DNA of 64,000 nucleotides from an uncultured Thiothrix sp. (GTDB taxonomy: Bacteria; Pseudomonadota; Gammaproteobacteria; Poriferisulfidales; GCA-002705445). This document shows, piece by piece, positions 1 to 64,000 of this stretch. A program made the translations under genes and the position numbers. The DNA is taken from positions 3,583-67,582 of the forward strand of contig CACJPG010000001.1 of NCBI GenBank assembly GCA_902595225.1, in the 5' to 3' direction. How positions within the stretch are numbered: the first letter of the stretch is position 1; each line of letters begins with the position of its first letter. Under the pieces are notes generated by a model. That model saw only the letters and a list, made by a program, of their open reading frames with translations. It was not told the origin of the DNA and did no database searches.

Positions 1-332
1 TATTATATTTTCAATTTTATACGAACATCACTTCTATTATGCTTATTATGCCAATTGCAATAATTAATGGAATTTTAACAAGCATTATTCTCGAAACAAT
101 TTTATTACTTAGAACAATGCCATTTAAAGAAGCATTAAAAATGGCAACAGGAATGAGCCTTATAAGTATGATAGCCATGGAGTTAGCAATGAATTTTACA
201 GATATATTTTTAGAGGGTGCTTTAGTATTGTCATTCTCATCACTTATACCAGTTTTAGTCGTAGGATTTATAGTGCCTTGGCCTTATAATTATTGGAGAC
301 TAGTGAAGTATAATAAAAACTGTTGTGGATAA
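1..332 (+). CDS. C-terminal part of a multi-pass membrane protein (possibly DUF4396-like); the 5' end lies outside the window
   Basis: The frame is open from position 3 to the TAA at 330-332. The translated segment is hydrophobic helices (IAIINGILTSIILETILLL, LIPVLVVGFIVPWPYNYW). The family guess is from memory only. Confidence 0.5.
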   Translation, partial: LYFQFYTNITSIMLIMPIAIINGILTSIILETILLLRTMPFKEALKMATGMSLISMIAMELAMNFTDIFLEGALVLSFSSLIPVLVVGFIVPWPYNYWRLVKYNKNCCG

Positions 333-334
333 TT

Positions 335-411
335 GCGCCTGTAGCTCAGCTGGATAGAGTACTTGGCTACGAACCAAGGGGTCGGGAGTTCGAATCTCTC
401 CAGGCGCGCCA
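335..411 (+). tRNA. tRNA-Arg (anticodon ACG), CCA encoded
   Basis: Hand-folded cloverleaf: acceptor gcgcctg/caggcgc, D arm gctc..gagt, anticodon arm cttgg-ctACGaa-ccaag, T arm gggag-ttcgaat-ctctc, discriminator g then cca. Confidence 0.93.
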
Positions 412-422
412 TTAAAATTATT

Positions 423-731
423 ATGAAAAAATTTTTTGTTCTTTTATTTTTTATTTCTTTTTCAGCAATATCTTTTTCAAGTGAAATGGTGAAAGGTTTA
501 GGTTTAACTAAATGTACGACTTTTAATTCCGCTACTAATGACGAAAAAGTAATTTATATGAGTTGGTTAGCAGGATTCATGTCTTCCCATAATATATTAA
601 AGAAAAAATTGCATGCAAAAAATATTACATATAATCGATCACAATTATGGATTGAATCTTTTTGTTATAATAATCCAAATCAAACTTTTAAAAATGCTGC
701 AATCTCTTTTATTAAAGAATTTCCTAAATAA
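423..731 (+). CDS. Small secreted protein of unknown function (signal peptide, two conserved-looking Cys)
   Basis: The track ORF 363..731 overlaps tRNA-Arg, so I trimmed it to the in-frame ATG at 423. The N-terminus MKKFFVLLFFISFSAISFSS is a typical signal peptide. I recognise no family. Confidence 0.55.
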   Translation: MKKFFVLLFFISFSAISFSSEMVKGLGLTKCTTFNSATNDEKVIYMSWLAGFMSSHNILKKKLHAKNITYNRSQLWIESFCYNNPNQTFKNAAISFIKEFPK

Positions 732-739
732 ATCTGAGA

Positions 740-2539
740 TCAACTTTTTTTATTATACTGCTTACCTTTAGAAAATTTATTTCTTCCTTTATAGTTTTTA
801 TTAAATTTTCTTCCTTTATAATTTGGATTATAATTCTTTGTTCTTCTTTTTTGACTAGTCTGATTTTTTATATCTCCAAAGAATAATTTTTTGAAAAAAT
901 TAATTAAACCAAAAGAATTACTATTCTTATTAATAGGGATCGGTCTCTGAGGTTTTATACCTTGAACAGTTGGTTCCATTTCTTGTTCATTTATATTTTT
1001 ATCAAACTCATACGCATTATTTGCACTACTATCAATTAGTTCGTAGCTTGATTTTTTCCCAGTTTCATCATTATCACTTCTATATCTTGTTAACCTGTAG
1101 TTTGGACTCTCTAGATAAACATCTGGAATTATAATTATGCTTACATTATTTTTCTCTGTTACCGAATTAACTTCTTTTCTTTTTTCATTCATCAAATAGG
1201 TAGATATTTTAATTGGAACTTCAGCTATAACTTTACTTGTATTCACTTTTAAAGATTCTTCTTCTATGCGCCTCAATATTGCTAAAGACATAGATTTAAT
1301 ATTTCTAATTCTTCCAATCCCTTCATAAAGGTGCCCCATCTCTTCTGATGATTCTCTTAAGGAAGGCCTTAATCTCTGTCTAGATAGCTCGAGAAGCCCA
1401 AATCTTGAAATTTTTCCAAATTGAACCTTTGCTCTATCTCGTTTTACAGCCTCCTTAATTTTTTCTTCGACAGCTCTCTGATTTTTTACAGATAACATGT
1501 CTATGAAATCAATAACTAAAAGTCCACCCAAATCCCTTATTCTCAATTGTCTTGCAATCTCTTCTGCTGCTTCTAAATTTGTATTAAGTGCAGTTTCTTC
1601 AATGTCGCTACCTTTCGTTGATCTTGCAGAATTTATATCAATAGAAATAAGTGCTTCTGTATGATCAATAACTATAGAGCCTCCTGAAGGCAGAGAAACC
1701 TCTCTATTGAACGCTGATTCGATTTGATTTTCTATTTGATATTTATTGTATAAAGGTGTGTTTTCTTCATATAGTTTCAATTTTTTCGTTTGCTCTGGCA
1801 TAGAGAATTGTAGAAATTCTTTTGCAACTTCGTATACTTCTTTATTATCAACTATAATTTCATCTATGGTTTCATCCATGTTATCTCGTAGCGTTCTTAT
1901 TATGATATTACTTTCTCTATAAATTAAAAAAGGTGCATCTTTTTCTTTTGAAGAGCTAATAATATTGTCCCATAGGGTAACTAAGTAATCCTGATCCCAT
2001 TGAAGCTCTTCAAGTGTTTTACCAACACCTGCCGTTCTTATTATATTTCCTCCATCCTTTATTTCTTTTAATTTATCAAGATTATCTTTTACTTCTTTTC
2101 TATCTGGGCCTTCAATCCTTCTAGAAACTCCACCAGCTTTGGGATTATTCGGCATTAGTACTAAATATTTTCCAGCTAAGCTTATAAATGTCGTAAGCGC
2201 AGCTCCCTTATTACCTCTTTCAATTCTTTCAATTTGAACAATAAGTTCTTGTCCTTCGTTCAACATATCTTTGATGCTACTTTTTTTATCAAAAGTTTCA
2301 TTTTTAAGATATTCTTTTGAGATTTCTTTTAAAGGAAGGAAGCCATGCCTTTCTGCTCCAAAATTGACAAAAGCCGCTTCGAGACTCGGCTCTATTCTGG
2401 TTACAACTGCTTTATATATATTTCCTTTACTTTGATTACGAGAACGATTCTCGATGTCTAGGTCGTATAATTTTTGACCAGTTACTGACGCTACTCTTAA
2501 TTCTTCTTGTTGAGTTCCATTTATTAAAATTCGTTTCAT
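740..2539 (-). CDS. rne: Ribonuclease E, catalytic domain with only a short basic tail
   Basis: The N-terminus [51 protein letters not shown] tracks the E. coli Rne N-terminus as I recall it. It is divergent from rluC, as in E. coli. The 599-aa protein ends in a K/N/R-rich tail. Confidence 0.92.
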
Positions 2540-2829
2540 TATTTTTCCCGTTTAGAAAGCATAAATGAGAAAAATACAAATCTATATTGAATTGTGATGA
2601 TTTGATTGAATCTGAAAGGGTTTCAGTAATGTTATTAAATTTCGTAATAAGATTTCTCATTTTTTTTGCTTTAATTAATTATATATTAGCTATTTTTAGA
2701 AATGCTTTTTTTAAGCAAAACCTATAATTCATTTGAAGCAGCCACTATATTTGTTATCTGCTTACATATTGCTAATATATCAGTCTTGAGGTATTTCATC
2801 AAATTATCTAACATTTTATAGGTATCTAT

Positions 2830-3720
2830 ATGATAATTAAGAAAAAAGCAAAATCGGTAATAATTTCTTCTGATAATGCAGGTCAAAGATTAGATAATTT
2901 CTTAATTTCATATATAAAAAATGTCCCAAGAAAGCACATATATAAGTTAATAAGAACGGGTCAAGTAAGAATAAATAGCTCAAGGTCAAAACCAAGCTCA
3001 AAGTTAAATATCAATGATAAAGTGAGAATTCCACCAATATCATTAACAGAATCACTTAAACCAACAATAAACAAAGATCAAATAAAAATAATGAAGGAAA
3101 AATTAATATACGAAGATAAATATATTATTGTTTTTAATAAACCTTCATCATTTTCTGTTCATAGTGGTACAAATACCGGATATGGGCTAATAGACGTTAT
3201 AAGAAAATTTAGAAAAGATTTTGAAAGATTGGATTTACTACATAGGCTTGATAAAGAAACAAGCGGTTGTGTCATTATTACAAAATCATATGAAAGTTTG
3301 AAAATTTTCCAGAAAAAAATTAAAAATAAAGAAATAAATAAGAAATATTTATGCTTAGTAAAGGGTCGTTGGAATGCAAAAATTAAAAAAAGCACACACA
3401 GATTAACAAGAGATAGTAAAACAGTTGATGCAGAAACACATTTTAAAGTAATAAAATATTATAAAAATTCTACACTACTTGAGGCCGAACTAATTACAGG
3501 GAGATATCATCAAATTAGAAAGCACTGCGAAATTCTTAATCATCCAATTATTGGAGATAAAAAATATGGTGATAGAGCCTTGAATAAATTATATAGGGAG
3601 AAAGGTCTAAGTAGAATATTTCTACACGCGTCTCTAATTAAGTTTTATTTAAACAAGGAAATAATGGTAGAATGTCCACTTCCTATAGAACTTGAAAGCT
3701 TTTTAAGAAATCATAATTAA
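2830..3720 (+). CDS. rluC: 23S rRNA pseudouridine synthase, RluC-like (RluA family with S4 domain)
   Basis: It has an S4-like N-terminus (GQRLDNFL..VRINSSRSKPSSKLNINDKVRIPP) and the catalytic HRLDKETSG motif. Its position divergent from rne matches E. coli. Confidence 0.88.
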   Translation: MIIKKKAKSVIISSDNAGQRLDNFLISYIKNVPRKHIYKLIRTGQVRINSSRSKPSSKLNINDKVRIPPISLTESLKPTINKDQIKIMKEKLIYEDKYIIVFNKPSSFSVHSGTNTGYGLIDVIRKFRKDFERLDLLHRLDKETSGCVIITKSYESLKIFQKKIKNKEINKKYLCLVKGRWNAKIKKSTHRLTRDSKTVDAETHFKVIKYYKNSTLLEAELITGRYHQIRKHCEILNHPIIGDKKYGDRALNKLYREKGLSRIFLHASLIKFYLNKEIMVECPLPIELESFLRNHN

Positions 3721-3725
3721 TACTT

Positions 3726-4298
3726 TTAGCTATCTAAAATTTTTTGGAGCTTTACAAGTGGAAGACCAATAAGTCCGGATAAATCTTTTTCTTTATCCTC
3801 AAATTCTTCAATTAGGATATCTTTTGCAACCTCGTATCTGAACGCTGCTGAGGAGTTCAAGGGATTATGTTTTTCAATATAATCAAATATCTCCTTTTGC
3901 ATCAGTTTTTTTATTTTGATTTCATATTCTGCAATTTCGGTTTGATAATTCATATTATCAGCATCTAGTACGCATAACCCTGTATAAAAAAATATTTTTT
4001 TCCCTGAGATAAATTTTAAATATTCTATTGCAATATCTTTTTTTAAAGGTTTTCCTAATATTTTACTATCACAATATGCGCAAGTATCTGAAGCAATAAT
4101 GATTGCGTTTTTGTTGTGTTCACTAATTTTTTCTGCTTTTTCAATAGCTAGTCTTATCACCATTTCTTGAGCTTTCTCTTCAGATTTTCTAGTTTCATCT
4201 ATGTTTGGCGAAATACACTCAAAATCAGCTCTAACCGAGCTAAGTAGTATTTTTCTATAAACAGAGCTGCTAGCCAAAATTAATCTTTTCTTTTTCAT
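3726..4298 (-). CDS. maf: Maf-like nucleoside triphosphate pyrophosphatase (YceF type)
   Basis: The start LILASSSVYRKILL and the length of 190 aa fit. Its position between rluC and rpmF matches yceF in E. coli. Confidence 0.82.
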   Translation of the reverse strand: MKKKRLILASSSVYRKILLSSVRADFECISPNIDETRKSEEKAQEMVIRLAIEKAEKISEHNKNAIIIASDTCAYCDSKILGKPLKKDIAIEYLKFISGKKIFFYTGLCVLDADNMNYQTEIAEYEIKIKKLMQKEIFDYIEKHNPLNSSAAFRYEVAKDILIEEFEDKEKDLSGLIGLPLVKLQKILDS

Positions 4299-4367
4299 CT
4301 ATTTTTCCTGTATAATCTTCAAAATTTTGGTGAAAACGTAGGTAATTCATAATTATAGGACCATAAT

Positions 4368-4571
4368 ATGGCTGTTCAAAAAAGCAAAAAAACTAGCTCA
4401 AAAAGGGGCATGAGAAGATCTCATGACCATATTGACCTACCTAAACTCTCTCAAGATCCTGTCTCTGGTGAAACACATTTAAGACATCATGTCTCAAAGA
4501 ATGGTTTCTACAAGGGTAATCAAGTAATTATACCTAAATCTGCAGATAGTTCTAACGACGAAGAGAATTAA
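4368..4571 (+). CDS. rpmF: 50S ribosomal protein L32
   Basis: [20 protein letters not shown] is the canonical L32 N-terminus. It lies upstream of plsX-fabH. Confidence 0.95.
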
Positions 4572-4596
4572 ATCTTAGTAATTATTTTTTCTTAAA

Positions 4597-5610
4597 ATGA
4601 CTGAAGAAACTAGAATTGCTGTAGATGCCATGGGTGGCGATGGAGGTCCAAGTGTCATTATGCCCTCTATAAAAGACTTTCTATCAACTCACAATGACGT
4701 AAAAATCGAAGTTTTTGGCGATGAAGATTTAATTTATAAATATACAAACAAATTTGAAGAATCTATTTTAAAAAATATTAAGATAATACATACTAATGAA
4801 AAAGTTCTTAGCAATGATTCACCTTCTCATGCGTTGCGCCATAAAAAAAAATCATCAATGAGTCTTGCCATTGAATCAGTAAAGAATAAAAACACACAGG
4901 CGTGCGTCAGTGCAGGAAACACTGGAGCATTAATGGCGATTTCTAGATTTATTCTTGGAACTTTAGATGGAATAGATAGGCCAGCGATTGAAACTATGCT
5001 GCCCTCATTAAACGGGCATACTCATGTTCTTGACTTAGGTGCAAACATTGATTGTAAAGCAGAACATTTATATCAGTTTGCTGTCATGGGTTCCGTATTA
5101 GCAATGATACTAGATGACAAAAGTAACCCAAGTGTTGGCTTATTAAACGTTGGGCAAGAAGCAATAAAAGGAAATATACAAGTTAAAGAAGCGCATGATT
5201 TATTAAAAAATAATAATATAAATTATGTAGGATTTGTTGAAGGTGATGACATTTTTTGTGGTAATATTGATGTTATAGTTTGTGATGGTTTTGTAGGTAA
5301 TATTGCATTAAAAACAAGTGAAGGAATTGCCAAATTTATATCCTCAAAACTAAAGGATGAATATGCAAAGAATGTTTTCACAAAAATTGCTGGGATATCC
5401 TCAATAAAAGTACTTAATTCTTTTAAAAAGGTTGTTGATCCAAGAAGGTATAATGGTGCAAGTTTGCTTGGTTTAAAAGGTATAATCATAAAAAGCCATG
5501 GTGGCGCTGATTCATATGCTTTTGGTAATTCTCTTGAGATTGCTCTTAAAGAAGTTAAAAAAGACGTCCCTTCATGCATTGATAAAAAATTAAAAGAAGT
5601 GTTAGGTTAA
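4597..5610 (+). CDS. plsX: Phosphate acyltransferase PlsX
   Basis: IAVDAMGGDGGP near the N-terminus, GFVGNIALKT and the rpmF-plsX-fabH order all fit. Confidence 0.95.
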   Translation: MTEETRIAVDAMGGDGGPSVIMPSIKDFLSTHNDVKIEVFGDEDLIYKYTNKFEESILKNIKIIHTNEKVLSNDSPSHALRHKKKSSMSLAIESVKNKNTQACVSAGNTGALMAISRFILGTLDGIDRPAIETMLPSLNGHTHVLDLGANIDCKAEHLYQFAVMGSVLAMILDDKSNPSVGLLNVGQEAIKGNIQVKEAHDLLKNNNINYVGFVEGDDIFCGNIDVIVCDGFVGNIALKTSEGIAKFISSKLKDEYAKNVFTKIAGISSIKVLNSFKKVVDPRRYNGASLLGLKGIIIKSHGGADSYAFGNSLEIALKEVKKDVPSCIDKKLKEVLG

Positions 5611-5613
5611 ATT

Positions 5614-6537
5614 ATGTATTCAAGAATTATTGGAACAGGAAGTTACTTACCGCAAAAAGTTCTTACAAATAAAGATTTAGAATCACTAGTTGATACAACA
5701 GATGAATGGATTGTTGAAAGAACTGGTATCAAACAAAGACATATTGCAGCTGACAATGAAAGTACATCTTCAATGGCAATAAATGCATCAATTGATGCTA
5801 TTAAAAGTTCTGGTTTGAGTGAAAAAGATATTGATTTAGTAATAGTTGCAACTACAACACCCGATCAAATTTTTCCAAGTACAGCATGCATTGTTCAAAA
5901 TAAGTTAAACATTATTGCACCAGCTTTTGATATTCAGGCGGCATGCACTGGCTTCATTTATGCTATGAGCGTAGCTGATAATTACATAAGAAACGGAATG
6001 AGCAAAAATACTTTGATAATTGGCTCAGAAAAATATTCTAATATTTTAGACTGGAAAGACAGATCAACATGCGTTTTATTTGGCGATGGAGCAGGGGCTG
6101 TAGTTTTGTCTGCCGACTCAAAAGAAGGCATTATTTCATCACATATTCATGCAGATGGACAATATAATGACTTACTATCAGTCGAAGACAATCATATAAA
6201 AATGAAAGGCAATGAAGTTTTTAAAGTTGCAGTGAACACATTAAGTAAACTTGTAGACGAAACCTTAGATAAAAATAATATGGATAAGAGTTCAATAGAC
6301 TGGCTTGTCCCTCATCAGGCAAATTTAAGAATTATTAAAGCTGCAGCAAAAAAACTATCTTTACCTTTAGAGCAGGTTGTGGTTACTGTAGATGATCATG
6401 CGAATACATCAGCTGCATCAATACCTTTAGCTTTGAATGAGGCTGTAAAAGATGGCAGAATAAAAGAAGATCAAGTATTATTATTAGAAGCATTCGGAAG
6501 CGGCTTTACATGGGGATCAGTTTTACTTAGGTACTAA
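5614..6537 (+). CDS. fabH: 3-oxoacyl-ACP synthase III
   Basis: [19 protein letters not shown], the active-site context AACTGF and HQANLRII are classic FabH motifs. Confidence 0.95.
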
Positions 6538-6542
6538 AAAAA

Positions 6543-8360
6543 TTGATAGACATAAAAGAAATAAAGCATAGTTTAAAAAATATGACTCCAAATCCTGGTG
6601 TCTACAAAATGTTGGACGCTAATAACAATGTTATTTATGTTGGAAAGGCAAAAAATTTAAAAAAAAGGGTTTCATCTTATTTTCAACAAAAAAATCATTC
6701 AACTAGAATTAAAAGAATGATTAGCCTTATAAAAAAAATTGATTTAACTATAACAAAAACAGAAGCTGATGCTTTTCTTCTAGAAAATATTCAAATCAAA
6801 AAATTTAGACCGAAATTTAATATTCTTTTAAGAGATGATAAATCTTATCCATATATTTATGTAGATACTCACCATGAATATCCAAGACTAAGTTTTTATA
6901 GGGGTAAAAGAAAAAAACGTGGTAAATTTTTTGGACCATATTCAAATGTTTATTCGGTTAGAGAGGCATTAAATACACTTCAAAAATTATTCAAAGTAAG
7001 ACAATGTAGTGATTCGTACTTTAATAATAGATCAAGACCTTGTTTACAGTACCAAATTGAGAGATGCTCTGCACCATGCGTTGGTTTAATTGAGCAAGAT
7101 AATTACGTATCTGATATCAATATGTCGATGAAATTTCTCGATGGTAAAAATAATGAGATAATTGAGCTATTAATAAATAAAATGGAGAAAGCTTCGAAAG
7201 AACAAAAATATGAAGATGCAGCAAATTATCGCGATCAAATTGAATCGTTAAAACATACAAGTGAGCAAAGTTCAGTTAGTACTGATAAAGGCGACATCGA
7301 TATAATATCTGTCCTAATAATTTCTGGTATAGCATGTATTCAAGTTTTCAATATTAGAAACGGCGTAAATTTTGGACATAAGACATTCTTCCCTGAAATT
7401 GATGAAACTATTAATGAAAGCGCCTTGTTAAGTATTTTTATTGGACAATACTACATGTATAAAAAAATTCCAAAAGAAATTCTTTTAAATAAAATTACCA
7501 AAGACAAAAAAATTCTTGAATTTATTTTATCAAAAAAGAAGACTTCAAAAGTAGTAATTACTAATAATGTAAGAGGAAAGAGACAGCAGCTTATCGAAAT
7601 GGCAGAAAAAAATACACTTTCAACGCTAAATGCAAAAATATTAAGCAAGAAGAATATGTTTAATAGATTTATAGCACTTCAAGAGATTTTAAAATTAAAG
7701 AATGCGCCGCAGAAGTTAGTATGTTTTGACATAAGCCATACATTTGGTGAGGAAACAGTAGCTTCATGCGTAACTTTTACAACAGAAGGACCAGAGAAAA
7801 AAGAGTATAGAAAGTTTAACATAAGATCCATCAATAATGGTGACGATTACGCAGCAATGAAAGAGGCTCTTACTAGACATTTTTTAAGAATCAAAAAAGG
7901 CGAAATTGATTATCCTGATATTTGTTTTATTGATGGTGGCTTAGGACAAGTAAATATAGCTTTAGATGTAATGAAAGAACTTGAAATTAATAAAGTAAAT
8001 ATTATTGGTGTATCTAAAGGAAAAGCAAGGAAAGCAGGAGAAGAAAAAATCATTATAAACTCAGGACAAAACTCTATAAGTCTTGCAAATAATTCACTTG
8101 CTTTACATCTTATTCAGCAAATAAGAGACGAGGCTCATAGATTTGCTATCACTGGGCATAGAAAAAGAAGAGATAAAAATAAATTTAAATCACCACTTGA
8201 AGAAATTCCAGGTTTGGGCCCTAAAAGAAAGCAGATTCTTTTGAAACACTTTGGTGGATTGCAGGGCGTTCTTAATGCTGGTGAAGATGAGATAAAAAAA
8301 ATTCCTGGTATTAATAAAACTTTAGCAGAAGCAATTTATTTTAGATTTCATGAAAGCTGA
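6543..8360 (+). CDS. uvrC: Excinuclease ABC subunit C
   Basis: GIY-YIG motifs are present (PGVYKMLDANNNVIYVGKAKNLKKRVSSYF), as is the C-terminal (HhH)2 region. The start is TTG in the track. It is followed by pgsA, as in E. coli. Confidence 0.93.
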   Translation: MIDIKEIKHSLKNMTPNPGVYKMLDANNNVIYVGKAKNLKKRVSSYFQQKNHSTRIKRMISLIKKIDLTITKTEADAFLLENIQIKKFRPKFNILLRDDKSYPYIYVDTHHEYPRLSFYRGKRKKRGKFFGPYSNVYSVREALNTLQKLFKVRQCSDSYFNNRSRPCLQYQIERCSAPCVGLIEQDNYVSDINMSMKFLDGKNNEIIELLINKMEKASKEQKYEDAANYRDQIESLKHTSEQSSVSTDKGDIDIISVLIISGIACIQVFNIRNGVNFGHKTFFPEIDETINESALLSIFIGQYYMYKKIPKEILLNKITKDKKILEFILSKKKTSKVVITNNVRGKRQQLIEMAEKNTLSTLNAKILSKKNMFNRFIALQEILKLKNAPQKLVCFDISHTFGEETVASCVTFTTEGPEKKEYRKFNIRSINNGDDYAAMKEALTRHFLRIKKGEIDYPDICFIDGGLGQVNIALDVMKELEINKVNIIGVSKGKARKAGEEKIIINSGQNSISLANNSLALHLIQQIRDEAHRFAITGHRKRRDKNKFKSPLEEIPGLGPKRKQILLKHFGGLQGVLNAGEDEIKKIPGINKTLAEAIYFRFHES

Positions 8361-8363
8361 TAT

Positions 8364-8903
8364 ATGAATTATGCAATTATAATTACTTATTTAAGGATTG
8401 CCCTAATTCCTATCATGGTGCTTTTATTTTTTTTAAGTTCTGATAACCCGCAATATAGTCTTACTTTTATTTTTTTCCTTGCAGCTATAACTGATTATTT
8501 AGATGGTTTTATTGCAAGGAAAATGAATTTAATGTCAGAACATGGAAAGTTTCTTGATCCTGTTGCTGACAAGCTTTTAGTTGCGTCATCTTTATTAATT
8601 ATTTTGGCAGATAATAATGAACTTATAATTTTTATTCCTACATGTATAATAATATTGAGAGAAATAATGGTCTCTGCAATAAGAGAATGGGCAGCAAGAG
8701 AGGATATAAAGGATTTAGTTGAAGTAAACTACCTTGGGAAATTAAAGACTTTTGTTCAAATGATTTCGATAGGTTTTTTGCTTTTTAATGGTACTATCTT
8801 TACAATTAACATATATTTATTAGGCCTATATGGAATAAATATAGCAGCCTTTTTATCGCTGTTATCTATGTTAATATATTTAAAAAATGTTATTAAGCCA
8901 TAG
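8364..8903 (+). CDS. pgsA: CDP-diacylglycerol-glycerol-3-phosphate 3-phosphatidyltransferase
   Basis: It carries the CDP-alcohol transferase motif DYLDGFIARK...DPVADKL. The uvrC-pgsA-tRNA order also fits. Confidence 0.92.
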   Translation: MNYAIIITYLRIALIPIMVLLFFLSSDNPQYSLTFIFFLAAITDYLDGFIARKMNLMSEHGKFLDPVADKLLVASSLLIILADNNELIIFIPTCIIILREIMVSAIREWAAREDIKDLVEVNYLGKLKTFVQMISIGFLLFNGTIFTINIYLLGLYGINIAAFLSLLSMLIYLKNVIKP

Positions 8904-8911
8904 ATATTTGT

Positions 8912-8987
8912 GCGGGAATAGCTCATCTGGTAGAGCGCAACCTTGCCAAGGTTGAGGTAGCGAGTTCGAGCCTCGTTTCCCGCTCCA
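8912..8987 (+). tRNA. tRNA-Gly (anticodon GCC), CCA encoded
   Basis: Hand-folded: acceptor gcgggaa/ttcccgc, anticodon arm caacc-ttGCCaa-ggttg, T arm gcgag-ttcgagc-ctcgt. Confidence 0.93.
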
Positions 8988-8996
8988 TTTTTTAGT

Positions 8997-9070
8997 GGCT
9001 GTGTGGCAGAGTGGTTATGCTGCGGTCTGCAAAACCGTTTACGCCGGTTCGATTCCGACCACAGCCTCCA
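8997..9070 (+). tRNA. tRNA-Cys (anticodon GCA), CCA encoded
   Basis: Hand-folded: acceptor ggctgtg/cacagcc, anticodon loop ctGCAaa, T arm gccgg-ttcgatt-ccgac. Confidence 0.92.
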
Positions 9071-9091
9071 TTAGTGAGAAAGGAATGTAAT

Positions 9092-9610
9092 ATGAGAAAT
9101 TTATATGATTATCCTATAGGTGAAAATTCGCCAGATGAGTTTAATGTAATTATAGAGGTTCCGCACGGAAGTAATAATAAGTACGAGTACAATTCTGAGT
9201 ATGACATTTTTCAATTAGATAGAGTCTTATTTAGTTCAGTACATTACCCAGGTTGTTATGGATTTATTCCTCAAACTCTTGGGGGAGACGGAGACCCTTT
9301 GGATGTAATCGTTTTGGCAGGAGAACCTTTCTCAACTGGAACCGTTCTCAAAGCAAGACCAGTAGGTTATTTAAAAATGACAGACGACAAAGGCCAGGAC
9401 GAAAAGATTTTAGCTGTACCCGTTGACGACCCAAGATTTAATGAGAGACATTCACTGAAAGATATAAGAAAACATGTTCTGCTGGAAATTGAACACTTTT
9501 TTCAAATTTATAAAGATCTTGAAAATAAATTTGTTGATATAGACAAATGGTATGACCTTGACGAAACTAAGAAGTTAATTGTTGAAAGTAACAATAATTA
9601 TAAAAAGTAA
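9092..9610 (+). CDS. ppa: Inorganic pyrophosphatase (family I)
   Basis: The track ORF 9011.. runs through tRNA-Cys, so I trimmed it to the ATG at 9092, which follows gagaaaggaa. Motifs are EVPHGSNNKYEY and DGDPLDVIVL. Confidence 0.92.
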   Translation: MRNLYDYPIGENSPDEFNVIIEVPHGSNNKYEYNSEYDIFQLDRVLFSSVHYPGCYGFIPQTLGGDGDPLDVIVLAGEPFSTGTVLKARPVGYLKMTDDKGQDEKILAVPVDDPRFNERHSLKDIRKHVLLEIEHFFQIYKDLENKFVDIDKWYDLDETKKLIVESNNNYKK

Positions 9611-9611
9611 A

Positions 9612-9636
9612 CCTTGGTTACTTTAAGCAACCAAGG
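9612..9636. terminator. Hairpin between convergent ppa and the ABM-like gene; candidate bidirectional terminator
   Basis: A perfect 8-bp stem ccttggtt / aaccaagg with a 9-nt loop, followed by attt. It lies in the 37-bp gap between two convergent stop codons. Confidence 0.5.
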
Positions 9637-9647
9637 ATTTGAAAAAA

Positions 9648-10055
9648 CTATTTAGTTATTGATGCTTTATAGATATTTTCTGGCTCTTGCTCACCTTGCC
9701 AAAGAAGCTCATATCCAAGTTCACGAGCTTCATCACAAAATTCAACTAAGTTTCCAAAAAGCTCTTTGAAAGTTTCATGAGAGTGGCTTTTCTCATGTTC
9801 CTCAAAAGAATCCCAATAAGTTACTATCGCAATATGGTTTCCTTCTTTACCAAAATCTCCAACACTTCCTTCGTCACTTATAAAGCCAGAGTATTTAAAT
9901 ACTTGCCCAGCTCGAAATCCAGGATAATTATTTTTTACAACGAAACACATTTCGCCGATAAGCCCCTCAACATCCTCAATCGTTACGTTTTCCTTAAGCT
10001 TAACAATATTGAAAAGCATTACTGATTCATAAGGTATAGTGATTTTATCAAACAT
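9648..10055 (-). CDS. Hypothetical protein with an ABM/Dabb-like (ferredoxin-like fold) appearance
   Basis: A 135-aa ORF. The segment HIAIVTYWDSFEEHEKSHSHETFKELF resembles the W-x-S-x-E-x-x-x-x-H pattern of antibiotic-biosynthesis-monooxygenase-like domains. The assignment is weak. Confidence 0.45.
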   Translation of the reverse strand: MFDKITIPYESVMLFNIVKLKENVTIEDVEGLIGEMCFVVKNNYPGFRAGQVFKYSGFISDEGSVGDFGKEGNHIAIVTYWDSFEEHEKSHSHETFKELFGNLVEFCDEARELGYELLWQGEQEPENIYKASITK

Positions 10056-10235
10056 ATTTGTTACTCCATTAACATAATTGCCACTCTTAAGTAATATATT
10101 AATAATATTTTTGTAACTTCATATATCCCTTTATTGGTATATAATAAATTACTAATATAATTGCTTTATTTAGAACATAATGCAAATAAGATAACTATAC
10201 TAGCCTCTAGAAACGTATATAATTACGGCTTATTA

Positions 10236-10322
10236 GCCCAGGTGGCGAAATTGGTAGACGCAAGGGACTTAAAATCCCTCGGTAGAAATACCGTGCCGGT
10301 TCGACTCCGGCCCTGGGCACCA
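10236..10322 (+). tRNA. tRNA-Leu (anticodon UAA), long variable arm, CCA encoded
   Basis: Hand-folded: acceptor gcccagg/cctgggc, anticodon arm aggga-ctTAAaa-tccct, variable arm cggtagaaataccg, T arm gccgg-ttcgact-ccggc. Confidence 0.92.
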
Positions 10323-10347
10323 ATATATTTCACTAATTGTTTTTGAA

Positions 10348-11187
10348 ATGACAAAAATAAAGAATAATATCTCAAAAAAAAGAATAATATTTTCAGATCT
10401 TGATGGCTCTTTCTTAAATGAAGATAATTTTACTTACGGTAATAATGTTAAATTAGTGAAAAAATTATTGAGGGAAGATAATTTTATAGTATTCAATTCA
10501 AGCAAAACATACATTGAGATAAAAGAATTTTTAGAATATATAAATATTGATTTACCTTTTATATGCGAAAATGGAGGAGGTATATATGCTCCAAAAGATA
10601 TTTTTCCAAAAAATCATCGATATAGAGATAGATTTTGTATTGTTAACGAATCAGAAAGAATTAAAAATAATAATAAATTTGATTTTGAGGAAATAAAAAA
10701 AATATTTAGCGGTAAAATAATTTTTTTAAAAGACTTATCAGTTGGGGAGCAGATTAAATTATCTGGACTGGATGAAAAATCATTACTTTCTGCCATGAAC
10801 AGGGAATTTACTGAAATTGTTATCGTGAATTCATGTGAAAATATACAAAAAGATTTTACCACTTACTTAAACATCAGAAATCTTAATATCTCTAAAGGAG
10901 GGAGGTTTCACCATATTTCATCAAAATTTAATAAGGGGCAAGCAATGTTAAGGCTTGTCAATGAATTTAAAAAATATTACTCTAATATTGAATATACAAC
11001 TGTTGCCATAGGTGATAGTAATAACGATTTGGAAATGTTGAATGCAGCTGATTTTTCTTGCTTAATAAAAAATCGCAGTAATAATGAATTACTAAAGAAG
11101 ATTGATTGTTCAAATTTATACGTAAGTAAAAATTTTGCACCATACGCATGGGAAGAATATATCGAGAATTACTTAGTCAAAATTTAA
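10348..11187 (+). CDS. HAD-IIB phosphatase, mannosyl/glucosyl-3-phosphoglycerate phosphatase type (YedP/MpgP-like)
   Basis: It has the HAD motif I FSDLDGSFL and motif IV GDSNNDLEML. The C-terminal PYAWEEYIENYL parallels the YedP C-terminus as I recall it. It lies adjacent to the matching synthase. Confidence 0.8.
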   Translation: MTKIKNNISKKRIIFSDLDGSFLNEDNFTYGNNVKLVKKLLREDNFIVFNSSKTYIEIKEFLEYINIDLPFICENGGGIYAPKDIFPKNHRYRDRFCIVNESERIKNNNKFDFEEIKKIFSGKIIFLKDLSVGEQIKLSGLDEKSLLSAMNREFTEIVIVNSCENIQKDFTTYLNIRNLNISKGGRFHHISSKFNKGQAMLRLVNEFKKYYSNIEYTTVAIGDSNNDLEMLNAADFSCLIKNRSNNELLKKIDCSNLYVSKNFAPYAWEEYIENYLVKI

Positions 11188-11202
11188 ATTTTAGGGGGCC
11201 AA

Positions 11203-12417
11203 ATAGCAGATTTTCATCAAAATGGTGTAATAAGCACCTTACATAATATTTCTAATAGGTCTTTTGAAGAATTAGAAAGCGAGCTTATAGAATTCTCTAA
11301 AGAAAGACCAATAGAATTGATATTACCCTCACTTTATTCCGAAATTGAGGGACCTGCGCTTAAAAATATTGTCAAAATTTTATCAAATAATAAATTTTTA
11401 AATCATATTACCATTGGTTTAGATAAAGCAAATAAAACTCAATTTCAAGATGCAAAAATTTTTTTTAAAGATCTAAAGGTCCCTCATTCTGTAATTTGGA
11501 ATGATGGGCCTAGAATGAAAGCTCTTGATAACCAGCTAAGTGAACAAGGTTTGGCACCAAAAGAACCCGGTAAGGGGAAAAATGTTTGGTATTGTATGGG
11601 TTATATTCTAGCTAGAGATCAAGCTCGCTCAATTGCGATTCACGATTGTGATATATTAACTTATAACAAAGAGCTCTTAGCAAGGCTTATTTACCCAGTT
11701 GCTAATCCACTTTTTGATTATGAATTTTGTAAAGGCTACTACCCTAGATTAGGAAATAATAAACTGAATGGGAGGGTAACTAGATTATTAGTTACGCCAT
11801 TATTAAAAACATTTAAAAAAGTTTTGGGCCATAGGGATTATATAGAGTTTATTGATGTTTTCCGATACCCGTTGGCTGGAGAATTTTCTTTTAGAAGCAG
11901 GCTATTAAAAGAACTTAGAATACCAAGTGATTGGGGTTTAGAGATTGGGATCCTGTCTGAGATGCAAAGAAATCAAGCTAGCAATAGAATATGCCAAGTA
12001 GATATATCAGATGCATATGATCATAAACATCAAGAATTATCTCAAGCTGATAAAACAAAAGGACTTTCAAAAATGTCTATAGATATTTCAAAAACACTAA
12101 TTCGAAAACTAGCAGCTCAAGGGGATACTTTTACATCAAATACATTAAGAACAATCAAAGCAACTTATTATCGTACAGCTTTAGACTTGCTAGAAATTTA
12201 TAATAATGACGCAAAAATTAATGGGCTTAGTTTGGATATTAATGAAGAGGAAATTGCGATTGAATTATTCTCAAATAATATTATTATCGCTGGACAAGAA
12301 TTCCTTGAAAACCCAAATGAAAATCCTTTGATCCCAAATTGGAATAGAGTTCAAAACGCAATTCCAGATTTCAAGGATAATTTTATTCAAGCCGTAAAGG
12401 ATGATTCAACAATCTAA
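11203..12417 (+). CDS. Glucosyl(or mannosyl)-3-phosphoglycerate synthase (GT-A fold, MpgS/GpgS type); the start codon is uncertain (ATA at 11203 or ATT at 11188; first canonical start is TTG at 11317)
   Basis: GKGKNVWYCMGYILARDQARSIAIHDCDILTY resembles the MpgS nucleotide-sugar-binding region. The frame is open back to 11188 and encodes ADFHQNGVISTLHN.., ahead of the first beta-strand-like LILPSLYSE where the track ORF begins. A GGGGG run lies 4 nt upstream of the ATA. Confidence 0.72.
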   Translation: MADFHQNGVISTLHNISNRSFEELESELIEFSKERPIELILPSLYSEIEGPALKNIVKILSNNKFLNHITIGLDKANKTQFQDAKIFFKDLKVPHSVIWNDGPRMKALDNQLSEQGLAPKEPGKGKNVWYCMGYILARDQARSIAIHDCDILTYNKELLARLIYPVANPLFDYEFCKGYYPRLGNNKLNGRVTRLLVTPLLKTFKKVLGHRDYIEFIDVFRYPLAGEFSFRSRLLKELRIPSDWGLEIGILSEMQRNQASNRICQVDISDAYDHKHQELSQADKTKGLSKMSIDISKTLIRKLAAQGDTFTSNTLRTIKATYYRTALDLLEIYNNDAKINGLSLDINEEEIAIELFSNNIIIAGQEFLENPNENPLIPNWNRVQNAIPDFKDNFIQAVKDDSTI

Positions 12418-12427
12418 AATATAAGAA

Positions 12428-14182
12428 ATGATTTCAGATAATAGTTTAAAAAAAAGAATACAAAACCATTTAATACAAATATATGGCGACATCCACAGTA
12501 GTGACGAAATCTACAGTATTGCTGATAATTTAACTTCTTTTTTATCTGAGCAGCATGAGTTACTAGAAACAAAAAAAAGTATTGATGACTTTAACAGATG
12601 GTCAGAAAAAAGTATTCTGTTAATAACCTATGGCGATACTATTTTAGGTGAAGATAAATCTTCTTTGAAAACACTATCTAATTTTTTACAAAAAAGTTGT
12701 AAAAAAACTTTCTCAATGGTTCATATACTTCCTTTCTTTCCCTCAAGCTCAGATCATGGTTTTTCTGTAATAAACTACTATACCGTAGAAGAAAAATATG
12801 GAGACTGGAAAGATATAAAAAATATAAGTGAAGAGTTCGATGTAATGTGCGATGTTGTTCTTAACCATGGTTCTGTCAAAAGCGAATGGTTTCAAAATTT
12901 TATAAATGGAAATGGAGATGGAGCAAATTATTTCTATACCACGAATGCTGAAATTGATACTTCTAAGGTTGTTAGACCAAGAACAAATAAACTCCTAACT
13001 AAAGTCAAGACTGTTAATGGTGAAAAGTATGTTTGGTGCACGTTCAGTGAAGATCAAGTTGATTACAACTTCTCAAACTTTGAAGTTGTAAAAGAATTTG
13101 TCAAAATAATTTCCTTTTACATATCAAACGGAATAAATGTTTTTAGATTTGATGCAGTAGCATTTATTTGGAAAAAAATTGGTTCAAACTGTATTAATCT
13201 TCCAGAAACTCATGAAATTGTAAGACTTTTCAGAACGGTATTAGATTATTTATCACCAAAATCAATTCTTGTGACAGAAACAAATACTCCTGCTCGCGAG
13301 AATGTAACTTATTTTGGAAATGCAAATGAAGCACATTGGATTTATAATTTTTCTCTCCCTCCAGTTTTAATCTATTCTATATTAAAGGGTGATTCATCAA
13401 TTCTAAAAAAACTTACTATGACAATGCCGCCTGCTCAATTGGGAACATCATATTTAAACTTCATTGCATCTCATGATGGAATAGGGCTTCGCCCCGCAGA
13501 AGGTATTTTAACAAAAAAGCAGACCGAATCTCTTGTCAGATTAATGGAAAAAAATGGTGGGCAGACGTCTTATAGAGTAGCTTCTGATAATGAATCAAAA
13601 CCATATGAAATGAATATATCACTATTTGATGCAATGAAGGCTACATTTAAAGAAAAAGACGAATTTGTCTTTCAAAGGTTTATTTGTATACATACCATAA
13701 TGTTGTCGCTTGAAGGGGTGCCAGCTTTTTATATTCACAGTATGTTTGGAACTAAAAATGATCAAGAGCTTTACAAGAAAACCCAGCATAATAGAGATTT
13801 AAATAGACATTCTTATAAAGAGCAAGAAGTATACGATTTCTTAGAAGATGAAAGCGATTATAGAGGTAAAATATTTAAACAAATAAATATTTTAATAGAA
13901 ATTAGAAGAAAACAATTAGCATTTCATCCAAATGCTGTTCAATTCACTCTTCATCTTGGTAAACATTTTTATGGAATATGGCGTCAGAGCCTAGATAAAA
14001 AGCAGAGTATATTTTGCATCTCAAATTTGACAAGCAAAGACAGAAAACTATCTTTAATTGAAATAAATCTCATTGGTTTTGAGGAGTGGAAAGATTTAAT
14101 TAGTGATAAAATCATAAATGATATTGATGCTGAAATCGTGTTGAAACCATATCAAACCCTATGGATTTCTAATCAATTTTAA
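12428..14182 (+). CDS. GH13_18 sucrose-phosphorylase-family enzyme, probably glucosylglycerate phosphorylase (YcjM-like)
   Basis: The 584-aa protein has GH13 catalytic-region motifs (VLNHGS, FRFDAVAFIWK, VTETN, IASHDGIGLRP). It is clustered with the glycosylglycerate synthase and phosphatase. Confidence 0.7.
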   Translation: MISDNSLKKRIQNHLIQIYGDIHSSDEIYSIADNLTSFLSEQHELLETKKSIDDFNRWSEKSILLITYGDTILGEDKSSLKTLSNFLQKSCKKTFSMVHILPFFPSSSDHGFSVINYYTVEEKYGDWKDIKNISEEFDVMCDVVLNHGSVKSEWFQNFINGNGDGANYFYTTNAEIDTSKVVRPRTNKLLTKVKTVNGEKYVWCTFSEDQVDYNFSNFEVVKEFVKIISFYISNGINVFRFDAVAFIWKKIGSNCINLPETHEIVRLFRTVLDYLSPKSILVTETNTPARENVTYFGNANEAHWIYNFSLPPVLIYSILKGDSSILKKLTMTMPPAQLGTSYLNFIASHDGIGLRPAEGILTKKQTESLVRLMEKNGGQTSYRVASDNESKPYEMNISLFDAMKATFKEKDEFVFQRFICIHTIMLSLEGVPAFYIHSMFGTKNDQELYKKTQHNRDLNRHSYKEQEVYDFLEDESDYRGKIFKQINILIEIRRKQLAFHPNAVQFTLHLGKHFYGIWRQSLDKKQSIFCISNLTSKDRKLSLIEINLIGFEEWKDLISDKIINDIDAEIVLKPYQTLWISNQF

Positions 14183-14364
14183 ATATATATATATCATATA
14201 TTTACAAGAATATTTTAATGCCGATATTAATATGATGTGATATAAAGCAGTTATTGTTTGTAAATATCCTGAAATTTGTTAAATTTAGTCAGTATTATGC
14301 TTTAAACTTTGTTTGTTGTATAAAAATAATGCATAGGTTAATAATTTTAATATAAGGAAGTAAA

Positions 14365-14754
14365 ATGTCTGAGAAAATAAATGTTATGGTAACAACTGAA
14401 AATATGGAGCAAATGCAGATGGCTGCTATGATTGCTTCAGTAGGTGCAGTGAGTGGCAATGATGTAAGCGTATTCCTTTCTATGAATGCTTTAAAATATT
14501 TTATGAAAGGTAATGATCATAAGGCACCATTAGAAGGTGAAATGGGTAAAACCATGCTAGAGAAAAATGTACCACCTTTTTTAGAGTTGTTCCAACAAGC
14601 CGTAGAACTTGGTGACGCAAAAATATTTCCCTGTTCAATGGCAATGGATATGTTAGAAATTAAGTCTGAAGATTTGTTCGATTATGTTGGAGAACCAATG
14701 GGTCTAACAAAATTTATCAGTGATGTTAACGAAGGACAAGTTTGGTCCTTTTAA
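14365..14754 (+). CDS. DsrE/DsrF-like sulfur-relay family protein (COG2210-like)
   Basis: It is 129 aa with a conserved-looking Cys in KIFPCSMAMDML and the small alpha/beta pattern typical of DsrE-like proteins. A TusA-like gene follows immediately. Confidence 0.6.
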   Translation: MSEKINVMVTTENMEQMQMAAMIASVGAVSGNDVSVFLSMNALKYFMKGNDHKAPLEGEMGKTMLEKNVPPFLELFQQAVELGDAKIFPCSMAMDMLEIKSEDLFDYVGEPMGLTKFISDVNEGQVWSF

Positions 14755-14769
14755 TTTATAGGAAATATT

Positions 14770-15000
14770 ATGTCAGATAGAATACTAGTTGATGCGAAGA
14801 ATACGTTTTGCCCTGGCCCATTGATGGAATTAATTTCTAATATGAAAATGGCAGATGTTGGAGCAGAACTTGAACTGTTATCAACTGATGAAGGTTCAGC
14901 AGCAGATATCCCAGAGTGGGTAAATAAAGTTGGTCATGAAATAATCGAAAGTTTTAAGGAAGATGATGTTTTACATATCATCGTTAAAAAGGTTAAGTAA
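14770..15000 (+). CDS. TusA-like sulfurtransferase
   Basis: It is 76 aa with the N-terminal active-site motif CPGPLMEL (CPxP). Confidence 0.8.
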   Translation: MSDRILVDAKNTFCPGPLMELISNMKMADVGAELELLSTDEGSAADIPEWVNKVGHEIIESFKEDDVLHIIVKKVK

Positions 15001-15025
15001 TTTTAATTGAGATAGGAGTAAAGTA

Positions 15026-16153
15026 ATGCATATTTTAGTAGTTGGTGGAGGAATGGGAGGTACTATCCTTGCAAATAATTTAGCAAGAAGGCTTTCTGGT
15101 GAATTAGAGCAAGGCTCTTCAAAAATTACAATGTTATCTGCGACAGATAAACATATGTATCAACCTGGTCTTCTTTATGTTGCAGTAGGAAAAATGTCAA
15201 CAACAGAACTATACAGAGACCAAAAAAGTTTATTAGAACCATCTATTGATTTTCATGTAGATCCAGTTGAAAAGTTTGATATGGATAACAACTCTGTTAC
15301 AACAAAGAGTGGAAAGAAGATATCATATGATATTCTTTGCATAGCAACAGGTTCTCGAGGAAATGCCGCAGGTATACCTGGACTTGCTGAAAATGCATGC
15401 CAGTTTTACACTGAAGCCGATGCCCTTGCCATGTATAAGAAACTTCAGAAATTTGAAGGTGGAAAAGTTGTCGTTGCAACAGGAGTACCTCATAAGTGCC
15501 CAATGTCTCCTTTAGAAATTACTTTCTTTTTAGTCGATTATTTCAAGAAAAGAGGTATTTGGGACAAAGTTGATCTTCACTATACCTATCCTATCGGTAG
15601 AGTGCATAGCTTGGAGCCAGTTGCTAATTGGGCAGCCCCAGAATTTGATAAACTTGGAATTACTTATGAAACACTTTTTAACATGAAAGAAGTAGTTCCA
15701 GGAAAAGTTATCAGTGAAGAAGACAGTTCTGCAGAATTCGATTTATTGGTTACTGTTCCACCACACAAAGGGCAACAAGTAATCGAAGATAATGAACTAG
15801 GGGCTGGTGGTTTCATCCCAACTGATAAGAAAAAGTTGAATATGGAAGGCAGAGAAAATGTTTTTGTTCTTGGTGACACAACTAATCTTCCAATTAGTAA
15901 AGCTGGTTCAACAGCGCATTTTGAAGCTGAGGCGCTCGGCGAAAATATTGCAGCTCTTGTTCAGCAAGGAGAGCCAGTTCGTGAATATGATGGAAAAGTG
16001 TTTTGCTTTATCGAGGCTGGTGATGGAAAAGCTACATATGCAATGTTTGACTACAATAATCCTCCAAATCCGCAAGCACCAACATCTGGTTTACATTGGT
16101 TTAAAACCGCTTACAACAGAATGTATTGGGCAAGCGCAAGAGGTATAATATAA
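15026..16153 (+). CDS. FAD-dependent pyridine nucleotide-disulfide oxidoreductase, sulfide:quinone-reductase-like
   Basis: It has the N-terminal Rossmann motif ILVVGGGMGG. Two candidate redox Cys sit in SQR-like contexts (PHKCPMSPLE and KVFCFIEAGDG). A DUF1641 partner follows. Confidence 0.65.
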   Translation: MHILVVGGGMGGTILANNLARRLSGELEQGSSKITMLSATDKHMYQPGLLYVAVGKMSTTELYRDQKSLLEPSIDFHVDPVEKFDMDNNSVTTKSGKKISYDILCIATGSRGNAAGIPGLAENACQFYTEADALAMYKKLQKFEGGKVVVATGVPHKCPMSPLEITFFLVDYFKKRGIWDKVDLHYTYPIGRVHSLEPVANWAAPEFDKLGITYETLFNMKEVVPGKVISEEDSSAEFDLLVTVPPHKGQQVIEDNELGAGGFIPTDKKKLNMEGRENVFVLGDTTNLPISKAGSTAHFEAEALGENIAALVQQGEPVREYDGKVFCFIEAGDGKATYAMFDYNNPPNPQAPTSGLHWFKTAYNRMYWASARGII

Positions 16154-16175
16154 TTTTAAAAAAAAGGTGCAAATT

Positions 16176-16517
16176 ATGAGCAGTGAAATAAGTGTACAAC
16201 AACAAGTTGACAGATTCATGCAAGGTGCAGGGGATGCTCTTACAGATGATACTGTTGCTAGATTAGGCTTTATGATAAATGAGCTTTTAATAATAGCTGA
16301 TAGAATTACAAGGAATAAAAATATTATGAAACTCCTTGAAATGTCAGAAAGTAAGGATTTTGCAAAAGTGCTTGATGCTCTTGGTAATGCAGTTGAGTCA
16401 CAGAAGAATGCTCCAAAATCTTCTGGTATTGGCGGTATGCTAAAAGTCATGGGTGATCCAAATGTGCAAAACTCTTTGAGATTATTGGGAAGCATAAATA
16501 AGGAACTTAATAAGTAG
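16176..16517 (+). CDS. DUF1641-domain protein (usual partner of SQR-like flavoproteins)
   Basis: The C-terminal GGMLKVMGDPNVQNSLRLLGSI resembles the DUF1641 signature. I chose the ATG at 16176 after aaggtg; the track starts at the GTG at 16167. Confidence 0.6.
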   Translation: MSSEISVQQQVDRFMQGAGDALTDDTVARLGFMINELLIIADRITRNKNIMKLLEMSESKDFAKVLDALGNAVESQKNAPKSSGIGGMLKVMGDPNVQNSLRLLGSINKELNK

Positions 16518-16541
16518 TATCTCTTGTTTTTTCGATAAAAC

Positions 16542-17129
16542 TTGATGTTTGAAAACAAATTAAACCACATCGATATACAATCGTTATTCGTAGGTATTGC
16601 TATACTACTTATTGCATTTTTACGTGTAATACCACATGTGTATAATTTTAGCCCAGTAATTGCTTTAGCAATTTTTGGAGCAATTCATTTTAAAAAACAA
16701 GTTCACGCTTACTTAACAATTTTATTATCATTAATAGTTAGCGATATCATAATAAATAATTTTTTATATGATTCAAAAAATAGTTTTTTATTTTTTTATG
16801 AGGGATTCTATTGGCAATATTTTTCTTACTTTCTGATAATTTTAATGAGTTCTAACTTTAGAAAAAATAAAATCGGAATTAAAAATGTTACTTTTCTTTG
16901 CTTGTCCTCTACTTTAATATTTTTTACTGTTTCGAACTTAGGTTTTTGGATAAGCTCTGGTTATTACCCATACACTATTGATGGTTTAACAACAGCTTTC
17001 ATCAAAGCAATCCCTTTTTACCAAGGGACTTTATTTGGGGCATTTTTTTATACCCCAATTTTATTTGGGGGCTATTATTTGTTACAAAAAAGTAATAGAA
17101 ATTTTCAGTCTAGGCATCTAATTTATTAA
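16542..17129 (+). CDS. Polytopic membrane protein, possibly a DUF6580-type putative transporter
   Basis: It is 195 aa with about 5-6 hydrophobic helices. The NFSPVIALAIFGA motif recalls DUF6580 proteins, from memory only. Confidence 0.45.
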   Translation: MMFENKLNHIDIQSLFVGIAILLIAFLRVIPHVYNFSPVIALAIFGAIHFKKQVHAYLTILLSLIVSDIIINNFLYDSKNSFLFFYEGFYWQYFSYFLIILMSSNFRKNKIGIKNVTFLCLSSTLIFFTVSNLGFWISSGYYPYTIDGLTTAFIKAIPFYQGTLFGAFFYTPILFGGYYLLQKSNRNFQSRHLIY

Positions 17130-17215
17130 AATGTTTAATTGAATTTGTTCTAATATTAATGTAGTTTATGTATCAGAATTATTAAGTCTTTATAAAAATA
17201 CCGTGGAGGTCAAAA

Positions 17216-17830
17216 ATGAGTAACGAGTTTGATAATAATATTATAGACGAAGCTGTTATTGGACAAGCAGCCCCAGACTTTAGTGCGACTGCTGTAGTCA
17301 ATAACGAGTTTAAAGATATAAAATTATCAGATTATAAGGGAAAATTTGTTGTTCTTTTTTTCTACCCTTTAGACTTTACATTTGTTTGTCCAACCGAAAT
17401 CACTGGTTTCAATGATAGATACTCAGATTTTAAAGCTTTAGATACAGAGATACTAGGCGTATCTGTTGACAGTCAATTCTCACATTTAAAATGGATTCAA
17501 ACACCAAGAAAAGAGGGCGGGCTTGGCAAATTAGATTATCCATTAGTATCTGATTTAACAAAGGAAATAAGCTATAAATATGGTGTTCTTTTAGACGACT
17601 CAATATCAACTAGGGGTCTTTTTATTATAGATGCTGAAGGAATAATTCAACATGTAACAATTAACAATTTACCGGTTGGTCGAAACGTTGATGAAACTCT
17701 CAGGCTCATTGCAGCTTTTAAGCATGTTCAAGCTAATCCTAATGAGGTGTGCCCAATGAACTGGACTCCAGGTGACAAAACCATGAATCCTGATCCGGAA
17801 AAATCAAAAGAGTATTTTAAAGACGTTTAA
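17216..17830 (+). CDS. Typical 2-Cys peroxiredoxin (AhpC/Tsa family)
   Basis: The peroxidatic motif is [14 protein letters not shown] and the resolving Cys sits in EVCPMNW. Confidence 0.92.
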
Positions 17831-18024
17831 TATTATACTTTAGTTTAAATCTACAAATAATTGATTTATATAGTTTATTTTAGTACTTAAGAATTTTATT
17901 ATTTAATAAAATTTCTATAAACAATCTAAATATACATATAAAATATTTCTATAAGACAAATAAGTTTATTCTATTATAATTTATTACTCCACGTTTGTAC
18001 TAAAGATTTTAATCACGGAGTAGT

Positions 18025-20976
18025 ATGGCAACCAAGCAAGACAAAATTAGTTTTCACAAAGATAAATTTTCAGTAAATGCTAAAAAACTTCCAGCATTTG
18101 AAAATCACGAAAAACAAACTCATAAACATACCACATGCTATATGTGCGCTTGCCGTTGTGGAATAAAAGTTACGCTTGAGAACAATAAGATTAGATATAT
18201 CCAAGGAACACCAACGCATCCTGTAAATAAGGGTGTTTTATGTGCAAAAGGTAATGCTGGCATAATGAAGCAGATTTCTCCAGCTCGACTAAGGCAGCCA
18301 CTTTTGAGAAAACCTGGCTCGGAGAGAGGCACAAGTGAATTTATACCAATAAGTTGGGATGAAGCTCTTGATATGCTCACCGAAAAACTTGAGAAAATTA
18401 GGAAAACCGATCCAAAAAAACTTGCTTTCTTTACAGGTAGAGATCAAATGCAGGCTTTAACCGGACTATGGGCACAACAGTTTGGAACAGTTAATTGGGC
18501 TGCACACGGTGGATTCTGCTCGGTAAATATGGCAGCTGCCGGTCTTTATACAACAGGCTTTTCATTTTGGGAATTTGGGGATCCTGATTGGGATAAAACC
18601 AAATACTTTATGCTTTGGGGGGTTGCAGAAGATCATGCATCAAATCCAATTAAAATCGGTATTAATAAATTAAAAGAAAGGGGTGGAAAATTTGTTGCTA
18701 TTAACCCAGTTAGGACTGGCTACCAATCAGTTGCTGATGAGTGGGTGCCAATAAAACCTGGAACTGATGCTATGTTAGCTTTATCCCTTATACATGTCTT
18801 ACTTAAAAATGAATTATTTGATTGGGAATTTTTGGTTCGATATACAAACGCACATTATCTTGTTGTTGATACTCCAAGAGAGAAAGGTGATGGATTATTT
18901 TATAGAAACAAAGAAGGTGTTCCTCAATCTTGGGATTTAGAAAAAGAGACAACTGTAAATGCTACAGATGCAAAAATTAAACCAGCATTACTCGGAAGCT
19001 ACAAGACTAAAGATGGAACACCTGTTAAAACAGTTTTTACTTTGATGACTGAAAGATACTTAGACAATGAATACTCACCTGAAATGGCAAGCAAAATATG
19101 TGGTGTTCCTGCAAAACAAATCGAAAGAATAGCAAGAGAACTTGCCCACGTTGCTTTTAAGGAAACTATTGAAGTTGATACTGAGTGGACAGATTGGACA
19201 GGCAGAAAACACGATAAATTTATCGGCCGACCAGTTTCCATGCATGCTATGAGAGGAATCTCTGCTCACTCAAACGGTTTCCAAGCATGCAGATCAATTC
19301 ATTTCTTACAAGTTTTACTTGGATCAGTTGATTGCCCTGGAGGACATTTGGCCAAACCCCCTTATCCTAAACATGTGGCTCCACCAATAAAACCAGGAAA
19401 AAATATTGTACCAGGTGAGCCTTTAGAGAGTTTTCCTTTAGGTTTTCCTCAAGAGCCTGAGGATTTAGTTATTGATGATGATGGAAATCCTTTAAGAATT
19501 GATAAAGCTTATTCATGGGAAGCACCAATCGCAAACCATGGCTTGATGCATATGGCTATTACAAATGCTGTTGCAGGGGATCCATATGAAATTGATATGA
19601 TGATATTTTTCATGGCGAACATGGCATGGAATTCTACAATGAATACTTCAAAGATAAGAGAGTCACTGTGTGCAAAAAATAAAAATGGTGAGTACAAAAT
19701 TCCATTTTTAGTTGTATGCGATGCATTTGACTCAGAAACTGTGGGATATGCAGATTTAGTTATTCCGGATACGACATATTTAGAAAGATACGATACTATC
19801 TCAATACTAGATAGGCCTATTTCTGAACCTCATGCAATCTGTGACTCAATACGCTCACCTGTGCTTGAACCTGATAGAGACGTGAGACCTTGGCAAACCG
19901 TTTTAGTAGAGCTTGCAAGTAGATTAAAGTTTCCTGCATTCACGAAAAAAAATGGCGAAAGAAAATTTAAAGATTATAAAGACTTTATAATTAACTATGA
20001 GAAAGCACCTGGTATTGGTTTCCTTGCTGGATGGAGAGGTGAGAATGGTGAAAATAGTCTTAAAGGCAAACCTAATCAAAATCAGTGGGAAAAATATATT
20101 GAAAATAAATGTTTCTTTCAATATGAAATAGCTGATAGTCATAAGTATTTTCGCGGTGCAAATCAAGGCTATTTAGAATTTGCGAAAAAGGTCGGGTTCA
20201 ATACATCGTCGGAGCCTATAATTATTGAATTGTATTCTGAAAAGTTACAGAAATTTAGATTAGCTGGACTAGGTTTATATGATGGACCACAACCAAAAAG
20301 AGAAAGAGACCAATTTAGGATGTCTAGATTCTTTGATCCTTTGCCTGCTTATTATATTCCGCTAGAACATAGATGTACTTTTTCACAAAAATTTCCTTTC
20401 TATGCAATCACACAAAGACCAATGTTTATGTATCACTCGTGGGACTCTCAAAATGCTTGGCTGAGACAGCTCCAGGCGCATAATTATATGCATATGAATA
20501 AATCAAAAGCGGAAGAACTTGGTATAAAAGATTTGTCATGGGTTTGGGTTGAATCAAACACTGGTAAAATAAAAGTACAGGTTAAGCTTATGGAAGGGGT
20601 AGAAAGTGACACTCTATGGACTTGGAATGCTATTGGTAAGCAAAAAGGTAAGTGGGGTCTTGAGGACGATGCAAATGAATCTACAAAAGGTTTTTTACTC
20701 AATCATCTTATCAATGAGCATCTACCATGCGCTGATACTGGTAATCCTATAACAAACTCTGACCCTATTACTGGTCAAGCAGCTTGGTATGATCTAAAAG
20801 TAAATATTTACCCCGCGGCTGAAGATGAACAGTTTGGCGTTTATCCTAATTTTGAGAGAGCTAACAAAGTTCCTGGTGCTCCAGAGACAAGCAACGTTTT
20901 AAGATATAACACAAAAAAACCTGTAAAACTGTCTAGGTCCCTTAAAGATATTCTTACTAAAGGGGGTTTTGAATGA
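18025..20976 (+). CDS. soeA: Molybdopterin (bis-MGD) oxidoreductase catalytic subunit without a Tat signal; SoeA-like (sulfite dehydrogenase) candidate
   Basis: It is 983 aa. The N-terminal [4Fe-4S] motif is CYMCACRCG...LCAKG. The first 45 residues have no twin-arginine or hydrophobic leader. It is followed by a 4x[4Fe-4S] subunit and a DmsC-like subunit with an ATGA overlap. Size and architecture match SoeABC as I recall it. Confidence 0.6.
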   Translation: MATKQDKISFHKDKFSVNAKKLPAFENHEKQTHKHTTCYMCACRCGIKVTLENNKIRYIQGTPTHPVNKGVLCAKGNAGIMKQISPARLRQPLLRKPGSERGTSEFIPISWDEALDMLTEKLEKIRKTDPKKLAFFTGRDQMQALTGLWAQQFGTVNWAAHGGFCSVNMAAAGLYTTGFSFWEFGDPDWDKTKYFMLWGVAEDHASNPIKIGINKLKERGGKFVAINPVRTGYQSVADEWVPIKPGTDAMLALSLIHVLLKNELFDWEFLVRYTNAHYLVVDTPREKGDGLFYRNKEGVPQSWDLEKETTVNATDAKIKPALLGSYKTKDGTPVKTVFTLMTERYLDNEYSPEMASKICGVPAKQIERIARELAHVAFKETIEVDTEWTDWTGRKHDKFIGRPVSMHAMRGISAHSNGFQACRSIHFLQVLLGSVDCPGGHLAKPPYPKHVAPPIKPGKNIVPGEPLESFPLGFPQEPEDLVIDDDGNPLRIDKAYSWEAPIANHGLMHMAITNAVAGDPYEIDMMIFFMANMAWNSTMNTSKIRESLCAKNKNGEYKIPFLVVCDAFDSETVGYADLVIPDTTYLERYDTISILDRPISEPHAICDSIRSPVLEPDRDVRPWQTVLVELASRLKFPAFTKKNGERKFKDYKDFIINYEKAPGIGFLAGWRGENGENSLKGKPNQNQWEKYIENKCFFQYEIADSHKYFRGANQGYLEFAKKVGFNTSSEPIIIELYSEKLQKFRLAGLGLYDGPQPKRERDQFRMSRFFDPLPAYYIPLEHRCTFSQKFPFYAITQRPMFMYHSWDSQNAWLRQLQAHNYMHMNKSKAEELGIKDLSWVWVESNTGKIKVQVKLMEGVESDTLWTWNAIGKQKGKWGLEDDANESTKGFLLNHLINEHLPCADTGNPITNSDPITGQAAWYDLKVNIYPAAEDEQFGVYPNFERANKVPGAPETSNVLRYNTKKPVKLSRSLKDILTKGGFE

Positions 20977-21668
20977 GATTAGGTTTAGTTGTAGATTTAG
21001 ATAAATGCGTAGGTTGTAATGCCTGTGCTATTGCATGCAAGCAATGGAACACTTCTGGAACTTCTGGCTCACTAACAGACTATAGGCCTTATGGTCCAGA
21101 TCCAAGCGGAGTATTTTTTAATAGAATTCGACATTACGAGACAGGAAATTATCCTGAAAATAAAACAGTGCATTTCCCAATGTCATGTATGCATTGCGAA
21201 GAAGCTGCATGTGTTACTGTGTGCCCAACGGGCGCTTCGTATAAAAGAGAAGAAGATGGAATTGTTTTAGTTGATCCTGAAAAATGTATGGGATGTAACT
21301 ATTGTGCATGGGCATGCCCCTATGGTGCAAGGGAACTCGATCGCGAGGAAGGGATTATGAAAAAGTGCACGTTGTGCGTAGATAGAATATACGATGAAAA
21401 CTTACCTGAATCAGAAAGAAAGCCAGCATGTGTAATGACTTGTCCAACAACCGCAAGATATTTTGGTGATTTTGATGATCCCAACTCAGAAGTGTCGATA
21501 GTTTCAAAAGAAAGAGAGGGACAAGAGTTATTTTCTGAACTAGGCTATAAGCCAGTAAACAAATATTTATCACCACGTAAGAAAGTTGAGATAGAGCAAC
21601 ATGAAATAGTTGAGCCTGATCTTGTTAGAAAAGTTAAAGATTGGGTTAATAAAGTAGTTGAATTGTAA
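20973..21668 (+). CDS. soeB: Four-cluster [4Fe-4S] ferredoxin subunit (DmsB/PsrB family); SoeB-like
   Basis: Cys clusters are CVGCNACAIAC, CMHCEEAACVTVCP, CMGCNYCAWACP and CTLC..CVMTCP. The start overlaps the stop of the catalytic subunit. Confidence 0.7.
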   Translation: MRLGLVVDLDKCVGCNACAIACKQWNTSGTSGSLTDYRPYGPDPSGVFFNRIRHYETGNYPENKTVHFPMSCMHCEEAACVTVCPTGASYKREEDGIVLVDPEKCMGCNYCAWACPYGARELDREEGIMKKCTLCVDRIYDENLPESERKPACVMTCPTTARYFGDFDDPNSEVSIVSKEREGQELFSELGYKPVNKYLSPRKKVEIEQHEIVEPDLVRKVKDWVNKVVEL

Positions 21669-21685
21669 AAATAAGGTAATTATTA

Positions 21686-22639
21686 ATGCACCCAGCATTT
21701 TCAGTCATTTTTTTCACAGTTACGTCAGGAGCAGGATATGGCTTGATGGCACTACTTTGTCTTTTTAATTTTTTATACCTTGGTATGCTTTTTGATAAAA
21801 ATATTTTTTTAATTTTCTCTGGCATAAGTGCAGTTCTTTTTACAATGGGCTTGATATCCTCAACATTTCATCTTGCAAACCCAAAAAATGCTTGGAGAGC
21901 TTTCATGAGATTTAGAACATCATGGCTGGCGAGAGAGGGTTTACTAGCAATTTTATTCTACCCCACACTATTTTTATATTTACTTTTAATACATCTGGAT
22001 TTTTATAAAGATTATTTCCTTTTAATGCAAATATATAGTGTTTTTATCTTCTTTTTTGCAATCTTAATAATATATTGTACTGGTATGATTTATGCGTGTT
22101 TAAAAACTATTCCTCAATGGAACACACCATGGACACCTATAAATTATATAACTATAGGTATTTATTTAGGCGGTTTAATATTTTTCGCATTATTGAGTTT
22201 TAATGATTTTAATATTAATCCATATAAGCCGTTTGTATTAGCCTTGATTTTTGTTGCATTCATAGCAAAGTTTATTTATTACTTAAGTATAAAGGGCCCG
22301 CGACATGAAATCGGTCAAGCAACAAATGCGGCGATTAAACTTAAAAATACAAACGTAAGACTTCTGGATGTAGGCCATACTGGAGGTACTTTTTTAACTG
22401 ATGAATTTGGATACAAAGTAGCAGAGAAAAGATTAAGAAAAATAAAGTGGTTTTCTATTTTTTCAGGATTTTTTATACCTTTTTTCTTAATTTTTTCATA
22501 CAGCTATTTCTTTGAAAATATATTTTTATGCTTATTTGCTGTCTTACTTTCTTTTACTGGCATGATTGCTGAAAGATGGCTATTCTTTGCAGAAGCAAAA
22601 CATGTCGTTAATCTCTATCACGGAGCACAGAAGTGTTAA
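21686..22639 (+). CDS. soeC: DmsC/NrfD-type membrane anchor subunit; SoeC-like
   Basis: It is 317 aa with about 8 hydrophobic helices. The N-terminus MHPAFSVIFFTVTSGAGYG is typical of the DmsC-family anchors I remember. Confidence 0.62.
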   Translation: MHPAFSVIFFTVTSGAGYGLMALLCLFNFLYLGMLFDKNIFLIFSGISAVLFTMGLISSTFHLANPKNAWRAFMRFRTSWLAREGLLAILFYPTLFLYLLLIHLDFYKDYFLLMQIYSVFIFFFAILIIYCTGMIYACLKTIPQWNTPWTPINYITIGIYLGGLIFFALLSFNDFNINPYKPFVLALIFVAFIAKFIYYLSIKGPRHEIGQATNAAIKLKNTNVRLLDVGHTGGTFLTDEFGYKVAEKRLRKIKWFSIFSGFFIPFFLIFSYSYFFENIFLCLFAVLLSFTGMIAERWLFFAEAKHVVNLYHGAQKC

Positions 22640-22646
22640 AGTTTTT

Positions 22647-22712
22647 ATGAATTGGATATTTTATTATTACGGTATAGTATATATTATTATAATGTTGATA
22701 TATTTTTTATGA
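22647..22712 (+). CDS. Candidate 21-aa hydrophobic micro-protein (MNWIFYYYGIVYIIIMLIYFL)
   Basis: I translated this by hand. It starts 8 nt after the soeC-like stop, and its TGA overlaps the ATG of a paralogous second mini-ORF (ATGA). I saw no clear RBS. Confidence 0.35.
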   Translation: MNWIFYYYGIVYIIIMLIYFL

Positions 22713-22783
22713 GTTGGTTGATAATAATTTACGGTATCATTTACTTTGCTTTGTTTGCAAAAATGTTTTTTTTGTTAACTTAA
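22709..22783 (+). CDS. Candidate 24-aa hydrophobic micro-protein (MSWLIIIYGIIYFALFAKMFFLLT)
   Basis: I translated this by hand. It shares M-[NS]-W-[IL]-x3-Y-G-I-[VI]-Y with the preceding mini-ORF. Confidence 0.35.
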   Translation: MSWLIIIYGIIYFALFAKMFFLLT

Positions 22784-22815
22784 ACCTATATTAAAAAATT
22801 TAGTATTTATCTTTT

Positions 22816-23214
22816 ATGTTATATTTAAAATTATTTACGGTTTCTTTTTTTACTTTTTTAATCCTAGATGCAATATGGTTAGGATTTGTAGCAAGAAATT
22901 TTTATGCTAAGTATTTAGCTTTATATTTGACAGAAAACGTTATTTGGCTATCAGCAATAATTTTTTATATTATTTTCAATATTGGCCTATTAGTCTTTGT
23001 AATCTTGCCTTCCATAGAAAAAAACTCATATTCAGTACTTATTATTTATTCTCTATTATATGGAATTGTAACGTTTGCCACATATGACCTAACAAATTAT
23101 GCAACAATAAAAAATTGGCCCTTCATTGTAACAATTGTAGATATTTGTTGGGGAATGTTTGTTGCATTCGCATCATCTTCAATGGCCTTTTTATTTCATA
23201 AATATTTTGTATAA
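22816..23214 (+). CDS. DUF2177-like small membrane protein
   Basis: It is 132 aa with 4 helices. FLILDAIWLGFVARNFY resembles the DUF2177 N-terminal signature, from memory. Confidence 0.5.
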   Translation: MLYLKLFTVSFFTFLILDAIWLGFVARNFYAKYLALYLTENVIWLSAIIFYIIFNIGLLVFVILPSIEKNSYSVLIIYSLLYGIVTFATYDLTNYATIKNWPFIVTIVDICWGMFVAFASSSMAFLFHKYFV

Positions 23215-23293
23215 CCAAGTAATTCTATATTTTATCCTAAATTCTGCTTAATAAGCTCTTGCCAATGAGCTCATAAATAAGTATTATTTTTGT

Positions 23294-23620
23294 ATGAGAT
23301 ACTTATTATTACCCTTATTAATTATATCTTTTAGCACTTTTGCCTTAGACAGTAATTCTAAGGTAGAGAGCTCCTCTGTAAATTGCTTTGAAAGTGTAGG
23401 TAAGCAGAATTTAAGTCATTCTCGCAAAAGAAATTTCCCCACTTCAAACTATGTCAATTGTTTAGATAAATCTAAACAGATTGCAAAAGAAAAGAAAGTT
23501 ACAACCCCAGATAGACAAGTTAACATTGGTGCAGCTGTATTATTAAACCCAGTTGGCGCGGCTTATTGGTTAATAAACAAAGCCATCAATACAGGCGTTG
23601 ATAAAACAATTAATAAATAA
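23294..23620 (+). CDS. Small secreted hypothetical protein
   Basis: It has the signal peptide MRYLLLPLLIISFSTFA. I recognise no domain. Confidence 0.45.
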   Translation: MRYLLLPLLIISFSTFALDSNSKVESSSVNCFESVGKQNLSHSRKRNFPTSNYVNCLDKSKQIAKEKKVTTPDRQVNIGAAVLLNPVGAAYWLINKAINTGVDKTINK

Positions 23621-23656
23621 AAAAACGCGCTCAAAATTCTAACTTAAAAAATCAAT

Positions 23657-24376
23657 ATGATCGAAATTAAAAATTTATGTAAAAATTATGATGGCGTTAC
23701 AGTTGTTGATGATTTAAATTTAAAAATTAATAAAGGTGAGGTATTAGGTTTTCTCGGACCAAATGGTGCTGGCAAGTCAACAACAATGAAAATGGTTACT
23801 GGTTTTATTGAGCCATCCAGCGGTGAAGTAAATGTAAAAAATCTCACGATAAAAGAAAACCCTATGGAAGTTAAAAAATTAATTGGTTATTTGCCTGAGG
23901 GCGCTCCGCAATACGGAGAAATGATTGTTAAAGATTTCTTGTCATTTATTGCGAAAATTAGAGGCATTGAAAAAAATAAAATGAATGCAGCAATCACAAG
24001 TGTAATCGATAATCTGTCTTTACATGACGTTGTAAATAAAAGGTTAGAACATTTGTCAAAGGGTTTTAAAAGAAGAGTGGGTATTGCTCAAGCAATTATT
24101 CATGATCCAGAGATACTTATAATGGATGAGCCAACTGATGGTTTAGATCCAAATCAGAAATATGATGTTCGAGAATTAATTAAAAAAATATCAAAAAATA
24201 AAACTATTGTTATATCTACACATATTCTTGAGGAAGTTGAAGCAGTATGTACTAGAGCTGCAATTATATCGAAAGGTAAGCTTCTTTTTAATGATACTCC
24301 AAAAAAGCTTAAAGAATCTGGCGATGGAAACCTTGATGATATTTTTAGAACCATAACTATGGGGAGTTCAAGTTAA
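23657..24376 (+). CDS. ABC transporter ATP-binding protein (GldA-like, ABC-2 type)
   Basis: It has Walker A GPNGAGKST, the signature LSKGFKRR and Walker B ILIMDEP. Confidence 0.9.
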   Translation: MIEIKNLCKNYDGVTVVDDLNLKINKGEVLGFLGPNGAGKSTTMKMVTGFIEPSSGEVNVKNLTIKENPMEVKKLIGYLPEGAPQYGEMIVKDFLSFIAKIRGIEKNKMNAAITSVIDNLSLHDVVNKRLEHLSKGFKRRVGIAQAIIHDPEILIMDEPTDGLDPNQKYDVRELIKKISKNKTIVISTHILEEVEAVCTRAAIISKGKLLFNDTPKKLKESGDGNLDDIFRTITMGSSS

Positions 24377-25111
24377 ATGAATAATATCAGTATCATATTT
24401 AAACGTGAGCTTTCTTCATATTTTTCCACTCCAATAGCGTATGTGTTCTTAGTTATTTTTTTACTATTATCAGGTTCTCTAACATTCTATATGGGTGGTT
24501 TTTATGAAAGGGGTCAAGCTGACTTACTACCATTCTTTAGTTTTCATCCATGGTTATATTTATTTTTAGTACCAGCTATATCAATGAAACTCTGGGCAGA
24601 AGAGAGGAAATCAGGAACAATAGAGCTAATCCTTACTTTGCCTGTAAGTATAACAGAGGTTGTTATTGGTAAATTTTTAGCAGCATGGTTTTTTATTGTT
24701 TTAGCATTAGTCTTAACTTTCCCAATATGGATAACTGTTAACTATTTAGGCTCGCCAGATAATGGTGCAATTTTATCTGGATATTTGGGAAGCCTATTAA
24801 TGTCAGGAGGTTTTTTAGCAATCGGATCATGTATGTCGTCAATTACTCAGAATCAGGTAATTGCTTTTATTATTTCGGTTGTTGTATGTTTCATTTTTTT
24901 ACTTAGTGGAACAAACTTAGTTTTAGATTTTTTTAATACATGGCTGCCTCAAGGTGCAGTTGACGCTATTGCATCACTAAGTTTTCTATCGCATTTTTCA
25001 TCGTTAAGCAAAGGTGTAATAGATATAAGAGATTTTATATATTATTTTTCTTTAATTGGAATATGGCTTTATATAAATATTGAATTAGTAAATATGAAGA
25101 AGGGTGGTTGA
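24377..25111 (+). CDS. ABC-2 type permease (GldF-like)
   Basis: It is 244 aa with 6 TM helices. It starts at the base after the ATPase stop codon. Confidence 0.8.
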   Translation: MNNISIIFKRELSSYFSTPIAYVFLVIFLLLSGSLTFYMGGFYERGQADLLPFFSFHPWLYLFLVPAISMKLWAEERKSGTIELILTLPVSITEVVIGKFLAAWFFIVLALVLTFPIWITVNYLGSPDNGAILSGYLGSLLMSGGFLAIGSCMSSITQNQVIAFIISVVVCFIFLLSGTNLVLDFFNTWLPQGAVDAIASLSFLSHFSSLSKGVIDIRDFIYYFSLIGIWLYINIELVNMKKGG

Positions 25112-26867
25112 TTTGCTTTCAGAAAAAAATAAATCAAAAATTCAAATATTCCTAATTATTATTGGGTTTTTACTTTTTATTATGCTTTCAAATAATCTCT
25201 TTAAGGGGTTTCGTTTTGATTTAACAGAAAACAAATTATATACGCTTGGTGAAGGCACATATAACATAATTAATAAAATAGAAGACAATCTTGTTTTAAA
25301 TTACTATTTTTCAGATAGCTTAACCCAAGAGGATAATTATCTAAGAGCTTACTCAAAGAGAATTAAAGAATTATTAGAAGAATACGAGTTAAGATCAAAA
25401 GGGAAAATTAAACTAAATATTATTGATCCAATTCCTTTTTCTGATGCAGAAGATGACGCAATGAAGTATGGTCTTCAAGGTGTTCCTTCAAAAACTCAAG
25501 GTGAGAATATATTTTTTGGCTTAGTTGCATCAAATAGATATGATAGTTACGAGGTTATAAAGTTTTTTGATCCTGGTAAAGAAGCGTTTATTGAATATGA
25601 AATTACAAAAATTGTTTATAGTTTATTAGGTTTGAAAAAACCGAAAGTAGGAGTGATTACACCTCTACCGATGTTTGGCGGTTATAATTTTACAAAAAAT
25701 GAGCCAACTCCTGAATGGGCACTCATACAACAATTAAAGCCACTTTTTGATGTAACTTTGGTAGATAAGAAAACGAAAACATTTGATAATTTTGACATAC
25801 TTCTTTTAGTTCACCCTAAAAAATTATCATCAGATGATAAAAAGAATATACTTAATTTTTATGAAAATAAGGGTAAAGTAATGGTTCTTTATGATGTTTA
25901 TTCGGAAGCTGATCCCGAATTCCAAGATCCCAGCTTGCCTCCTAAAGGCGGAGGTATACAAGCCTCAGATTTTCAAGAACTTTTGGATAAGATAGGGATT
26001 AGAATAAACCAAGCAAAAGTATTAATTGATAGAAAATATGCAATCCCGGTAACCTCTGCAAGTTCGGAAAGACCCATTAAGCATGCTGCAATTTTAAGTT
26101 TTCCAAAAAAAGCATTTAACCAAGATAACAACATTACAAGTAAGCTTAATTCTGTGACGTCTGCATTTTCAGGGACAATTGAAAATACAAGCGTTGAAAA
26201 TAAGTTTATATCATTAATCTCATCTAGCGATGATTCATCAATCACAGAAAGAAATGTTTTTAGGTACTTGCCAGACCCTACAATCCTGCTTGACAACTTC
26301 GAGCCAAATTCCAAAATAAACACATATGCAGCGTTAATAGAAAATAATGAGAAACAAGCTATTGTTGTTGCTGACTCAGATTTAACAGCAAACTATTTAT
26401 GGGTAAGAGTGCAAGATTTTTATGGCGAGCAAGTTTTAGTTCCATGGGCAAGTAATGGTGATTTTATAATTAATTCTCTTGACTATCTGTCAGGTGGGAA
26501 CACTCTTGCAAGTATTACAAATAGAGAATCATTTTCTAGACCTTTTCAAGTTGTAGATGACCTAAAGCTCGCTGCTGAGAATAAATTTCGTGTAGAAGAA
26601 GATAGGCTACAAAAAAAGCTAGCTTTGCTCCAGAGTAAATTCGAAGGGAGTGAGTTAACTGATAAAAATAGCGCTGAATATGATTTATTTCAGCAAGATT
26701 TATTGAAAGTTAGGAAAGAACTTAGAGATGTTAGGCGAAATTTAAATAAGGATATAGATAATCTTGGTTCTACTTTAAAATTTATAAATATCTTTTTAAT
26801 GCCAATAATACTAAGTATTTTTATCATATTATTTGCTTACTTTAGAAAAAAACAAAATTCTCAATGA
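25104..26867 (+). CDS. GldG-like ABC transport auxiliary component
   Basis: It is 587 aa with N- and C-terminal TM anchors and a large extracytoplasmic domain. It overlaps the permease stop. The architecture matches GldG-family proteins. Confidence 0.7.
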   Translation: MVDLLSEKNKSKIQIFLIIIGFLLFIMLSNNLFKGFRFDLTENKLYTLGEGTYNIINKIEDNLVLNYYFSDSLTQEDNYLRAYSKRIKELLEEYELRSKGKIKLNIIDPIPFSDAEDDAMKYGLQGVPSKTQGENIFFGLVASNRYDSYEVIKFFDPGKEAFIEYEITKIVYSLLGLKKPKVGVITPLPMFGGYNFTKNEPTPEWALIQQLKPLFDVTLVDKKTKTFDNFDILLLVHPKKLSSDDKKNILNFYENKGKVMVLYDVYSEADPEFQDPSLPPKGGGIQASDFQELLDKIGIRINQAKVLIDRKYAIPVTSASSERPIKHAAILSFPKKAFNQDNNITSKLNSVTSAFSGTIENTSVENKFISLISSSDDSSITERNVFRYLPDPTILLDNFEPNSKINTYAALIENNEKQAIVVADSDLTANYLWVRVQDFYGEQVLVPWASNGDFIINSLDYLSGGNTLASITNRESFSRPFQVVDDLKLAAENKFRVEEDRLQKKLALLQSKFEGSELTDKNSAEYDLFQQDLLKVRKELRDVRRNLNKDIDNLGSTLKFINIFLMPIILSIFIILFAYFRKKQNSQ

Positions 26868-27739
26868 GAAAGATATTCATATTAATTGTCATTATTATAA
26901 TATTTATTTTAGTGAATATTTTATTTAATAATAAAAATACTTATCATGAAAAATCTACTCAACCTTTAGCAGAATTATTAAATTTAAAAATACAGGATAT
27001 AACATCATTTATCATATCCAATAATGATAAAATCGTGTTATCAAGACCTTCCGGTGAAGTATGTATTAGAATCGAATCTATAAACTATTGTGCAGACAGT
27101 ACAAAAGTTAGCATATTAAAAAAATTTTTAAATAATAATATAAAAGATACATATGATAAAACCGAGGAAAATCTTCTGAGATTAGGATTTAAAAAAGAAA
27201 TTATTCCTTCGATAATAATTAATAATGAGAAAACTTTATTCTTCGGAAATTTAAATAAATATAATGAAATATATGTCCTCCAAGGAAATAAAATTTATAA
27301 AACTTTATTTTATGAGGGAATACTTGAGACCACTACAAGATCTTGGCTCGATAAGTCAACTCCTTTAATACCTCTTACAGATACTGATGAATTTGATATT
27401 AAGATTATTAAATATATATATACGAATTCAAAACTCATTGATGAAAGAACATGCGCTAGTATGAAACATAAAGAAATAGTGCTGACCACAAAGCATTCTG
27501 CTTTGAGAAATTCTTTTATAGATTTATATCCTTCAGATGCTACTAGAGGCGGTTATCCATATTCAAAAGATGATGAATCCTATATGATCCTTCTTACAAG
27601 TTCAAACAGAGATAATTCAAGTACTATTTCGATATATCAAGAAGAACATTTAACATACGGAATAATTGATCAGAGCGATTTGAGATTTGTTATACCAAAC
27701 TCTGTATATAACAATGTTAAAAGTTATTGTAAAAAATAA
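26864..27739 (+). CDS. DUF4340-like protein (N-terminal anchor), the usual fourth gene of GldAFG-type ABC clusters
   Basis: It is 291 aa with the TM anchor IFILIVIIIIFILVNILF and overlaps the GldG-like stop by 4 nt. The family call rests on context and memory. Confidence 0.5.
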   Translation: MRKIFILIVIIIIFILVNILFNNKNTYHEKSTQPLAELLNLKIQDITSFIISNNDKIVLSRPSGEVCIRIESINYCADSTKVSILKKFLNNNIKDTYDKTEENLLRLGFKKEIIPSIIINNEKTLFFGNLNKYNEIYVLQGNKIYKTLFYEGILETTTRSWLDKSTPLIPLTDTDEFDIKIIKYIYTNSKLIDERTCASMKHKEIVLTTKHSALRNSFIDLYPSDATRGGYPYSKDDESYMILLTSSNRDNSSTISIYQEEHLTYGIIDQSDLRFVIPNSVYNNVKSYCKK

Positions 27740-27740
27740 T

Positions 27741-28688
<948 letters not shown>

Positions 28689-28841
28689 TTAAAATAAATA
28701 ATACTGTGAATCTATCTATAACGTTAATATTTAGGCTAAATATAGTATAATCAAACTTAAAAAGGAAGTTGAAAAAAACCTATTTTGGTTAATACTTTAC
28801 AAAACCTAATTAGCTTGTGTTTTAAGTTATAGAGAAACAAT

Positions 28842-31049
28842 TTGAAAAATAGTAAACATAAAAAAACAAGCGGAAAAACAAATAAAAGAGTGTTATCCCA
28901 AACAGTCAAGGAGGCTATCCTATTATTTTCATTCTCAATATCTTTGTATGTTTATTTAACCCTTACAACCTATGACAGAAATGATAAAAGTTGGATAAAT
29001 TCATCTTCTGGAGAACTTCAAAATTTAGGCGGCTTGTTCGGTTCATATTTAAGTGAAACTTTATACTTTATTTTTGGGCAAGCATCTTTTTTGATACCTT
29101 TATTATTAATATTTGCAGCATTTTTGATCTATCATAAGCAAGATACAAATGATAATAATAATTTATCAAGATACTTTGGTTTTTTTATTTTTTTATTCTC
29201 GTCATGTGCATTATTAAGCATACATTTTGCTAATAATAATCTTGAGGCTGGTTCAGGAGGCTTTATAGGAGACTTATCTGGCTCGTTACTAATAAAAAAT
29301 CTTGGTCTAGTTGGCTCAACAATTCTTCTTGTATTTATCTTTTTAATTAGCCTATCCTTATGGCTGAAACTTCAATGGATAAAAGTATTTGAGCTTGTAG
29401 GCGGCTATATAATTATTTTTTCTCTAAATTCAATAAAATTTTTAAGGAGTATACCTTTGAAGGTATTCTCTAACAAAGAAGTACACACAGAAAAAAGGGA
29501 TTTAGAATTTAAAAGGAAATTAGAAAAGCTGAAAAAAGTAGATGATATAAAAATAGAGCCTGAGGTAAAAATTTCAAACTATTCTGATAGGGTTGAAAAG
29601 GAAAAACAATTTCAGCTTTTTGAGACTAGCTCTTCAGGAAAAATCCCCCCAATTAGCTTGCTTAATGATTCTGTAGAGGAACATCATACTTATAATGCAG
29701 AAACGTTGAAGACATTATCGAAATTAGTGGAAATAAAACTTGAAGACTATGGAGTTAAGGTAAGTGTTGTTGCTGTTAATCAGGGACCAGTAATTACGCG
29801 ATTTGAATTAGAGCCTGAAGCAGGAGTAAAAGCCGGTAAGATAACAAATCTTTCAAAAGATTTAGCCCGCGCATTGTCTGTATCAAATGTAAGAGTTGTT
29901 GAAGTTATACCTGGAAAAAATGTAATAGGACTAGAAATACCAAACGAGAATAAACAAATAGTGAGATTGTCTGAGATTCTTAAGTCCGAGACATTTGAAA
30001 AATTTCCATCAAAGCTTACTATTGGCTTGGGCAAAGATATCTCAGGTTTACCAATTATGGCAGATTTATCAAAAATGCCACATCTCCTTGTAGCAGGAAC
30101 AACTGGCTCAGGTAAATCAGTCGCTATTAACTCTATGATTTTAAGTTTAATTTATAAATCAAGCTCAGAAGATGTACGAATGATAATGATTGATCCAAAA
30201 ATGTTGGAACTTGGCGTGTATGATGGCATTCCTCATCTCCTAACGCCAGTTGTTACTGACATGAATTTGGCTGCGAATGCATTAATGTGGGCAGTCAAAG
30301 AAATGGAAAGAAGATATAAATTGTTAGCAAAATTCGGTGTAAGAACAATAGATAGCTTTAACAAACAGATTGCTAGTGACGAATTAAATGAAGAAGAAAA
30401 ATTACCACAAATTGTAATTGTAGTTGATGAATTCGCTGATTTATTTTTTGTTGTTGGGAAAAGAGTTGAAGAATTAATTGCTAGACTTGCCCAAAAAGCT
30501 AGGGCTGCAGGAATTCATTTAATACTTGCAACTCAAAGACCATCTGTTGATGTTATTACTGGACTTATTAAAGCAAATATACCATCAAGAATTGCTTTTC
30601 AGGTTTCATCAAAAACTGACTCTAGGGTAATTCTTGATCAAGCAGGAGCAGAAAATTTGCTAGGTGACGGAGATATGCTTTATTTACAATCTGGCAACAT
30701 CACGCCCGAAAGAATTCATGGAGCTTATGTTTCTGATAAGGAAGTAAAAGATGTTATAGGTTATCTAAAAGACGGTGTTGAGAACGAGTATTTAGATGAA
30801 ATTATAGATGAATCTAATAATAATGATTTAAAATCATTGTATGGAGAAGCTTCAGATGACGATGATGATCTATATAATGATGCAGTTAAAATTGTATTAG
30901 AAAGTGAAAAGGCATCAATTTCATATTTACAGAGGAGGCTAAAAATTGGTTATAACCGAGCAGCAAGAATGATTGAGAAAATGGAAGAAATGGGAATTGT
31001 TACTGCAATACAAAAAAATGGCACAAGAAATGTTATTAAGCCAAATTAG
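28842..31049 (+). CDS. ftsK: DNA translocase FtsK
   Basis: It has N-terminal TM helices, the motor Walker A GTTGSGKS, ATQRPSVDVITG and a C-terminal gamma domain (ISYLQRRLKIGYNRAARMIE). The start is TTG. Confidence 0.93.
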   Translation: MKNSKHKKTSGKTNKRVLSQTVKEAILLFSFSISLYVYLTLTTYDRNDKSWINSSSGELQNLGGLFGSYLSETLYFIFGQASFLIPLLLIFAAFLIYHKQDTNDNNNLSRYFGFFIFLFSSCALLSIHFANNNLEAGSGGFIGDLSGSLLIKNLGLVGSTILLVFIFLISLSLWLKLQWIKVFELVGGYIIIFSLNSIKFLRSIPLKVFSNKEVHTEKRDLEFKRKLEKLKKVDDIKIEPEVKISNYSDRVEKEKQFQLFETSSSGKIPPISLLNDSVEEHHTYNAETLKTLSKLVEIKLEDYGVKVSVVAVNQGPVITRFELEPEAGVKAGKITNLSKDLARALSVSNVRVVEVIPGKNVIGLEIPNENKQIVRLSEILKSETFEKFPSKLTIGLGKDISGLPIMADLSKMPHLLVAGTTGSGKSVAINSMILSLIYKSSSEDVRMIMIDPKMLELGVYDGIPHLLTPVVTDMNLAANALMWAVKEMERRYKLLAKFGVRTIDSFNKQIASDELNEEEKLPQIVIVVDEFADLFFVVGKRVEELIARLAQKARAAGIHLILATQRPSVDVITGLIKANIPSRIAFQVSSKTDSRVILDQAGAENLLGDGDMLYLQSGNITPERIHGAYVSDKEVKDVIGYLKDGVENEYLDEIIDESNNNDLKSLYGEASDDDDDLYNDAVKIVLESEKASISYLQRRLKIGYNRAARMIEKMEEMGIVTAIQKNGTRNVIKPN

Positions 31050-31668
31050 AGAACATAAAAGTATTTTTCTACTCTTAGTTTGTTTCTTAGTTTTTACCAT
31101 GGAAGCTAGAGCTATTTCAAATATCGATTACTTTGAATTTATTAACGATCTTAAGTCTTTTTCAGCGTCGTTCAAACAGTATACTTATAATGAAAATGGA
31201 TCACTAATTAAAGAAAGCAACGGAAGTATTATTTATAAAAAAAAATCTAAATACATATTAGAATATATTAGACCTAACAAAATAAAGTTTATATCTGATG
31301 GTCAATTCCTTACCACTTATGATGAAGATTTAGAACAAATCATTATTCAAAGCTCAAACAAATTGTCAAATCAAAATATAGTAGATATTATGACTGATGA
31401 AAATCTTATTAAGAAAAAGTTCAATATCAAAACATACACTCTTAATAATGAAAATCATGTCAAATTTACACCAAAAAATGGAAAAGTTAAGAGAAATGTT
31501 TTCCTTCTCGTTATTATTGACGGAAAAATTTCAAGAATTTCTTTTATGAATGACTTTGATCAAAGTGTTACAATGAATTTTAGTAATTTTAAAAAGAATG
31601 AGCAGTTTTTAGATATATTGTTCAAAACAAAATATCCAGAAAATTTTGATGTAATCATAGATAAATAA
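31018..31668 (+). CDS. lolA: Outer-membrane lipoprotein carrier LolA
   Basis: It has a signal peptide ending TMEARA and FSASFKQ near the N-terminus. It lies downstream of ftsK, as in E. coli. The start (31018 or 31030) overlaps the ftsK end. Confidence 0.78.
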   Translation: MAQEMLLSQIREHKSIFLLLVCFLVFTMEARAISNIDYFEFINDLKSFSASFKQYTYNENGSLIKESNGSIIYKKKSKYILEYIRPNKIKFISDGQFLTTYDEDLEQIIIQSSNKLSNQNIVDIMTDENLIKKKFNIKTYTLNNENHVKFTPKNGKVKRNVFLLVIIDGKISRISFMNDFDQSVTMNFSNFKKNEQFLDILFKTKYPENFDVIIDK

Positions 31669-31681
31669 AATAGGAGATAAT

Positions 31682-31963
31682 ATGGCAGAACTAAGTCTAT
31701 CAACGGAGATTGTAAATAATGTAGTAGAAGTGCTTAAAAAACATGACCCAGCTACTTCTGATCATTTAGTAGCTAGTCAATATTTAGCAGCTATAATTGG
31801 ATTTATTGTCTCAAAAGAAAATTTTACTGACGATCAAAGAAATGAGGTAATAAACGAACTTTCTTCATTTATAAGATACGTATCTGACGATCTAAGAGGT
31901 TCTGGTCAAGATAATAAACCACAGCCAAGCTCGGAAGCATTTGGCATATGGAAACCAGAATAA
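31682..31963 (+). CDS. Hypothetical 93-aa acidic protein
   Basis: A clean ORF preceded by aggaga. I recognise no motif. Confidence 0.45.
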   Translation: MAELSLSTEIVNNVVEVLKKHDPATSDHLVASQYLAAIIGFIVSKENFTDDQRNEVINELSSFIRYVSDDLRGSGQDNKPQPSSEAFGIWKPE

Positions 31964-31967
31964 TTAA

Positions 31968-32339
31968 ATGTTAAAAATATTTTTTATAGCTTCTGGAGGC
32001 GCTTTAGGTTCATTAGCTAGATACTTTGTCGCAACAGGCCCCTTAAAGAATTTTATTTTTTTTGATATTCCTGTAGCTATAATTAGTGTTAATATTTTAG
32101 GCTCATTTTTATTTGGAATTATGTTGGGTTTAATACAAAGCAACTTTATAGTTTCTGAAAATATAAAAATTTTTATACTATCAGGGTTTTTGGCTGCATT
32201 TACAACTTTTTCTACTTTTGCATGGGAATCTGTTAGCCTAATACAGCAAGAAATGTATATAAAATTAGTGATTTATTGCTTAGCGTCAATTACGCTATCA
32301 ATATTATTTTGTTTATATGGTTATAATTTAGGAAAATAG
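31968..32339 (+). CDS. crcB: Fluoride ion channel CrcB/Fluc
   Basis: It is 123 aa with 4 TM helices. Motifs are GGALGSLARY and the FTTFSTF pattern. Confidence 0.88.
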   Translation: MLKIFFIASGGALGSLARYFVATGPLKNFIFFDIPVAIISVNILGSFLFGIMLGLIQSNFIVSENIKIFILSGFLAAFTTFSTFAWESVSLIQQEMYIKLVIYCLASITLSILFCLYGYNLGK

Positions 32340-32340
32340 A

Positions 32341-33636
32341 ATGATTGATCCAAAATTATTAAAAGAAAATTTATCAGCAATCTCATCAAATCTAAAAAAT
32401 AAGAATTATATGCTGGATAAAGGTGAATTTTTAAAAATAGACTCAGATAGGAAAGAGCTAATTTTAGAAAATGAATCTTTAAAGAATAAAAAAAATCTTC
32501 TTTCAAAGGAAATAGGTATTCTTAAATCAAACGGAGAAGATTCGACAGAAAAAACAAAATCTGTAGAGGTAATAAATTTAAAGTTAGAGAGCATTAAAAA
32601 ATTACTTTTAGAAGCTGAAGAAAAATTCAAAAATCTTTTACTGAATATCCCAAATATTTTAGATGACTCTGTCCCCATCGGAAGCTCAGAGGATGATAAT
32701 AAGATTGAGTACTATTCAGATAATATAAATTTACTTGAAAATGAGAATCAAAATTATCCAGAACATAATGAGATAGGAAAATTATTAGGTCAATATGATC
32801 AAGAAGCTGTAACGAAAATGTCTGGAACTAGATTTAGCATATTATTTGATAAATTTGCTGAACTTCATCGTGCTCTTGGATCATTTATGCTTGATATACA
32901 TACAAAAGAACATAATTATAAGGAAGTACATGTTCCACTTATTGTAAATAATGAAGCTTTAGTTGGTACAGGACAGCTGCCAAAATTCAAGTCAGATCTT
33001 TTTGAGTTGAAAAATAAAGAAAATTTTTTTTTAATACCAACTTCAGAAGTTCCTTTAACAAATATTCTAAGAGAAAAAGTTTTAGAAGAAACTGATTTGC
33101 CAATTTTATACACTTCTTTATCTACATGTTTTAGATCTGAAGCAGGATCATACGGCAAGGATACAAAAGGATTAATAAGACAACATCAATTTGATAAAGT
33201 AGAGCTAGTTAAGTTTGTAAAACCTTCGGATTCAAGTGATGCTCTAAATAAGCTCGTTGGGCATGCTGAAAATATTTTAAAGATGCTCAAATTACCTTAC
33301 AGAAAAGTATTACTATGTTCAGGTGATACAGGATTTTCCTCCTCTATAACTTATGATATTGAGGTTTGGCTTCCTTCCCAGAAAGCTTATCGAGAAATAT
33401 CGTCTTGTAGTAATTTTAAAGATTTTCAAGCGAGGAGACTAAATATCAAATATAAAGATAAGTTATCTAAAAAGAAAGATTACGTTCATACTTTAAACGG
33501 TTCTGGATTAGCTATCGGAAGAACTTTAGCAGCTGTGGTTGAAAATTATCTTGATAATGATGGAAATATTAAAATTCCTGAGGTACTTCGACCATATATG
33601 AAAAGTGAGAAAATAATAAAGAAAGCTGGTGATTGA
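32341..33636 (+). CDS. serS: Seryl-tRNA synthetase
   Basis: It has the N-terminal coiled coil MIDPKLLKENL, the class II motifs FRSEAGS and GSGLAIGRTLAAVVENY. Confidence 0.95.
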   Translation: MIDPKLLKENLSAISSNLKNKNYMLDKGEFLKIDSDRKELILENESLKNKKNLLSKEIGILKSNGEDSTEKTKSVEVINLKLESIKKLLLEAEEKFKNLLLNIPNILDDSVPIGSSEDDNKIEYYSDNINLLENENQNYPEHNEIGKLLGQYDQEAVTKMSGTRFSILFDKFAELHRALGSFMLDIHTKEHNYKEVHVPLIVNNEALVGTGQLPKFKSDLFELKNKENFFLIPTSEVPLTNILREKVLEETDLPILYTSLSTCFRSEAGSYGKDTKGLIRQHQFDKVELVKFVKPSDSSDALNKLVGHAENILKMLKLPYRKVLLCSGDTGFSSSITYDIEVWLPSQKAYREISSCSNFKDFQARRLNIKYKDKLSKKKDYVHTLNGSGLAIGRTLAAVVENYLDNDGNIKIPEVLRPYMKSEKIIKKAGD

Positions 33637-34126
33637 AAGAGCAATGATTTCTGGTCAACTTGAATGGATAGGGGTTAGAGACAAAGAACATGGAATAATC
33701 AGCCTTGATAGCGTTTTGGCAATAAGGGAGCAAGGTCTTGAAGGTGATAAGATTACATTGAAAAAATCAAAAAAAAGACAGATTACATTGATGCAAAAAG
33801 AACATATCAATGTTATCTTGTCGCTAGCAAATGAATGTGACCCAAAAATAATAAGGAAAATAATGTATTTTTTTAAAAGGAATTTATTGGTATCGGGTTT
33901 TAATATTTTAAATTTAAAAGGTAAATATTTTAGAATTGGTGAAGCAAAATTTCTTGGTACTGGAGACTGCAAACCTTGTAAAAAAATTGAAAATCTACTA
34001 GGTCGAGCAATGTATGATGCTATGCAGGGAATGGGCGGAATTACAGCAATTGTTGAAGAAACAGGTATTATTAAAATAAAAGATAATCTCCATTTGGATG
34101 AGAAGAATGAGAACACATTATTCTAG
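33629..34126 (+). CDS. MOSC domain-containing protein
   Basis: KRNLLVSGFNILNLKGKYFRIGEAKFLGTGDCKPCKKIE matches the MOSC beta-barrel and conserved Cys pattern. The start is the GTG at 33629, with an alternative ATG at 33644. Confidence 0.72.
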   Translation: MIERAMISGQLEWIGVRDKEHGIISLDSVLAIREQGLEGDKITLKKSKKRQITLMQKEHINVILSLANECDPKIIRKIMYFFKRNLLVSGFNILNLKGKYFRIGEAKFLGTGDCKPCKKIENLLGRAMYDAMQGMGGITAIVEETGIIKIKDNLHLDEKNENTLF

Positions 34127-35894
34127 TGAAGTTAATGAATCCTTAGTCGATAAAGAAATTATCGTTTGTGGATGGGTCAATAAAGTTAGAGATCATGGTG
34201 GAGTGATATTTATTGACTTGAGAGATATTAAAGGTCTTTTACAAGTAGTAGTCAATCCTGATAACAAACAATTTTTTAAAATAGCCGAGTCAGTTCGTAA
34301 TGAGTATATAATCTCAATAGTTGGTAAGCCTAGATTACGACCTGCTGGATCAGAAAACTTAAAACTAGACTCCGGAAAAGTTGAAGTTGTTGTTAATGAA
34401 ATGACAATATTATCTAAAGCTGAAACACCGCCTTTTCAATTTGATGATAACGTAAACGAAGACATTCGTTTAAAATATCGTGTTCACGATTTGAAGAGTG
34501 AAAAAATGCAAAAAAATATCATTATTAGAAATGATATTACAAATTTAATTAGAAATTATCTTTCAAGTAATAATTTTTTAGAAATCGAAACGCCAATTTT
34601 AACAAAAGCAACTCCTGAAGGTGCAAGAGACTATCTTGTCCCGAGCAGGATTAATAAAGGAATGTTTTATGCGTTACCACAATCTCCTCAGTTATTTAAA
34701 CAAATGCTAATGATGGCGGGATATGAAAAATATTTTCAGATTGCAAAATGTTTTAGGGATGAAGATTTGCGAGCTGATAGACAGCCTGAATTTACCCAGC
34801 TTGATATTGAAATGTCATTCATAAACCAAAAAGATATCATAGACCTTATTGAAAAATTATTTTTCGAGATATTTTACAAAGTTTTAAATATTAAAATCAG
34901 TCTTCCCATTAAGCAAATATCCTATGCTGAATCGATGAATAGATTTGGTTCTGATAGACCTGATTTAAGAATTCCATTTGAAATTAAGACTATCAGCGAG
35001 ATTGTGAAAGATTGTGGTTTCAATGTTTTTTCTGAACCTGCATCAAAGCCTGGTCATAAAGTTAGCGCTTTATGTATTCCGTCAAAAGCAAATCTCTCCA
35101 GAAAAGACATTGATGAATATACAGAATATGCCATTAGTAAAGGATCACAAGGCCTTGCATATATCAAGTGTAACAATACAAAAGATCTTAAAGACGGCCT
35201 CCAATCACCAATATTAAAATTTATTGATATAAAAGTCATAGGTAACATTTTAGAATATGTTGGTGCCAGTGATGGAGATATCATATTTTTTAGCGCAGGA
35301 ACATCAAATTTAGCTAATGAAGTACTTGGTGGTCTTCGAGAAAAAATCGCTCATGAAAAGAATCTAGTTACAGGTGATTGGGAATTTGTTTGGGTAACTG
35401 ATTTCCCAATGTTTGAGCGCGATTTGGAAACAAAAAAACTTAAATGTCTTCACCATCCATTTACAATGCCAATATATAAAAATATTGATGATATTGAAAA
35501 GAATCCAGAAAGTATTTTATCTCATTCCTATGATTTAGTTTTAAATGGCACAGAACTTGGCGGAGGTTCAATAAGAATAAATGATAAAGATATTCAAAAT
35601 GAGATATTTAAAGCCCTAGATTTAGATCAAAACGAAATAAATGAGAAGTTTGGTTTCTTTACAAACGCTTTAAAATTTGGATGCCCGCCTCATGGTGGAA
35701 TAGCTTTTGGCCTAGATAGGATTATAATGCTAATAACAAAATCATTATCAATTAGAGACGTAATTGCTTTCCCAAAAACACAAACGGCATCCTGCTTTTT
35801 AACAAGCGCTCCAAGTATTATTGATAAAAATCAGATTAAAGATCTTGGTATTAAAATTGATAAAAAAAACAATGACAATGAAAAAGATACCTAA
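34107..35894 (+). CDS. aspS: Aspartyl-tRNA synthetase
   Basis: MRTHYSSEV..IIVCGWVNKVRDHGGVIFIDLRD parallels the E. coli AspS N-terminus. Other motifs are FRDEDLRADRQPEFTQLD and GGIAFGLDRI. The track start at 34098 is 3 codons upstream. Confidence 0.95.
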   Translation: MRTHYSSEVNESLVDKEIIVCGWVNKVRDHGGVIFIDLRDIKGLLQVVVNPDNKQFFKIAESVRNEYIISIVGKPRLRPAGSENLKLDSGKVEVVVNEMTILSKAETPPFQFDDNVNEDIRLKYRVHDLKSEKMQKNIIIRNDITNLIRNYLSSNNFLEIETPILTKATPEGARDYLVPSRINKGMFYALPQSPQLFKQMLMMAGYEKYFQIAKCFRDEDLRADRQPEFTQLDIEMSFINQKDIIDLIEKLFFEIFYKVLNIKISLPIKQISYAESMNRFGSDRPDLRIPFEIKTISEIVKDCGFNVFSEPASKPGHKVSALCIPSKANLSRKDIDEYTEYAISKGSQGLAYIKCNNTKDLKDGLQSPILKFIDIKVIGNILEYVGASDGDIIFFSAGTSNLANEVLGGLREKIAHEKNLVTGDWEFVWVTDFPMFERDLETKKLKCLHHPFTMPIYKNIDDIEKNPESILSHSYDLVLNGTELGGGSIRINDKDIQNEIFKALDLDQNEINEKFGFFTNALKFGCPPHGGIAFGLDRIIMLITKSLSIRDVIAFPKTQTASCFLTSAPSIIDKNQIKDLGIKIDKKNNDNEKDT

Positions 35895-36297
35895 ATCAAT
35901 ATTACTTTTAGTCTACACTAAAGAAAAAGATGTTCTTCTTCTTAAGAAAAAAGGTCATGATGATATGTGGCAATCGATAACAGGAAGTTTGTTACAAAAC
36001 GAAAAACCAATTGATGCTGCAATAAGAGAATTACATGAAGAAACTGGCATCAACTCCTCAGATATTATCGATTGTAATAAGCATTATGTTTTTGAAATAT
36101 ATGAAATGTGGCGACATAAATATGAGGAAGGAGTTACACATAATACTGAATATGTTTTTAAGCTAGAATTAGATGATAAAATAGATATTAAGCTGGATGA
36201 TAATGAGCATGAATGTTTTGAATGGCTAACAAGAGTTAAAGCTGCTGAAAAAGTTTTTTCTCATACAAATAGGCAAGCAATTTTTGAATTAATTTAA
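35872..36297 (+). CDS. nudB: Dihydroneopterin triphosphate pyrophosphatase (Nudix)
   Basis: MWQSITGSL..AAIRELHEETGI (Nudix box) and the C-terminal HTNRQAIFEL track E. coli NudB as I recall it. The aspS-nudB-yebC order is conserved. I trimmed the start to the ATG at 35872. Confidence 0.85.
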   Translation: MTMKKIPKSILLLVYTKEKDVLLLKKKGHDDMWQSITGSLLQNEKPIDAAIRELHEETGINSSDIIDCNKHYVFEIYEMWRHKYEEGVTHNTEYVFKLELDDKIDIKLDDNEHECFEWLTRVKAAEKVFSHTNRQAIFELI

Positions 36298-36314
36298 TTT
36301 TTATAGGATGAGAT

Positions 36315-37046
36315 ATGGCAGGTCATAGCAAGTGGGCTAATATACAACATAGAAAAAAGAGACAAGATGCAAAACGTGGGAAATTATTCACAAAATTAAT
36401 CAAGGAAATTACTGTTGCTGCTAGAGATGGTGGTGGAGATGCAGACTCAAATCCAAGACTTAGACTAGCTCTTGATAAGGCTTTCGCTGGCAATATGAAT
36501 AAAGACACAATTGAAAAAGCCATTAAAAGAGGTACTGGTAATTTAGAGGGAGTTAATTATGAAGAGTTAACGTATGAAGGTTATAGCTCTTCAGGAGTTG
36601 CAGTAATTGTCGATTGTGTAACAGACAATAAAAATAGGACGGTTGCGGCTGTTAGACATGCTTTTTCTAAATTTTCCGGGAATTTGGGCAGCTCCGGTTC
36701 AGTTTCCTATCTATTTAATCAGATTGGAGTTATTACTTACGAGGACACAGCACAGTCAGATGAAATTATTGATCTAGCAATAGAAAGCGGTGCAATAGAT
36801 GTAGTAAGTGATAAAAATTACGTTGAAATTCATACGGATAAAGGTGATTTCTTGACAATAGCTAAGGTTTTAAAAGATAAAGGATATATTTTTAACAATG
36901 CAGAACTTGAAATGCATGCAGACACAAAAATTGAATTAGATGATGACGGAGCTGAAAACTTCACGAAATTTCAAGACTCTCTCGAAGAGCTAGATGACGT
37001 TCAAAATGTCTATTCAAATGCAAAATACCCAGAGACCTTTAATTAA
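36315..37046 (+). CDS. yebC: YebC/PmpR family transcriptional regulator
   Basis: MAGHSKWANIQHRKKRQDAKRGKLFTKL is the hallmark YebC N-terminus. Confidence 0.95.
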   Translation: MAGHSKWANIQHRKKRQDAKRGKLFTKLIKEITVAARDGGGDADSNPRLRLALDKAFAGNMNKDTIEKAIKRGTGNLEGVNYEELTYEGYSSSGVAVIVDCVTDNKNRTVAAVRHAFSKFSGNLGSSGSVSYLFNQIGVITYEDTAQSDEIIDLAIESGAIDVVSDKNYVEIHTDKGDFLTIAKVLKDKGYIFNNAELEMHADTKIELDDDGAENFTKFQDSLEELDDVQNVYSNAKYPETFN

Positions 37047-37082
37047 AGTAAAATAAATCTATAAATTTTCGGAGATTGCAAA

Positions 37083-37397
37083 ATGTCAAAAATGCAGAGA
37101 GACAAGGGAAAGAGATTTGAAAGAGAAGTTGTAAACTCTTTGAAAGAAGCGGGTTTTTACGATGCAAAAAGAATACCTTTATCTGGTCTACAAGAGGGTT
37201 TTAAAGGTGATATTAAGCTTCGTAGAAATGAATCATCAAAAGAACTTTTAGGCGAATGCAAAAGTAGAGGCGGTGGTTTTAAGCTTATATATGACGCAAA
37301 AGAGCAGGATGGTGCTGATATTCTCTTTATTAAACAGGATAGAAAGCCGGTTTTAGTTGTAATGAGTCTTGATGACTACATGAAGGGCGATTTTTAA
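37083..37397 (+). CDS. Hjc-like PD-(D/E)XK nuclease, putative Holliday junction resolvase (archaeal type)
   Basis: It is 104 aa with a GGAG 8 nt upstream. RDKGKRFEREVVNSLKEAGFYDAKRIPLSG....GDIKL....LGECKSRG aligns by eye to Sulfolobus/Pyrococcus Hjc (KG..ER..V..L...GF...R.P.SG....DI.....E.KSR), which gives an E / D / E-x-K catalytic set. Confidence 0.6.
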   Translation: MSKMQRDKGKRFEREVVNSLKEAGFYDAKRIPLSGLQEGFKGDIKLRRNESSKELLGECKSRGGGFKLIYDAKEQDGADILFIKQDRKPVLVVMSLDDYMKGDF

Positions 37398-37408
37398 AAT
37401 AATTAAAT

Positions 37409-37822
37409 ATGCTCAATAATAAAATTGATATAAGAGTTTATTACGAAGATACAGACGCGGGCGGTATTGTCTATTATTCAAATTATTTAAAGTTTACAGA
37501 GCGTTGTCGTACAGAGTTGTTAAGAGATCTAGGGATTTCTCAGTCTAATCTTAATGAAAAATTTGGAATAAAGTTCATTGTTCATAGCCTCTCAATAAAA
37601 TATATGAATCCAGCATTTCTAGATGATCTTCTAACTATTGAAACTAACATAAATAATTTAAAAAAAGCGTCATTAGATTTTGAGCAAAATGTGTATAAAA
37701 TTAAAGATAACTCTAAAATTGACATAATAAGCTCAAAGTGCAAAATAGTTTCTATAGATAACGATAATAAGATTAGACCTATACCTGATTTTATTATAAA
37801 GGAATTAAATAATAATATATGA
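37409..37822 (+). CDS. ybgC: Tol-Pal-associated acyl-CoA thioesterase YbgC
   Basis: It has the hotdog-fold N-terminus IRVYYEDTDAGGIVYYSNYLKF and lies directly upstream of tolQ. Confidence 0.88.
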   Translation: MLNNKIDIRVYYEDTDAGGIVYYSNYLKFTERCRTELLRDLGISQSNLNEKFGIKFIVHSLSIKYMNPAFLDDLLTIETNINNLKKASLDFEQNVYKIKDNSKIDIISSKCKIVSIDNDNKIRPIPDFIIKELNNNI

Positions 37823-38514
37823 ATGGATTATTACATTTAGCATTAAATGCAAGTTTTTTAGTTCAGCTCGTTATGCTAACTCTCATTGGGTTATCAATAT
37901 GGAGTTGGGTTATTATTTTTGTAAAAAAAAAGGAACTTAAAGATACCTATAAATATACTGTTAAATTTGATAAAAAATTTTGGTCTGGCATGCAGTTGCA
38001 TAAATATTATGATCAAATAAAAGAGAAAAGAGATAAAAGCGCTATAGAACAAATTTTTTACGTTGGCTTTAACCGATATGAAATTTTGCATGGAGATGAA
38101 AAGGAAATTACTCCTGATGTAATTCCTCAAACATCTCTTCGTGCGATGCAAGTTCAAATAAGTAAGGAAAGTGAGGCTCTCGAATCAGATCTTCAAACTT
38201 TAGCTACAATTGCCTCTGTAAGTCCTTATATTGGTTTACTTGGTACTGTTTGGGGAATCATGAATTCTTTTCAATCATTAAGTCAGACCTCGCAAACAAC
38301 AATAGCACTTGTCGCACCAGGTATATCGGAAGCCTTGATTGCTACTGCATTAGGACTAATTGCAGCAATTCCTGCAGTCATAGCTTATAACAAATTTAAT
38401 AAAGATATATCAATGATTGTTGCAAGATATGAAAATTTTTCAGAGGAATTAACTGAAATACTTCAAAGGACACATATACCGACAAAAGATGAGCAAAATG
38501 AGATATCGAGCTAA
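37819..38514 (+). CDS. tolQ: Tol-Pal system protein TolQ
   Basis: It is MotA/TolQ/ExbB family (LATIASVSPYIGLLGTVWGIMNSF), has 3 TM helices and overlaps ybgC by ATGA. Confidence 0.93.
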   Translation: MNGLLHLALNASFLVQLVMLTLIGLSIWSWVIIFVKKKELKDTYKYTVKFDKKFWSGMQLHKYYDQIKEKRDKSAIEQIFYVGFNRYEILHGDEKEITPDVIPQTSLRAMQVQISKESEALESDLQTLATIASVSPYIGLLGTVWGIMNSFQSLSQTSQTTIALVAPGISEALIATALGLIAAIPAVIAYNKFNKDISMIVARYENFSEELTEILQRTHIPTKDEQNEISS

Positions 38515-38926
38515 AAAAAGATTAATGGCAGAAATAAATATTGTTCCATATATCGATGTAATGCTGGTATTACTTCTTGTTTTTATGATTACCACTCCAC
38601 TACTATATGAAGGCCTTGAAGTTGATTTACCAACAACTGAAGCAAACGATGTTGATATTTCTAAATTTAAGGAGCCATTAATTGTTGAAATTAATGAGCA
38701 GGGAATAATTAGAGTAATTCAAAAAGATAATTTCAATGAACAAGTTAATGAAGAAGACTTGGCAGATACAATCATTTCTATCTATAAAAATAAAAAAATT
38801 GATAAAGTATACGTAAAAGGCGATAAAAAAATCTCGTATGAAAAAGTAATAAGACTTATATCTATCTTAAATAAAGGTGGTGTCGAGAATATAGGATTAA
38901 TAACTTTACCAATAAATGAAAAGTAG
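38489..38926 (+). CDS. tolR: Tol-Pal system protein TolR
   Basis: AEINIVPYIDVMLVLLLVFMITTP matches the TolR/ExbD anchor, including the conserved D. Confidence 0.92.
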   Translation: MSKMRYRAKKRLMAEINIVPYIDVMLVLLLVFMITTPLLYEGLEVDLPTTEANDVDISKFKEPLIVEINEQGIIRVIQKDNFNEQVNEEDLADTIISIYKNKKIDKVYVKGDKKISYEKVIRLISILNKGGVENIGLITLPINEK

Positions 38927-39275
38927 AAATAAAAAAAAGTTTTCAATCACAATAAAAGTCTTTATAGCTCATTTTTTGCTCATAATTCTCTTAGATTTAA
39001 ATATTTCAGCATTCGTAAAAAAAGATACTGATGATTTTGAAAATGGAAATGATGTTCAATTTGTAAATCTCAAAAGTATAAGTTTGGAAGAAATACAGAA
39101 AAAAAGAGAGCTTATAGAAAAAAAGAAAAGAGAAATTGAAGCGCAAAAAAGAAAAAGAAAAGAAGAAGCTCAAAAGAAAAAAGAAAGGTTGCTAGCAGAA
39201 AAGCAGAAAAAAAAAGAAGCAGAGAGAAAAAAAGAATTGAAAACGAGAAAAGAAAAGCAGAAGAAGAAAAATTAA
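38916..39275 (+). CDS. tolA: TolA N-terminal fragment (membrane anchor plus K/E-rich domain II), frame 0
   Basis: It has the TM anchor FIAHFLLIILLDL followed by EKKKREIEAQKRKRKEEAQKKKERLLAEKQKKKEAERKK. It ends at a TAA inside the polypurine tract. Confidence 0.7.
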   Translation: MKSRNKKKFSITIKVFIAHFLLIILLDLNISAFVKKDTDDFENGNDVQFVNLKSISLEEIQKKRELIEKKKREIEAQKRKRKEEAQKKKERLLAEKQKKKEAERKKELKTRKEKQKKKN

Positions 39276-39334
39276 GAAAAGAGCAAGCCGAGAAAAAACG
39301 AAAAGAAGAGCTGGATCAAATAAGAAAGGAAGAG

Positions 39335-39721
39335 ATGGAAAAGCTTGCTACGTATGAACTTGAGAAATTAGAAAGAGAGTTGAGAGAAATCGAGAGACTT
39401 GAGGCCTTAATAAAGCAGCAAGCAATAAGAAATGCACAGCTTAGTGATGCAGAAAAAAGATATATTTTATCTATTAAGACCAAGATTGAAAATAACTGGT
39501 TAATTCCACATGACACAAAACATAATGAGATATGTACTGCAATTGTAAATCAATTGCCAAGTGGTAAAGTAACAAGTGTTAAAATTCACGGTTGCAAAGG
39601 GGACTCGCTTTATATTGATTCTCTTATTAATGCTGTATGGAAATCTAGTCCATTACCTATTGCCCCAGATATTGAAGTGTTTCAAGAAGATATTGTTTTA
39701 CAATTTGAGGAGCCAAAATAA
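39335..39721 (+). CDS. tolA: TolA C-terminal fragment (domain III, TonB_C-like), frame -1 relative to the N-terminal fragment
   Basis: RYILSIKTKIENNWLIP...CTAIVNQLPSGKVTSVKIHGCKGDSLYIDSLINAVWKSSPLPIAP matches the TolA domain III pattern. This frame is open upstream to 39140. Confidence 0.7.
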   Translation: MEKLATYELEKLERELREIERLEALIKQQAIRNAQLSDAEKRYILSIKTKIENNWLIPHDTKHNEICTAIVNQLPSGKVTSVKIHGCKGDSLYIDSLINAVWKSSPLPIAPDIEVFQEDIVLQFEEPK

Positions 39722-40993
39722 ATGAGAAAAGTTTTATTATTTTTATTTTTAATATCTTTTATAAGTAGCGCGCATTCAGAATTGAAAATAAAAATTCAAA
39801 AAGCAGAAATAGGTGCATTACCTATTATAATAAGCATAAAAGGGGATTCTGAAATTTTTTCCTCAAAGAATTTTTCAAGTATTATTGAAAATGATCTTTA
39901 TGGAAGTGGCTACTTCAATATCTTAGACTCATCAAAAATTAAAACCTCTATAAAAAATACTAACACTCAATATGCTTTATGGACACTAGCCGGAGCAAAC
40001 TTTTTACTTAAAGCAAGTATTTTCAAAGACGAAGAATACGAATTTATTAAATTCAATCTTCACGATGTTATTAAAAAAAATATCATGTTTTCATATAAAA
40101 TAAGATTGTCAAAAAAAAGCAGTGAAAGGAAAGTTGCTCATACAATAAGTAATTTGATTTTTGAGGAAATTACTGGGATAAAAGGTGTTTTTGATACAAA
40201 AATTGCATATATAAGCACTGAAAATAAAGAAAATAGAAAAATATATAAACTTCATGTGGCAGACATAGATGGTTTTAACTCTGTGGCAATTTATAAATCA
40301 TCAAAACAACTGATGTCTCCAACTTGGTCACCAAAAAATGACAAAATTGCTTATGTATCTTTTGAAAATAATAGACCAGAAATATTTATTCAAACTTTAG
40401 CTACAGGAGAGAGAAAAAAACTTTTGGAAGGTAATAATTCAAATAGTGCGCCAGCATGGTCACCAGACGGTAAATTTATTGCATACACTTCTTCAGTAAA
40501 AGGAAACTTGGAAATTTTCATATATAGTATTCTTGAGCAGAAAGAAAAAAGAATTACAAACAGTATTGGAATTGATACAGAAGCTGAGTGGCATCCAAGT
40601 GGAAAGAAAATTTTTTTCACATCTGATAGGAGTGGAAAACCACATATTTATTTAAAATCTATAAGATCTGGCAAAGCTAAAAGATTAACTTTTACTGGGT
40701 CATACAATGCAGACACTAATGTTTCATCAGATGGAAAATATTTATCATTAGTTCATAATGGTGGTAATGGACATAAAATTGCTATTTATTCGTTAGAGGA
40801 TAATTTTCTTAAAATAATATCTTCGGGCCGACTTGATGAAGCTCCAAGTTTTGCTCCAAATAACAAAATGATACTATTTGCTTCACAAAAATTTAATAAA
40901 GGTATTCTTGTGGCCACGAGTAATGATGGTAGAATAAGAAAAGAAATAGAGTTATCTGGAGAGGATGTTCGAGAACCTATTTGGTCTCATTAA
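39722..40993 (+). CDS. tolB: Tol-Pal system beta-propeller protein TolB
   Basis: It has a signal peptide and repeated propeller motifs (SPTWSPKNDKIAYVS, APAWSPDGKFIAYTS, EAEWHPSGKKIFFTSDRSG). Confidence 0.94.
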   Translation: MRKVLLFLFLISFISSAHSELKIKIQKAEIGALPIIISIKGDSEIFSSKNFSSIIENDLYGSGYFNILDSSKIKTSIKNTNTQYALWTLAGANFLLKASIFKDEEYEFIKFNLHDVIKKNIMFSYKIRLSKKSSERKVAHTISNLIFEEITGIKGVFDTKIAYISTENKENRKIYKLHVADIDGFNSVAIYKSSKQLMSPTWSPKNDKIAYVSFENNRPEIFIQTLATGERKKLLEGNNSNSAPAWSPDGKFIAYTSSVKGNLEIFIYSILEQKEKRITNSIGIDTEAEWHPSGKKIFFTSDRSGKPHIYLKSIRSGKAKRLTFTGSYNADTNVSSDGKYLSLVHNGGNGHKIAIYSLEDNFLKIISSGRLDEAPSFAPNNKMILFASQKFNKGILVATSNDGRIRKEIELSGEDVREPIWSH

Positions 40994-41000
40994 ATTTAAC

Positions 41001-41558
41001 ATGGAGATTATTGTGAAAAAAGATTTTTTAAGATATTTTGCTTTACTATTAATAACTATTTCATTGCCTGCCTGTAATGTTTTAAATCAGAAAGACCCAG
41101 ATGTTATTGTTACAACTGAACCAATGCTAACAAAATCTGAGGAAGGTGAAGTTGATACGGTGGTTTCTGCAGATAGTATAAATCTCGATTATAATGAGGA
41201 AAAAGGATATACCCTTGGAAATAATATTATTTACTTTGATTATGACAAATATTCTGTAGAAAAAAACGAAGATAAAGATATTATAAAAAAATATTCTATA
41301 TACTTAAAAAATAATGAAACTGCATCTATTAGAATCGAGGGTCATGCTGACGAAAGGGGTTCAAGAGCTTACAATTTAGCCCTTGGTGAAAAAAGAGCAG
41401 AAACCATAAAAGAGCTAATGCTTATTAATGGTGTTTCAATTGATTCGGTCGAAGTTGTAAGTTACGGTGAAGAAAATCTTGCATCATCTGGCACTACTGA
41501 GGAATCACACTCTTTAAACAGAAGAGTTGAAATTGTATTTAGCAACACAGGAAATTAA
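41001..41558 (+). CDS. pal: Peptidoglycan-associated lipoprotein Pal
   Basis: It has the lipobox LPAC and an OmpA-like domain (IEGHADERGSRAYNLALGEKRA, NRRVEI). The GTG at 41013, preceded by ggag, is an alternative start. Confidence 0.92.
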   Translation: MEIIVKKDFLRYFALLLITISLPACNVLNQKDPDVIVTTEPMLTKSEEGEVDTVVSADSINLDYNEEKGYTLGNNIIYFDYDKYSVEKNEDKDIIKKYSIYLKNNETASIRIEGHADERGSRAYNLALGEKRAETIKELMLINGVSIDSVEVVSYGEENLASSGTTEESHSLNRRVEIVFSNTGN

Positions 41559-41559
41559 A

Positions 41560-42417
41560 GTGCCAAAAAAAATATTTTATTTATTTTTTTTTATCGCTCT
41601 TCAAACAAATGCAATGGCTGATGATGAAGCTCTCATGAGAATGTATGAGAGACTTGAGATGATAAGAACGCAAATGCAGCAATTAACAGAAGAAAACCAA
41701 CAGCTTAATAACAAAATTTCTATAATTCAAAATCAGCAAGATAGACTTTATCAGGATTTATTAAATAAAATCCAAAACCTTGAGAAAAAACTTGATAGCA
41801 CAGAATCATCATCGATAAATAAAACGAGCAAAGATCAGAAAACAATTAAAGATCAAAATAAGCTAAATGAAAATAAAGAAGTATCTAGCCAAATTAAAAA
41901 TGAGGTAGATGGAAAAAATGAAGTCCTGGAAGAAAAAAAAGATATCATTCCAAGAGATGAAAATGAGCTAGATCTTGCAAAACCATATAAAAACGATAAC
42001 TTTATGGCAAGCCTCTCAATTTACGAGTCTAAGACAGAAATAGAACTTTATAGAAATGCTTTTCAACTAGTTAAAGATAAAAAATATAAAGAAGCAGAGG
42101 ATTATTTCAATGCTTTTCTATATTTATTTCCAGAGAGTAATTATTCGGCAAATGCACAATACTGGCTAAGTGAATCTATATATGCAATTGGTGATTATAG
42201 AAATGCAATGGTAAATTTTGCACGTGTTGTTGAAAAATATCCTAGCAGCTCTAAAGTCGCAGATGCTAAATTAAAAATTGGCTATTGTTATTATTCTATA
42301 AAAAAATGGAAGGAAGCTAGATTCATTTTTTCAAGCATTGTGAAGGATTACCCTAATACAAGTCTATCCCAACTGGCTGAGAAGAAAATAAAAAGTATGG
42401 ATGTAGAGGGTAGATGA
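41560..42417 (+). CDS. cpoB: Cell division coordinator CpoB (YbgF)
   Basis: It has a signal peptide, a coiled coil and C-terminal TPR repeats (YPSSSKVADAKLKIGYCYY). I chose the GTG at 41560, just after the pal stop; the track starts at the TTG at 41527. Confidence 0.85.
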   Translation: MPKKIFYLFFFIALQTNAMADDEALMRMYERLEMIRTQMQQLTEENQQLNNKISIIQNQQDRLYQDLLNKIQNLEKKLDSTESSSINKTSKDQKTIKDQNKLNENKEVSSQIKNEVDGKNEVLEEKKDIIPRDENELDLAKPYKNDNFMASLSIYESKTEIELYRNAFQLVKDKKYKEAEDYFNAFLYLFPESNYSANAQYWLSESIYAIGDYRNAMVNFARVVEKYPSSSKVADAKLKIGYCYYSIKKWKEARFIFSSIVKDYPNTSLSQLAEKKIKSMDVEGR

Positions 42418-42426
42418 GAAAAAGAA

Positions 42427-43077
42427 ATGAAAGATGATCCAAGCATTTCGATAAACGAAATATTTTATTCTATTCAAGGTGAAGCTAAAAATTCTGGAAA
42501 ACCAACTGTTTTTATTAGAACAGCGGGATGTCCATTTGACTGCTCATACTGCGATACCGAATATGCATTTACAGAAGGAAAGCAAACCAGCGTAAGTAAT
42601 ATCATTAATAAAATAGAAAATTATAAAACAAAGTATATAACGGTCACCGGTGGCGAGCCTTTAGTTCAAAAAAATATAAACATTCTTTTTAATAAATTAT
42701 TAGAAAATAAATATTATGTTTCATTAGAGACAAGCGGTCTTGTTGATATCAGCAGTATTCCAAAAAATGTAGAAATAGTAATGGATATTAAAACTCCATC
42801 TTCAAATGAGAGTGATAAAAATATTATCGAAAATCTTAAAATAATAAAACTCACTGATGTGATTAAATTTGTTATCGAAACAAAAGATGATTATGAGTGG
42901 TCAAAAAATATAATATTTAATAATAGTCTCACTAATCACCCAAATATATATTTTTCGCCAGTTCACGACAAACTTGAGCCTTCATTAATTGCTTCATGGA
43001 TTTTAGAGGATAGCTTGAACGTCACGTTGCAACTTCAAATTCATAAATATATATGGGGGGATGTGAGGGGAAGATAA
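42427..43077 (+). CDS. queE: 7-carboxy-7-deazaguanine synthase
   Basis: It has INEIFYSIQGEA and the radical-SAM Cys triad (C-x3-C-x2-C) in GCPFDCSYCDT. Confidence 0.9.
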   Translation: MKDDPSISINEIFYSIQGEAKNSGKPTVFIRTAGCPFDCSYCDTEYAFTEGKQTSVSNIINKIENYKTKYITVTGGEPLVQKNINILFNKLLENKYYVSLETSGLVDISSIPKNVEIVMDIKTPSSNESDKNIIENLKIIKLTDVIKFVIETKDDYEWSKNIIFNNSLTNHPNIYFSPVHDKLEPSLIASWILEDSLNVTLQLQIHKYIWGDVRGR

Positions 43078-43751
43078 TGAGTAAAAAGAATGCAGTTATC
43101 ATATTATCAGGCGGTATGGACTCAGTTACCTCTCTAGCATATGCTGTTAATAAAGGATTTGGATGTTTTTCAATAACTTTTGACTATGGTCAAAAGAGTA
43201 AATCTGAGATTCGTGCCGCGCACTATTACTCAAAATTTTACAATTGTAAAAAGCACAAAATTTTCCAAATAGATTTCAGTAGCTTCTCTTCTTCAGCGTT
43301 AACTGAGGCTGATAAAAGCGTTATTGACGATTCAAGTAATAAAATTCCGTCAACCTATGTATCAATGAGGAACATAATTTTTCTTTCTATTGCTTGTTCT
43401 TGGGCAGAAACATTATCATGCGAAGACGTATTTATTGGCGCAAATGCTATTGATTACTCAGGATACCCTGATTGTCGAGAGGATTTTTTGAAAGCATATG
43501 AAAAAATGATAAATATCGGATCAAAAACAGGTTCTGAAGGCGGTAATTTCAAAATTCATAGACCATTAGTAAATTTGAGTAAAGCAGAGATAGTAAAGCT
43601 TGGACATTCTCTTGGAGTAAACTATAAAAAAACTGTTTCTTGTTACCAGGCCAATGAAGAGGGAAGAGCTTGTGGAAAATGTGAATCTTGTGATTTGAGG
43701 AAACAAGGTTTTTTAGACAATAATTTTCCAGACGAAACATTGTATATCTGA
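43077..43751 (+). CDS. queC: 7-cyano-7-deazaguanine synthase
   Basis: It has the PP-loop VIILSGGMDS and C-terminal zinc Cys (CYQ...CGKCESC). The ATG shares one base with the queE TAA. Confidence 0.92.
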   Translation: MSKKNAVIILSGGMDSVTSLAYAVNKGFGCFSITFDYGQKSKSEIRAAHYYSKFYNCKKHKIFQIDFSSFSSSALTEADKSVIDDSSNKIPSTYVSMRNIIFLSIACSWAETLSCEDVFIGANAIDYSGYPDCREDFLKAYEKMINIGSKTGSEGGNFKIHRPLVNLSKAEIVKLGHSLGVNYKKTVSCYQANEEGRACGKCESCDLRKQGFLDNNFPDETLYI

Positions 43752-43774
43752 CTTATGTATAGAAAAAATATCTC

Positions 43775-43802
43775 TTGTCATAATATTAATCAAAGGTACA
43801 AT
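43775..43802 (+). promoter_or_regulatory. Candidate sigma70 promoter for tRNA-Lys
   Basis: TTGTCA at 43775-43780, a 16-nt spacer, then TACAAT at 43797-43802. This lies 14 nt upstream of the tRNA 5' end. Confidence 0.35.
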
Positions 43803-43815
43803 CTCAAACACTATT

Positions 43816-43892
<77 letters not shown>

Positions 43893-43934
43893 ATAGTTCT
43901 TGTAAATCTTTCTTAAGTCCAGTAATTTTAAAAT

Positions 43935-45179
43935 ATGCAAACTTTAAAAACTTTTAGTATTTTTAAATATAGCATTATTGTTTTTCCACTTGCTTTCGCT
44001 GGTATACCAATTTATATTCATGCCCCAGATTATTATTCAACAAATTTAGGAATAAAAATTGAGGCAATAGGAATTTCTCTATTAATATTAAGGCTTTTAG
44101 ATGCTTTTTTAGATCCCTTAATAGGTTATGTGAGTGATAAATTTTTCTATTTAAGAGATAAATTTATCTACATAGGGGCAGCCAATTTGCTACTTGGATT
44201 TTGGATGATATTTCACCCTTTAAATGAAAATATTCTTTTATGGTTTATTCTTAGTGTATTTATATGTACTTTAGGGTTTAGTATGGTAATAATAAATGTT
44301 CAAGCTTTTGGTGGTGTCTGGAACATTCACAAAGAAAAGATTGTGACTGTAATGACAATTCGAGAAGGGATTAGTTTAATTGGACTTTTGATTGCTTCGA
44401 TAACCCCGCCATTACTATACATTTATTTTAAAAACAATAATTTCCATATTCTTTCAATCATTTTAATAGTTCTTACAGCATTATCTTTGATATTTTTTTA
44501 TTCTTGGCATAGAGCTGCTGAAATTAAGAAACCAACAAATAATCAAAAAAATAGGAATTTTAGAAAAATACTGAAAAATCCTAGGGTAAAATTATTTTTT
44601 ACCTCATATTTTTTCAATAGCTTTGCTACATCAATTCCAGCAACAATCATAATATTTTATGTCAGAGATTATTTAAATGCCGAAAGTTATTTGGGTTTAT
44701 TTTTACTTATATATTTTCTTAGCGGGGCTGCCTCAATGCCATTGTGGAAATATTTATCAAATAAATTTTCCAGCATATATTCATGGTTTTTAAGTATGAT
44801 TTTTGCCTTTTTGTCCTTTATTTGGGCATTTTTTCTTGAACCAAACAATATTATTGGTTTCTTCATTATTTGTCTTTTGTCAGGAATAGCTGTTGGAGCG
44901 AATTTAGCACTTCCCTCTGCAATAATTGCAGAAGATATAAACTCGAATAATAATCAAGATTATGCTTCAAGTTATTATTCTATAAGTAATTTTTTATCAA
45001 AATTTGCTTTAGCTATTGCCTCTGGTGTTTCCTTGCCAATTCTTGGTTTTTTGGGATATGTGCCTGGAATCGCTAGAAACGATGTCCTGCTACCTTTTGT
45101 TTATGCGATTTTGCCATGTTGTATACTATTAATCTCAATATATTTAACATCAAAATTACTTAATAAAAGTTCTATTTAA
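43935..45179 (+). CDS. MFS-fold transporter, GPH (glycoside-pentoside-hexuronide:cation symporter)-like
   Basis: It is 414 aa with about 12 TM helices. LRLLDAFLDPLIGYVSDK matches the GPH loop 2-3 signature (R-x-x-D-A-x-x-D-P-x-x-G). Confidence 0.7.
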   Translation: MQTLKTFSIFKYSIIVFPLAFAGIPIYIHAPDYYSTNLGIKIEAIGISLLILRLLDAFLDPLIGYVSDKFFYLRDKFIYIGAANLLLGFWMIFHPLNENILLWFILSVFICTLGFSMVIINVQAFGGVWNIHKEKIVTVMTIREGISLIGLLIASITPPLLYIYFKNNNFHILSIILIVLTALSLIFFYSWHRAAEIKKPTNNQKNRNFRKILKNPRVKLFFTSYFFNSFATSIPATIIIFYVRDYLNAESYLGLFLLIYFLSGAASMPLWKYLSNKFSSIYSWFLSMIFAFLSFIWAFFLEPNNIIGFFIICLLSGIAVGANLALPSAIIAEDINSNNNQDYASSYYSISNFLSKFALAIASGVSLPILGFLGYVPGIARNDVLLPFVYAILPCCILLISIYLTSKLLNKSSI

Positions 45180-45302
45180 CCCTTTATTTATATGCCTTAT
45201 AGAGGATATGTATATTTTATGTATGTATTTTATTGTTCGAAAAAATGTATTACTATATAGATATAAAAATAATATATCTTATACGAAGGTAAATTTATAG
45301 AT

Positions 45303-45332
45303 TTGATGTCTTTACAAAAAAATAGCTATAAT
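45303..45332 (+). promoter_or_regulatory. Candidate sigma70 promoter for the molybdoenzyme pair
   Basis: TTGATG at 45303-45308, an 18-nt spacer, then TATAAT at 45327-45332. This lies about 45 nt upstream of a strong RBS (aaaaggagagg) and the ATG at 45379. Confidence 0.4.
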
Positions 45333-45378
45333 AGATATCATAGTCGTATATTTCTGAGAGTGGAGAAAAGGAGAGGAA

Positions 45379-47625
45379 ATGGCAGCTAAACCAAAAGAAT
45401 TTTCAAGTTCGGTAGTTAATTATGTTCCAAAAATAAAACCACCGGAAGGCCATTCTATACACCATATATGTTGTCCGCATGATTGCCCTGACACGTGCTC
45501 AATGCTTGTAACGAAAAATGACACAACAGGTAAAGCTGTTAGCGTTCAAGGCGATCCATCACATCCAATCACAAGAGGTTATCTATGTAACAAGGTAAAT
45601 CACTACATTGATCTTGTTTACAATGAAAATAGAGTATTGTATCCGCATCGAAGAGTTGGACCAAAGGGCCCTGGTGCGAAATTTGAAAGAATATCATGGG
45701 ATGAAGCCCTTGAAGCAATCACTGACGACTTTAAGAAAACTATAAAAGAATACGGAAGTGAAGCTGTTCAACCTTTCTCGTATTCAGGAACTCTTGGAAT
45801 GCTTGGATATTGGACAATGGACCAAAGATTCTTTAATAAAATGGAAGCTGCACGTCTAGAACAATCAATATGCATATACGCAGCCATGTGGGCTGGTTTA
45901 TATACATACGGCTTATCAAATGGTCCTCATGTTGGTGAAGCAGCACGTGACGGATGTGAGCTAATGATTTTATGGGCAACAAATCTTGTGAGTACTGGCG
46001 TACATTCAATACCTTTCATTAGAGAAGCAAAAGAAAGGGGTATGAAATTAGTTGTTGTAGATCCAAGAAAAACTAGAACAACTATGTTTGCAGATGTACA
46101 TATTCAACCTAAGCCCGGAACTGATGCGTTCTTAGCAAACGCAATGATAAAAGTAATTGTTGATAATAACTTACATGATGTTGATTTCTTAAATGAACAA
46201 ACACATGGTTGGGAGGAGTTTGTTGAAAAAGTTCTACCAGACTATACTCTAGAAGAGGCTGAGAAAATTACTGGCGTTAAGGCTAAAGATATTGAAGATC
46301 TAGCTATTGAGTATGCAAAAACAAAAAAATCTTATATAAGAGCAAACTACGGATTAAATAGACACCAAAATTCGGGGCAAATGTGTAGAGCAGTTCTTAT
46401 TTTACCTTGCTTTAACGGTTCATGGAGAGAAGAAAAATGTGGTGGAGTTGCTTTTGGCCAACTTGAAGAAATGTGGTTACGTTTTGATCTCGGAAAATTA
46501 CATAGACCTGATCTCGGGAATAGAGCAGAAAAAAGAATTGTGAATATGGTTCAGATTGGAAGAGCGCTCGCAGATAATATTGGTGATGATGGCGCCCAAT
46601 TAGATCCACCGATAAAAACACTGTTTGTTTATAATAGCGATATCGCAAACTGCACTCCAAACTCAGGAAATGTAAGAAAAGGCATGATGAGAGATGATTT
46701 ATTCATAACTGTGCACGAAACTTTCTGGACAGACTCATGTATGTACGCTGACATTATTCTCCCTGCAGACACTGCACTAGAGAGAACAGATTGTCACTGG
46801 GCATATGGCTCATGGTTTTTAGGTATAAATAAACCAGTTATTGAGCCGCTAGGTGAGAGTATAAATAACACCGAATTATTTAGAATGCTTGCTGATAAAA
46901 TGGGCTATGTTGACTCTACTGATAATGCTTTCACGCAAACAGATGAAGAAATTATTAAAGATATTCTTTTAGAGGCAGAAAATGAAGACGGCGAAAGATT
47001 TAATTGCTTAACTGAAGGCATAGATTACGATGATGTGGTTAAAAATGGTTGGGCAAGAGCTTCAACAGGATCAAAAAGAAGAGATTTTCTGAAAAATGGT
47101 TGGCCAACTCCTAGCGGAAAGATTGAGATTAAATGTGAAGCAATAACTGCGGAATACCCTGATGTTAGCCCTTTTCCAGAGTATGTACCCGAAATTAATG
47201 GACAGTACGATCCAAATAAAGAAAAATTTCCAATCCAAGTGTTGAGTAGCGCTTCTCACTATTTCATTGGAGATTCTTTTCAATCTGTTCCAAGATTACA
47301 AGCAATGCAATCTAGACCAACAGTTGAAATAAGTCTTGGTGATGCAAAAGCAAGAGGAATTGAAGATGGCGATTTGGTAAGATTATATAATGATAATGGT
47401 GAAACATATTGCTATGCTGTCTTAATCGAAGGTTTATTAGATGGTGTTTGCGCAACGCAAAAACAATTTAAAGGAAGTAATACACCTGGGGGTTTAAATG
47501 TAAATAATTTAAACTCTGAAATGTTGACTGACTTTGGCAAAAGTCCAACATTTTACTCAGTTCTAGTTGAAATAGAAAAAGCTAGTGAAGAGATGACAAA
47601 AAAAGCTATTAAGCAAGGAGTGTAA
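45379..47625 (+). CDS. Cytoplasmic molybdopterin (MopB superfamily) oxidoreductase of unassigned subfamily
   Basis: It is 748 aa with no Tat or Sec leader. The N-terminal Fe-S motif is CPHDCPDTC...LCNK (C-x3-C-x3-C-xn-C). It shows MopB-like blocks (ISWDEALE, VVVDPRKTRT, PKPGTDAFLA) and a C-terminal beta-barrel region (LRLYNDNGE). Confidence 0.75.
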   Translation: MAAKPKEFSSSVVNYVPKIKPPEGHSIHHICCPHDCPDTCSMLVTKNDTTGKAVSVQGDPSHPITRGYLCNKVNHYIDLVYNENRVLYPHRRVGPKGPGAKFERISWDEALEAITDDFKKTIKEYGSEAVQPFSYSGTLGMLGYWTMDQRFFNKMEAARLEQSICIYAAMWAGLYTYGLSNGPHVGEAARDGCELMILWATNLVSTGVHSIPFIREAKERGMKLVVVDPRKTRTTMFADVHIQPKPGTDAFLANAMIKVIVDNNLHDVDFLNEQTHGWEEFVEKVLPDYTLEEAEKITGVKAKDIEDLAIEYAKTKKSYIRANYGLNRHQNSGQMCRAVLILPCFNGSWREEKCGGVAFGQLEEMWLRFDLGKLHRPDLGNRAEKRIVNMVQIGRALADNIGDDGAQLDPPIKTLFVYNSDIANCTPNSGNVRKGMMRDDLFITVHETFWTDSCMYADIILPADTALERTDCHWAYGSWFLGINKPVIEPLGESINNTELFRMLADKMGYVDSTDNAFTQTDEEIIKDILLEAENEDGERFNCLTEGIDYDDVVKNGWARASTGSKRRDFLKNGWPTPSGKIEIKCEAITAEYPDVSPFPEYVPEINGQYDPNKEKFPIQVLSSASHYFIGDSFQSVPRLQAMQSRPTVEISLGDAKARGIEDGDLVRLYNDNGETYCYAVLIEGLLDGVCATQKQFKGSNTPGGLNVNNLNSEMLTDFGKSPTFYSVLVEIEKASEEMTKKAIKQGV

Positions 47626-48765
47626 ATGGCGTCAAGAAGTGATTTTATATATCCAAATAACGGAGTCCCTCATAGCGAAACAAAAGTAGCGTCCGCGCCT
47701 CATCCTGATGTTCAGAACAGTAGAGTTAAAATAAAAGATGCTGTAATAACATCTATGGAAAATCTTACACATGACACTTTTTTACTTACAGTTAAGCTAG
47801 ATAATAATGAATACTTAGAATCACATGCAGGGCAGTATGGAACTCTTAAAGTTGACGATCTAGACAAACCTCGAGCATTTTCATTTGCGAGGGGACCGAA
47901 TAGCGAAAAAAAAGGTGAATTCAGTTTTTTTATTAAACAGGTTCCTGGTGGTTTATTTTCAGAATATTTAAATGAAGATAGGACTGGTCAAAAAATTGTT
48001 TTATCTGGACCTATGGGGCAATTTAAAATTGACGAGTCAAACGAAGATATGGTTTGCATAGCTGGTGGAAGCGGTATGAGCGCGATAAATGCAATAGTTG
48101 AAGAAGCTGCTCATAGTCAAGTAAAAAGAAACTGCTATTTCTTTTATGGTGCCAGACAACAGAAAGATTTATACCTTGTTGATGAAATTTCAGCTATTGA
48201 AAAAAAATGGGCCAAAGGTTTCACTTTTAAATTTATACCTGTTTTGAGTGAAGAGCCCGATGATTCTGATTGGGAAGGTGGAAGAGGTTTCGTTACAGAT
48301 TTTTTTAAAGAAAATTTTTTAAAAACTGGCATAGTGAAAGCCGAATCATGCAAAGCTTTCTTTTGTGGTCCTCCTCCAATGATTGATGCTGGAGCAAAAG
48401 TTCTTAAAGAAGCGGGCGTCTCAGAAGAGTCAATGTTTTTTGATAAGTTTGAGGATGCGAGATCACCTGCACCTGTTATTGATAATTCTAAATGCGTTCT
48501 TTGTGATGAATGTTTATTAGTTAAGCCAACTGCAGACTGTATAGTGGAGACAGCAAAACTTGGAGATGTAAAAGAAAATGGTAAATTCGCAGATATCAAA
48601 AGAATTGATCCAGCATTTACTTCAGGTTTGTATTATAACACATTGTATATTAACGAAGATAAATGTATAAGATGTTATGCATGCGTTCATGCATGCCCTC
48701 ATAAAGCGATATCACCAAATTATGATTTGGAACCAAAAACTCTAAGAAATATTGTTGAGAATTAA
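47626..48765 (+). CDS. FNR-family FAD/NAD(P)H oxidoreductase fused to a C-terminal 2x[4Fe-4S] ferredoxin domain
   Basis: It has the FAD motif RAFSFA, the NAD(P)H motif GGSGMSA and FFCGPPPM. The ferredoxin part has CVLCDEC...C and CIRCYACVHACP. It starts at the base after the Mo-subunit stop. Confidence 0.75.
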   Translation: MASRSDFIYPNNGVPHSETKVASAPHPDVQNSRVKIKDAVITSMENLTHDTFLLTVKLDNNEYLESHAGQYGTLKVDDLDKPRAFSFARGPNSEKKGEFSFFIKQVPGGLFSEYLNEDRTGQKIVLSGPMGQFKIDESNEDMVCIAGGSGMSAINAIVEEAAHSQVKRNCYFFYGARQQKDLYLVDEISAIEKKWAKGFTFKFIPVLSEEPDDSDWEGGRGFVTDFFKENFLKTGIVKAESCKAFFCGPPPMIDAGAKVLKEAGVSEESMFFDKFEDARSPAPVIDNSKCVLCDECLLVKPTADCIVETAKLGDVKENGKFADIKRIDPAFTSGLYYNTLYINEDKCIRCYACVHACPHKAISPNYDLEPKTLRNIVEN

Positions 48766-48816
48766 AAAATATCTTACAATAATCGAATAATATAATAATA
48801 ACGAGGAGCGAACTCA

Positions 48817-50022
48817 ATGAACGAAGCAAATACCGCTTGGATACTTGTATCCACAGCATTAGTACTATTTATGACACTTCCTGGATTAGCATTATTTTAT
48901 GCAGGTCTTGTTGGTTCAAAAAACACATTATCTACTTTAGCGCAATGTCTAGTTATAGCGTGCTTGGCATCAATTATTTGGTTTGTATGTGGTTATTCAA
49001 TAGCATTCAATGGCGACGGATTGTATTTTGGAAATTTAGAAAAAATGTTTTTATCTGGAATAAACATTGAGTCTTTATCAGGAGATATTCCAGAAACGCT
49101 TTTTGTAATGTTTCAAATGACATTTGCAATAATTACTCCAGCTTTGGTAGTTGGGGCGTATGTTGAAAGAATTAAATTCTCTGCTGTTATTTTAATAACT
49201 GCAATATGGCTAGTACTTGTATATAGCCCAGTGACTCATTGGGTATGGGGTGGAGGATGGCTTGCTAATCTTGGAGTAATGGATTTTGCTGGCGGGTTAG
49301 TTGTGCATACAACAGCTGGAATATCGGCATTAGTTATAGCAAAAGCTCTTGGTAATAGAACAGGTTTCCCTAATTCTGTAAAACCACCACATAGTCCAGT
49401 TATTGCAATGGTTGGAGCCTCAATGCTTTGGGTTGGCTGGTTTGGATTTAATGCGGGATCAGCACTTTCTGCAAGCCAATCTGCCGGAATGGCTATGTTA
49501 GTAACTCATATATCTGCTGCTGCAGCAACTTTAACTTGGATGTTTATAGATTGGTATAAAAATGGCAAACCTGGTCTTGTTGGTATGATTACGGGGATGA
49601 TTGCTGGCTTAGCTACAGTAACTCCGGCGTCAGGCTTTATTGGTCCATTCGGCGGCTTAATCCTTGGAATTTCATCAGGTATTGTATGCTATTGGTTTGT
49701 TGGATTTATAAAAAATGTTTTAAGTATTGATGATTCCCTTGACGTTTTTGCAGTTCACGGTGTTGGCGGAATACTAGGTACTCTTTTATGTGGTGTTCTT
49801 GCATCAAGCACATTCGGTGGTTTAGGCCTTGACGGAGATATTTGGTCGCAAACAAAGGTTCAAGTTCTAGGGATTGTTAGCATTAGTGTTTATACTCTTA
49901 TAGCAACTTCTGTAATTGTATATTTTGTTAATAGTTTAGTTGGTTTAAGGGTATCTGAACAAGAAGAAAATACTGAAGGTTGTGACTTTGGAACACACGG
50001 TGAGAGTAGCTATCATTTGTAA
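48817..50022 (+). CDS. amtB: Ammonium transporter (Amt family)
   Basis: It has NTAWILVSTALVLFMTLPGLALFYAG, DFAGGLVVHTTAG and FAVHGVGGILGTLL. Confidence 0.93.
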   Translation: MNEANTAWILVSTALVLFMTLPGLALFYAGLVGSKNTLSTLAQCLVIACLASIIWFVCGYSIAFNGDGLYFGNLEKMFLSGINIESLSGDIPETLFVMFQMTFAIITPALVVGAYVERIKFSAVILITAIWLVLVYSPVTHWVWGGGWLANLGVMDFAGGLVVHTTAGISALVIAKALGNRTGFPNSVKPPHSPVIAMVGASMLWVGWFGFNAGSALSASQSAGMAMLVTHISAAAATLTWMFIDWYKNGKPGLVGMITGMIAGLATVTPASGFIGPFGGLILGISSGIVCYWFVGFIKNVLSIDDSLDVFAVHGVGGILGTLLCGVLASSTFGGLGLDGDIWSQTKVQVLGIVSISVYTLIATSVIVYFVNSLVGLRVSEQEENTEGCDFGTHGESSYHL

Positions 50023-50036
50023 AGATATAATTTAAA

Positions 50037-51491
50037 TTACAATATATCTTTTGATTCTCGTATCTTATCAATGCTTTTTAGCTTTGAGTTAATTCGTTGG
50101 TCTATCATTCTTCCTTTCATATTATATTTAAGCGCTAACCTATAGAATTTTGCTGCAGAGTTGAGACTTCCAATCATTTTTAAATAATCACCTTTATATT
50201 CGTGCCCTAGAGAAGTTTCATTTAAACGATAAGCCGCTTCACTTATTTTGATAATGAGCCTATGATCTTTATGTTCTATTACGTATGGAAGAAGCTTATT
50301 AAGAGCTTTTTTGTACTCTTTATTTTTTATATAAGCTTCTGATAAATAATATAATGTTGTATTATCTGTGGGGTAAATATTATTTAAGTCTTCTAGTATT
50401 GATATTGCTTGCTCCGCTCTATCATTTTTCAAATAATTTTCTGCAAGAGATATTAATGTATAGTTTTTTATTTCAATTAACTCTTTGCTGTCAAGAAATT
50501 TAACTAAATTATTTAAAACAATAGATGATTTTTTATATTTTTTTTCTTTTGTCAAAGCTAAAGCATATGCATAGTCGTCAATAACTTTTGAAGGCGTCAT
50601 TTTCGAGATATCACCATCGTATTTATATTGTTTAATAAAGTCTCTGGTATTTAATTGATCCAGGCTTACTTTCACAGAGATGTACTGATATGAATAACTA
50701 TCATCTGTGAATTTTCCCTTATATTTAGAAGCAAGAGTTTCGGTCTCAACAATTCTGTTTTTTGTAAGAGGGTGGGTTCTTAAAAACTCAGTCTGATTAT
50801 TTTCGTTCGTTTCTTTTAGAAGGGTACGGAAAAATGACCCCATTGCTTTTGGATTTATATTTGCATTTGCTAAAATATTTACTGCTATTCGATCTGCCTC
50901 ATACTCGTGAGCTCTTATATAGTTAATCTTTTTTTGAACTTCAAATCCTTGTAACGAGGTCAACGATTTGCCAATAGTGTCATTGTCATACATTCCAGCT
51001 ACCACAGCAGCAATGACTGATAATGCAGTTGTAATATCTATTGTTGAAGATTTTTCATACATTCTAGATAAATGACGCGCTTTAATATGCGCTATTTCGT
51101 GCGCTAGTACACCAGCTAATTCTGCTTCAGTTTTTGTTTTTTGAATAATACCTGAATTAATACCAATTATGCCGCCAGGTGCCGCAAAAGCATTAATGTC
51201 CGGATTATTTATTACTAAAAACCTATAATTAATAGCGCTTTTGTAATTAGATGCTAATAGCCTATTGCCAAGAGTTTGTATATAGCTTGTAACCATGGGG
51301 TCCGAGATGAGCCTGAATGACCCTAAAATCTGCGAATATATTAAGTCTCCAAGCCGATTTTCTTGAGAAATACTCATAAATTTTGAGGAGGAATCACCAA
51401 TATTAGGGACATTTATATTATGCCCATAGGCAAGAGAACCATAAAGCATGGATATTATTAGTAATTTTAGTACATATTTAATAACTTTCAT
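50037..51491 (-). CDS. bepA: M48 metalloprotease with TPR domain (BepA/YfgC-like)
   Basis: It has a signal peptide, the HEIAH zinc motif (LAHEIAHIKARH) and a C-terminal TPR-like region. The 484-aa length is similar to E. coli BepA. Confidence 0.8.
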   Translation of the reverse strand: MKVIKYVLKLLIISMLYGSLAYGHNINVPNIGDSSSKFMSISQENRLGDLIYSQILGSFRLISDPMVTSYIQTLGNRLLASNYKSAINYRFLVINNPDINAFAAPGGIIGINSGIIQKTKTEAELAGVLAHEIAHIKARHLSRMYEKSSTIDITTALSVIAAVVAGMYDNDTIGKSLTSLQGFEVQKKINYIRAHEYEADRIAVNILANANINPKAMGSFFRTLLKETNENNQTEFLRTHPLTKNRIVETETLASKYKGKFTDDSYSYQYISVKVSLDQLNTRDFIKQYKYDGDISKMTPSKVIDDYAYALALTKEKKYKKSSIVLNNLVKFLDSKELIEIKNYTLISLAENYLKNDRAEQAISILEDLNNIYPTDNTTLYYLSEAYIKNKEYKKALNKLLPYVIEHKDHRLIIKISEAAYRLNETSLGHEYKGDYLKMIGSLNSAAKFYRLALKYNMKGRMIDQRINSKLKSIDKIRESKDIL

Positions 51492-51624
51492 AAATAAGTA
51501 GTATTTTTTATAATAATGTTAATGTTTACACGATAGTTTATTAAGTATATCCTATTTTGCTTATGTGGACATTCAAGTGAAAACATACATTTTTTAAGTT
51601 AATTAATTAATACGGAGATTATAT

Positions 51625-51855
51625 ATGGCCGAGTATGACCAAGAATTAGATGCTTGTGGACTAAATTGTCCATTACCAATTTTAAGGGCAAAAAAATCAT
51701 TATCTACTATGGAAACAGGGCAAATATTGCATGTAGTAGCTACAGATCCTGGGGCGATAAAAGATTTTGAGGCATTTTCTAATCAAACAGGGAACAAACT
51801 TATGGACTCAAAAGAGGATAGCGGTAAATTTTACTTTTTAATTCAAAAAGCTTAA
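51625..51855 (+). CDS. TusA-family sulfurtransferase
   Basis: It is 76 aa. LDACGLNCPLPILRAKKSL contains the CPxP active-site motif, and HVVATDPGAIKDFEAF fits as well. Confidence 0.82.
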   Translation: MAEYDQELDACGLNCPLPILRAKKSLSTMETGQILHVVATDPGAIKDFEAFSNQTGNKLMDSKEDSGKFYFLIQKA

Positions 51856-51876
51856 GTAATAATTTACTCGAACTTA

Positions 51877-53592
51877 ATGAAGCAAAATACTGATAATAAT
51901 AATGAAAAATTCACTGGTGCTGAGATTTTTGTTAAATGTCTTGAAGCTGAAGGCATCGAACTAGTTTTTGGCTACCCTGGTGGAGCCGTCCTTCATATTT
52001 ATGATGAGCTTCATAAGCAGAATGAAGTTTCCCATATTTTAGTTAGGCATGAACAAGGCGCGGTTCATGCAGCTGAGGGCTTTGCTAAATCGTCGGATAA
52101 ACCTGGGGTAGTTCTTGTTACATCAGGTCCAGGAGCAACAAACTCAATTACTGGAATAGCAGACGCATATATGGATTCTGTCCCAATTGTCATATTTACC
52201 GGACAAGTAAGAACAGCTTTAATAGGAAATGATGCATTTCAAGAGGTTGATACGGTTGGAATAACAAGACCGTGTGTAAAACATAACTTTATGATTACAG
52301 ACGTTAAGGATATGGCAAGCACCATAAAAAAAGCTTTTTATGTTGCAACTACAGGCAGACCTGGCCCAGTTGTGGTTGATATTCCGAAGGATATTACCGA
52401 GGATAAATGTGAGTTCAGTTATCCAGATTCGGTTGAAATGCGCTCGTATAACCCAATCATTGAGATAAGTGATGATTCAATTAAACAAGCGGCAGAAAAG
52501 ATATTATCTTGCGATAAACCAGTTATTTATGCTGGCGGGGGAGTAATAAATAGCAATGCATCTGAAGAACTTACCAAATTTGCGAAATATCTTAATTTTC
52601 CTGTTACGAACACATTGATGGGGTTAGGTTGTTTTCCTGGAGATGATCCTCAATTTATTCAAATGCTTGGTATGCATGGCTCTTATGAGGCTAACATGGC
52701 AATGCATGATTGCGACTTATTAATTGCAGTAGGAGCAAGATTTGATGATAGAATTACAGGTAGATTAGATAAATTTAGTCCTAATGCAACCGTAATCCAT
52801 ATAGACGTAGACCCATCTTCTATTTCAAAAAATATAAAAGCTCATATTCCAATACACGGAGATGTCAAGGCAGCTGTAAATAAACTTTCTGAAGAAATAA
52901 TTAGCAAAAATTTAAAACCAAAAAATATTGATAGATGGTGGGGCCAAATTAATGAATGGAGAAAGAAAGACTCTTTTAAGTACAATCAAGACAGCGACAT
53001 TATAAAACCTCAATTTGTCGTAGATAGCTTATATAAAGTTACAAAGGGTGACGCTTTTATAACCTCAGATGTCGGCCAACATCAAATGTGGGCGGCTCAA
53101 CTATATAAGTTTAATAAACCAAAAAGATGGATTAATTCTGGAGGACTTGGAACTATGGGCTTTGGATTACCATCTGCAATGGGAACACAATTTGCTAATA
53201 CAGATTCACTTGTTTGCTGTATCACTGGAGAAGCAAGCATTCAAATGTGTATTCAAGAGCTTTCAACTTGTTTACAATATGGTTTACCTATAAAAATTAT
53301 AAACTTAAACAATAGATATATGGGTATGGTTCGTCAGTGGCAAGAATTTTTTTATGAAAAACGTTACGCAATGTCTTATATGGATGCTCTTCCTGACTTT
53401 GTAAAGCTTGCAGAAAGTTTTGGGCATGTAGGTATTAAAGTTGAAAAATCTTCAGATGTTGAGTCGGCACTTGAAGATGCTATTAATATGAAAAATAGAT
53501 TAGTTTTCTTAGACTTTATTACTGATCAAAATGAAAATGTTTTTCCGATGATTGCTACTGGGGCTGCACACAATAAAATGATACTCTCCTAA
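51877..53592 (+). CDS. ilvI: Acetolactate synthase large subunit
   Basis: It has the ThDP enzyme motifs FGYPGGAVLHIYD and GGLGTMGFGLPSAMG. The small subunit and ilvC follow. Confidence 0.94.
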   Translation: MKQNTDNNNEKFTGAEIFVKCLEAEGIELVFGYPGGAVLHIYDELHKQNEVSHILVRHEQGAVHAAEGFAKSSDKPGVVLVTSGPGATNSITGIADAYMDSVPIVIFTGQVRTALIGNDAFQEVDTVGITRPCVKHNFMITDVKDMASTIKKAFYVATTGRPGPVVVDIPKDITEDKCEFSYPDSVEMRSYNPIIEISDDSIKQAAEKILSCDKPVIYAGGGVINSNASEELTKFAKYLNFPVTNTLMGLGCFPGDDPQFIQMLGMHGSYEANMAMHDCDLLIAVGARFDDRITGRLDKFSPNATVIHIDVDPSSISKNIKAHIPIHGDVKAAVNKLSEEIISKNLKPKNIDRWWGQINEWRKKDSFKYNQDSDIIKPQFVVDSLYKVTKGDAFITSDVGQHQMWAAQLYKFNKPKRWINSGGLGTMGFGLPSAMGTQFANTDSLVCCITGEASIQMCIQELSTCLQYGLPIKIINLNNRYMGMVRQWQEFFYEKRYAMSYMDALPDFVKLAESFGHVGIKVEKSSDVESALEDAINMKNRLVFLDFITDQNENVFPMIATGAAHNKMILS

Positions 53593-53618
53593 AATTGAGT
53601 GGATATAACGGATAAATC

Positions 53619-54086
53619 ATGAGACATATAATTAGTGTACTTCTAGAAAATGAGTCTGGAGCTCTATCAAGGGTTGCTGGTTTATTTTCGGCAAGAAGTT
53701 TTAATATTGAATCTCTGTCTGTTGCTCCTTCTGAGGATTTAACAGCTTCAAGAATGACGATAGTTACCTCAGGAAATGATGCAGTTATTGAACAGATAGT
53801 AAAACAACTAGATAAGCTTGTTGATGTAATTGAGGTATCTGAAATTACGTCTAGCGATCATATTGAAAGAGAAATTGTATTTGTTAAAATCAAAGATTCT
53901 GATACTGAAAATGAAAATTTAAAATCATTAAAGACAAATGAGTTTTTAAAAATACATAAAGCAGAAAATGGTCATGCGATAATAGAATGTGTAGATAGTC
54001 CAGAAAACGTTAATGAATTTATTAACACTGTTAAAGATATTGCTATTAAAATAATAAGATCTGGAGCGGTGGGTATAGGTAGCTAA
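53619..54086 (+). CDS. ilvH: Acetolactate synthase small (regulatory) subunit
   Basis: It has the ACT domain start HIISVLLENESGALSRVAGLFSARSFNIESLSVAP. Confidence 0.93.
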   Translation: MRHIISVLLENESGALSRVAGLFSARSFNIESLSVAPSEDLTASRMTIVTSGNDAVIEQIVKQLDKLVDVIEVSEITSSDHIEREIVFVKIKDSDTENENLKSLKTNEFLKIHKAENGHAIIECVDSPENVNEFINTVKDIAIKIIRSGAVGIGS

Positions 54087-54109
54087 TAAAAAATGGGGAG
54101 ATAAACTAA

Positions 54110-55126
<1,017 letters not shown>

Positions 55127-55171
55127 GATATCATTTTATAAATATAAAGGTTAATAAGCGGATAAAAAAAT

Positions 55172-55261
55172 ATGAAATTAGACAGTGGAATCTTACATTT
55201 TATACTTTTCTGGGGATTTTATGCTTTTCTAGCATATCTTGTTGTAAATCTTGTTAAGTAA
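55172..55261 (+). CDS. Candidate 29-aa membrane micro-protein (MKLDSGILHFILFWGFYAFLAYLVVNLVK)
   Basis: I translated this ORF by hand in the 194-bp ilvC-pssA gap. It forms a single hydrophobic helix. There is no homology evidence. Confidence 0.2.
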   Translation: MKLDSGILHFILFWGFYAFLAYLVVNLVK

Positions 55262-55320
55262 TAGAATTTTAAATTTAAGCAAAACATTTTATTATGTTTG
55301 TGTGCTCGCTCGTATAAAAA

Positions 55321-56067
55321 ATGATAAGAAATAAAATTTATTTAATACCAAACTTACTTACAACAGGATCTGTTTTGTGCGGATTCCTCTCAGTAATTTA
55401 TTCGTTTGATAATAATATCCAAATTGCAGCTAATTTAATATTTGCCTCTTTTGTTCTAGATGGTCTAGATGGTAGAGTGGCTCGTATTACAAAAACAACA
55501 AGCGAGTTTGGGGCGCAATATGATAGTCTTGCTGACGTCATATCCTTTGGGATAGCGCCAGCAATTATTTTGTATCAATGGTTTTTAAAAGATATAAATT
55601 TCTTCATAAATTCTTGGCTTGAATTAGGTTTAATAATTTCATCGCTATACTTAGTTTCAGTGCTCTTGAGACTTGCCAGATTTAATTCAACTAAAAGCGG
55701 AGATTTTTTTATTGGTTTGCCATGCCCACTTGCAGCAGCTCTTGTTTGTTTATCATATACAGTTTTAAGTAAAACGAATATTGAGATGTTGTTCTATAAA
55801 GAAATATCTGCATTTCTTGTTCTTGTTGTTTCGTTTTTAATGATCAGTAAATTTTCCTACTTTAGCTTTAAAAATATTGGAGATAGCGAAAAAATAAAAT
55901 TTTATTGGCTTTTATTTATTATTTTCGTGTTATTCATTACTTTAATTAATCCACCAATGGTGCTTTTATTATTAGCGATCATTTATTCTTTATCTGGTTT
56001 GGTATTGAATTTTTACAGACAATATAAAAAAGGAAAAATTATCTTTAGCGAAAAAGAGCAGAGATAA
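55321..56067 (+). CDS. pssA: CDP-diacylglycerol-serine O-phosphatidyltransferase (type II)
   Basis: It has the CDP-alcohol motif DGLDGRVAR...GAQYDSLADV and lies downstream of ilvC, as in Pseudomonas. Confidence 0.9.
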   Translation: MIRNKIYLIPNLLTTGSVLCGFLSVIYSFDNNIQIAANLIFASFVLDGLDGRVARITKTTSEFGAQYDSLADVISFGIAPAIILYQWFLKDINFFINSWLELGLIISSLYLVSVLLRLARFNSTKSGDFFIGLPCPLAAALVCLSYTVLSKTNIEMLFYKEISAFLVLVVSFLMISKFSYFSFKNIGDSEKIKFYWLLFIIFVLFITLINPPMVLLLLAIIYSLSGLVLNFYRQYKKGKIIFSEKEQR

Positions 56068-56068
56068 T

Positions 56069-57619
56069 ATGTCTATGAAAAAAGAAAAATTAGTCATATT
56101 TGACACAACATTGAGAGATGGAGAGCAAAGTCCTGGCGCATCTATGACTGGCTCAGAGAAACTTCGTATTGCTAAAATATTAGAAAAATTAAATGTAGAT
56201 GTAATTGAAGCTGGTTTTCCAATAGCTAGCAAAGGTGATTTTGATGCTGTAAGTGATATTGCAAAAACAATTAAAGGAAGCACCATATGTGGACTTGCAA
56301 GAGCAATTGATAAAGACATTGATGCTGCAGGAGAATCTTTGAAATATGCTGAAAGTTCAAGAATTCACACTTTTATTGCTACTTCTGAAATTCACATGAA
56401 AAAGAAACTTAATATGTCAAAACAAGAGGTAATCGACCAAGCTGTTTCTGCAATAAAAAGAATTAAAAAATATACAAATAATATTGAGTTTTCTCCTGAG
56501 GATGCGGGAAGATCAGAATTTGATTTTCTATGTTCTATTATAGAAAAAGCTATAAACGCCGGAGCCACAACAATCAATATACCAGATACGGTCGGGTACT
56601 GTATTCCAGGCGAGTACGGAGAACTCATTAAAAAGCTAATAAATAATATTCCAAATTCAGACAAAGCTATTTTCTCAACGCACTGTCAAAATGATTTAGG
56701 TTTAGCTGTTGCCAACTCTTTATCGGGAGTAATGAATGGTGCAAGACAAGTTGAATGTACAATTAACGGCCTTGGAGAGAGGGCAGGAAATGCCTCTTTG
56801 GAAGAAGTTGTAATGACTGTTAAAACAAGACAAGATCTTTTTCCATGTGAAACTCAGGTTGATACTAACCACATAGTGCCTGCATCCAAATTAGTATCAA
56901 GTATTACTGGGTTTTCAGTTCAGCCAAACAAAGCTATTGTTGGAGCAAATGCTTTTGCTCATGAATCGGGTATTCATCAAGACGGTGTTTTAAAGCACCG
57001 CGAGACATACGAAATAATGAAGGCTCAAGATGTAGGTTGGCTTAAAAATAAAATCGTTCTCGGAAAACACTCTGGTAGAAATGCGCTTAAAACAAGATTT
57101 TCCGAAATTGGTTACGAAATTAAAAATACTGAAGAGCTTAATACATTATTTGAAAAATTTAAGAATTTAGCTGACATTAAGCATGAAATATATGATGACG
57201 ATTTACATGCATTGATTTCAAATAATTTCAACGAAAGAAATGTTTCCGACTACCTTTTAATTAGCATTAAATCTGTTACAGATTCAGATGCAGAGCCTTA
57301 TTCAAAAATAATTTTAGAAAAAAACGAAGAAATTATTGAAAGTGATTCAAATGGAGGCGGCCCAGTTGACGCGACTTTTAAGGCTATTGAGAAGATTGTA
57401 AAAAGTAATTCAAACTTACAATTATACTCGGTAAATAATATAACCGATGGCACTGATTCGTTAGGAGAGGTTACAGTTAGGATTGAGAAAGATGGTGAAA
57501 TTGTAAATGGAGTTGGCTCTGACACAGATATAGTGATTGCTTCTGCAAAATCTTATTTAGATGCTATTAATAAACTAAACAAAAAATCTGATATGATTCA
57601 TCCACATGACAGAGATTGA
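56069..57619 (+). CDS. leuA: 2-isopropylmalate synthase
   Basis: It has IFDTTLRDGEQSPG, HCQNDLGLAVANS and HESGIHQDG, plus a C-terminal LeuA dimerisation and regulatory domain. Confidence 0.95.
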   Translation: MSMKKEKLVIFDTTLRDGEQSPGASMTGSEKLRIAKILEKLNVDVIEAGFPIASKGDFDAVSDIAKTIKGSTICGLARAIDKDIDAAGESLKYAESSRIHTFIATSEIHMKKKLNMSKQEVIDQAVSAIKRIKKYTNNIEFSPEDAGRSEFDFLCSIIEKAINAGATTINIPDTVGYCIPGEYGELIKKLINNIPNSDKAIFSTHCQNDLGLAVANSLSGVMNGARQVECTINGLGERAGNASLEEVVMTVKTRQDLFPCETQVDTNHIVPASKLVSSITGFSVQPNKAIVGANAFAHESGIHQDGVLKHRETYEIMKAQDVGWLKNKIVLGKHSGRNALKTRFSEIGYEIKNTEELNTLFEKFKNLADIKHEIYDDDLHALISNNFNERNVSDYLLISIKSVTDSDAEPYSKIILEKNEEIIESDSNGGGPVDATFKAIEKIVKSNSNLQLYSVNNITDGTDSLGEVTVRIEKDGEIVNGVGSDTDIVIASAKSYLDAINKLNKKSDMIHPHDRD

Positions 57620-58067
57620 GTCAAGATATTACGATAAAATTGAACTTTTAAAAGCTCTAAATGTTGATATTTGGTTAAAAAAACCTAATTTTCCTAAAAT
57701 AAAAAAAAATATAATAATACAAACCTTACTTTTTGAAAAACACAAAGGCATTATTGAAAGTTTTATAAAAAGCATAAGAAATTTAGAGATCGATACCACA
57801 GTAAAAAAACTAGAAAATGATGATTTGGTAGATATTGTAAATTCAAATCAAGAAAAAAATAAAAAGTGTAATTTTTTTATAGTATGTCAAAAAGAAGTTA
57901 TGAATGAAATGATAGATAAAAATTTAAAAAAATCAGATAATGTTTATGTTAATGAAACTAAAGATATGATTTTTGTATTTAATACTCTTTTTGAATCAGA
58001 TAAAATATCTAATGATATGAAAAAATCAGTATGGAAAGATCTAATTTATTCTTTAAGTTATGAGTAG
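57606..58067 (+). CDS. Hypothetical protein; possible DNA polymerase III psi subunit (HolD-like) by position
   Basis: It is 153 aa, lies immediately upstream of rimI and overlaps it (the holD-rimI pairing known in E. coli and Pseudomonas). LLKALNVDIWLKKP loosely resembles the LQQLGITQWSLRRP start of E. coli psi. Confidence 0.35.
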   Translation: MTEIESRYYDKIELLKALNVDIWLKKPNFPKIKKNIIIQTLLFEKHKGIIESFIKSIRNLEIDTTVKKLENDDLVDIVNSNQEKNKKCNFFIVCQKEVMNEMIDKNLKKSDNVYVNETKDMIFVFNTLFESDKISNDMKKSVWKDLIYSLSYE

Positions 58068-58530
58068 TATTCAAAATTCTTTACTAGTAAATTTCTCAGA
58101 AATGAGTGAGAAAGATATTGTAGATGTCCTCGCTATTGAGCAAGAGTCATATGGTTATCCGTGGTCAGAGAAAATTTTTTATGATTGTATAAATAATAAT
58201 TATTTATGCAGAGTACTCACTCTGGATGATAACCTTATTGGATATTTAATATCTTCACTAGTTCAAGATGAATGCCATATTATGAATCTATGTGTAAAAA
58301 AAGAATACAGAAACTTTGGTTATGGAAAATTAATTCTGAATGAGTTACATAAAGAACTATTTGAGCTCAAGTGTAAAATTATATTTTTAGAATGTAGACC
58401 TAGCAATAATAGTGCTTTAAAACTATATCAGTCTTTAGGTTATAATGAGATTGGAAAAAGAAGAAACTATTATCCTGCCCCAAATGGTTACGAAGATGCT
58501 ATTATTCTTGCAAAAGATATCAAAAAATAA
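58060..58530 (+). CDS. rimI: Ribosomal-protein-alanine N-acetyltransferase
   Basis: It has the GNAT motif A (NLCVKKEYRNFGYGKLIL) and the C-terminal ALKLYQSLGYNEIGKRRNYY. Confidence 0.85.
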   Translation: MSSIQNSLLVNFSEMSEKDIVDVLAIEQESYGYPWSEKIFYDCINNNYLCRVLTLDDNLIGYLISSLVQDECHIMNLCVKKEYRNFGYGKLILNELHKELFELKCKIIFLECRPSNNSALKLYQSLGYNEIGKRRNYYPAPNGYEDAIILAKDIKK

Positions 58531-58537
58531 ACTAAAA

Positions 58538-58711
58538 ATGAAAGATGTAATATTTAGTGTTTTGTCTAGTTTTATTGGCATACAATCTAATAAAAATAGA
58601 GAAAGAGATTTTAAATCCAGTTCGGCTTATTATTTTATTTTTTTTGGCCTTGCAATTACTTTAATATTTATTATTTTTTTATATATTTTTGTGAACTTTA
58701 TACTTCTATAA
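58538..58711 (+). CDS. DUF2970-like small membrane protein
   Basis: I trimmed the start to the ATG at 58538. SVLSSFIGIQSNKNRERDF followed by one TM helix matches the DUF2970 pattern I recall. Confidence 0.55.
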   Translation: MKDVIFSVLSSFIGIQSNKNRERDFKSSSAYYFIFFGLAITLIFIIFLYIFVNFILL

Positions 58712-61130
58712 GCTTAATTTCATCATCATCACTTCTTTCAATTGAAAACTTGGTTTTATTTTCTATATGCATATTTATCTCATCTATATAGGTTTTTAAA
58801 TTTTCAATTATTGGCTCAAAATCGTCTCTTGAAAAAGATATTCTTTTTGTAGTATTTTTAGATATATTTATAAAATAATATTCGAAAAGTTCAACATCTG
58901 GCTCAATAAGAGCGTAGAATGGTAACTGAAGATGATCCCCATCCATTATAGATTTTTTTGATGGTAAATTTGACGATACTTTAAAGTCAACAATCGCTAC
59001 TTGGCCATTCATTTTATACTTCAGATCATATCTTCCAACAAGCTTGATATTATTGTATATACGAGAAATAGACCTCTCTGGCCTAAAATCACTTCTAAGA
59101 ATATCTTCAGAATTACAAAATACTTCTTTAGCAACTTCTGGAATTAATTTTTTCCACAACTCAATTTCGTATGGAATGTCGTTACTGAGATAAAATTTAT
59201 CTTCTAGATCTTCAGTTAATGATATTAAAGCTTCTATTACTAATTTTTCATCTTTATTATTTCCAATTTTCTCTGCTGTATTTTTTAATATAGAATGTAT
59301 ATATGTTCCAAAAATTAAATATTTATTGCTAACCCTAGAAAAACTTTCAGGAAATTTTTTTCCTTTATAAAAACTGTATAAGCAATCTCTAAAATTTTCA
59401 ATATCTTTATAATTTAGCTTTTTAAAAGTATTATCTAGACATATATAATCAATTAATTTATTTCTTAAAATTAAAGGTTTTTTATCAGGAATTTTATTTT
59501 TAACAACTTTTTTATTAAGAATATTATCAGCTACTAGTTTAAATTTAGATTTAGAAAAAATTTCACTATTATCATTTTTGTGAAACGAAAGACAAATACT
59601 ATTTGAAAATTTTGAAATTTGAAAAAAATCACTGATCGTTTCCTTTTCGAGAACATTTGACGAAATACTTAGCTCTGAAAATATTGTATTCTTTTCTGAA
59701 AAGTTATTTATAATTTTTTTAGGATAGTTCTTGTTTGACATTGAGCATATATATATTTTGTCAAAATTATTAATTAATGCTTGTTGTATATTAGTATAAG
59801 TTACCTTACTATTGTTTTTGTTAGAAAAGGTGTTTTTTTCTAATTTTCTCCTAATAATTTTACACCATTCATTAATATTTTTTTCTTGATTAAAAGAATT
59901 TATATTAATAAATTCTAAAATTCTCAAAAATTCCTTGCCAGCCGAATCATTGGTAATTATTTCGTATGATTTAAAATCTTTTAACTTATTTTCAATAAAA
60001 TTTTTAATATTATTAAAACTACATCTATCTTCTAAATTAGTGTTGGATTCAAAATATTCATCAAAGAATTTATTTTTATTTTTAAAATTAACTATATTAA
60101 TATTTATGTTACCTTTTTGATGTAACACTATTTTTTCTAATAATTTATTTTTTTCATGATTGCTCATTTTAATTTGAAAGTAGGGTGACTTTAATATGTC
60201 TCTTAGCGAAGAATAACTATTATCCTCAAAAAAATAATTCATAATATTGTTTATATAGCTACAGCATGAACTTGTTGATAAAACCCAACCGCTATCATCA
60301 TTTACATCTATATTATTTCTTGCGAGTAATGCACGAAGTCTCCTGGCAAAGTATCTATCATTTGTGATTAGCCCTATATTTTTTATTTTTTCATTTTTAT
60401 TTTGAATACATATATCATTTGCTAAAAATGATAATTCGTCCTCATGAGAAAAAAAATCATATGAATTGTATTTTTCCATATCAATGTCACTAATATCATT
60501 TTCTGCTTTTAATTGAAAATTTACATTTTTATATCTTAAGACATTTGGAATATTTTTATTAATCCACAGTCTTTCAATTTCATAAAAGTCTTGGATATTG
60601 ATAACATGATGTATTGCATCTGAAAATAAAGTAAAATTTTCTTTAAGAAGACTTATATATTTATTAATATAAGATTCCTCGTCAATTGTATATTTCATCC
60701 ATAATTTAATAACTTCTAAAAAGATTTTTGATTCATAAGACAATACATTTTTCTCAAGATATTTTATTTTCTCTAAGACATTTTTTTCATCGGAATTATG
60801 TATTTCATTGTTTACTATTACTTGATTGATACTTTCATAAATATTTTCTATTTCATCTATATAGTTATATTTACTAAGAAAGGATTGTGTTTTGGTGAGT
60901 ATATTTTCTAAAAAAATTAAATCTTTATTTCTATAGAATCCAACTTCCTCGCTATTTAAGTGAAAAATATATTCATCAGGTGTGTATATTTTGAGATTTT
61001 TATTATTAACCTTTTCTAACGATGAATATAAAAATCTTTTAGAAATATTTTTATTGGCTATTATTACGTGTCTTCTTTCTTTATTTTTATCTATTTCTAA
61101 TGAGATTTTTTTTATAATTGAATGACCCAT
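58698..61130 (-). CDS. AddB-like PD-(D/E)XK nuclease family DNA repair protein (no Walker A seen)
   Basis: It is 810 aa. NIGLITNDRYFARRLRALLARNNIDVNDDSGWVLSTSS resembles the AddB core motif (vTpDr.LARRv...L.r.gI.v.DSaG..L). The C-terminal nuclease motif is GRYDLKYKMNGQVAIVDFKVSS...HLQLPFYALI. Confidence 0.6.
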   Translation of the reverse strand: MGHSIIKKISLEIDKNKERRHVIIANKNISKRFLYSSLEKVNNKNLKIYTPDEYIFHLNSEEVGFYRNKDLIFLENILTKTQSFLSKYNYIDEIENIYESINQVIVNNEIHNSDEKNVLEKIKYLEKNVLSYESKIFLEVIKLWMKYTIDEESYINKYISLLKENFTLFSDAIHHVINIQDFYEIERLWINKNIPNVLRYKNVNFQLKAENDISDIDMEKYNSYDFFSHEDELSFLANDICIQNKNEKIKNIGLITNDRYFARRLRALLARNNIDVNDDSGWVLSTSSCCSYINNIMNYFFEDNSYSSLRDILKSPYFQIKMSNHEKNKLLEKIVLHQKGNININIVNFKNKNKFFDEYFESNTNLEDRCSFNNIKNFIENKLKDFKSYEIITNDSAGKEFLRILEFININSFNQEKNINEWCKIIRRKLEKNTFSNKNNSKVTYTNIQQALINNFDKIYICSMSNKNYPKKIINNFSEKNTIFSELSISSNVLEKETISDFFQISKFSNSICLSFHKNDNSEIFSKSKFKLVADNILNKKVVKNKIPDKKPLILRNKLIDYICLDNTFKKLNYKDIENFRDCLYSFYKGKKFPESFSRVSNKYLIFGTYIHSILKNTAEKIGNNKDEKLVIEALISLTEDLEDKFYLSNDIPYEIELWKKLIPEVAKEVFCNSEDILRSDFRPERSISRIYNNIKLVGRYDLKYKMNGQVAIVDFKVSSNLPSKKSIMDGDHLQLPFYALIEPDVELFEYYFINISKNTTKRISFSRDDFEPIIENLKTYIDEINMHIENKTKFSIERSDDDEIKLIEV

Positions 61131-61205
61131 ATTTTTGTATATATTGCTTGTTAATGTATTTTATTATATAAAATATCATAGTTTTACTATTATTTTGAGT
61201 TCGAT

Positions 61206-61601
61206 ATGTCTGTCATAAATTTTCAAGAATACAAAGCTCGTTTAGAAAAGCCAAATTATACATCAGAGCCAAAACCTGGTAGGAATTTATATAAAAAAAA
61301 TCTTATAGAAAAAAGAATGTTTTTTGATAAGAATATGCGTGATTACATAAATAATCCCTATATTGAAAAATGTAAATTTTCTTTAAATGAGTGTATTGTA
61401 AAATTTAGCTCGAGAGATCTTCAGACTGACTTCTTGCTAATTTTACAGGATTATTCTCCTGAGGAATTTGATTCAAATTTTGCGACGTGGGAATTTTGTA
61501 TTTATAACATTTCAAACGAAGAGTATATTGATTCAAGGTTTTTTACTTCTTCAGAGATGGCTATTAAATACTTTATTTCAAAGATTAAATACTCTATATA
61601 A
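61206..61601 (+). CDS. Hypothetical protein (131 aa, ORFan by eye)
   Basis: A clean ORF. I recognise no motif. Confidence 0.4.
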   Translation: MSVINFQEYKARLEKPNYTSEPKPGRNLYKKNLIEKRMFFDKNMRDYINNPYIEKCKFSLNECIVKFSSRDLQTDFLLILQDYSPEEFDSNFATWEFCIYNISNEEYIDSRFFTSSEMAIKYFISKIKYSI

Positions 61602-61609
61602 ATTTAGAT

Positions 61610-62089
61610 ATGAAAACCAAACGACTCACAATCTTTTTGCTCTTTTTTGCTTCCCAGGTTATTGCATCAGATGATTTGAATGGAACAAACTTATTTTGTG
61701 AAGAACATAATTTGTTTGTAACATACAATTTTCTGGATAACAAAAGATACCAAACTACTAATTATTTTCTTGTTCATTTTGATATCGGAATCCGAGAAGG
61801 TACATATGGTTATTTAAATAATCCTAGATACCTTTATTTAAAAGCTGATAAAAAATTAGTAATATATAATAAGTTAAACAAAACTGATAATGAGAAAAAC
61901 TGGAAGAAGAAAGTCGTAGAAGTCCCAAAGCTTGACTACTACTTAGATACAGAAGATTTGTATATTACTTTTTCACCTGGCAAACACTCTATGATAAAAA
62001 GCTCATGTAAACTTTTTGACGGAACAGCAGACGAGTTACGAGAAAGTAGTTTAAAAAAGTATCTTAAAAACTTCGATAATGATAATTAA
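61610..62089 (+). CDS. Hypothetical secreted protein (159 aa)
   Basis: It has the signal peptide MKTKRLTIFLLFFASQVIA and starts 8 nt after the preceding ORF. I recognise no motif. Confidence 0.45.
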   Translation: MKTKRLTIFLLFFASQVIASDDLNGTNLFCEEHNLFVTYNFLDNKRYQTTNYFLVHFDIGIREGTYGYLNNPRYLYLKADKKLVIYNKLNKTDNEKNWKKKVVEVPKLDYYLDTEDLYITFSPGKHSMIKSSCKLFDGTADELRESSLKKYLKNFDNDN

Positions 62090-62239
62090 TAGAGCTTTTG
62101 ACGAATTAAAATAATATATGAAATGCTAAATTTAACTTTTTAGGTCTTAATTAGGCTTACTGTTTGGTCTACCATTTGATCTACCATACCTTTTAGTAAT
62201 TAAATAGTAGCTACTAATCAATACTATAGAAGGGTGTAT

Positions 62240-62591
62240 GGTGGAGGCGGCGGGGATCGAACCCGCGTCCGCAAATCCTCTGCCTTCGGTACTACATGTT
62301 TAGCTTCGTTATCAAAATTCATGAAAATAAAGTAAACGAGCAGACATTTATTCTCACTATCCAATTAAGTTTCGCAGATATTCTAATGGCGAGAATAAAA
62401 GCTATCTTGTGTTAAGCGACACCAAACTGAAATGCACAAGCACGTTTCTGAATGATGACCAGCAGGATTAAGCTGCTAGTGCGTAGTTGTCTTCGTTTGC
62501 AACTATAATTTATAGCATTTTTTACGAGAATAGCTATATACTCGACATGCACCTAGGGTTTTGCAATCCACGTCGAATCCAGATCGCCCCC
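62240..62591 (-). ncRNA. ssrA: tmRNA (SsrA), tag peptide ANEDNYALAA
   Basis: The minus strand begins GGGGGCGATCTGGATTCGACGTGGATT... (62591 downward). It ends ...GGTTCGATCCCCGCCGCCTCCACCA at 62240. The tag ORF gca aac gaa gac aac tac gca cta gca gct taa occupies 62500..62468. Confidence 0.95.
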
Positions 62592-62695
62592 AATATCATA
62601 ATTATACTACATACTAAATTTTGTATAAATAGGTCGGCGATTATAGATTAAGAAGATATAAACAGCAAATTAGAAAGATACGTAAAATTCAATTT

Positions 62696-63568
62696 TTATA
62701 TTCTCTTACTTTTGGAAACTTCGTCCTTAATCTCATCATTAGCATTAGAAATTTGCTTAAGGCCTCTATCAATTGTATCGCTCTTAGCAAAAATTTTCTC
62801 AAGAATAGAGTTTAATTGTTCAACTTTTATTTTTTCTGCTCCAATATCACCTTCTGCAGTAAATCTATGATGTTGTTCAGCAAGAAGATGAGCGATAATT
62901 ATCACATCTTTATAAGAACTTAAATAAACATTAGACTCTTTCCCAATACTTAAAAGTTCTGGTGACATTTGTAACGCTGAGGAAGGTACCGCTAAAATAC
63001 AGTTGCCTATAGTATTTGGCTGATTTTGATATTTTTGAATGTTTTCAATTTCTTTCTTTACTTTATCTTTTACTTTCTTTGATAATGATTTTTTATGGAC
63101 AGTATCTTCAGATTTATCATGCTCTTCAACCAATGCTTTAATCTCTGGAAACTTTGCATCAATTGGTATGTATTTTCCTTCACTTACTTTCCAGGCAAAC
63201 TCAACAATCTTTGTTCCTATTTTTAGATCTTTTTTTACTTCGCCTGTTTTTATTGATGATTCTAAGTAAAGTCCAAGTAAAGCCTCACCAGCTATTCCTT
63301 TTGATTTTGTCCCAGTTAAAGTTCTTTCTATAGATGACATTTTGTCAAGCATATTACCAAGGCTTTCCTCTGACCTTTCATTCTCCTTCTTGATTTCACT
63401 AAAAAAATCCGTCAACTTAGTCTTTACTGTTCCTTCAAGCTCTCCAAAATTCTTAACAATCTTGTCTTGGTCGGTAGATTTTATTTTGTATATTATAAAT
63501 ATGAGCAAAAAAGAAATAAGAACTAAAAGCGCTAATATTAATAATGTAGATATGTCTGTTTCAGGCAT
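62696..63568 (-). CDS. rmuC: DNA recombination protein RmuC (short form)
   Basis: It has an N-terminal TM helix, a coiled coil, then GIAGEALLGLYLE and KYIPIDAKFP, typical of the RmuC nuclease-like domain. It is 290 aa. Confidence 0.75.
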   Translation of the reverse strand: MPETDISTLLILALLVLISFLLIFIIYKIKSTDQDKIVKNFGELEGTVKTKLTDFFSEIKKENERSEESLGNMLDKMSSIERTLTGTKSKGIAGEALLGLYLESSIKTGEVKKDLKIGTKIVEFAWKVSEGKYIPIDAKFPEIKALVEEHDKSEDTVHKKSLSKKVKDKVKKEIENIQKYQNQPNTIGNCILAVPSSALQMSPELLSIGKESNVYLSSYKDVIIIAHLLAEQHHRFTAEGDIGAEKIKVEQLNSILEKIFAKSDTIDRGLKQISNANDEIKDEVSKSKRI

Positions 63569-63690
63569 ACAATGGTTCTCCAGCTAATCAATACAAATAT
63601 ATATGATAATTAAGTCTAAAAATATAAATTATTTTGATTAAATGCTATAGTTACGCAGATTATTCTTTATATTAAATTCTATGTATTGAT

Positions 63691-64000
63691 ATGCTTATAT
63701 TGTTTGAAAAAGAAGCCTCTAAGTCTCAGTTGAATCAAAAAATTGCTGACAAAATATCAAAAATTACAAAAAATAATCAAGTATTTTCAATATATTATGC
63801 ATATTTTCTAGATTTAAAATCAGATTTAGATGAAAAAGAAATTTTGATTGCGAAGAAGCTTTTGCTATCTGATAATTTTTCAAATCAATTATCGAATAAA
63901 AAATATCTCCTTATAACACCAAGAATAGGAGTTGAATCATCATGGGGCTCAAAAGCTAGAGATATATTTTATGCTTCTGGCATAAACAAGCTTAAAGCGA
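63691..64000 (+). CDS. purL: Phosphoribosylformylglycinamidine synthase, N-terminal part (continues beyond the window)
   Basis: YYAYFLDLKSDLDEKE...LLITPRIGVESSWGSKARDIF parallels the E. coli PurL N-terminus ([22 protein letters not shown]). The ORF is open to the window end. Confidence 0.85.
   Translation, partial: MLILFEKEASKSQLNQKIADKISKITKNNQVFSIYYAYFLDLKSDLDEKEILIAKKLLLSDNFSNQLSNKKYLLITPRIGVESSWGSKARDIFYASGINKLKA

Follow-up and report, generated by a model that had tools for sequence, protein, structure and literature searches.

A conserved four-gene module of two sulfur carriers, a type III SQR-like flavoprotein and a DUF1641 protein in Proteobacteria: a candidate sulfide:quinone oxidoreductase of the cytoplasmic side

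By sequence, the nearest described family to the flavoprotein reported here is formed by type III sulfide:quinone oxidoreductases (SQR; Marcia 2010 classification), which includes the enzymes of Caldivirga maquilingensis and Sulfurimonas denitrificans. The Caldivirga enzyme, as cited second-hand in PMC10205796 and PMC13047784, was active and membrane-bound when expressed alone; a type III homologue of C. tepidum had no SQR activity (PMC4584964). In Methylacidiphilum fumariolicum SolV, the operon MFUM_v2_0219-0221 encodes a type III SQR, a TusA homologue and a DsrE2-like protein. When cells are adapted to sulfide, its genes are induced together (log2 fold change 0.7-0.85), and a role in H2S oxidation was proposed (PMC10205796). 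The DsrE4 group is defined by its location adjoining SQR (PMC4175335) and was proposed to detoxify reactive sulfur species (PMC11094781). DsrE and TusA proteins form tight complexes and exchange sulfur groups (PMC4175335, PMC11094781); of six sulfur compounds offered to DsrE2B, none was bound (PMC4175335).

The mechanism of DUF1641 proteins is known from three solved systems, those of Huc, ForCE and Ndh-Ncp, in all of which the DUF1641 tube is quinone path and scaffold at once (PMC10017518, PMC13524794). The membrane-facing terminal helix of HucM features Arg, Lys and Trp (PMC10017518). Ignicoccus hospitalis, an archaeon that reduces sulfur, was found to express a flavoprotein and DUF1641 pair strongly and to induce it (PMC3149612).

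The window analysed here is a 64,000-nucleotide stretch of DNA from an uncultured Thiothrix sp. An earlier note had described in it six co-oriented genes with short gaps behind an AT-rich region, forming an uncharacterised sulfur-trafficking cluster around an SQR-like flavoprotein. All six ORFs were confirmed on the + strand at the coordinates first reported, with the families and Cys motifs quoted, and the view of a sulfur-trafficking cluster is upheld. The ORFs are separated by 15, 25, 13, 24 and 86 nt, and another 194 nt lie before the genes of a molybdenum enzyme. The upstream intergenic region (14183..14364, 182 nt, 19% GC) is AT-rich as described, and an AAGGAAG ribosome-binding site is located 6 nt ahead of the first ATG. 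Its naming as a promoter region is no more than plausible, because promoter-like hexamers in it were no more frequent than expected by chance (47 compared to 39.8 ± 6.5 in shuffled sequence).

The conserved unit consists of four genes, not six, in the order DsrE-like, TusA, SQR-like flavoprotein and DUF1641 protein. Their order and strand were kept in 76 of 80 proteobacterial species genomes in an ORF search; of the remaining four, three are loci truncated at a contig end or close to it, and one has a frameshift in the partner gene. This arrangement is far beyond chance. It is kept across Gamma-, Beta- and Alphaproteobacteria, always with the DsrE-like gene in first position, and also occurs at relatives with 49% and 43% identity and on one contig with archaeal-looking neighbour genes. 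Among short-tailed relatives, P0133 and P0170 have the carriers without an adjacent DUF1641 gene and P0167 has DUF1641 without the carriers. The six-gene set did not hold as a unit, as it is in the lineage of the window alone (L001-L004, L008 and L009, two of 80 species) that the genes for the DUF6580 protein, the peroxiredoxin and the SoeABC-like enzyme adjoin the core. Unrelated housekeeping genes flank the four-gene core in the other 78 species genomes.

The flavoprotein (15026..16153, +; 375 aa; Pyr_redox_2, E 4.8e-18) has the FAD motif GGGMGG at its N-terminus, and no second GxGxxG or NAD(P)H motif was found in its sequence. Its best and only strong NCBIfam match was type III SQR (NF049943; 297 bits, E 2.7e-88), covering positions 2-353 of the 406 of this model, while the CoA-disulfide reductase model yielded 21 bits. 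When its AF2 model (pLDDT 95) was compared with solved structures by Foldseek, human SQOR was the best match (TM 0.90), followed by Aquifex SQR (0.87) and NDH-2 (0.78). These values place the protein outside NDH-2 and CoA-disulfide reductase. The sequence identity to its best structural match, the human and bacterial type II SQR (SQOR), is only 24%. The redox residues Cys158 (HKCPMSPLE) and Cys327 (VFCFIEAG) are invariant in all 80 orthologues and align with two Cys of human SQOR chains in the motifs VKCAGAP and TSCPLV, which we take to be the catalytic Cys201 and Cys379. They are also the same pair as the catalytic Cys159/Cys339 of the type III SQR of cable bacteria (PMC13047784).

Like type III SQR, the flavoprotein lacks a signal peptide and should therefore face the cytoplasm; no transmembrane segment was found in it either. 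It differs from type III SQR in falling below the curated cut-off of the model (525 bits) and in its shorter tail, in agreement with the lack of long C-terminal membrane-binding helices noted earlier: 48 residues follow the second Cys, compared to 69-95 in long-form type III SQR. A rough NJ tree places it in a separate clade. It belongs to a sister clade of type III SQR whose members have short tails.

The DsrE-family carrier (14365..14754, +; 129 aa; Pfam DrsE_2, E 7.5e-15, 55.6 bits) has a single conserved active-site Cys90 (FPCSMAM; motif CSMA.D), which was kept in 80 of 80 cases. Cys14 of the TusA-family carrier (14770..15000, +; 76 aa; Pfam TusA, E 1.2e-17, 63.9 bits), located in CPGP within FCPGPLMELI, was kept in 81 of 81. 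The two proteins share the DsrE fold with its active-site Cys and the CPxP Cys of TusA with the DsrE4, DsrE2B and TusA relay proteins (Liu et al. 2014; Tanabe et al. 2024). The closest solved structure to the DsrE-like protein is 2QS7, DsrE2B SSO1126 (7e-12; PMC4175335). However, at 23 bits against 210 the protein does not qualify as a DsrE2 equivalog, the Cys-X7-Cys of DsrE3A is absent from it, and its identity to the DsrE proteins beside long-form SQRs is only 32-38%, over about 65 residues. Likewise, the TusA-family protein does not reach the equivalog cut-off of NCBIfam for TusA (29 against 78).

The linkage of an SQR gene to small Cys carriers and DUF1641 is a feature that the window shares with long-form type III loci, although the carriers differ: DsrE and TusA are encoded upstream in the window, whereas DsrC-like and/or DsrE genes follow the SQR gene in 52 of 63 long-form loci. 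The Methylacidiphilum operon has three gene families in common with the core; no DUF1641 partner was reported for it, and the adjacent gene 0218 is barely expressed. In view of this sulfide-induced operon and of DsrE4 beside SQR, the term 'uncharacterised' was an overstatement.

The DUF1641 partner (16176..16517, +) starts most likely at ATG 16176, yielding 113 aa, rather than at GTG 16167, where the ORF opens (116 aa). This start is preferred because an AAGGTG Shine-Dalgarno motif lies upstream of it and relatives are 113-114 aa long and begin with MSSEI. The flavoprotein gene lies 13-22 nt upstream of the partner gene and just downstream of the two single-Cys carrier genes. The window partner scores 23 bits against PF07849 (gathering score 21), which 24 of 37 partner homologues match. 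It comprises one helical repeat of about 57 aa and a C-terminal head (GIGGMLKVMGDPNVQNSLRLLG); across the family, the N-terminal part consists of one to four copies of this family-specific repeat. The top specific PDB matches of the family profile were YjlC (3.7e-4), Ncp (7.8e-4), HucM (9.1e-4) and ForE1 (0.057), YjlC and Ncp both being the B. subtilis YjlC/Ncp protein. With E about 1e-3, solved DUF1641 proteins are matched only weakly, and the match is confined to the C-terminal head. With its motif G.GG(L/M)(W/L/M)..M.DP..Q and basic flanks, this head resembles the membrane-docking heads of Ncp, HucM and ForE (PMC13524794, PMC10017518), and many partners have a Trp at the position of the HucM Trp. 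The AF2 model of the partner monomer has a pLDDT of 52, its helices are not more amphipathic than shuffled sequence, and no transmembrane segment was found in it.

Ndh-Ncp (YjlD-YjlC) of Bacillus subtilis resembles the window pair in that a quinone-reductase flavoprotein with two dinucleotide-binding domains is encoded directly beside a small all-helical DUF1641 protein, and NDH-2 and SQR are sister folds. The electron donor differs, being NADH, H2 or formate in Ndh-Ncp, Huc and ForCE and, by prediction, sulfide in the window. The window module, whose complex, tube and quinone transport are predicted, adds sulfur-carrier genes and the partner repeat of about 57 aa to what is found in Ndh-Ncp, HucM and ForE. 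It occurs in Proteobacteria and on the one archaeal-looking contig, whereas Ndh-Ncp was reported to be exclusive to Bacillota. The pairing of the DUF1641 partner with an SQR-like protein described in the earlier note stands; the note's remark that no biochemical function is established for the pairing needs revision in that the DUF1641 family has a mechanism in the three solved systems. As far as our literature search could find, the gene link between SQR and DUF1641 is new. At long-form type III SQR loci, a DUF1641 gene was present in 42 of 63 cases at a median of 3.5 nt downstream, and ten of ten sampled matched PF07849, nine of them above the gathering score. Since these long-tailed enzymes also have the partner, the need for DUF1641 does not stem from a short tail.

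We consider it about as probable as not (roughly 0.5) that the core acts as a cytoplasm-facing sulfide:quinone oxidoreductase that obtains quinone via the DUF1641 scaffold and passes persulfide to protein carriers. HS− would attack a di- or trisulfide of Cys158/Cys327, and two electrons would pass via FAD to ubiquinone. The quinone would arrive at the enzyme through the tube of the partner, whose basic C-terminal head would dock on the membrane as those of HucM, ForE and Ncp do. Instead of being let go as polysulfide, the sulfane sulfur would be taken as persulfide by Cys90 of the DsrE-like protein and Cys14 of TusA, and the carriers may bring it to downstream users in oxidation, detoxification or thio-cofactor synthesis. 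Type II SQR also gives persulfide to an acceptor instead of building polysulfide; either small molecules (GSH, sulfite) or rhodanese domains fused to the enzyme serve as its acceptors, and it has two C-terminal membrane helices. As the Caldivirga enzyme is reportedly active alone, the partner is not obligatory for catalysis in every member.

The same module could operate with a DUF1641 protein that is merely an oligomerisation scaffold, membrane tether or assembly factor, the flavoprotein taking quinone directly from the bilayer via its C-terminal helix. The flavoprotein indeed ends in 22 almost invariant residues (HWFK..YN..YW.SARGLL), and long-tailed type III SQRs with membrane helices of their own retain the partner. 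In addition, the Caldivirga SQR was reported to bind membranes itself, dependent on its oligomeric state (according to a citation in PMC13047784). However, neither flavoprotein nor partner has a transmembrane segment, and in the three solved systems the tube serves as quinone path too (PMC10017518, PMC13524794), which makes this variant unlikely.

From the position of the cluster directly upstream of a SoeABC-like enzyme, the earlier note had suggested that sulfide, persulfide or organosulfur is converted in the cytoplasm to sulfite and from there to sulfate. In this organism the cluster and the enzyme would then form one dedicated route, with the peroxiredoxin and the DUF6580 protein as functional members. 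The DUF6580 polytopic membrane protein (16542..17129, +; 195 aa; Pfam, E 3.7e-41, 141.5 bits; hydrophobic segments), encoded 24 nt behind the core, is a lineage-specific addition outside the conserved unit, and a literature search on DUF6580 found nothing. The gene of the typical 2-Cys peroxiredoxin (17216..17830, +; 204 aa; AhpC-TSA and 1-cysPrx_C) follows after the 86-nt gap and is probably its own transcription unit. The SoeABC-like Mo-bisPGD enzyme (18025..22639, +; A 983 aa, B 231 aa, C 317 aa) faces the cytoplasm; its A subunit lacks a twin-arginine motif, B has 4Fe-4S clusters and C is DmsC/NrfD-like.

This architecture without a Tat signal would suit such a route, as would the fact that the nine co-oriented genes stay together throughout the window's lineage, down to 95% flavoprotein identity. 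A distant SQR-like protein (P0202) also has a weak N-terminal AhpC-TSA fragment (E 0.007). However, linkage of the core to the SoeABC-like genes is missing outside this lineage, and a terminator-like hairpin and promoter-like sites with the 86- and 194-nt gaps part prx and soeA from the core. No persulfide-to-sulfite enzyme (PDO, sHdr or rDsr) was found within the cluster, and SoeA orthology is not confirmed, the sources labelling the protein only 'molybdopterin oxidoreductase'. We therefore regard a single route as quite unlikely. Since the three neighbours are restricted to the window's streamlined marine lineage, the sulfide-to-sulfate path through the SoeABC-like enzyme is weakly supported; their place beside the module is of recent origin and could be functional or not.

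We judge it just as doubtful that thiols or persulfides of TusA or DsrE, instead of free sulfide, are what the flavoprotein oxidises. With quinone accepting the electrons, the product would be a protein-bound trisulfide, polysulfide or heterodisulfide, and the carriers would thereby be regenerated or charged for use in another pathway. To our knowledge, no enzyme of the SQR fold has been described that draws its electrons from a protein thiol, and both Cys and the fold are those of enzymes acting on free sulfide. Carrier genes are, however, more widely linked to the flavoprotein than DUF1641, P0188 and P0200 are fusions of an SQR-like protein with a DsrC-like domain, and sulfur exchange in DsrE/TusA complexes is established (PMC4175335, PMC11094781). 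The sulfide-responsive Methylacidiphilum operon again points to free sulfide, as the cells oxidise H2S to S0 (PMC10205796).

A reductive module, in which quinol electrons convert carrier-bound persulfide or polysulfide to H2S in a sulfur reductase or sulfane-sulfur detoxifier, is very unlikely. By standard potentials, the reduction of sulfane sulfur by ubiquinol, the expected quinone being ubiquinone in Proteobacteria, is strongly uphill, the flavoprotein has no NAD(P)H site as a source of low-potential electrons, and the host is an oxic-ocean bacterium widespread in Tara samples. These points outweigh the induced pair of Ignicoccus hospitalis (PMC3149612) and the detoxification proposed for DsrE4 (PMC11094781). 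Selenide oxidation or trafficking with a TusA/YedF-like carrier is extremely improbable: among NCBIfam models the type III SQR 'selenoprotein subtype' comes nearest, the flavoprotein weakly matches TIGR03169 (flavoprotein domain N-terminal to SelD), TusA weakly matches YedF models and L005 has a SelU-like gene near the module, but all selenium-related matches are far below their cut-offs, the window cluster has no Sec codon, SelD or YedE, and the SelU neighbour, encoded on the opposite strand some 1.2 kb upstream of the module, is confined to the L005-L007 placements of a single protein.

As a candidate sulfide:quinone oxidoreductase with a DUF1641 partner and protein carriers, the module offers a possible view of how sulfide oxidisers of a class that is still poorly understood connect to respiration.

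The six co-oriented ORFs at 14365-17830 are present exactly as described in the earlier note. The first ORF codes for a DsrE-like protein of 129 aa (Pfam DrsE_2, 7.5e-15, 55.6 bits; DsrE, 33.2 bits), the second for a TusA protein of 76 aa (PF01206, 1.2e-17, 63.9 bits) and the third for a flavoprotein of 375 aa with a Pyr_redox_2 domain. These are followed by a DUF1641 protein, hereafter the partner, a DUF6580 protein (3.7e-41) and a peroxiredoxin with the domains AhpC-TSA and 1-cysPrx_C. The ORFs are separated by 15, 25, 13, 24 and 86 nt, with another 194 nt to the genes of a molybdenum enzyme. ATG 16176, preceded by an AAGGTG site, is probably the start of the partner gene; close relatives of the partner are 113-114 aa long. 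The stretch upstream of the cluster had been regarded as an AT-rich promoter region of 182 bp. Its length and base composition (19% GC) hold, but promoter-like hexamers in this stretch were not enriched over shuffled sequence. The Cys motifs reported previously are real and map to Cys90 of the DsrE-like protein, Cys14 of TusA, and Cys158 and Cys327 of the flavoprotein. The protein families and these motifs bear out the reading of the cluster as a sulfur module, the functional statements made about it all being predictions.

The flavoprotein carries the N-terminal FAD Rossmann motif GxGxxG (VVGGGMGGT), in which G7, G9 and G12 vary little or not at all among 32 diverse homologues. Human SQOR was the best match in a PDB sequence search, and Cys158 and Cys327 align with the Cys residues of its VKCAGAP and TSCPLV motifs, which we take to be the catalytic Cys201 and Cys379. 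Both residues are retained in 80/80 orthologues. A second GxGxxG motif of the NAD(P)H type is absent; the equivalent stretch reads GGKVVVATGVPHKCPMSP and features a catalytic Cys instead. The Rossmann strand stands at the very start of the protein, leaving no room for a signal peptide, and no hydrophobic segment was found; the location of the protein is cytoplasmic. The AF2 model (pLDDT 95, pTM 0.91) yielded TM values of 0.90 to human SQOR, 0.87 to Aquifex SQR, 0.85 to A. ferrooxidans SQR, 0.80 to FCSD and 0.78 to NDH-2. Judged from this model, the fold resembles SQR more than NDH-2, FCSD or CoADR. The only strong NCBIfam match was 'type III SQR, selenoprotein subtype' (NF049943; 296.6 bits, E 2.7e-88), which misses the cut-off of 525 and spans positions 2-353 of the 406 in the model. 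A position in an NDH-2 or CoADR clade had been named beforehand as a refuting outcome. The NDH-2-like and CoADR models of NCBIfam gave about 20-21 bits, and an assignment to NDH-2, CoADR or FCSD is rejected by the NCBIfam scores, the structure comparison and direct reading of the sequence. The flavoprotein is predicted to reduce quinone with sulfide, in which case sulfide would reduce the Cys158/Cys327 centre and FAD.

The family of the flavoprotein is very large (5492 matches at E <= 1e-20). Its layout was obtained from a representative search, NCBIfam scans and a rough NJ tree. Long-form type III SQRs are 406-433 aa in length, have 69-95 residues after the second catalytic Cys and pass NF049943, with 583-627 bits for the family representatives P0159, P0163 and P0165. 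The window protein falls in a large radiation of short-tailed enzymes, which are 369-393 aa long with 46-55 residues after this Cys and score 297-393 bits. With 48 residues in this position, it indeed does without the long C-terminal membrane helices that the earlier note had reported as absent. The remaining tail forms two short helices in the AF2 model (354-365 and 367-371), and its motif HWFK..YN..YW.SARGLL is almost invariant across 80 genomes. Five short-tailed members (P0139, P0174, P0162, P0255 and P0219) were observed to lack one or both catalytic Cys (G/F, N/S, H/M, G/L and A/L, respectively) and may be non-catalytic or differently acting paralogues. Natural fusions of SQR-like proteins were also found, either with a C-terminal DsrC-like domain (P0188, P0200) or with two CBS domains (P0180).

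Conservation of the cluster was analysed in 80 species genomes encoding the flavoprotein at 67-98% identity, the ORFs of which were searched with the window proteins. The order DsrE-like, TusA, flavoprotein and DUF1641-like protein on a single strand was found in 76 of the 80 species genomes; the rest are three loci truncated by a contig end or close to one, and one with a frameshifted partner gene. Counted by the partner, 75 of the 80 loci have it directly downstream of the flavoprotein and a 76th (L055) has it in frameshifted form, the other four loci being truncated in this way. In L055 the frameshift splits the partner gene into 9147-9842 and 9451-9765, which reflects either an assembly error or a pseudogene. 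The linkage is tight, with a gap of 13-22 nt between flavoprotein and partner genes in the window. Hosts among the Gammaproteobacteria are Thiotrichales-labelled MAGs, Thiogranum, Acidiferrobacteraceae and Chromatiales; those among the Betaproteobacteria are Burkholderiales, Gallionella, Ferrovum, Sterolibacterium and Usitatibacter. Some Alphaproteobacteria are hosts as well. The same four-gene order is present at flavoprotein identities of 49% and 43%, in the latter case on a contig with archaeal-looking neighbouring genes. Loss of the active-site Cys in orthologues, another outcome named as refuting, was not seen: all four candidate catalytic Cys are invariant across the 80 genomes. Clustering of all flanking ORFs of these genomes revealed no further conserved neighbour of the core. 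DUF6580, peroxiredoxin and SoeABC-like genes adjoin it only in the window's own lineage (loci L001-L004, L008 and L009). The linkage expected in the earlier note is thus retained for the first four genes, but the six genes together with soeABC are rejected as a conserved unit. At a distant locus (L092, 32% identity), an HdrD-like CCG/Fe-S protein is encoded at 1319-2557 directly upstream of DsrE-TusA-SQR, which hints at a link to heterodisulfide-reductase-like chemistry.

The partner belongs to the DUF1641 family. Its C-terminal PF07849 head yielded 23 bits for the window protein (gathering score 21) and was matched by 24/37 syntenic partners, with a best value of 4e-9. Across the 80 genomes, partners consist of 1-4 copies of a helical repeat of ~57 aa followed by this head. 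One repeat gives 113-116 aa (the window lineage), two give ~177 aa and three ~250-265 aa. Among 76 proteins from loci L008-L087, 1, 2, 3 and 4 copies were found in 9, 50, 14 and 1 partners, respectively (L028, 9148-9897, and L005, 11141-11674, are examples of such genes); the window lineage has the minimal one-repeat form, partners in other genomes being longer. The consensus of the repeat is E.ERL...A.DALTDDMV.RL......GL.LLDR.NRSGL..ALP.L..LV.NGDL.RL., that of the head GG.GG(L/M)(W/L/M)..M.DP..Q..L.FL with basic residues following. Fusions of flavoprotein and DUF1641 were absent among 150 representatives, apart from one doubtful fragment of 169 aa (P0261).

A search of all PDB sequences with a profile of the partner family returned YjlC (3.7e-4), Ncp (7.8e-4) and HucM (9.1e-4) as the top three matches, followed by ForE1 (0.057), all of them weak matches confined to the head region. 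Ncp is the 'NDH-2 membrane coupling protein'. In the structures of these proteins, DUF1641 forms a tetrameric tube that serves as scaffold of the enzyme, attaches to the membrane and conveys quinone to the active site (PMC10017518, PMC13524794). The terminal helix of HucM facing the membrane features Arg, Lys and Trp (PMC10017518), and many partners have a Trp at a position aligned to a HucM Trp. By analogy, electrons would pass to ubiquinone, for which a DUF1641 oligomer would serve as the delivery path or at least as a means of positioning. A main rival reading limits the partner to the function of a scaffold or tether. The amphipathicity of the partner helices was not above that of shuffled sequences (p = 0.13), and the AF2 monomer of the partner is all-helical with a low pLDDT of 52, too poor for a fold search.

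The DsrE-like protein shows the DsrE-like fold with the active-site Cys90, which is retained in 80/80 proteins. It scores 23 bits on the DsrE2 equivalog NF047629 (cut-off 210) and does not have the Cys-X7-Cys motif that defines DsrE3A (PMC4175335), Cys90 being its only Cys. The DsrE4 group, with the prototype Mcup_1724, was defined by Liu et al. as 'encoded downstream of SQR' (PMC4175335), and a role in detoxifying reactive sulfur species was suggested for it (PMC11094781). The window gene lies next to an SQR gene, the context used for DsrE4. Its product shares only 32-38% identity over ~65 residues with DsrE proteins encoded beside long-form SQRs, in 49/49 of which the active-site Cys is also present. 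Cys14 of TusA (FCPGP) is retained in 81/81 proteins. The score on the E. coli TusA equivalog NF001423 was 29.2 bits (cut-off 78); the protein is a carrier of the TusA family and no equivalog of the TusA that acts in tRNA thiolation. Cys90 and Cys14 would accept the sulfane sulfur formed by the flavoprotein, which may then go into oxidation, detoxification or biosynthesis. In the second main rival reading, the carriers and not free sulfide would be the substrates of the flavoprotein. The likeness of the flavoprotein to SQR is in line with sulfide as the substrate.

The idea that the partner substitutes for lost membrane helices in short-tailed enzymes only was rejected with a control set of 80 loci from metagenomes that encode long-form type III SQRs (L098-L177), 63 of which had enough downstream sequence. 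In 42 of these 63 long-tailed loci, a DUF1641 gene is present, coding for ~233 aa and starting a median of 3.5 nt past the SQR stop codon; all ten of the DUF1641 proteins sampled match PF07849, nine above the gathering score. The order SQR, DUF1641, DsrC-like and DsrE-like was found in 27/63 loci and the order SQR, DsrC-like and DsrE-like in 16/63, and a partner, a carrier or both were present in 63/63. Two short-tailed relatives have carriers and no adjacent partner, which further counters the idea, and one has a partner and no carriers. The latter resembles the Ignicoccus pair Iho_0672/0673 (PMC3149612). Taken together, the surveys of long-form and short-tailed loci indicate that the type III SQR radiation is generally linked both to DUF1641 and to small Cys carriers, and neither link depends on the length of the SQR tail. 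The DsrC-like proteins of the long-form loci end in ..P.P.GC(I/V) with a single Cys and resemble the TusE/RspA type rather than two-Cys DsrC.

The molybdenum enzyme downstream of the cluster is a candidate sulfite:quinone oxidoreductase SoeABC, the A subunit of which has been characterised in Allochromatium vinosum and Ruegeria pomeroyi. It has subunits of 983, 231 and 317 aa with the Pfam domains expected of SoeABC. This fits the make-up of SoeABC, which combines a Mo-bisPGD subunit A of ~108 kDa that has an Fe4S4 domain with a 4Fe-4S subunit B and an NrfD/DmsC-like membrane subunit C. The N-terminus of subunit A, MATKQDKISFHKDKFSVNAKKLPAFENHEK, is devoid of an RR motif; in the absence of a Tat signal, the active site is placed in the cytoplasm. 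Among solved structures, 2vpw comes nearest to this subunit; it was deposited as Thermus thiosulfate reductase and is presumably the polysulfide reductase Psr. Sources list subunit A only as 'molybdopterin oxidoreductase' or K00183, and plasmid annotations are equally generic. The third main rival is that the adjacency of SoeABC and the core is functional in the window lineage; the cytoplasmic active site is compatible with this, and the adjacency itself is confined to that lineage. The peroxiredoxin is an ordinary 2-Cys type below every NCBIfam equivalog cut-off. For DUF6580, nothing meaningful was found in PDB or the literature, nor was there a match in PHROGs.

Several other features of the window were recorded. 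Directly upstream of the cluster, at 10348-14182, a HAD phosphatase (Hydrolase_3/S6PP), a 366-aa protein without Pfam match and a 584-aa protein of the GH13 alpha-amylase family are encoded, possibly a gene set for a compatible solute (glucosyl compound). A DUF2177 membrane protein gene (22816-23214) directly downstream of the SoeC-like gene is kept in all close relatives (L001-L004); after it come genes for an ABC-2 transporter and a DUF7088/ABC_transp_aux protein. The region 45379-50022 resembles an assimilatory unit of the nitrate-reductase type. It encodes a second Mo-bisPGD enzyme of 748 aa, which has an Fe4S4 domain and no obvious Tat motif, and behind it a 379-aa FAD/NAD-binding reductase containing a ferredoxin domain, and an Amt ammonium transporter. 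The window also contains five tRNA genes (335-10322, 43816-43892) and a tmRNA gene on the minus strand (62239-62591, tag ANEDNYALAA). Its GC content of ~30% throughout and the occurrence of its proteins on ocean-metagenome contigs as long as 1.15 Mb are what a streamlined pelagic gammaproteobacterium would be expected to show.

Three of the four core genes represent an operon type already in the literature. The operon MFUM_v2_0219-0221 of Methylacidiphilum fumariolicum combines a type III SQR with a TusA homologue and a DsrE2-like protein. Its genes are induced together in cells adapted to sulfide, and H2S oxidation was proposed as its function (PMC10205796). Type III SQRs are otherwise barely characterised, with 'hardly anything' known according to the literature. 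A connection between DUF1641 and SQR was not found in 16 papers mentioning DUF1641, and the Ndh-Ncp complex is described in its own paper as exclusive to Bacillota. That SQRs of the type III family are systematically paired with a homologue of DUF1641 quinone conduits is apparently undescribed.

In the most far-reaching proposal, type III SQRs, both short- and long-tailed, would generally be assemblies scaffolded by DUF1641. The enzyme would be held off the membrane on a helical stalk, the length of which is set by 1-4 repeats of ~57 aa. The stalk would draw up quinone, and the protein carriers (TusA and DsrE, or DsrC-like and DsrE) would receive the sulfane sulfur directly, with no free polysulfide arising in the cytoplasm. 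We assign this proposal a probability of roughly one in three. It is directly testable with four small soluble proteins, and the pairing of SQR and DUF1641 is in itself general and mechanistically suggestive. No SQR activity was found for the type III homologue of C. tepidum in membrane preparations (PMC4584964). If a DUF1641 partner and protein acceptors are normal for these enzymes, this would offer a concrete explanation of how assays on membranes, or on the flavoprotein by itself, could give misleading results.

If the proposal is true, type III SQRs would be the fourth class of quinone-conduit enzymes after Huc, ForCE and Ndh-Ncp, and the first such class to occur beyond Gram-positive bacteria or to act in sulfur metabolism. 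The DUF1641 mechanism, known from hydrogen, formate and NADH oxidation by Gram-positive bacteria, would then also apply to the oxidation of sulfide by Proteobacteria and possibly by Archaea, and sulfide would have a defined entry route into a cytoplasmic persulfide relay. Since the host of the module is an abundant, genome-streamlined oceanic gammaproteobacterium, this would have a bearing on cryptic sulfur cycling in oxic sea water.

What the first reader, a model, noticed from the sequence alone, without database searches (positions are those of the whole stretch)
22640..22815. Two overlapping, paralogous micro-ORFs for single-helix peptides right after the SoeC-like anchor
The 176-bp gap that the ORF track leaves empty contains ATG 22647..TGA 22712 (MNWIFYYYGIVYIIIMLIYFL) and ATG 22709..TAA 22783 (MSWLIIIYGIIYFALFAKMFFLLT). 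The two are joined by an ATGA stop/start overlap. The first begins 8 nt after the soeC-like stop. They share M-[NS]-W-[IL]-x3-Y-G-I-[VI]-Y, which chance ORFs in AT-rich DNA are unlikely to do in tandem and in this register. In style they recall the tiny accessory subunits of quinol-interacting membrane complexes, such as CydX-type peptides that start MWYF.W. They could be unannotated subunits of the Soe-like complex or of the downstream DUF2177 protein.
Basis: seen in the sequence. Interest (0 to 1): 0.6.

Follow-up and report, generated by a model that had tools for sequence, protein, structure and literature searches.

The report
Two unannotated membrane micro-protein genes after soeC
The 176-base "empty" gap after the membrane anchor gene of a sulfite-dehydrogenase-like operon holds two real, overlapping genes for 21- and 24-residue one-helix membrane peptides; natural selection keeps them, but only two closely related lineages of one genus of small-genome marine bacteria have them, and their function is still unknown.

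Summary
ATG22647-TGA22712 (21 aa) and ATG22709-TAA22783 (24 aa) overlap in ATGA and lie between a DmsC/SoeC-type anchor gene and a DUF2177 gene.

They are very probably real genes:
- Both frames, both starts, both stops and the ATGA junction are kept in the sister species (SoeC 85% identical) and in all but one of about 25 independent contigs.
- Between the two lineages pS is 0.60 and pN is 0.13, like the flanking genes.
- A spectrum-preserving relocation test gives P=2e-4.
- The only indel inside the frames between the two lineages is 12 nt, in frame. One low-coverage contig (L116) has a 4-nt deletion that changes the ORF2 tail.
- Metatranscriptome contigs run from soeC through both ORFs into DUF2177.
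- The two peptides resemble each other more than chance allows (p about 6e-4).

They are lineage-restricted. Every other lineage of the genus that keeps soeC next to DUF2177 has a 91-133 nt non-coding spacer there. The motif occurs nowhere else in the order's 53 genomes. No family, protein-collection or donor match was found. They fail the CydX motif.

The partner (SoeC, DUF2177 or neither) is inferred from position only. This is a new small-membrane-protein family of a well-known kind, of moderate interest.

The parts
21686..22639 (+). soeC-like membrane anchor gene (317 aa, DmsC family), last gene of the soeA-soeB-soeC-like molybdoenzyme cluster
   Evidence: PF04976 DmsC, E=1e-20. Orthologues are present across the genus.
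22647..22712 (+). micro-ORF 1: 21 aa, MNWIFYYYGIVYIIIMLIYFL. Predicted single TM helix rich in aromatic residues at its N-terminal end. The sister lineage adds a cytoplasmic-type MKK[SN]H N-terminus.
   Evidence: Conserved in frame in the sister lineage with a 12-nt in-frame insertion and a GAGG Shine-Dalgarno. Gly codon seen as GGT, GGA and GGC.
22703..22709 (+). T_TTT_TTA heptamer at the end of ORF1. A -1 slip here would read straight into ORF2.
   Evidence: Read from the sequence. The heptamer is broken (TTC) in L029 and L030, so frameshifting is not required.
22709..22712 (+). ATGA stop/start overlap joining ORF1 and ORF2 (translational coupling)
   Evidence: Invariant in all haplotypes of both lineages.
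22709..22783 (+). micro-ORF 2: 24 aa, MSWLIIIYGIIYFALFAKMFFLLT. Predicted single TM helix with one Lys near the C-terminal end.
   Evidence: Conserved as a 25-aa form, MSWLIITYAIIY[FL]VLFAKIIFLL[VA]Q, in the sister lineage, with a TAG/TAA stop switch.
22766..22773 (+). T8 homopolymer inside ORF2
   Evidence: One low-coverage contig (L116, cov 2.9) has T4 here, which changes the tail to ...AKMFC*. This is either a sequencing error or a tolerated C-terminal variant.
22784..22815 (+). short non-coding spacer before DUF2177. It evolves fast and varies in length (32 nt here, 11 nt in the sister lineage).
   Evidence: Window against L028: 6 differences in 32 nt here, against 2 in the 137 nt of the ORFs.
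22816..23214 (+). DUF2177 membrane protein gene (132 aa)
   Evidence: PF09945, E=1.6e-36. The metatranscriptome contig 22623-22873 links it to the micro-ORFs and the soeC 3' end.

Best explanation
The gap holds two real, unannotated, translationally coupled genes. Each encodes a single-pass inner-membrane micro-protein of 21 and 24 aa (25 and 25 aa in the sister species).

Shown: both frames are under purifying selection as strong as in the neighbouring genes. The two peptides are paralogues, consistent with a local tandem duplication of about 62 nt. They are found only in two sister species-level lineages of one genus of uncultured marine gammaproteobacteria with genomes of about 1.1 Mb. They lie on RNA that continues from soeC into DUF2177.

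Inferred: ribosomes finishing soeC, 7 nt upstream, initiate ORF1. Termination at TGA inside ATGA re-initiates ORF2, so both peptides would be made in step with the membrane anchor. Each then inserts as one helix. The sister form of ORF1 has an N-terminal KK, which suggests N-in. ORF2 has a Lys near its C-terminal end, which suggests C-in.

The most likely role is as lineage-specific accessory helices that pack against a membrane protein of the same transcript. SoeC, the quinone-side anchor of the SoeABC-like sulfite dehydrogenase, is somewhat more likely than DUF2177. This is the way CydX/CydY/CydZ, KdpF or AcrZ pack against their complexes. They are not core subunits.
For: Conservation: both ORFs, both ATGs, both stops and the ATGA junction are intact in G001 (SoeC 85% identical) and in all 3 G001-type and 1 G000-type metagenome contigs. 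They are also intact in 17 of 18 further contigs; the exception is L116.

Codon-level selection, window against G001: 15 synonymous and 14 non-synonymous differences, pS 0.60 and pN 0.127. soeC has 0.73/0.083 and DUF2177 has 0.68/0.088. The binomial P is 5e-5. A spectrum-preserving relocation expects 7.3 synonymous and 3.2 disruptive changes; 15 and 0 were observed, P=2e-4, joint P=5e-5. Shifted frames contain stops and give lower pS.

Within-lineage polymorphism: about 13 synonymous against 9 conservative non-synonymous changes, a TAG<->TAA stop switch, and GGT/GGA/GGC at the conserved Gly. The indel between the lineages is 12 nt and in frame.

The adjoining spacer diverges about ten times faster: 6 differences in 32 nt against 2 in 137 nt.

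Paralogy: p=6e-4, and 0 of 555 TM-like windows reach the score.

RNA: metatranscriptome contigs cover 22623-22873, 22589-22739 and 22522-22672 with 0 mismatches.

A missing Shine-Dalgarno is normal in this genome; only 21% of long ORFs have a 4-mer SD. G001 has GAGG before ORF1.

No Rfam family matches and only a weak consensus RNA fold is predicted.
Against: There is no direct evidence of translation: no ribosome profiling or proteomics, and the organism is uncultured. The RNA evidence is low-depth assembled contigs, and carry-over of DNA cannot be excluded.

The ORFs are absent from every other lineage of the genus that keeps the junction, where the same enzyme and DUF2177 evidently work without them.

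One contig (L116) carries a 4-nt deletion that rewrites the last residues of ORF2.

The sample for selection is small, 137 nt and two lineages.

Hydrophobicity is what any ORF in 52%-T DNA would encode.

Nothing points to a partner beyond position. In one species (G002) three unrelated genes sit between soeC and DUF2177, so those two genes are not obligately linked.
Confidence: 0.7

Rival explanations
1. Translation relay only. The two short frames are translated merely to carry ribosomes from soeC to DUF2177, replacing the spacer and promoter that other species have. The peptides themselves would have no function.
For: Packing is tight: 7 nt after the soeC stop, an ATGA overlap, then 32 or 11 nt before DUF2177. 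RNA is continuous across all three. Other species have a longer non-coding spacer at this position.
Against: A relay constrains frame and stops, not amino acids. Here pN/pS is about 0.2, as in the neighbouring genes. W3, Y8 and Y12 are invariant in both paralogues and Gly9 is kept in all but the sister-lineage ORF2, where it is Ala.
Confidence: 0.1
2. One two-helix protein made by programmed -1 frameshifting at T_TTT_TTA (22703-22709). This would fuse ORF1 and ORF2 into a hairpin of about 45 aa.
For: The heptamer is a classical X_XXY_YYZ slippery site, and the -1 frame is exactly the ORF2 frame. It is present in the window, in L028 and in most G001-type haplotypes.
Against: L029 and L030 carry TTC in the heptamer, a synonymous change in ORF1 that destroys slipperiness, with everything else intact. 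The ORF2 ATG and the ATGA overlap are invariant, which fits re-initiation. No convincing conserved downstream structure is predicted. T-runs are common in DNA that is 52% T.
Confidence: 0.06
3. Chance or neutrally drifting ORFs in an AT-rich spacer, with no selected product.
For: Single ATG ORFs of at least 20 codons occur in 28% of random 176-nt sequences of this composition. The ORFs are absent in most of the genus. No homologues were found.
Against: Synonymous sites are almost saturated between the two lineages (pS about 0.7 in the flanks), yet the ORF region aligns without frame-breaking indels and with a synonymous excess, P=2e-4 to 5e-5. The spacer right after ORF2 has diverged in sequence and length.
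Confidence: 0.06
4. A conserved non-coding element, either an RNA structure or a DNA regulatory site, that happens to be open in two frames.
For: The region is conserved relative to the downstream spacer.
Against: Substitutions follow codon periodicity in the two stated frames. No Rfam match at E<=1. The consensus fold is weak, -16.8 kcal/mol over 254 columns with a covariation term of -1.7. No promoter or terminator signal above shuffles.
Confidence: 0.03

Closest known systems
CydX / CydY / CydZ: small single-helix proteins encoded after cydB in cytochrome bd oxidase operons (PMC4325964)
   Same: One hydrophobic helix with a conserved Trp at its start. Encoded directly after the last membrane-subunit gene of a quinone-linked respiratory enzyme. 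Often unannotated. Different enzyme clades carry different, unrelated small proteins.
   Different: The CydX motif YxxWxxGx15[E/D] is not met: here the spacing is W-x5-G and there is no acidic residue. The context is soeC, not cydB. No HMM hit even at E<=10. There are two paralogous peptides instead of one. Distribution is limited to two species-level lineages.
Small inner-membrane accessory proteins of E. coli-type systems (KdpF, AcrZ and others; review PMC12648545)
   Same: Under 50 aa, single TM helix, co-expressed with or bound to a larger membrane complex, dispensable for core catalysis, missed by gene callers.
   Different: No sequence relationship. The partner and effect are unknown here. 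The peptides are even shorter (21-25 aa) and almost free of charged residues.
SoeABC sulfite dehydrogenase (Allochromatium vinosum type; named from general knowledge of the Dahl laboratory work, not re-read here)
   Same: The upstream cluster has the three-subunit architecture. These are a molybdopterin subunit with an Fe4S4 motif and no twin-arginine leader (visible), a four-cluster ferredoxin, and a DmsC/NrfD-type anchor.
   Different: No small fourth or fifth subunit has been described for SoeABC, to my knowledge. Two searches of the paper library found none.

Membership tests
CydX (YbgT_YccB, PF08173 / TIGR02106) | Motif YxxWxxGx15[E/D], found in 97% of homologues (PMC4325964) | tested here: not met
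   ORF1 reads M-N-W-I-F-Y-Y-Y-G and ORF2 reads M-S-W-L-I-I-I-Y-G. The spacing is W-x5-G, there is no Tyr three residues before the Trp, and neither peptide in either lineage has an Asp or Glu.
CydX (YbgT_YccB, PF08173 / TIGR02106) | Encoded in or after a cydAB operon | tested here: not met
   The upstream gene is a DmsC-family anchor of a molybdoenzyme cluster.
CydX (YbgT_YccB, PF08173 / TIGR02106) | Match to the family HMM | tested here: not met
   No Pfam or NCBIfam small-protein family matched any of the four peptide variants at E<=10; the single hit, E=2.4 to an ATP synthase B' model, is noise.
Small single-pass inner-membrane proteins (class, not a homologous family) | At most 50 aa with one hydrophobic stretch long enough to span the membrane | tested here: met
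   21-25 aa. Mean Kyte-Doolittle hydropathy is 1.75 and 1.91 over 20 residues. No TM-prediction program was available.
Small single-pass inner-membrane proteins (class, not a homologous family) | Genuine coding gene (selection on the protein) | tested here: met
   pN/pS about 0.2; relocation test P=2e-4; frames, starts and stops conserved.
Small single-pass inner-membrane proteins (class, not a homologous family) | Translated, and physically associated with a larger membrane protein | not testable with these tools
   Only transcription is indicated. Structure prediction needs at least 30 aa and takes single chains only.
Programmed -1 ribosomal frameshift site | Conserved X_XXY_YYZ heptamer plus a stimulatory structure | tested here: not met
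   The heptamer T_TTT_TTA is present in most haplotypes but broken (TTC) in L029 and L030. No convincing conserved structure was predicted.
Leader peptide / attenuator | Short ORF followed by alternative terminator and antiterminator hairpins, with an unconstrained peptide sequence | tested here: not met
   No terminator-like site in 21500-23700. The peptide sequence is under purifying selection.
SoeABC-type molybdoenzyme (context only) | Molybdopterin subunit with an Fe4S4 domain, a 4x[4Fe-4S] subunit and a DmsC/NrfD anchor | tested here: met
   PF00384 + PF04879 + PF01568; PF13247; PF04976. Sulfite-oxidising activity cannot be tested here.

The most novel reading that the evidence does not exclude
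The pair is a young gene family born on the spot. On this reading, a T-rich non-coding spacer between soeC and DUF2177 became translatable behind soeC. Such a spacer is still seen, at 91-133 nt, in every other lineage of the genus that keeps the junction. The unit of about 62 nt then duplicated in tandem, and both copies were captured by selection as membrane micro-proteins. This would be a datable case of de novo micro-protein birth followed by purifying selection in a genome-streamlined free-living marine bacterium.
Probability: 0.35. Interest if true: 0.6.

Novelty: new member of a known kind. Interest (0 to 1): 0.42.

Why it matters
The result adds a new, apparently homologue-less family of 21-25-residue membrane proteins to a respiratory sulfur-oxidation operon. 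The host is an abundant uncultured marine gammaproteobacterium with a heavily streamlined genome of about 1.1 Mb. Retaining an extra 137 nt in such a genome argues for usefulness.

If the peptides bind SoeC, they would be the first small accessory subunits reported for a DmsC/NrfD-anchored molybdoenzyme. That would parallel the CydX/Y/Z story for cytochrome bd.

If they arose from the spacer, the locus is a clean natural example of micro-protein birth, because the ancestral-like state is preserved in sister lineages.

In practical terms, gene callers miss selected genes here on every one of 18 public contigs examined.

Tried and rejected
1. Origin by duplication of the DUF2177 5' end. The repeat 22718-42 against 22824-48 is 80% identical. 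The shared TTTACGG is not kept in L028, and there is no similarity in G001, so I treat it as chance.

2. Origin from a TM helix of SoeC, DUF2177 or the downstream 108-aa protein. Local alignments are no better than shuffles, p=0.15-0.98. The only marginal value, p about 0.03, is to the signal peptide of the 108-aa protein.

3. Another copy or donor in the same genome. tblastn and blastn-short give only low-complexity noise.

4. Wider family.
- The degenerate motif pattern occurs only at these loci in G000 and G001 among the 53 genomes of the order.
- A one-mismatch scan of 401 genomes of the class is at control level.
- The exact peptides and their longer TTG-start versions are not in the 15-billion-protein collection.
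- The 43-aa version has no homologues.

5. Micro-ORFs upstream of DUF2177 in genomes without soeC, or outside the genus: none.

6. Known RNA families: none.

7. Polarity of gain against loss. The SoeC tree nests the micro-ORF clade inside the genus with SH-aLRT 88. However, an AU test does not reject the micro-ORF clade being sister to all the rest (p=0.50). Gain is therefore not proven.

Full report
**What is there**

ORF1 runs from ATG 22647 to TGA 22712 and encodes MNWIFYYYGIVYIIIMLIYFL. ORF2 runs from ATG 22709 to TAA 22783 and encodes MSWLIIIYGIIYFALFAKMFFLLT. The two are joined by ATGA.

ORF1 begins 7 nt after the stop of a 317-aa DmsC-family anchor (PF04976). ORF2 ends 32 nt before a DUF2177 gene (PF09945). 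Upstream lie a molybdopterin subunit and a four-cluster ferredoxin subunit, which is the SoeABC-like architecture.

The genome is about 1.0 Mb with 30% G+C. Its relatives are deposited as 'uncultured Thiothrix sp.' SAG AH-287-I11 and as Gammaproteobacteria MAGs from seawater.

**Is it more than chance?**

In random sequence of the gap's composition (52% T), one ATG ORF of at least 20 codons is common, at 28% of trials. Two occur in 2.5%, and an ATGA-joined pair in 0.05-0.09%. Hydrophobicity itself is not evidence, because T-rich DNA encodes Phe, Ile, Leu and Tyr by default. The decisive evidence is comparative.

**Synteny**

I collected the soeC neighbourhood from three sources:
- all 53 genomes of the order;
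- 32 metagenome contigs;
- 18 further contigs that encode the identical DUF2177 proteins.

Both micro-ORFs are present in the window's own lineage and in the sister species G001, whose SoeC is 85% identical. In G001 the peptides are MKK[SN]HNWIFFYYG[AV]VYIIIMLVVFL and MSWLIITYAIIY[FL]VLFAKIIFLL[VA]Q. The ATGA overlap is the same, and a GAGG Shine-Dalgarno precedes ORF1.

All other lineages of the genus have SoeC 67-73% identical. They carry soeC, a 91-133 nt AT-rich non-coding spacer, and DUF2177, with no comparable ORFs. One species (G002) is an exception: three genes on the opposite strand are inserted at this junction. They encode a circularly permuted ATP-grasp protein, an Alpha-E protein and a transglutaminase-like protein.

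Outside the genus, soeC is followed by unrelated genes.

**Coding constraint**

- Between the window and G001, the two frames show 15 synonymous and 14 non-synonymous differences (pS 0.60, pN 0.127). This is essentially the pattern of soeC (0.73/0.083) and DUF2177 (0.68/0.088).
- I relocated the same 29 substitutions at random while keeping their base-change spectrum. This gives 7.3 +/- 1.9 synonymous and 3.2 start/stop-disrupting changes. The observed numbers are 15 and 0 (P=2e-4; joint P=5e-5).
- The wrong frames contain stops.
- The only indel between the two lineages inside the ORFs is 12 nt, in frame.
- Within lineages I count about 13 synonymous and 9 conservative non-synonymous polymorphisms. 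These include GGT/GGA/GGC at the conserved Gly and a TAG/TAA stop switch.
- The 32-nt spacer after ORF2 has 6 differences between the window and L028, where the 137 nt of ORFs have 2. It also differs in length between lineages.
- One exception: contig L116 (coverage 2.9) has T4 instead of T8 at 22766-22773, which gives ORF2 the tail ...AKMFC*.

**Paralogy**

In register, the two peptides share W3, Y8, G9, I10, Y12 and F20. The BLOSUM62 score is 41, the shuffle p is 6e-4, and none of 555 TM-like windows of the genome's own proteins scores as high. The DNA units lie 62 nt apart. A local tandem duplication is the simplest origin of the pair.

**Expression**

Three seawater metatranscriptome assemblies hold contigs identical to the window. 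They cover 22623-22873 (soeC end, both ORFs and DUF2177 start), 22589-22739 and 22522-22672. This indicates one RNA across soeC, the micro-ORFs and DUF2177.

There are caveats: depth is low, these are assembled contigs, and DNA carry-over is possible.

No terminator or above-background promoter is predicted in the region. Weak or absent Shine-Dalgarno sequences are the rule in this genome, where only 21% of long ORFs have a 4-mer SD.

**What it is not**

- No Pfam or NCBIfam small-protein family matches at E<=10.
- The peptides are not in the 15-billion-protein collection, and the 43-aa version has no homologues.
- There is no second copy in the genome.
- There is no similarity to the helices of SoeC or DUF2177.
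- No Rfam family matches and no convincing RNA structure is predicted.
- A degenerate motif pattern hits only these four ORFs in the whole order and is at control level across 401 genomes of the class.
- The CydX motif YxxWxxGx15[E/D] (PMC4325964) is not met.
- The T_TTT_TTA heptamer at the ORF1 end would allow a -1 slip into ORF2. It is broken in L029 and L030 while the ATGA is invariant, so re-initiation is the conserved feature, not frameshifting.

**Mechanism**

Shown:
- the frames are selected;
- the two peptides are paralogous;
- the coupling geometry is conserved;
- the ORFs lie on RNA shared with their neighbours;
- the distribution is lineage-restricted.

Inferred:
- the peptides are translated in step with soeC through the 7-nt gap and the ATGA;
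- each inserts as one helix;
- they pack against a membrane protein of the transcript.

I put the odds at about 0.85 that they are real, selected peptide genes. Given that, I estimate about 0.35 for SoeC as partner, about 0.2 for DUF2177, and the rest for another partner or an independent role. They cannot be core subunits, because the rest of the genus lacks them.

The best analogy is CydX/CydY/CydZ. There, different clades of one quinol-linked enzyme carry different small Trp-started helices encoded after the last membrane subunit (PMC4325964; general review PMC12648545).

**Origin**

The SoeC tree places the micro-ORF clade (SH-aLRT 98) inside the genus, with the G007 lineage branching first (88-89). 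An AU test does not reject the alternative that all lineages without the ORFs form one clade (p=0.50). One gain and one loss are therefore both possible on this gene alone.

Three observations make birth in place a live reading, at about 0.35, but it is not demonstrated:
- the motif is absent everywhere else in the order;
- a non-coding T-rich spacer sits at the same site in every other lineage that keeps the junction;
- no donor was found.

**Verdict**

The subunit role is untested, and the CydX likeness is only functional analogy.

Unannotated single-helix micro-genes turn up often; the scan's own notes list many. This one is therefore a new family of a known kind. Its moderate interest rests on the respiratory-operon context, the streamlined host and the possible recent birth.

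Noticed in passing
L125 (G002:C14:4000-8800), between soeC and DUF2177: In one species of the genus, three genes on the opposite strand are inserted at the soeC-DUF2177 junction. They encode a circularly permuted ATP-grasp protein (PF14403), an Alpha-E domain protein (PF04168) and a transglutaminase-like protein (PF01841). The junction is therefore a variable site, and soeC and DUF2177 are not obligately linked.
   Followed up: partly
L011-L026 (family f3 genomes), directly after soeC: Outside the genus, soeC is often followed by a conserved gene of about 75-85 aa encoding MPYFIYKI...PILKEWEK. It has no Pfam match. In other genomes a UDP-glucose-dehydrogenase-like gene follows instead; I recognised it by eye and did not test it.
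   Followed up: partly
L039, L040, L041, L047, L051-L053 (spacer after soeC, about 115-120 nt): The non-coding soeC-DUF2177 spacer of one Arctic/Antarctic-type lineage is itself well conserved. It contains a hairpin-like inverted repeat (AAAGGAC...GTCCT), possibly a terminator or regulatory element. The simple terminator scan did not call it.
   Followed up: partly
L044 (Ga0114997_10004638), after soeC: DUF2177 appears to be 5'-truncated and interrupted on this contig. The spacer runs straight into ...LLDAVWLGFVAREFYAK... and in-frame stops follow. It may be a pseudogene or an assembly fault.
   Followed up: no
L116 (ENA contig, coverage 2.9), equivalent to window 22766-22773: A 4-nt contraction of the T8 run inside ORF2 changes its last residues to ...AKMFC*. 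This is either a homopolymer error or a natural C-terminal variant.
   Followed up: partly
window 23294-23620: A 108-aa protein with a signal-peptide-like N-terminus and no Pfam or NCBIfam match is conserved directly after DUF2177 across the genus.
   Followed up: no
window 22602-22646: An in-frame upstream ATG inside soeC could extend ORF1 to 36 aa (MSLISITEHRSVKVF + ORF1). The corresponding frame in G001 is closed by TAA.
   Followed up: yes
L071 (G059:C5), around DUF2177: In a distant gammaproteobacterium, DUF2177 is followed by a gene that by eye looks DUF1295-like (not tested). The DUF2177 literature hits concern singlet-oxygen and heliorhodopsin neighbourhoods. This suggests DUF2177 is not a Soe-specific partner.
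   Followed up: no

What the first reader, a model, noticed from the sequence alone, without database searches (positions are those of the whole stretch)
37047..37408. Archaeal-type Hjc-like resolvase ORF occupies the slot where ruvC-ruvA-ruvB normally sit
The flanks reproduce the Pseudomonas-type order aspS-(nudB)-yebC-ruvC-ruvA-ruvB-ybgC-tolQRAB-pal-cpoB-queEC. Here only 362 bp separate yebC (ends 37046) from ybgC (starts 37409). That gap holds a single 104-aa ORF with a good GGAG RBS. Its sequence, RDKGKRFEREVVNSLKEAGFYDAKRIPLSG..GDIKL..LGECKSRG, aligns by eye with archaeal Hjc (KG..ER..V..L...GF...R.P.SG..DI..E.KSR). That gives the E / D / E-x-K PD-(D/E)XK catalytic set. This suggests non-orthologous displacement of RuvC by an Hjc-family enzyme. 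It also suggests local loss of the RuvAB branch-migration motor in a streamlined bacterium.
Basis: partly seen in the sequence, partly recalled or inferred. Interest (0 to 1): 0.72.

Follow-up and report, generated by a model that had tools for sequence, protein, structure and literature searches.

The report
Phage-type Hjc-like resolvase replacing ruvCAB
In an abundant, uncultured small-genome marine gammaproteobacterium, the three-gene RuvC-RuvA-RuvB Holliday-junction machinery is missing from its usual chromosomal slot, and a conserved 104-residue nuclease of phage origin with the fold and active site of archaeal Hjc resolvases sits there instead.

Summary
A 104-aa ORF (37083-37397, +) fills the 362-bp gap between yebC and ybgC.

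**Identity.**
- It passes Pfam PF24608 (PDDEXK_15, a phage PD-(D/E)XK endonuclease family). It fails the archaeal Hjc models.
- Its family profile finds only Hjc-type resolvases in the PDB (phage Hjc_15-6 at 1.9e-16; S. solfataricus Hjc at 4e-8).
- An AlphaFold model (pLDDT 84) has Hjc structures as its top Foldseek matches.
- E13, D43, E58 and K60 are conserved.

**Context.** Other gammaproteobacterial loci from the YebC scan, where long enough, nearly all show yebC-ruvC-ruvA-ruvB-ybgC-tolQ. A whole clade shows yebC-hjc-ybgC instead. That clade has about 11 species representatives, genomes of about 1.1 Mb, and YebC identity down to 66%.

**Evolution.** The gene is as conserved as its core neighbours (omega at most about 0.08). 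Its composition matches the host genome. It is monophyletic and nested among phage genes.

**Conclusion.** This is most likely a domesticated phage resolvase that displaced RuvC in place.

**Not tested.** Only about 85 kb of about 1.15 Mb could be read, so I could not test whether ruvAB or ruvC survive elsewhere. A published table scores complete RuvABC loss in Pelagibacter and Ruthia. It also scores RuvC loss with RuvAB kept in Vesicomyosocius.

**Verdict.** This is a new member of a known protein family in an unusual, interesting genomic role.

The parts
37083..37397 (+). Hjc-like PD-(D/E)XK nuclease gene (104 aa; PF24608 PDDEXK_15). A possible alternative start is M4 at 37092.
   Evidence: ORF. 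Pfam PF24608 33.2 bits, above the cut-off of 27. PHROG_244 at 6.7e-16. Profile against the PDB gives only Hjc-type hits. AF2 pLDDT 84. Foldseek top hits are all Hjc.
37119..37121 (+). Codon for E13 (motif I, 'FERE'), a predicted metal-binding catalytic residue.
   Evidence: Invariant in A1 and A2. Aligns with E10 of Hjc_15-6 and with the glutamate of the 'ER' motif in S. solfataricus Hjc.
37209..37211 (+). Codon for D43 (motif II, 'GD').
   Evidence: Invariant in A1 and A2. Aligns with D40 of Hjc_15-6.
37254..37262 (+). Codons for E58-C59-K60 (motif III, ExK).
   Evidence: E58 and K60 are invariant in A1 and at least 90% conserved in the 88-sequence A2. They align with E53-V-K55 of Hjc_15-6.
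37071..37074 (+). GGAG Shine-Dalgarno-like motif, 8 nt upstream of the ATG.
   Evidence: Read directly from the sequence.
36315..37046 (+). yebC (YebC/PmpR family), the upstream neighbour. In relatives it is followed by ruvC.
   Evidence: Pfam. NCBIfam NF001030 332 bits. Synteny.
37409..37822 (+). ybgC (tol-pal-associated acyl-CoA thioesterase), the downstream neighbour. In relatives it is preceded by ruvB.
   Evidence: TIGR02799 141.6 against a cut-off of 141.35. Synteny.
37819..38514 (+). tolQ. Its start overlaps the ybgC stop by 4 nt.
   Evidence: PF01618 at 4e-39. ORF coordinates.
38489..41558 (+). tolR, tolA (split by a 1-nt homopolymer deletion), tolB and pal.
   Evidence: Pfam families on identical proteins in L001-L010 (ExbD, TonB_2, TolB_N/PD40, OmpA). 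tolA indel.
34098..36297 (+). aspS and a nudB-like NUDIX gene, the upstream part of the conserved block.
   Evidence: Pfam. tblastn with E. coli NudB, 38% identity.

Best explanation
The 104-aa ORF encodes a minimal nuclease of the PD-(D/E)XK superfamily with the Hjc fold.

**Origin (inferred from phylogeny and contexts).** An ancestor of this marine gammaproteobacterial clade captured the gene from a phage recombination module. The gene became fixed exactly where ruvC-ruvA-ruvB used to lie, between yebC and ybgC-tolQRAB-pal. It is probably transcribed with those genes.

**Proposed mechanism (inferred from characterised relatives).** The protein works like archaeal Hjc and phage Hjc_15-6. A homodimer binds a four-way DNA junction by its structure. 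With Mg2+ held by E13, D43 and E58, and with K60 assisting, it makes two symmetric nicks near the crossover. This releases two nicked duplexes that ligase can seal.

**Why RuvAB may have become dispensable (inferred).** Hjc-type enzymes do not need a specific cleavage sequence, whereas RuvC does. The cell would therefore no longer need the RuvAB motor to move the junction to a cleavable site. That would let a genome under streamlining pressure swap about 2.1 kb of ruvCAB for 0.3 kb.

**Shown here.**
- The ORF and its position.
- Family membership, fold and conserved active site.
- The ancestral gene order in relatives.
- Clade-wide fixation, purifying selection and host-like composition.
- Phage affinity of the nearest relatives.

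**Inferred, not shown.**
- Dimerisation, junction specificity and the in vivo role.
- Co-transcription with the neighbours.
- Absence of RuvAB from the rest of the genome.
For: **Family and active site.**
- PF24608 scores 33.2 bits, above its cut-off. PHROG_244 scores 6.7e-16.
- The 88-sequence family profile against the PDB finds only Hjc-type resolvases: 7bgs at 1.9e-16, 1hh1 at 4.2e-8, and 1ob8, 2eo0 and 2wcz at 1e-6 to 1e-7. The alignments run through E-R, R-P-SG, D and E-x-K.
- E13 and D43 are invariant. E58 and K60 are at least 90% conserved across the 88 sequences.
- Hjc_15-6 (7bgs) cleaves Holliday junctions in vitro and has the motif E10-D40-E53-x-K55 (PMC8805305).

**Fold.**
- The AF2 model has pLDDT 84 and pTM 0.79, with order alpha-beta-beta-beta-alpha-beta-beta-alpha.
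- The 12 best Foldseek PDB hits are all archaeal Hjc (probability 0.99-1.00; query TM about 0.44-0.60, and 0.5-0.6 for the A. fulgidus entries).
- The best viral matches include phage 'Holliday junction resolvase' proteins with TM up to 0.76.

**Slot.**
- Nearly all other loci from the YebC scan that extend far enough show yebC-ruvC-ruvA-ruvB(-ybgC-tolQ).
- The clade shows yebC-hjc-ybgC-tolQ on genome-size contigs of 1.10-1.15 Mb and in about 11 GTDB species representatives.
- This also holds in lineages with only 66-67% YebC identity and with a different upstream gene.
- hjc stays next to yebC even where a SelO-like gene has been inserted after it.

**Selection and age.**
- Hjc-like identity is 85-91%, against 69-86% for YebC and 59-72% for YbgC.
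- dN is 0.07-0.11 with saturated synonymous sites, so omega is about 0.03-0.08 where it could be estimated.
- GC and GC3 match the neighbouring genes.

**Origin.**
- The clade is monophyletic in 95 of 100 bootstraps. Its sister sequence sits in an ERF/SSB/primase-helicase phage module.
- Roseobacter phages carry a 53%-identical gene next to a nuclease, SSB and a RepA helicase.
- A Blautia member sits in a RecE/RecT prophage module.

**Feasibility.**
- An archaeal Hjc restores repair to E. coli lacking RuvC, and Hjc lacks sequence specificity (PMC10956419).
- RuvC is sequence-specific (PMC6736871 abstract).
- Complete RuvABC absence is scored for Ca. Pelagibacter and Ca. Ruthia magnifica (PMC3403352 Additional file 1).
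- No RuvA/B/C match at E<1 in any held sequence of the clade.
Against: - Only about 85 kb of unique sequence out of about 1.15 Mb was inspected, so ruvAB or ruvC could lie elsewhere.
- The same table scores Ca. Vesicomyosocius okutanii as RuvC-minus but RuvAB-plus. Firmicutes pair RecU with RuvAB. Replacing the resolvase therefore does not by itself imply loss of the motor.
- The protein fails the thresholds of the archaeal Hjc models.
- Foldseek TM to solved Hjc structures is only about 0.6, with rmsd about 5 A.
- At 104 aa it is shorter than every characterised Hjc, which range from 120 to 163 aa.
- Sequence similarity to solved structures covers mainly residues 3-75.
- No biochemical or genetic data exist for any member of this clade.
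- Phage resolvases are often promiscuous on branched DNA (PMC3864405 abstract), so the substrate range is unknown.
Confidence: 0.7

Rival explanations
1. Partial displacement. The Hjc-like gene replaced only RuvC's role. ruvA-ruvB, and conceivably ruvC, moved elsewhere in the chromosome, and the Hjc-like enzyme works with RuvAB. This would resemble RecU plus RuvAB in Firmicutes.
For: - PMC3403352 Additional file 1 scores Ca. Vesicomyosocius okutanii as RuvC-, RuvA+, RuvB+.
- 256 organisms, mostly Firmicutes and Mollicutes, are scored as RuvAB/RecU.
- Only about 7% of the genome was inspected.
Against: - ruvA and ruvB are missing from a slot where nearly all relatives keep them contiguous with ruvC. 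Relocation would need an extra event in a highly syntenic 1.1-Mb genome.
- None was found in the window, its 10-kb extension or any clade locus.
- Complete loss has precedent in Ruthia and Pelagibacter.
Confidence: 0.22
2. A domesticated phage nuclease with a job other than Holliday-junction resolution. Possibilities include cleavage of stalled forks or flaps, a restriction-like or anti-phage nuclease, or a toxin. Its position after yebC would then be coincidental.
For: - PD-(D/E)XK enzymes have many functions (PMC3424549).
- Phage resolvases are often promiscuous on branched DNA (PMC3864405 abstract).
- No member of this exact subfamily has been assayed.
Against: - All significant PDB sequence matches and the top 12 Foldseek PDB matches are junction resolvases.
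- PADLOC gives no significant defence-system match; the best is 0.018 at 10.8 bits.
- No partner methylase, antitoxin or defence gene is adjacent.
- The gene sits in the one locus that held the cell's resolvase, and it stays linked to yebC even when the flanks change.
Confidence: 0.06
3. A neutral leftover of a decayed prophage that happens to lie between yebC and ybgC and has no function for the cell.
For: The family is overwhelmingly phage or prophage borne.
Against: - No other phage gene is nearby, and the spacers are 36 and 11 bp.
- It is fixed in every lineage of a clade whose YebC has diverged to 66%.
- Omega is about 0.03-0.08 with synonymous sites saturated, and composition is host-like.
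- Catalytic residues are intact in all orthologues.
Confidence: 0.02

Closest known systems
Pfam PF24608 (PDDEXK_15) / PHROG_244 short phage resolvase-like nucleases, e.g. Roseobacter phage CRP-831 gp12 and Geobacillus phage 'Holliday junction resolvase' genes
   Same: - Same family by threshold.
- 40-53% identity over almost the full length.
- Same size class of about 95-125 aa.
- Same conserved E...D...ExK motif and D86-R87.
   Different: - Those genes sit in phage or prophage replication and recombination modules, next to SSB, RecT/ERF, exonuclease and helicase genes.
- This one is a fixed single-copy chromosomal gene between yebC and ybgC-tol-pal in a cellular clade.
Hjc_15-6 of Thermus phage Tth15-6 (PDB 7bgs/7bnx)
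   Same: - Best solved relative, at 1.9e-16 with the family profile.
- Same catalytic motif positions.
- The enzyme cleaves Holliday junctions in vitro and has the archaeal Hjc fold (PMC8805305).
   Different: - It is 163 aa with extra C-terminal elements, and only its first ~60 residues align.
- It comes from a thermophilic phage and may form a tetramer.
- Its motif II is 'SD', where this protein has 'GD'.
Archaeal Hjc / Hje (S. solfataricus 1hh1 and 1ob8, A. fulgidus 2wcw, S. tokodaii 2eo0)
   Same: - Same fold (top Foldseek hits).
- Same E / D / ExK active site and the R-P-SG element.
- Also the main cellular resolvase of its host.
- Structure-specific and sequence-independent; complements E. 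coli ruvC (PMC10956419).
   Different: - This protein fails PF01870 and the NCBIfam Hjc equivalog.
- It is 104 aa against 120-143 aa.
- Its nearest relatives are phage genes, not archaeal genes.
RecU of Firmicutes and Mollicutes
   Same: The textbook case of a PD-(D/E)XK resolvase standing in for RuvC in bacteria (PMC3403352; PMC3424549).
   Different: - A different family (PF03838), which gave no hit here.
- Larger, with a stalk.
- Encoded away from ruvAB.
- RuvAB is retained.
RusA of the E. coli cryptic prophage DLP12
   Same: A phage-derived resolvase in a bacterial chromosome that can substitute for RuvABC. RecG supplies branch migration (background in PMC3403352).
   Different: - Unrelated fold, and sequence-selective.
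- In E. coli it is a normally silent accessory prophage gene (my own knowledge).
- It is not a fixed replacement in the ruv locus.

Membership tests
Pfam PF24608 PDDEXK_15 (phage putative PD-(D/E)XK endonuclease) | Whole-protein score at or above the curated gathering cut-off (27 bits) | tested here: met
   33.2 bits, E=6e-8, residues 5-98. Precomputed PF24608 hits on most orthologues.
PD-(D/E)XK nuclease superfamily | Conserved catalytic E ... D ... (D/E)xK residues on an alpha-beta-beta-beta-alpha-beta core | tested here: met
   E13, D43, E58 and K60 are invariant among 8 sequences of 42-89% identity. They are invariant or at least 90% conserved among 88 sequences. The predicted secondary-structure order fits the core.
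Archaeal Hjc (Pfam PF01870) | Score at or above the gathering cut-off (21.1 bits) | tested here: not met
   15.1 bits, E=0.023, residues 11-64 only. Some orthologues (P0008, L144) carry weak precomputed PF01870 hits.
Archaeal Hjc (NCBIfam NF040854, equivalog) | Score at or above the curated cut-off (70 bits) | tested here: not met
   13.7 bits.
Hjc-type resolvase fold | Three-dimensional similarity to solved Hjc structures | tested here: met
   AF2 model pLDDT 84. The 12 best Foldseek PDB hits are all Hjc, with best E=2e-4 and probability 0.99-1.00. TM is 0.50-0.60 on the A. fulgidus entries and 0.44-0.47 on the Sulfolobus-type entries, so similarity is moderate.
Hjc-type resolvase (function) | Homodimer that makes paired, Mg2+-dependent nicks in four-way junctions | not testable with these tools
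   No multimer prediction or biochemistry is available. Activity has been shown only for relatives (PMC8805305; PMC10956419).
RuvC (PF02075), RecU (PF03838), RusA (PF05866) | Profile match to any of these resolvase families | tested here: not met
   The Pfam scan at E<=1 returned only PF24608 and PF01870. PHROG_244 carries the label 'RusA-like', but that is a label only.
Known anti-phage defence systems (PADLOC-DB) | Significant match to a defence-system component | tested here: not met
   The best hit is at E=0.018, 10.8 bits, to a type IIG REase-MTase model.
Non-orthologous displacement of RuvABC | The ancestral locus held ruvC-ruvA-ruvB, and the new gene occupies it | tested here: met
   Nearly all other gammaproteobacterial loci from the YebC scan that extend far enough show yebC-ruvC-ruvA-ruvB(-ybgC-tolQ). 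The clade loci show yebC-hjc-ybgC-tolQ.
Non-orthologous displacement of RuvABC | No ruvA, ruvB, ruvC (or recU, rusA) anywhere else in the genome | not testable with these tools
   Only the window plus about 20 kb of flanks could be read. No match at E<1 there. Collection scans and look-ups were exhausted.

The most novel reading that the evidence does not exclude
This free-living and very abundant marine gammaproteobacterial clade has no RuvA, RuvB, RuvC, RecU or RusA at all. It would resolve every Holliday junction with a 104-residue domesticated phage Hjc-like enzyme. That amounts to archaeal-style, motor-independent resolution in a proteobacterium. Replacing 2.1 kb by 0.3 kb would make it a clear example of genome streamlining by functional substitution. 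It could also help explain how other RuvABC-less streamlined bacteria, such as Pelagibacter and Ruthia, cope.
Probability: 0.5. Interest if true: 0.7.

Novelty: new member of a known kind. Interest (0 to 1): 0.52.

Why it matters
**What is new here.**
- RuvABC is treated as the standard Holliday-junction machinery of Gram-negative bacteria.
- Here the whole operon was swapped in place for a single small phage-derived resolvase.
- The replacement has since been kept under strong selection in a globally abundant ocean bacterium.
- It is a clean natural case of non-orthologous displacement, with the ancestral and derived states both visible in the same gene order.

**What it would give, if RuvAB is truly absent.**
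- A natural test of whether a sequence-independent resolvase makes the branch-migration motor dispensable.
- A candidate minimal resolvase for biochemical study and for use as an enzyme.
- A lead for asking how other streamlined bacteria scored as lacking RuvABC resolve junctions.

**Annotation.** NCBI annotates the protein as hypothetical (MAN20806.1). IMG's automatic name, 'Holliday junction resolvase', is supported by this analysis.

Tried and rejected
1. **First structure prediction.** The 8-sequence alignment gave pLDDT 58.7, so I discarded that model. The 88-sequence alignment was used instead.
2. **Finding the nearest RuvCAB-bearing sister lineage and a close RuvB query.** The YebC scan of metagenome contigs returned only one clade member plus distant gammaproteobacteria at 52-60% identity. 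The YebC protein search filled its 120 rows with the clade itself. No close RuvB was obtained. A RuvB search would not have ranked a divergent target among the 120 listed rows, so I did not attempt it.
3. **Extending the view.** One look-up beyond the window's start failed because no exact product was on record. An earlier look-up also failed. The look-up beyond the window's end showed purL and H4MPT genes but no ruv genes.
4. **Literature.** Searches for an Hjc-like replacement of ruvCAB in marine gammaproteobacteria, SUP05 or Thioglobus found nothing. The clam-symbiont repair paper does not mention ruv genes. The SAR11 'putative Holliday junction resolvase' in PMC3686209 is only a gene-cluster label.
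5. **Ideas considered and rejected.**
   - A defence-system nuclease.
   - A RuvC, RecU or RusA family member.
   - Leftover ruv pseudogene fragments; the spacers are only 36 and 11 bp.
   - A SelO-like gene in L060 and L018 being ruvAB.
6. **Naming the organism.** This stayed uncertain. NCBI titles say 'Gammaproteobacteria bacterium' or 'Thiothrix sp.'. The gene content suggests a SUP05/Arctic96BD-19-like sulfur oxidiser. No marker gene was available to settle it.
Full report
**1. The observation**

- yebC ends at 37046 and ybgC starts at 37409, so the gap is 362 bp.
- The gap holds one ORF, 37083-37397 on the + strand, of 104 aa, with the quoted sequence. GGAG lies at 37071-37074, 8 nt before the ATG.
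- The flanking genes were tested rather than assumed. YebC passes the NCBIfam equivalog NF001030. YbgC passes TIGR02799, the Tol-Pal-associated thioesterase.
- AspS, a NUDIX protein, TolQ, TolR, TolB, Pal, a YfiO/TPR protein, a radical-SAM QueE-like protein and QueC follow from Pfam.
- ybgC and tolQ overlap by 4 nt. The spacers around the ORF are 36 and 11 bp.
- No terminator-like site lies between the genes, and promoter-like matches are no more frequent than in shuffled sequence. Co-transcription is therefore likely but not shown.

**2. What the protein is**

*Single-sequence searches.*
- Pfam gives PF24608 (PDDEXK_15, 'phage putative PDDEXK endonuclease') at 33.2 bits, above the cut-off of 27.
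- The archaeal Hjc model PF01870 scores only 15.1 bits, below its cut-off of 21.1.
- The NCBIfam Hjc equivalog scores 13.7 bits against a cut-off of 70.
- PHROG_244, a phage resolvase family, matches at 6.7e-16.
- Against PDB sequences, the best hit is 7bgs at 1e-4.

*Profile searches.*
- The 8-sequence profile scores 7bgs at 1.4e-8.
- The 88-sequence profile scores 7bgs at 1.9e-16, S. solfataricus Hjc 1hh1 at 4.2e-8, Hje 1ob8 at 3.6e-7, S. tokodaii ST1444 at 5.6e-7 and A. fulgidus Hjc at 4e-6.
- No other kind of protein appears below E=0.1.
- The alignments run through the E-R, R-P-SG, D and E-x-K-S-R elements.

*What is known about the best relative.* 7bgs is Hjc_15-6 of Thermus phage Tth15-6. 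It has the archaeal Hjc fold, the motif E10-D40-E53-x-K55, and cleaves Holliday junctions in vitro (PMC8805305).

*Conserved residues in this protein.*
- The equivalent residues are E13, D43, E58 and K60.
- All four are invariant among eight homologues of 42-89% identity.
- E13 and D43 are invariant, and E58 and K60 at least 90% conserved, among 88 homologues of about 36-89% identity.

*Structure.*
- A first AlphaFold run on the shallow alignment was poor (pLDDT 58.7).
- The 88-sequence alignment gave pLDDT 84 and pTM 0.79, with order alpha-beta-beta-beta-alpha-beta-beta-alpha.
- The 12 best Foldseek PDB matches are all archaeal Hjc structures. The best E is 2e-4, probability is 0.99-1.00, and query TM is 0.50-0.60 on the A. 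fulgidus entries.
- The best viral matches include phage 'Holliday junction resolvase' proteins with TM up to 0.76.
- PADLOC gives no meaningful defence-system match.

*Conclusion.* This is a minimal Hjc-fold PD-(D/E)XK nuclease. By thresholds it belongs to the phage family PF24608, not to archaeal Hjc proper.

**3. Where the family lives**

- The family is large: 605 hits in the word-indexed search, and 4,547 clusters at 50% identity at E<=0.001 in the exhaustive search. In the latter, the whole gammaproteobacterial clade collapses to one representative.
- Outside that clade, members sit on contigs of about 64 kb or less.
- Cultured phages carry the family. Roseobacter phages CRP-823 and CRP-831 have a 53%-identical gene next to a wHTH regulator, a PD-(D/E)XK nuclease, SSB and a RepA helicase. 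Geobacillus phages have a gene of about 40% identity annotated 'Holliday junction resolvase'.
- A member in Blautia producta lies between RecE-like and RecT-like genes and a replication initiator, that is, inside a prophage.
- The nearest metagenomic relatives are P0075, P0103 and P0070 at 52-56% identity by tblastn. They lie among ERF, SSB and primase-helicase genes or among small unannotated ORFs, and none is next to yebC.
- In a neighbour-joining tree, the six clade sequences are monophyletic in 95 of 100 bootstraps and nest among these sequences.
- One capture from a phage is the simplest reading.

**4. The slot**

- The identical protein lies between yebC and ybgC on ENA contigs of 1.12-1.15 Mb, which are probably whole genomes, and on TARA scaffolds.
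- A 68%-identical orthologue does the same in a sister lineage with a 1.10-Mb contig.
- Eleven GTDB species representatives carry orthologues of 66-91% identity. All are uncultured marine Gammaproteobacteria, some labelled 'Thiothrix sp.'.
- I scanned metagenome contigs with the window's YebC. Apart from one clade member, the other 79 loci have YebC of 52-60% identity.
- Wherever these loci extend far enough, nearly all show yebC-ruvC-ruvA-ruvB, usually followed by ybgC-tolQ.
- Two further lineages also have the Hjc-like gene directly after yebC. Their YebC identities are 66% and 67%, and one has a different upstream gene.
- In one species a SelO-like gene has been inserted on the other strand after hjc, but hjc still follows yebC.
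- YebC and YbgC are the strongest genomic associates of ruvABC in bacteria generally (PMC3403352).

**5. Is it maintained?**

- Across 13 orthologous loci, the Hjc-like protein is 85-91% identical to the window's. The figures are 69-86% for YebC, 59-72% for YbgC and 72-89% for TolQ.
- In the deepest sister lineage the figures are 66-68% for Hjc-like, 68% for YebC and 47-48% for TolQ.
- dN is 0.07-0.11 while synonymous sites are saturated (pS 0.64-0.91). Where omega could be estimated it is about 0.03-0.08, like tolQ and yebC.
- GC is 0.36 and GC3 0.28, matching the neighbouring genes.
- This is an old, fixed gene with host-like composition under strong purifying selection. It is not a recent or decaying insertion.

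**6. Are ruvA, ruvB and ruvC gone from the genome?**

- Locally, yes. tblastn with the E. coli proteins finds nothing in the window or in any clade locus. That covers 552 kb of redundant sequence, about 85 kb unique, down to E<1.
- Genome-wide, I could not test it. The homology search lists only its best 120 rows. Context look-ups accept only window proteins or proteins returned by earlier searches.
- Published data cut both ways. In Additional file 1 of PMC3403352 the columns are YebC, RuvC, RecU, RuvA, RuvB.
  - Ca. Pelagibacter ubique and Ca. Ruthia magnifica are scored YebC-plus and minus for all four others.
  - Ca. Vesicomyosocius okutanii is scored RuvC-minus but RuvA-plus and RuvB-plus.
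- I put the chance of genome-wide RuvAB absence at roughly 60-70%. The reasons are that all three genes vanished from a slot where relatives keep them contiguous, and that relocation would need an extra event in a highly syntenic 1.1-Mb genome.

**7. Mechanism**

- By homology, the protein should act as a homodimeric, Mg2+-dependent, structure-specific endonuclease. It would nick two strands of like polarity near the crossover of a four-way junction.
- Hjc shows no sequence specificity, and an archaeal Hjc restores repair to E. coli lacking RuvC (PMC10956419).
- RuvC cuts only at cognate sequences (PMC6736871 abstract).
- A sequence-independent resolvase removes the need to move the junction to a cleavable site. 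That gives a rationale for losing RuvAB along with RuvC.
- These steps are inferred, not shown.

**8. The organism**

- The window has 31% GC.
- It carries dsrE, tusA, an SQR-like gene and a molybdopterin/FeS/DmsC trio.
- H4MPT-linked C1 genes lie just beyond its end.
- This content, together with the NCBI labels, fits a streamlined SUP05/Arctic96BD-19-like sulfur oxidiser. No marker gene confirms that.

**9. Novelty**

- The protein family is known.
- IMG's automatic annotation already names this protein 'Holliday junction resolvase', while NCBI calls it hypothetical.
- Sporadic Hjc genes in bacteria have been noted (PMC3424549).
- Non-orthologous displacement of RuvC has a well-known precedent in RecU.
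- I found no report of ruvCAB being replaced in place by a phage Hjc-like gene in a free-living proteobacterium.
- I file it as a new member of a known kind, with an unusually clear evolutionary context.

Noticed in passing
window 38916-39721 (tolA): tolA is split into two ORFs (38916-39275 and 39335-39721). The cause is a 1-nt deletion in a poly-A run relative to sister contigs, which carry a single 268-aa gene. Several long-read 'pilon' contigs of the same organism show other split genes. This is most likely a homopolymer sequencing or assembly error, not a pseudogene.
   Followed up: yes
window 58698-61130 (-) and 62696-63568 (-): An 809-aa protein with a C-terminal PDDEXK_1 domain gives only a weak partial match to AddB of alphaproteobacteria (57.8 bits against a cut-off of 486). 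A RmuC-family protein lies nearby. Both are recombination-associated genes close to the finding. On one sister contig the first appears as a shorter 610-aa product.
   Followed up: partly
window 14365-22639: A sulfur-metabolism cluster: dsrE, tusA, an SQR-like flavoprotein (15026-16153), a 983-aa molybdopterin oxidoreductase, an FeS subunit and a DmsC/NrfD membrane subunit (SoeABC- or Psr-like). It suggests the organism is a streamlined sulfur oxidiser.
   Followed up: partly
L150 1-6014 (beyond the 3' end of the window, past purL): Tetrahydromethanopterin-linked C1 genes (Fae, MCH, Mpt_N, ATP-grasp, CitG-like, GHMP kinase) lie next to purL. This is unexpected in a 1.1-Mb marine gammaproteobacterium and may help place the lineage.
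   Followed up: no
L060 1370-3103 (-) and L018 8390-9691 (-): In one species-level lineage a SelO/YdiU-like gene has been inserted on the opposite strand between the Hjc-like gene and ybgC. The name rests on my reading of the sequence, not on a profile search. It breaks the presumed yebC-hjc-ybgC-tol transcription unit there.
   Followed up: partly
P0014, P0017, P0027 (short metagenome contigs): Some predicted proteins fuse fragments of the Hjc-like protein to other domains: a B12-binding/radical-SAM N-terminus, YbgC, and a PF04476 domain. These are probably frameshifts or chimeric assemblies rather than real fusions.
   Followed up: no
window 62239-62591 (-); tRNAs at 335-408, 8912-9067, 10236-10319, 43816-43889: A full-length tmRNA (207 bits) and five tRNA genes. 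No rRNA operon lies in the window, so no direct phylogenetic marker was available.
   Followed up: no
PMC3403352 Additional file 1: The table scores Ca. Pelagibacter ubique HTCC1062 and HTCC7211 and Ca. Ruthia magnifica as lacking RuvA, RuvB, RuvC and RecU, while Ca. Vesicomyosocius okutanii lacks only RuvC. What resolves junctions in these organisms seems not to be established. The genome scan with the N-terminal motif of this family did not pick them up.
   Followed up: partly
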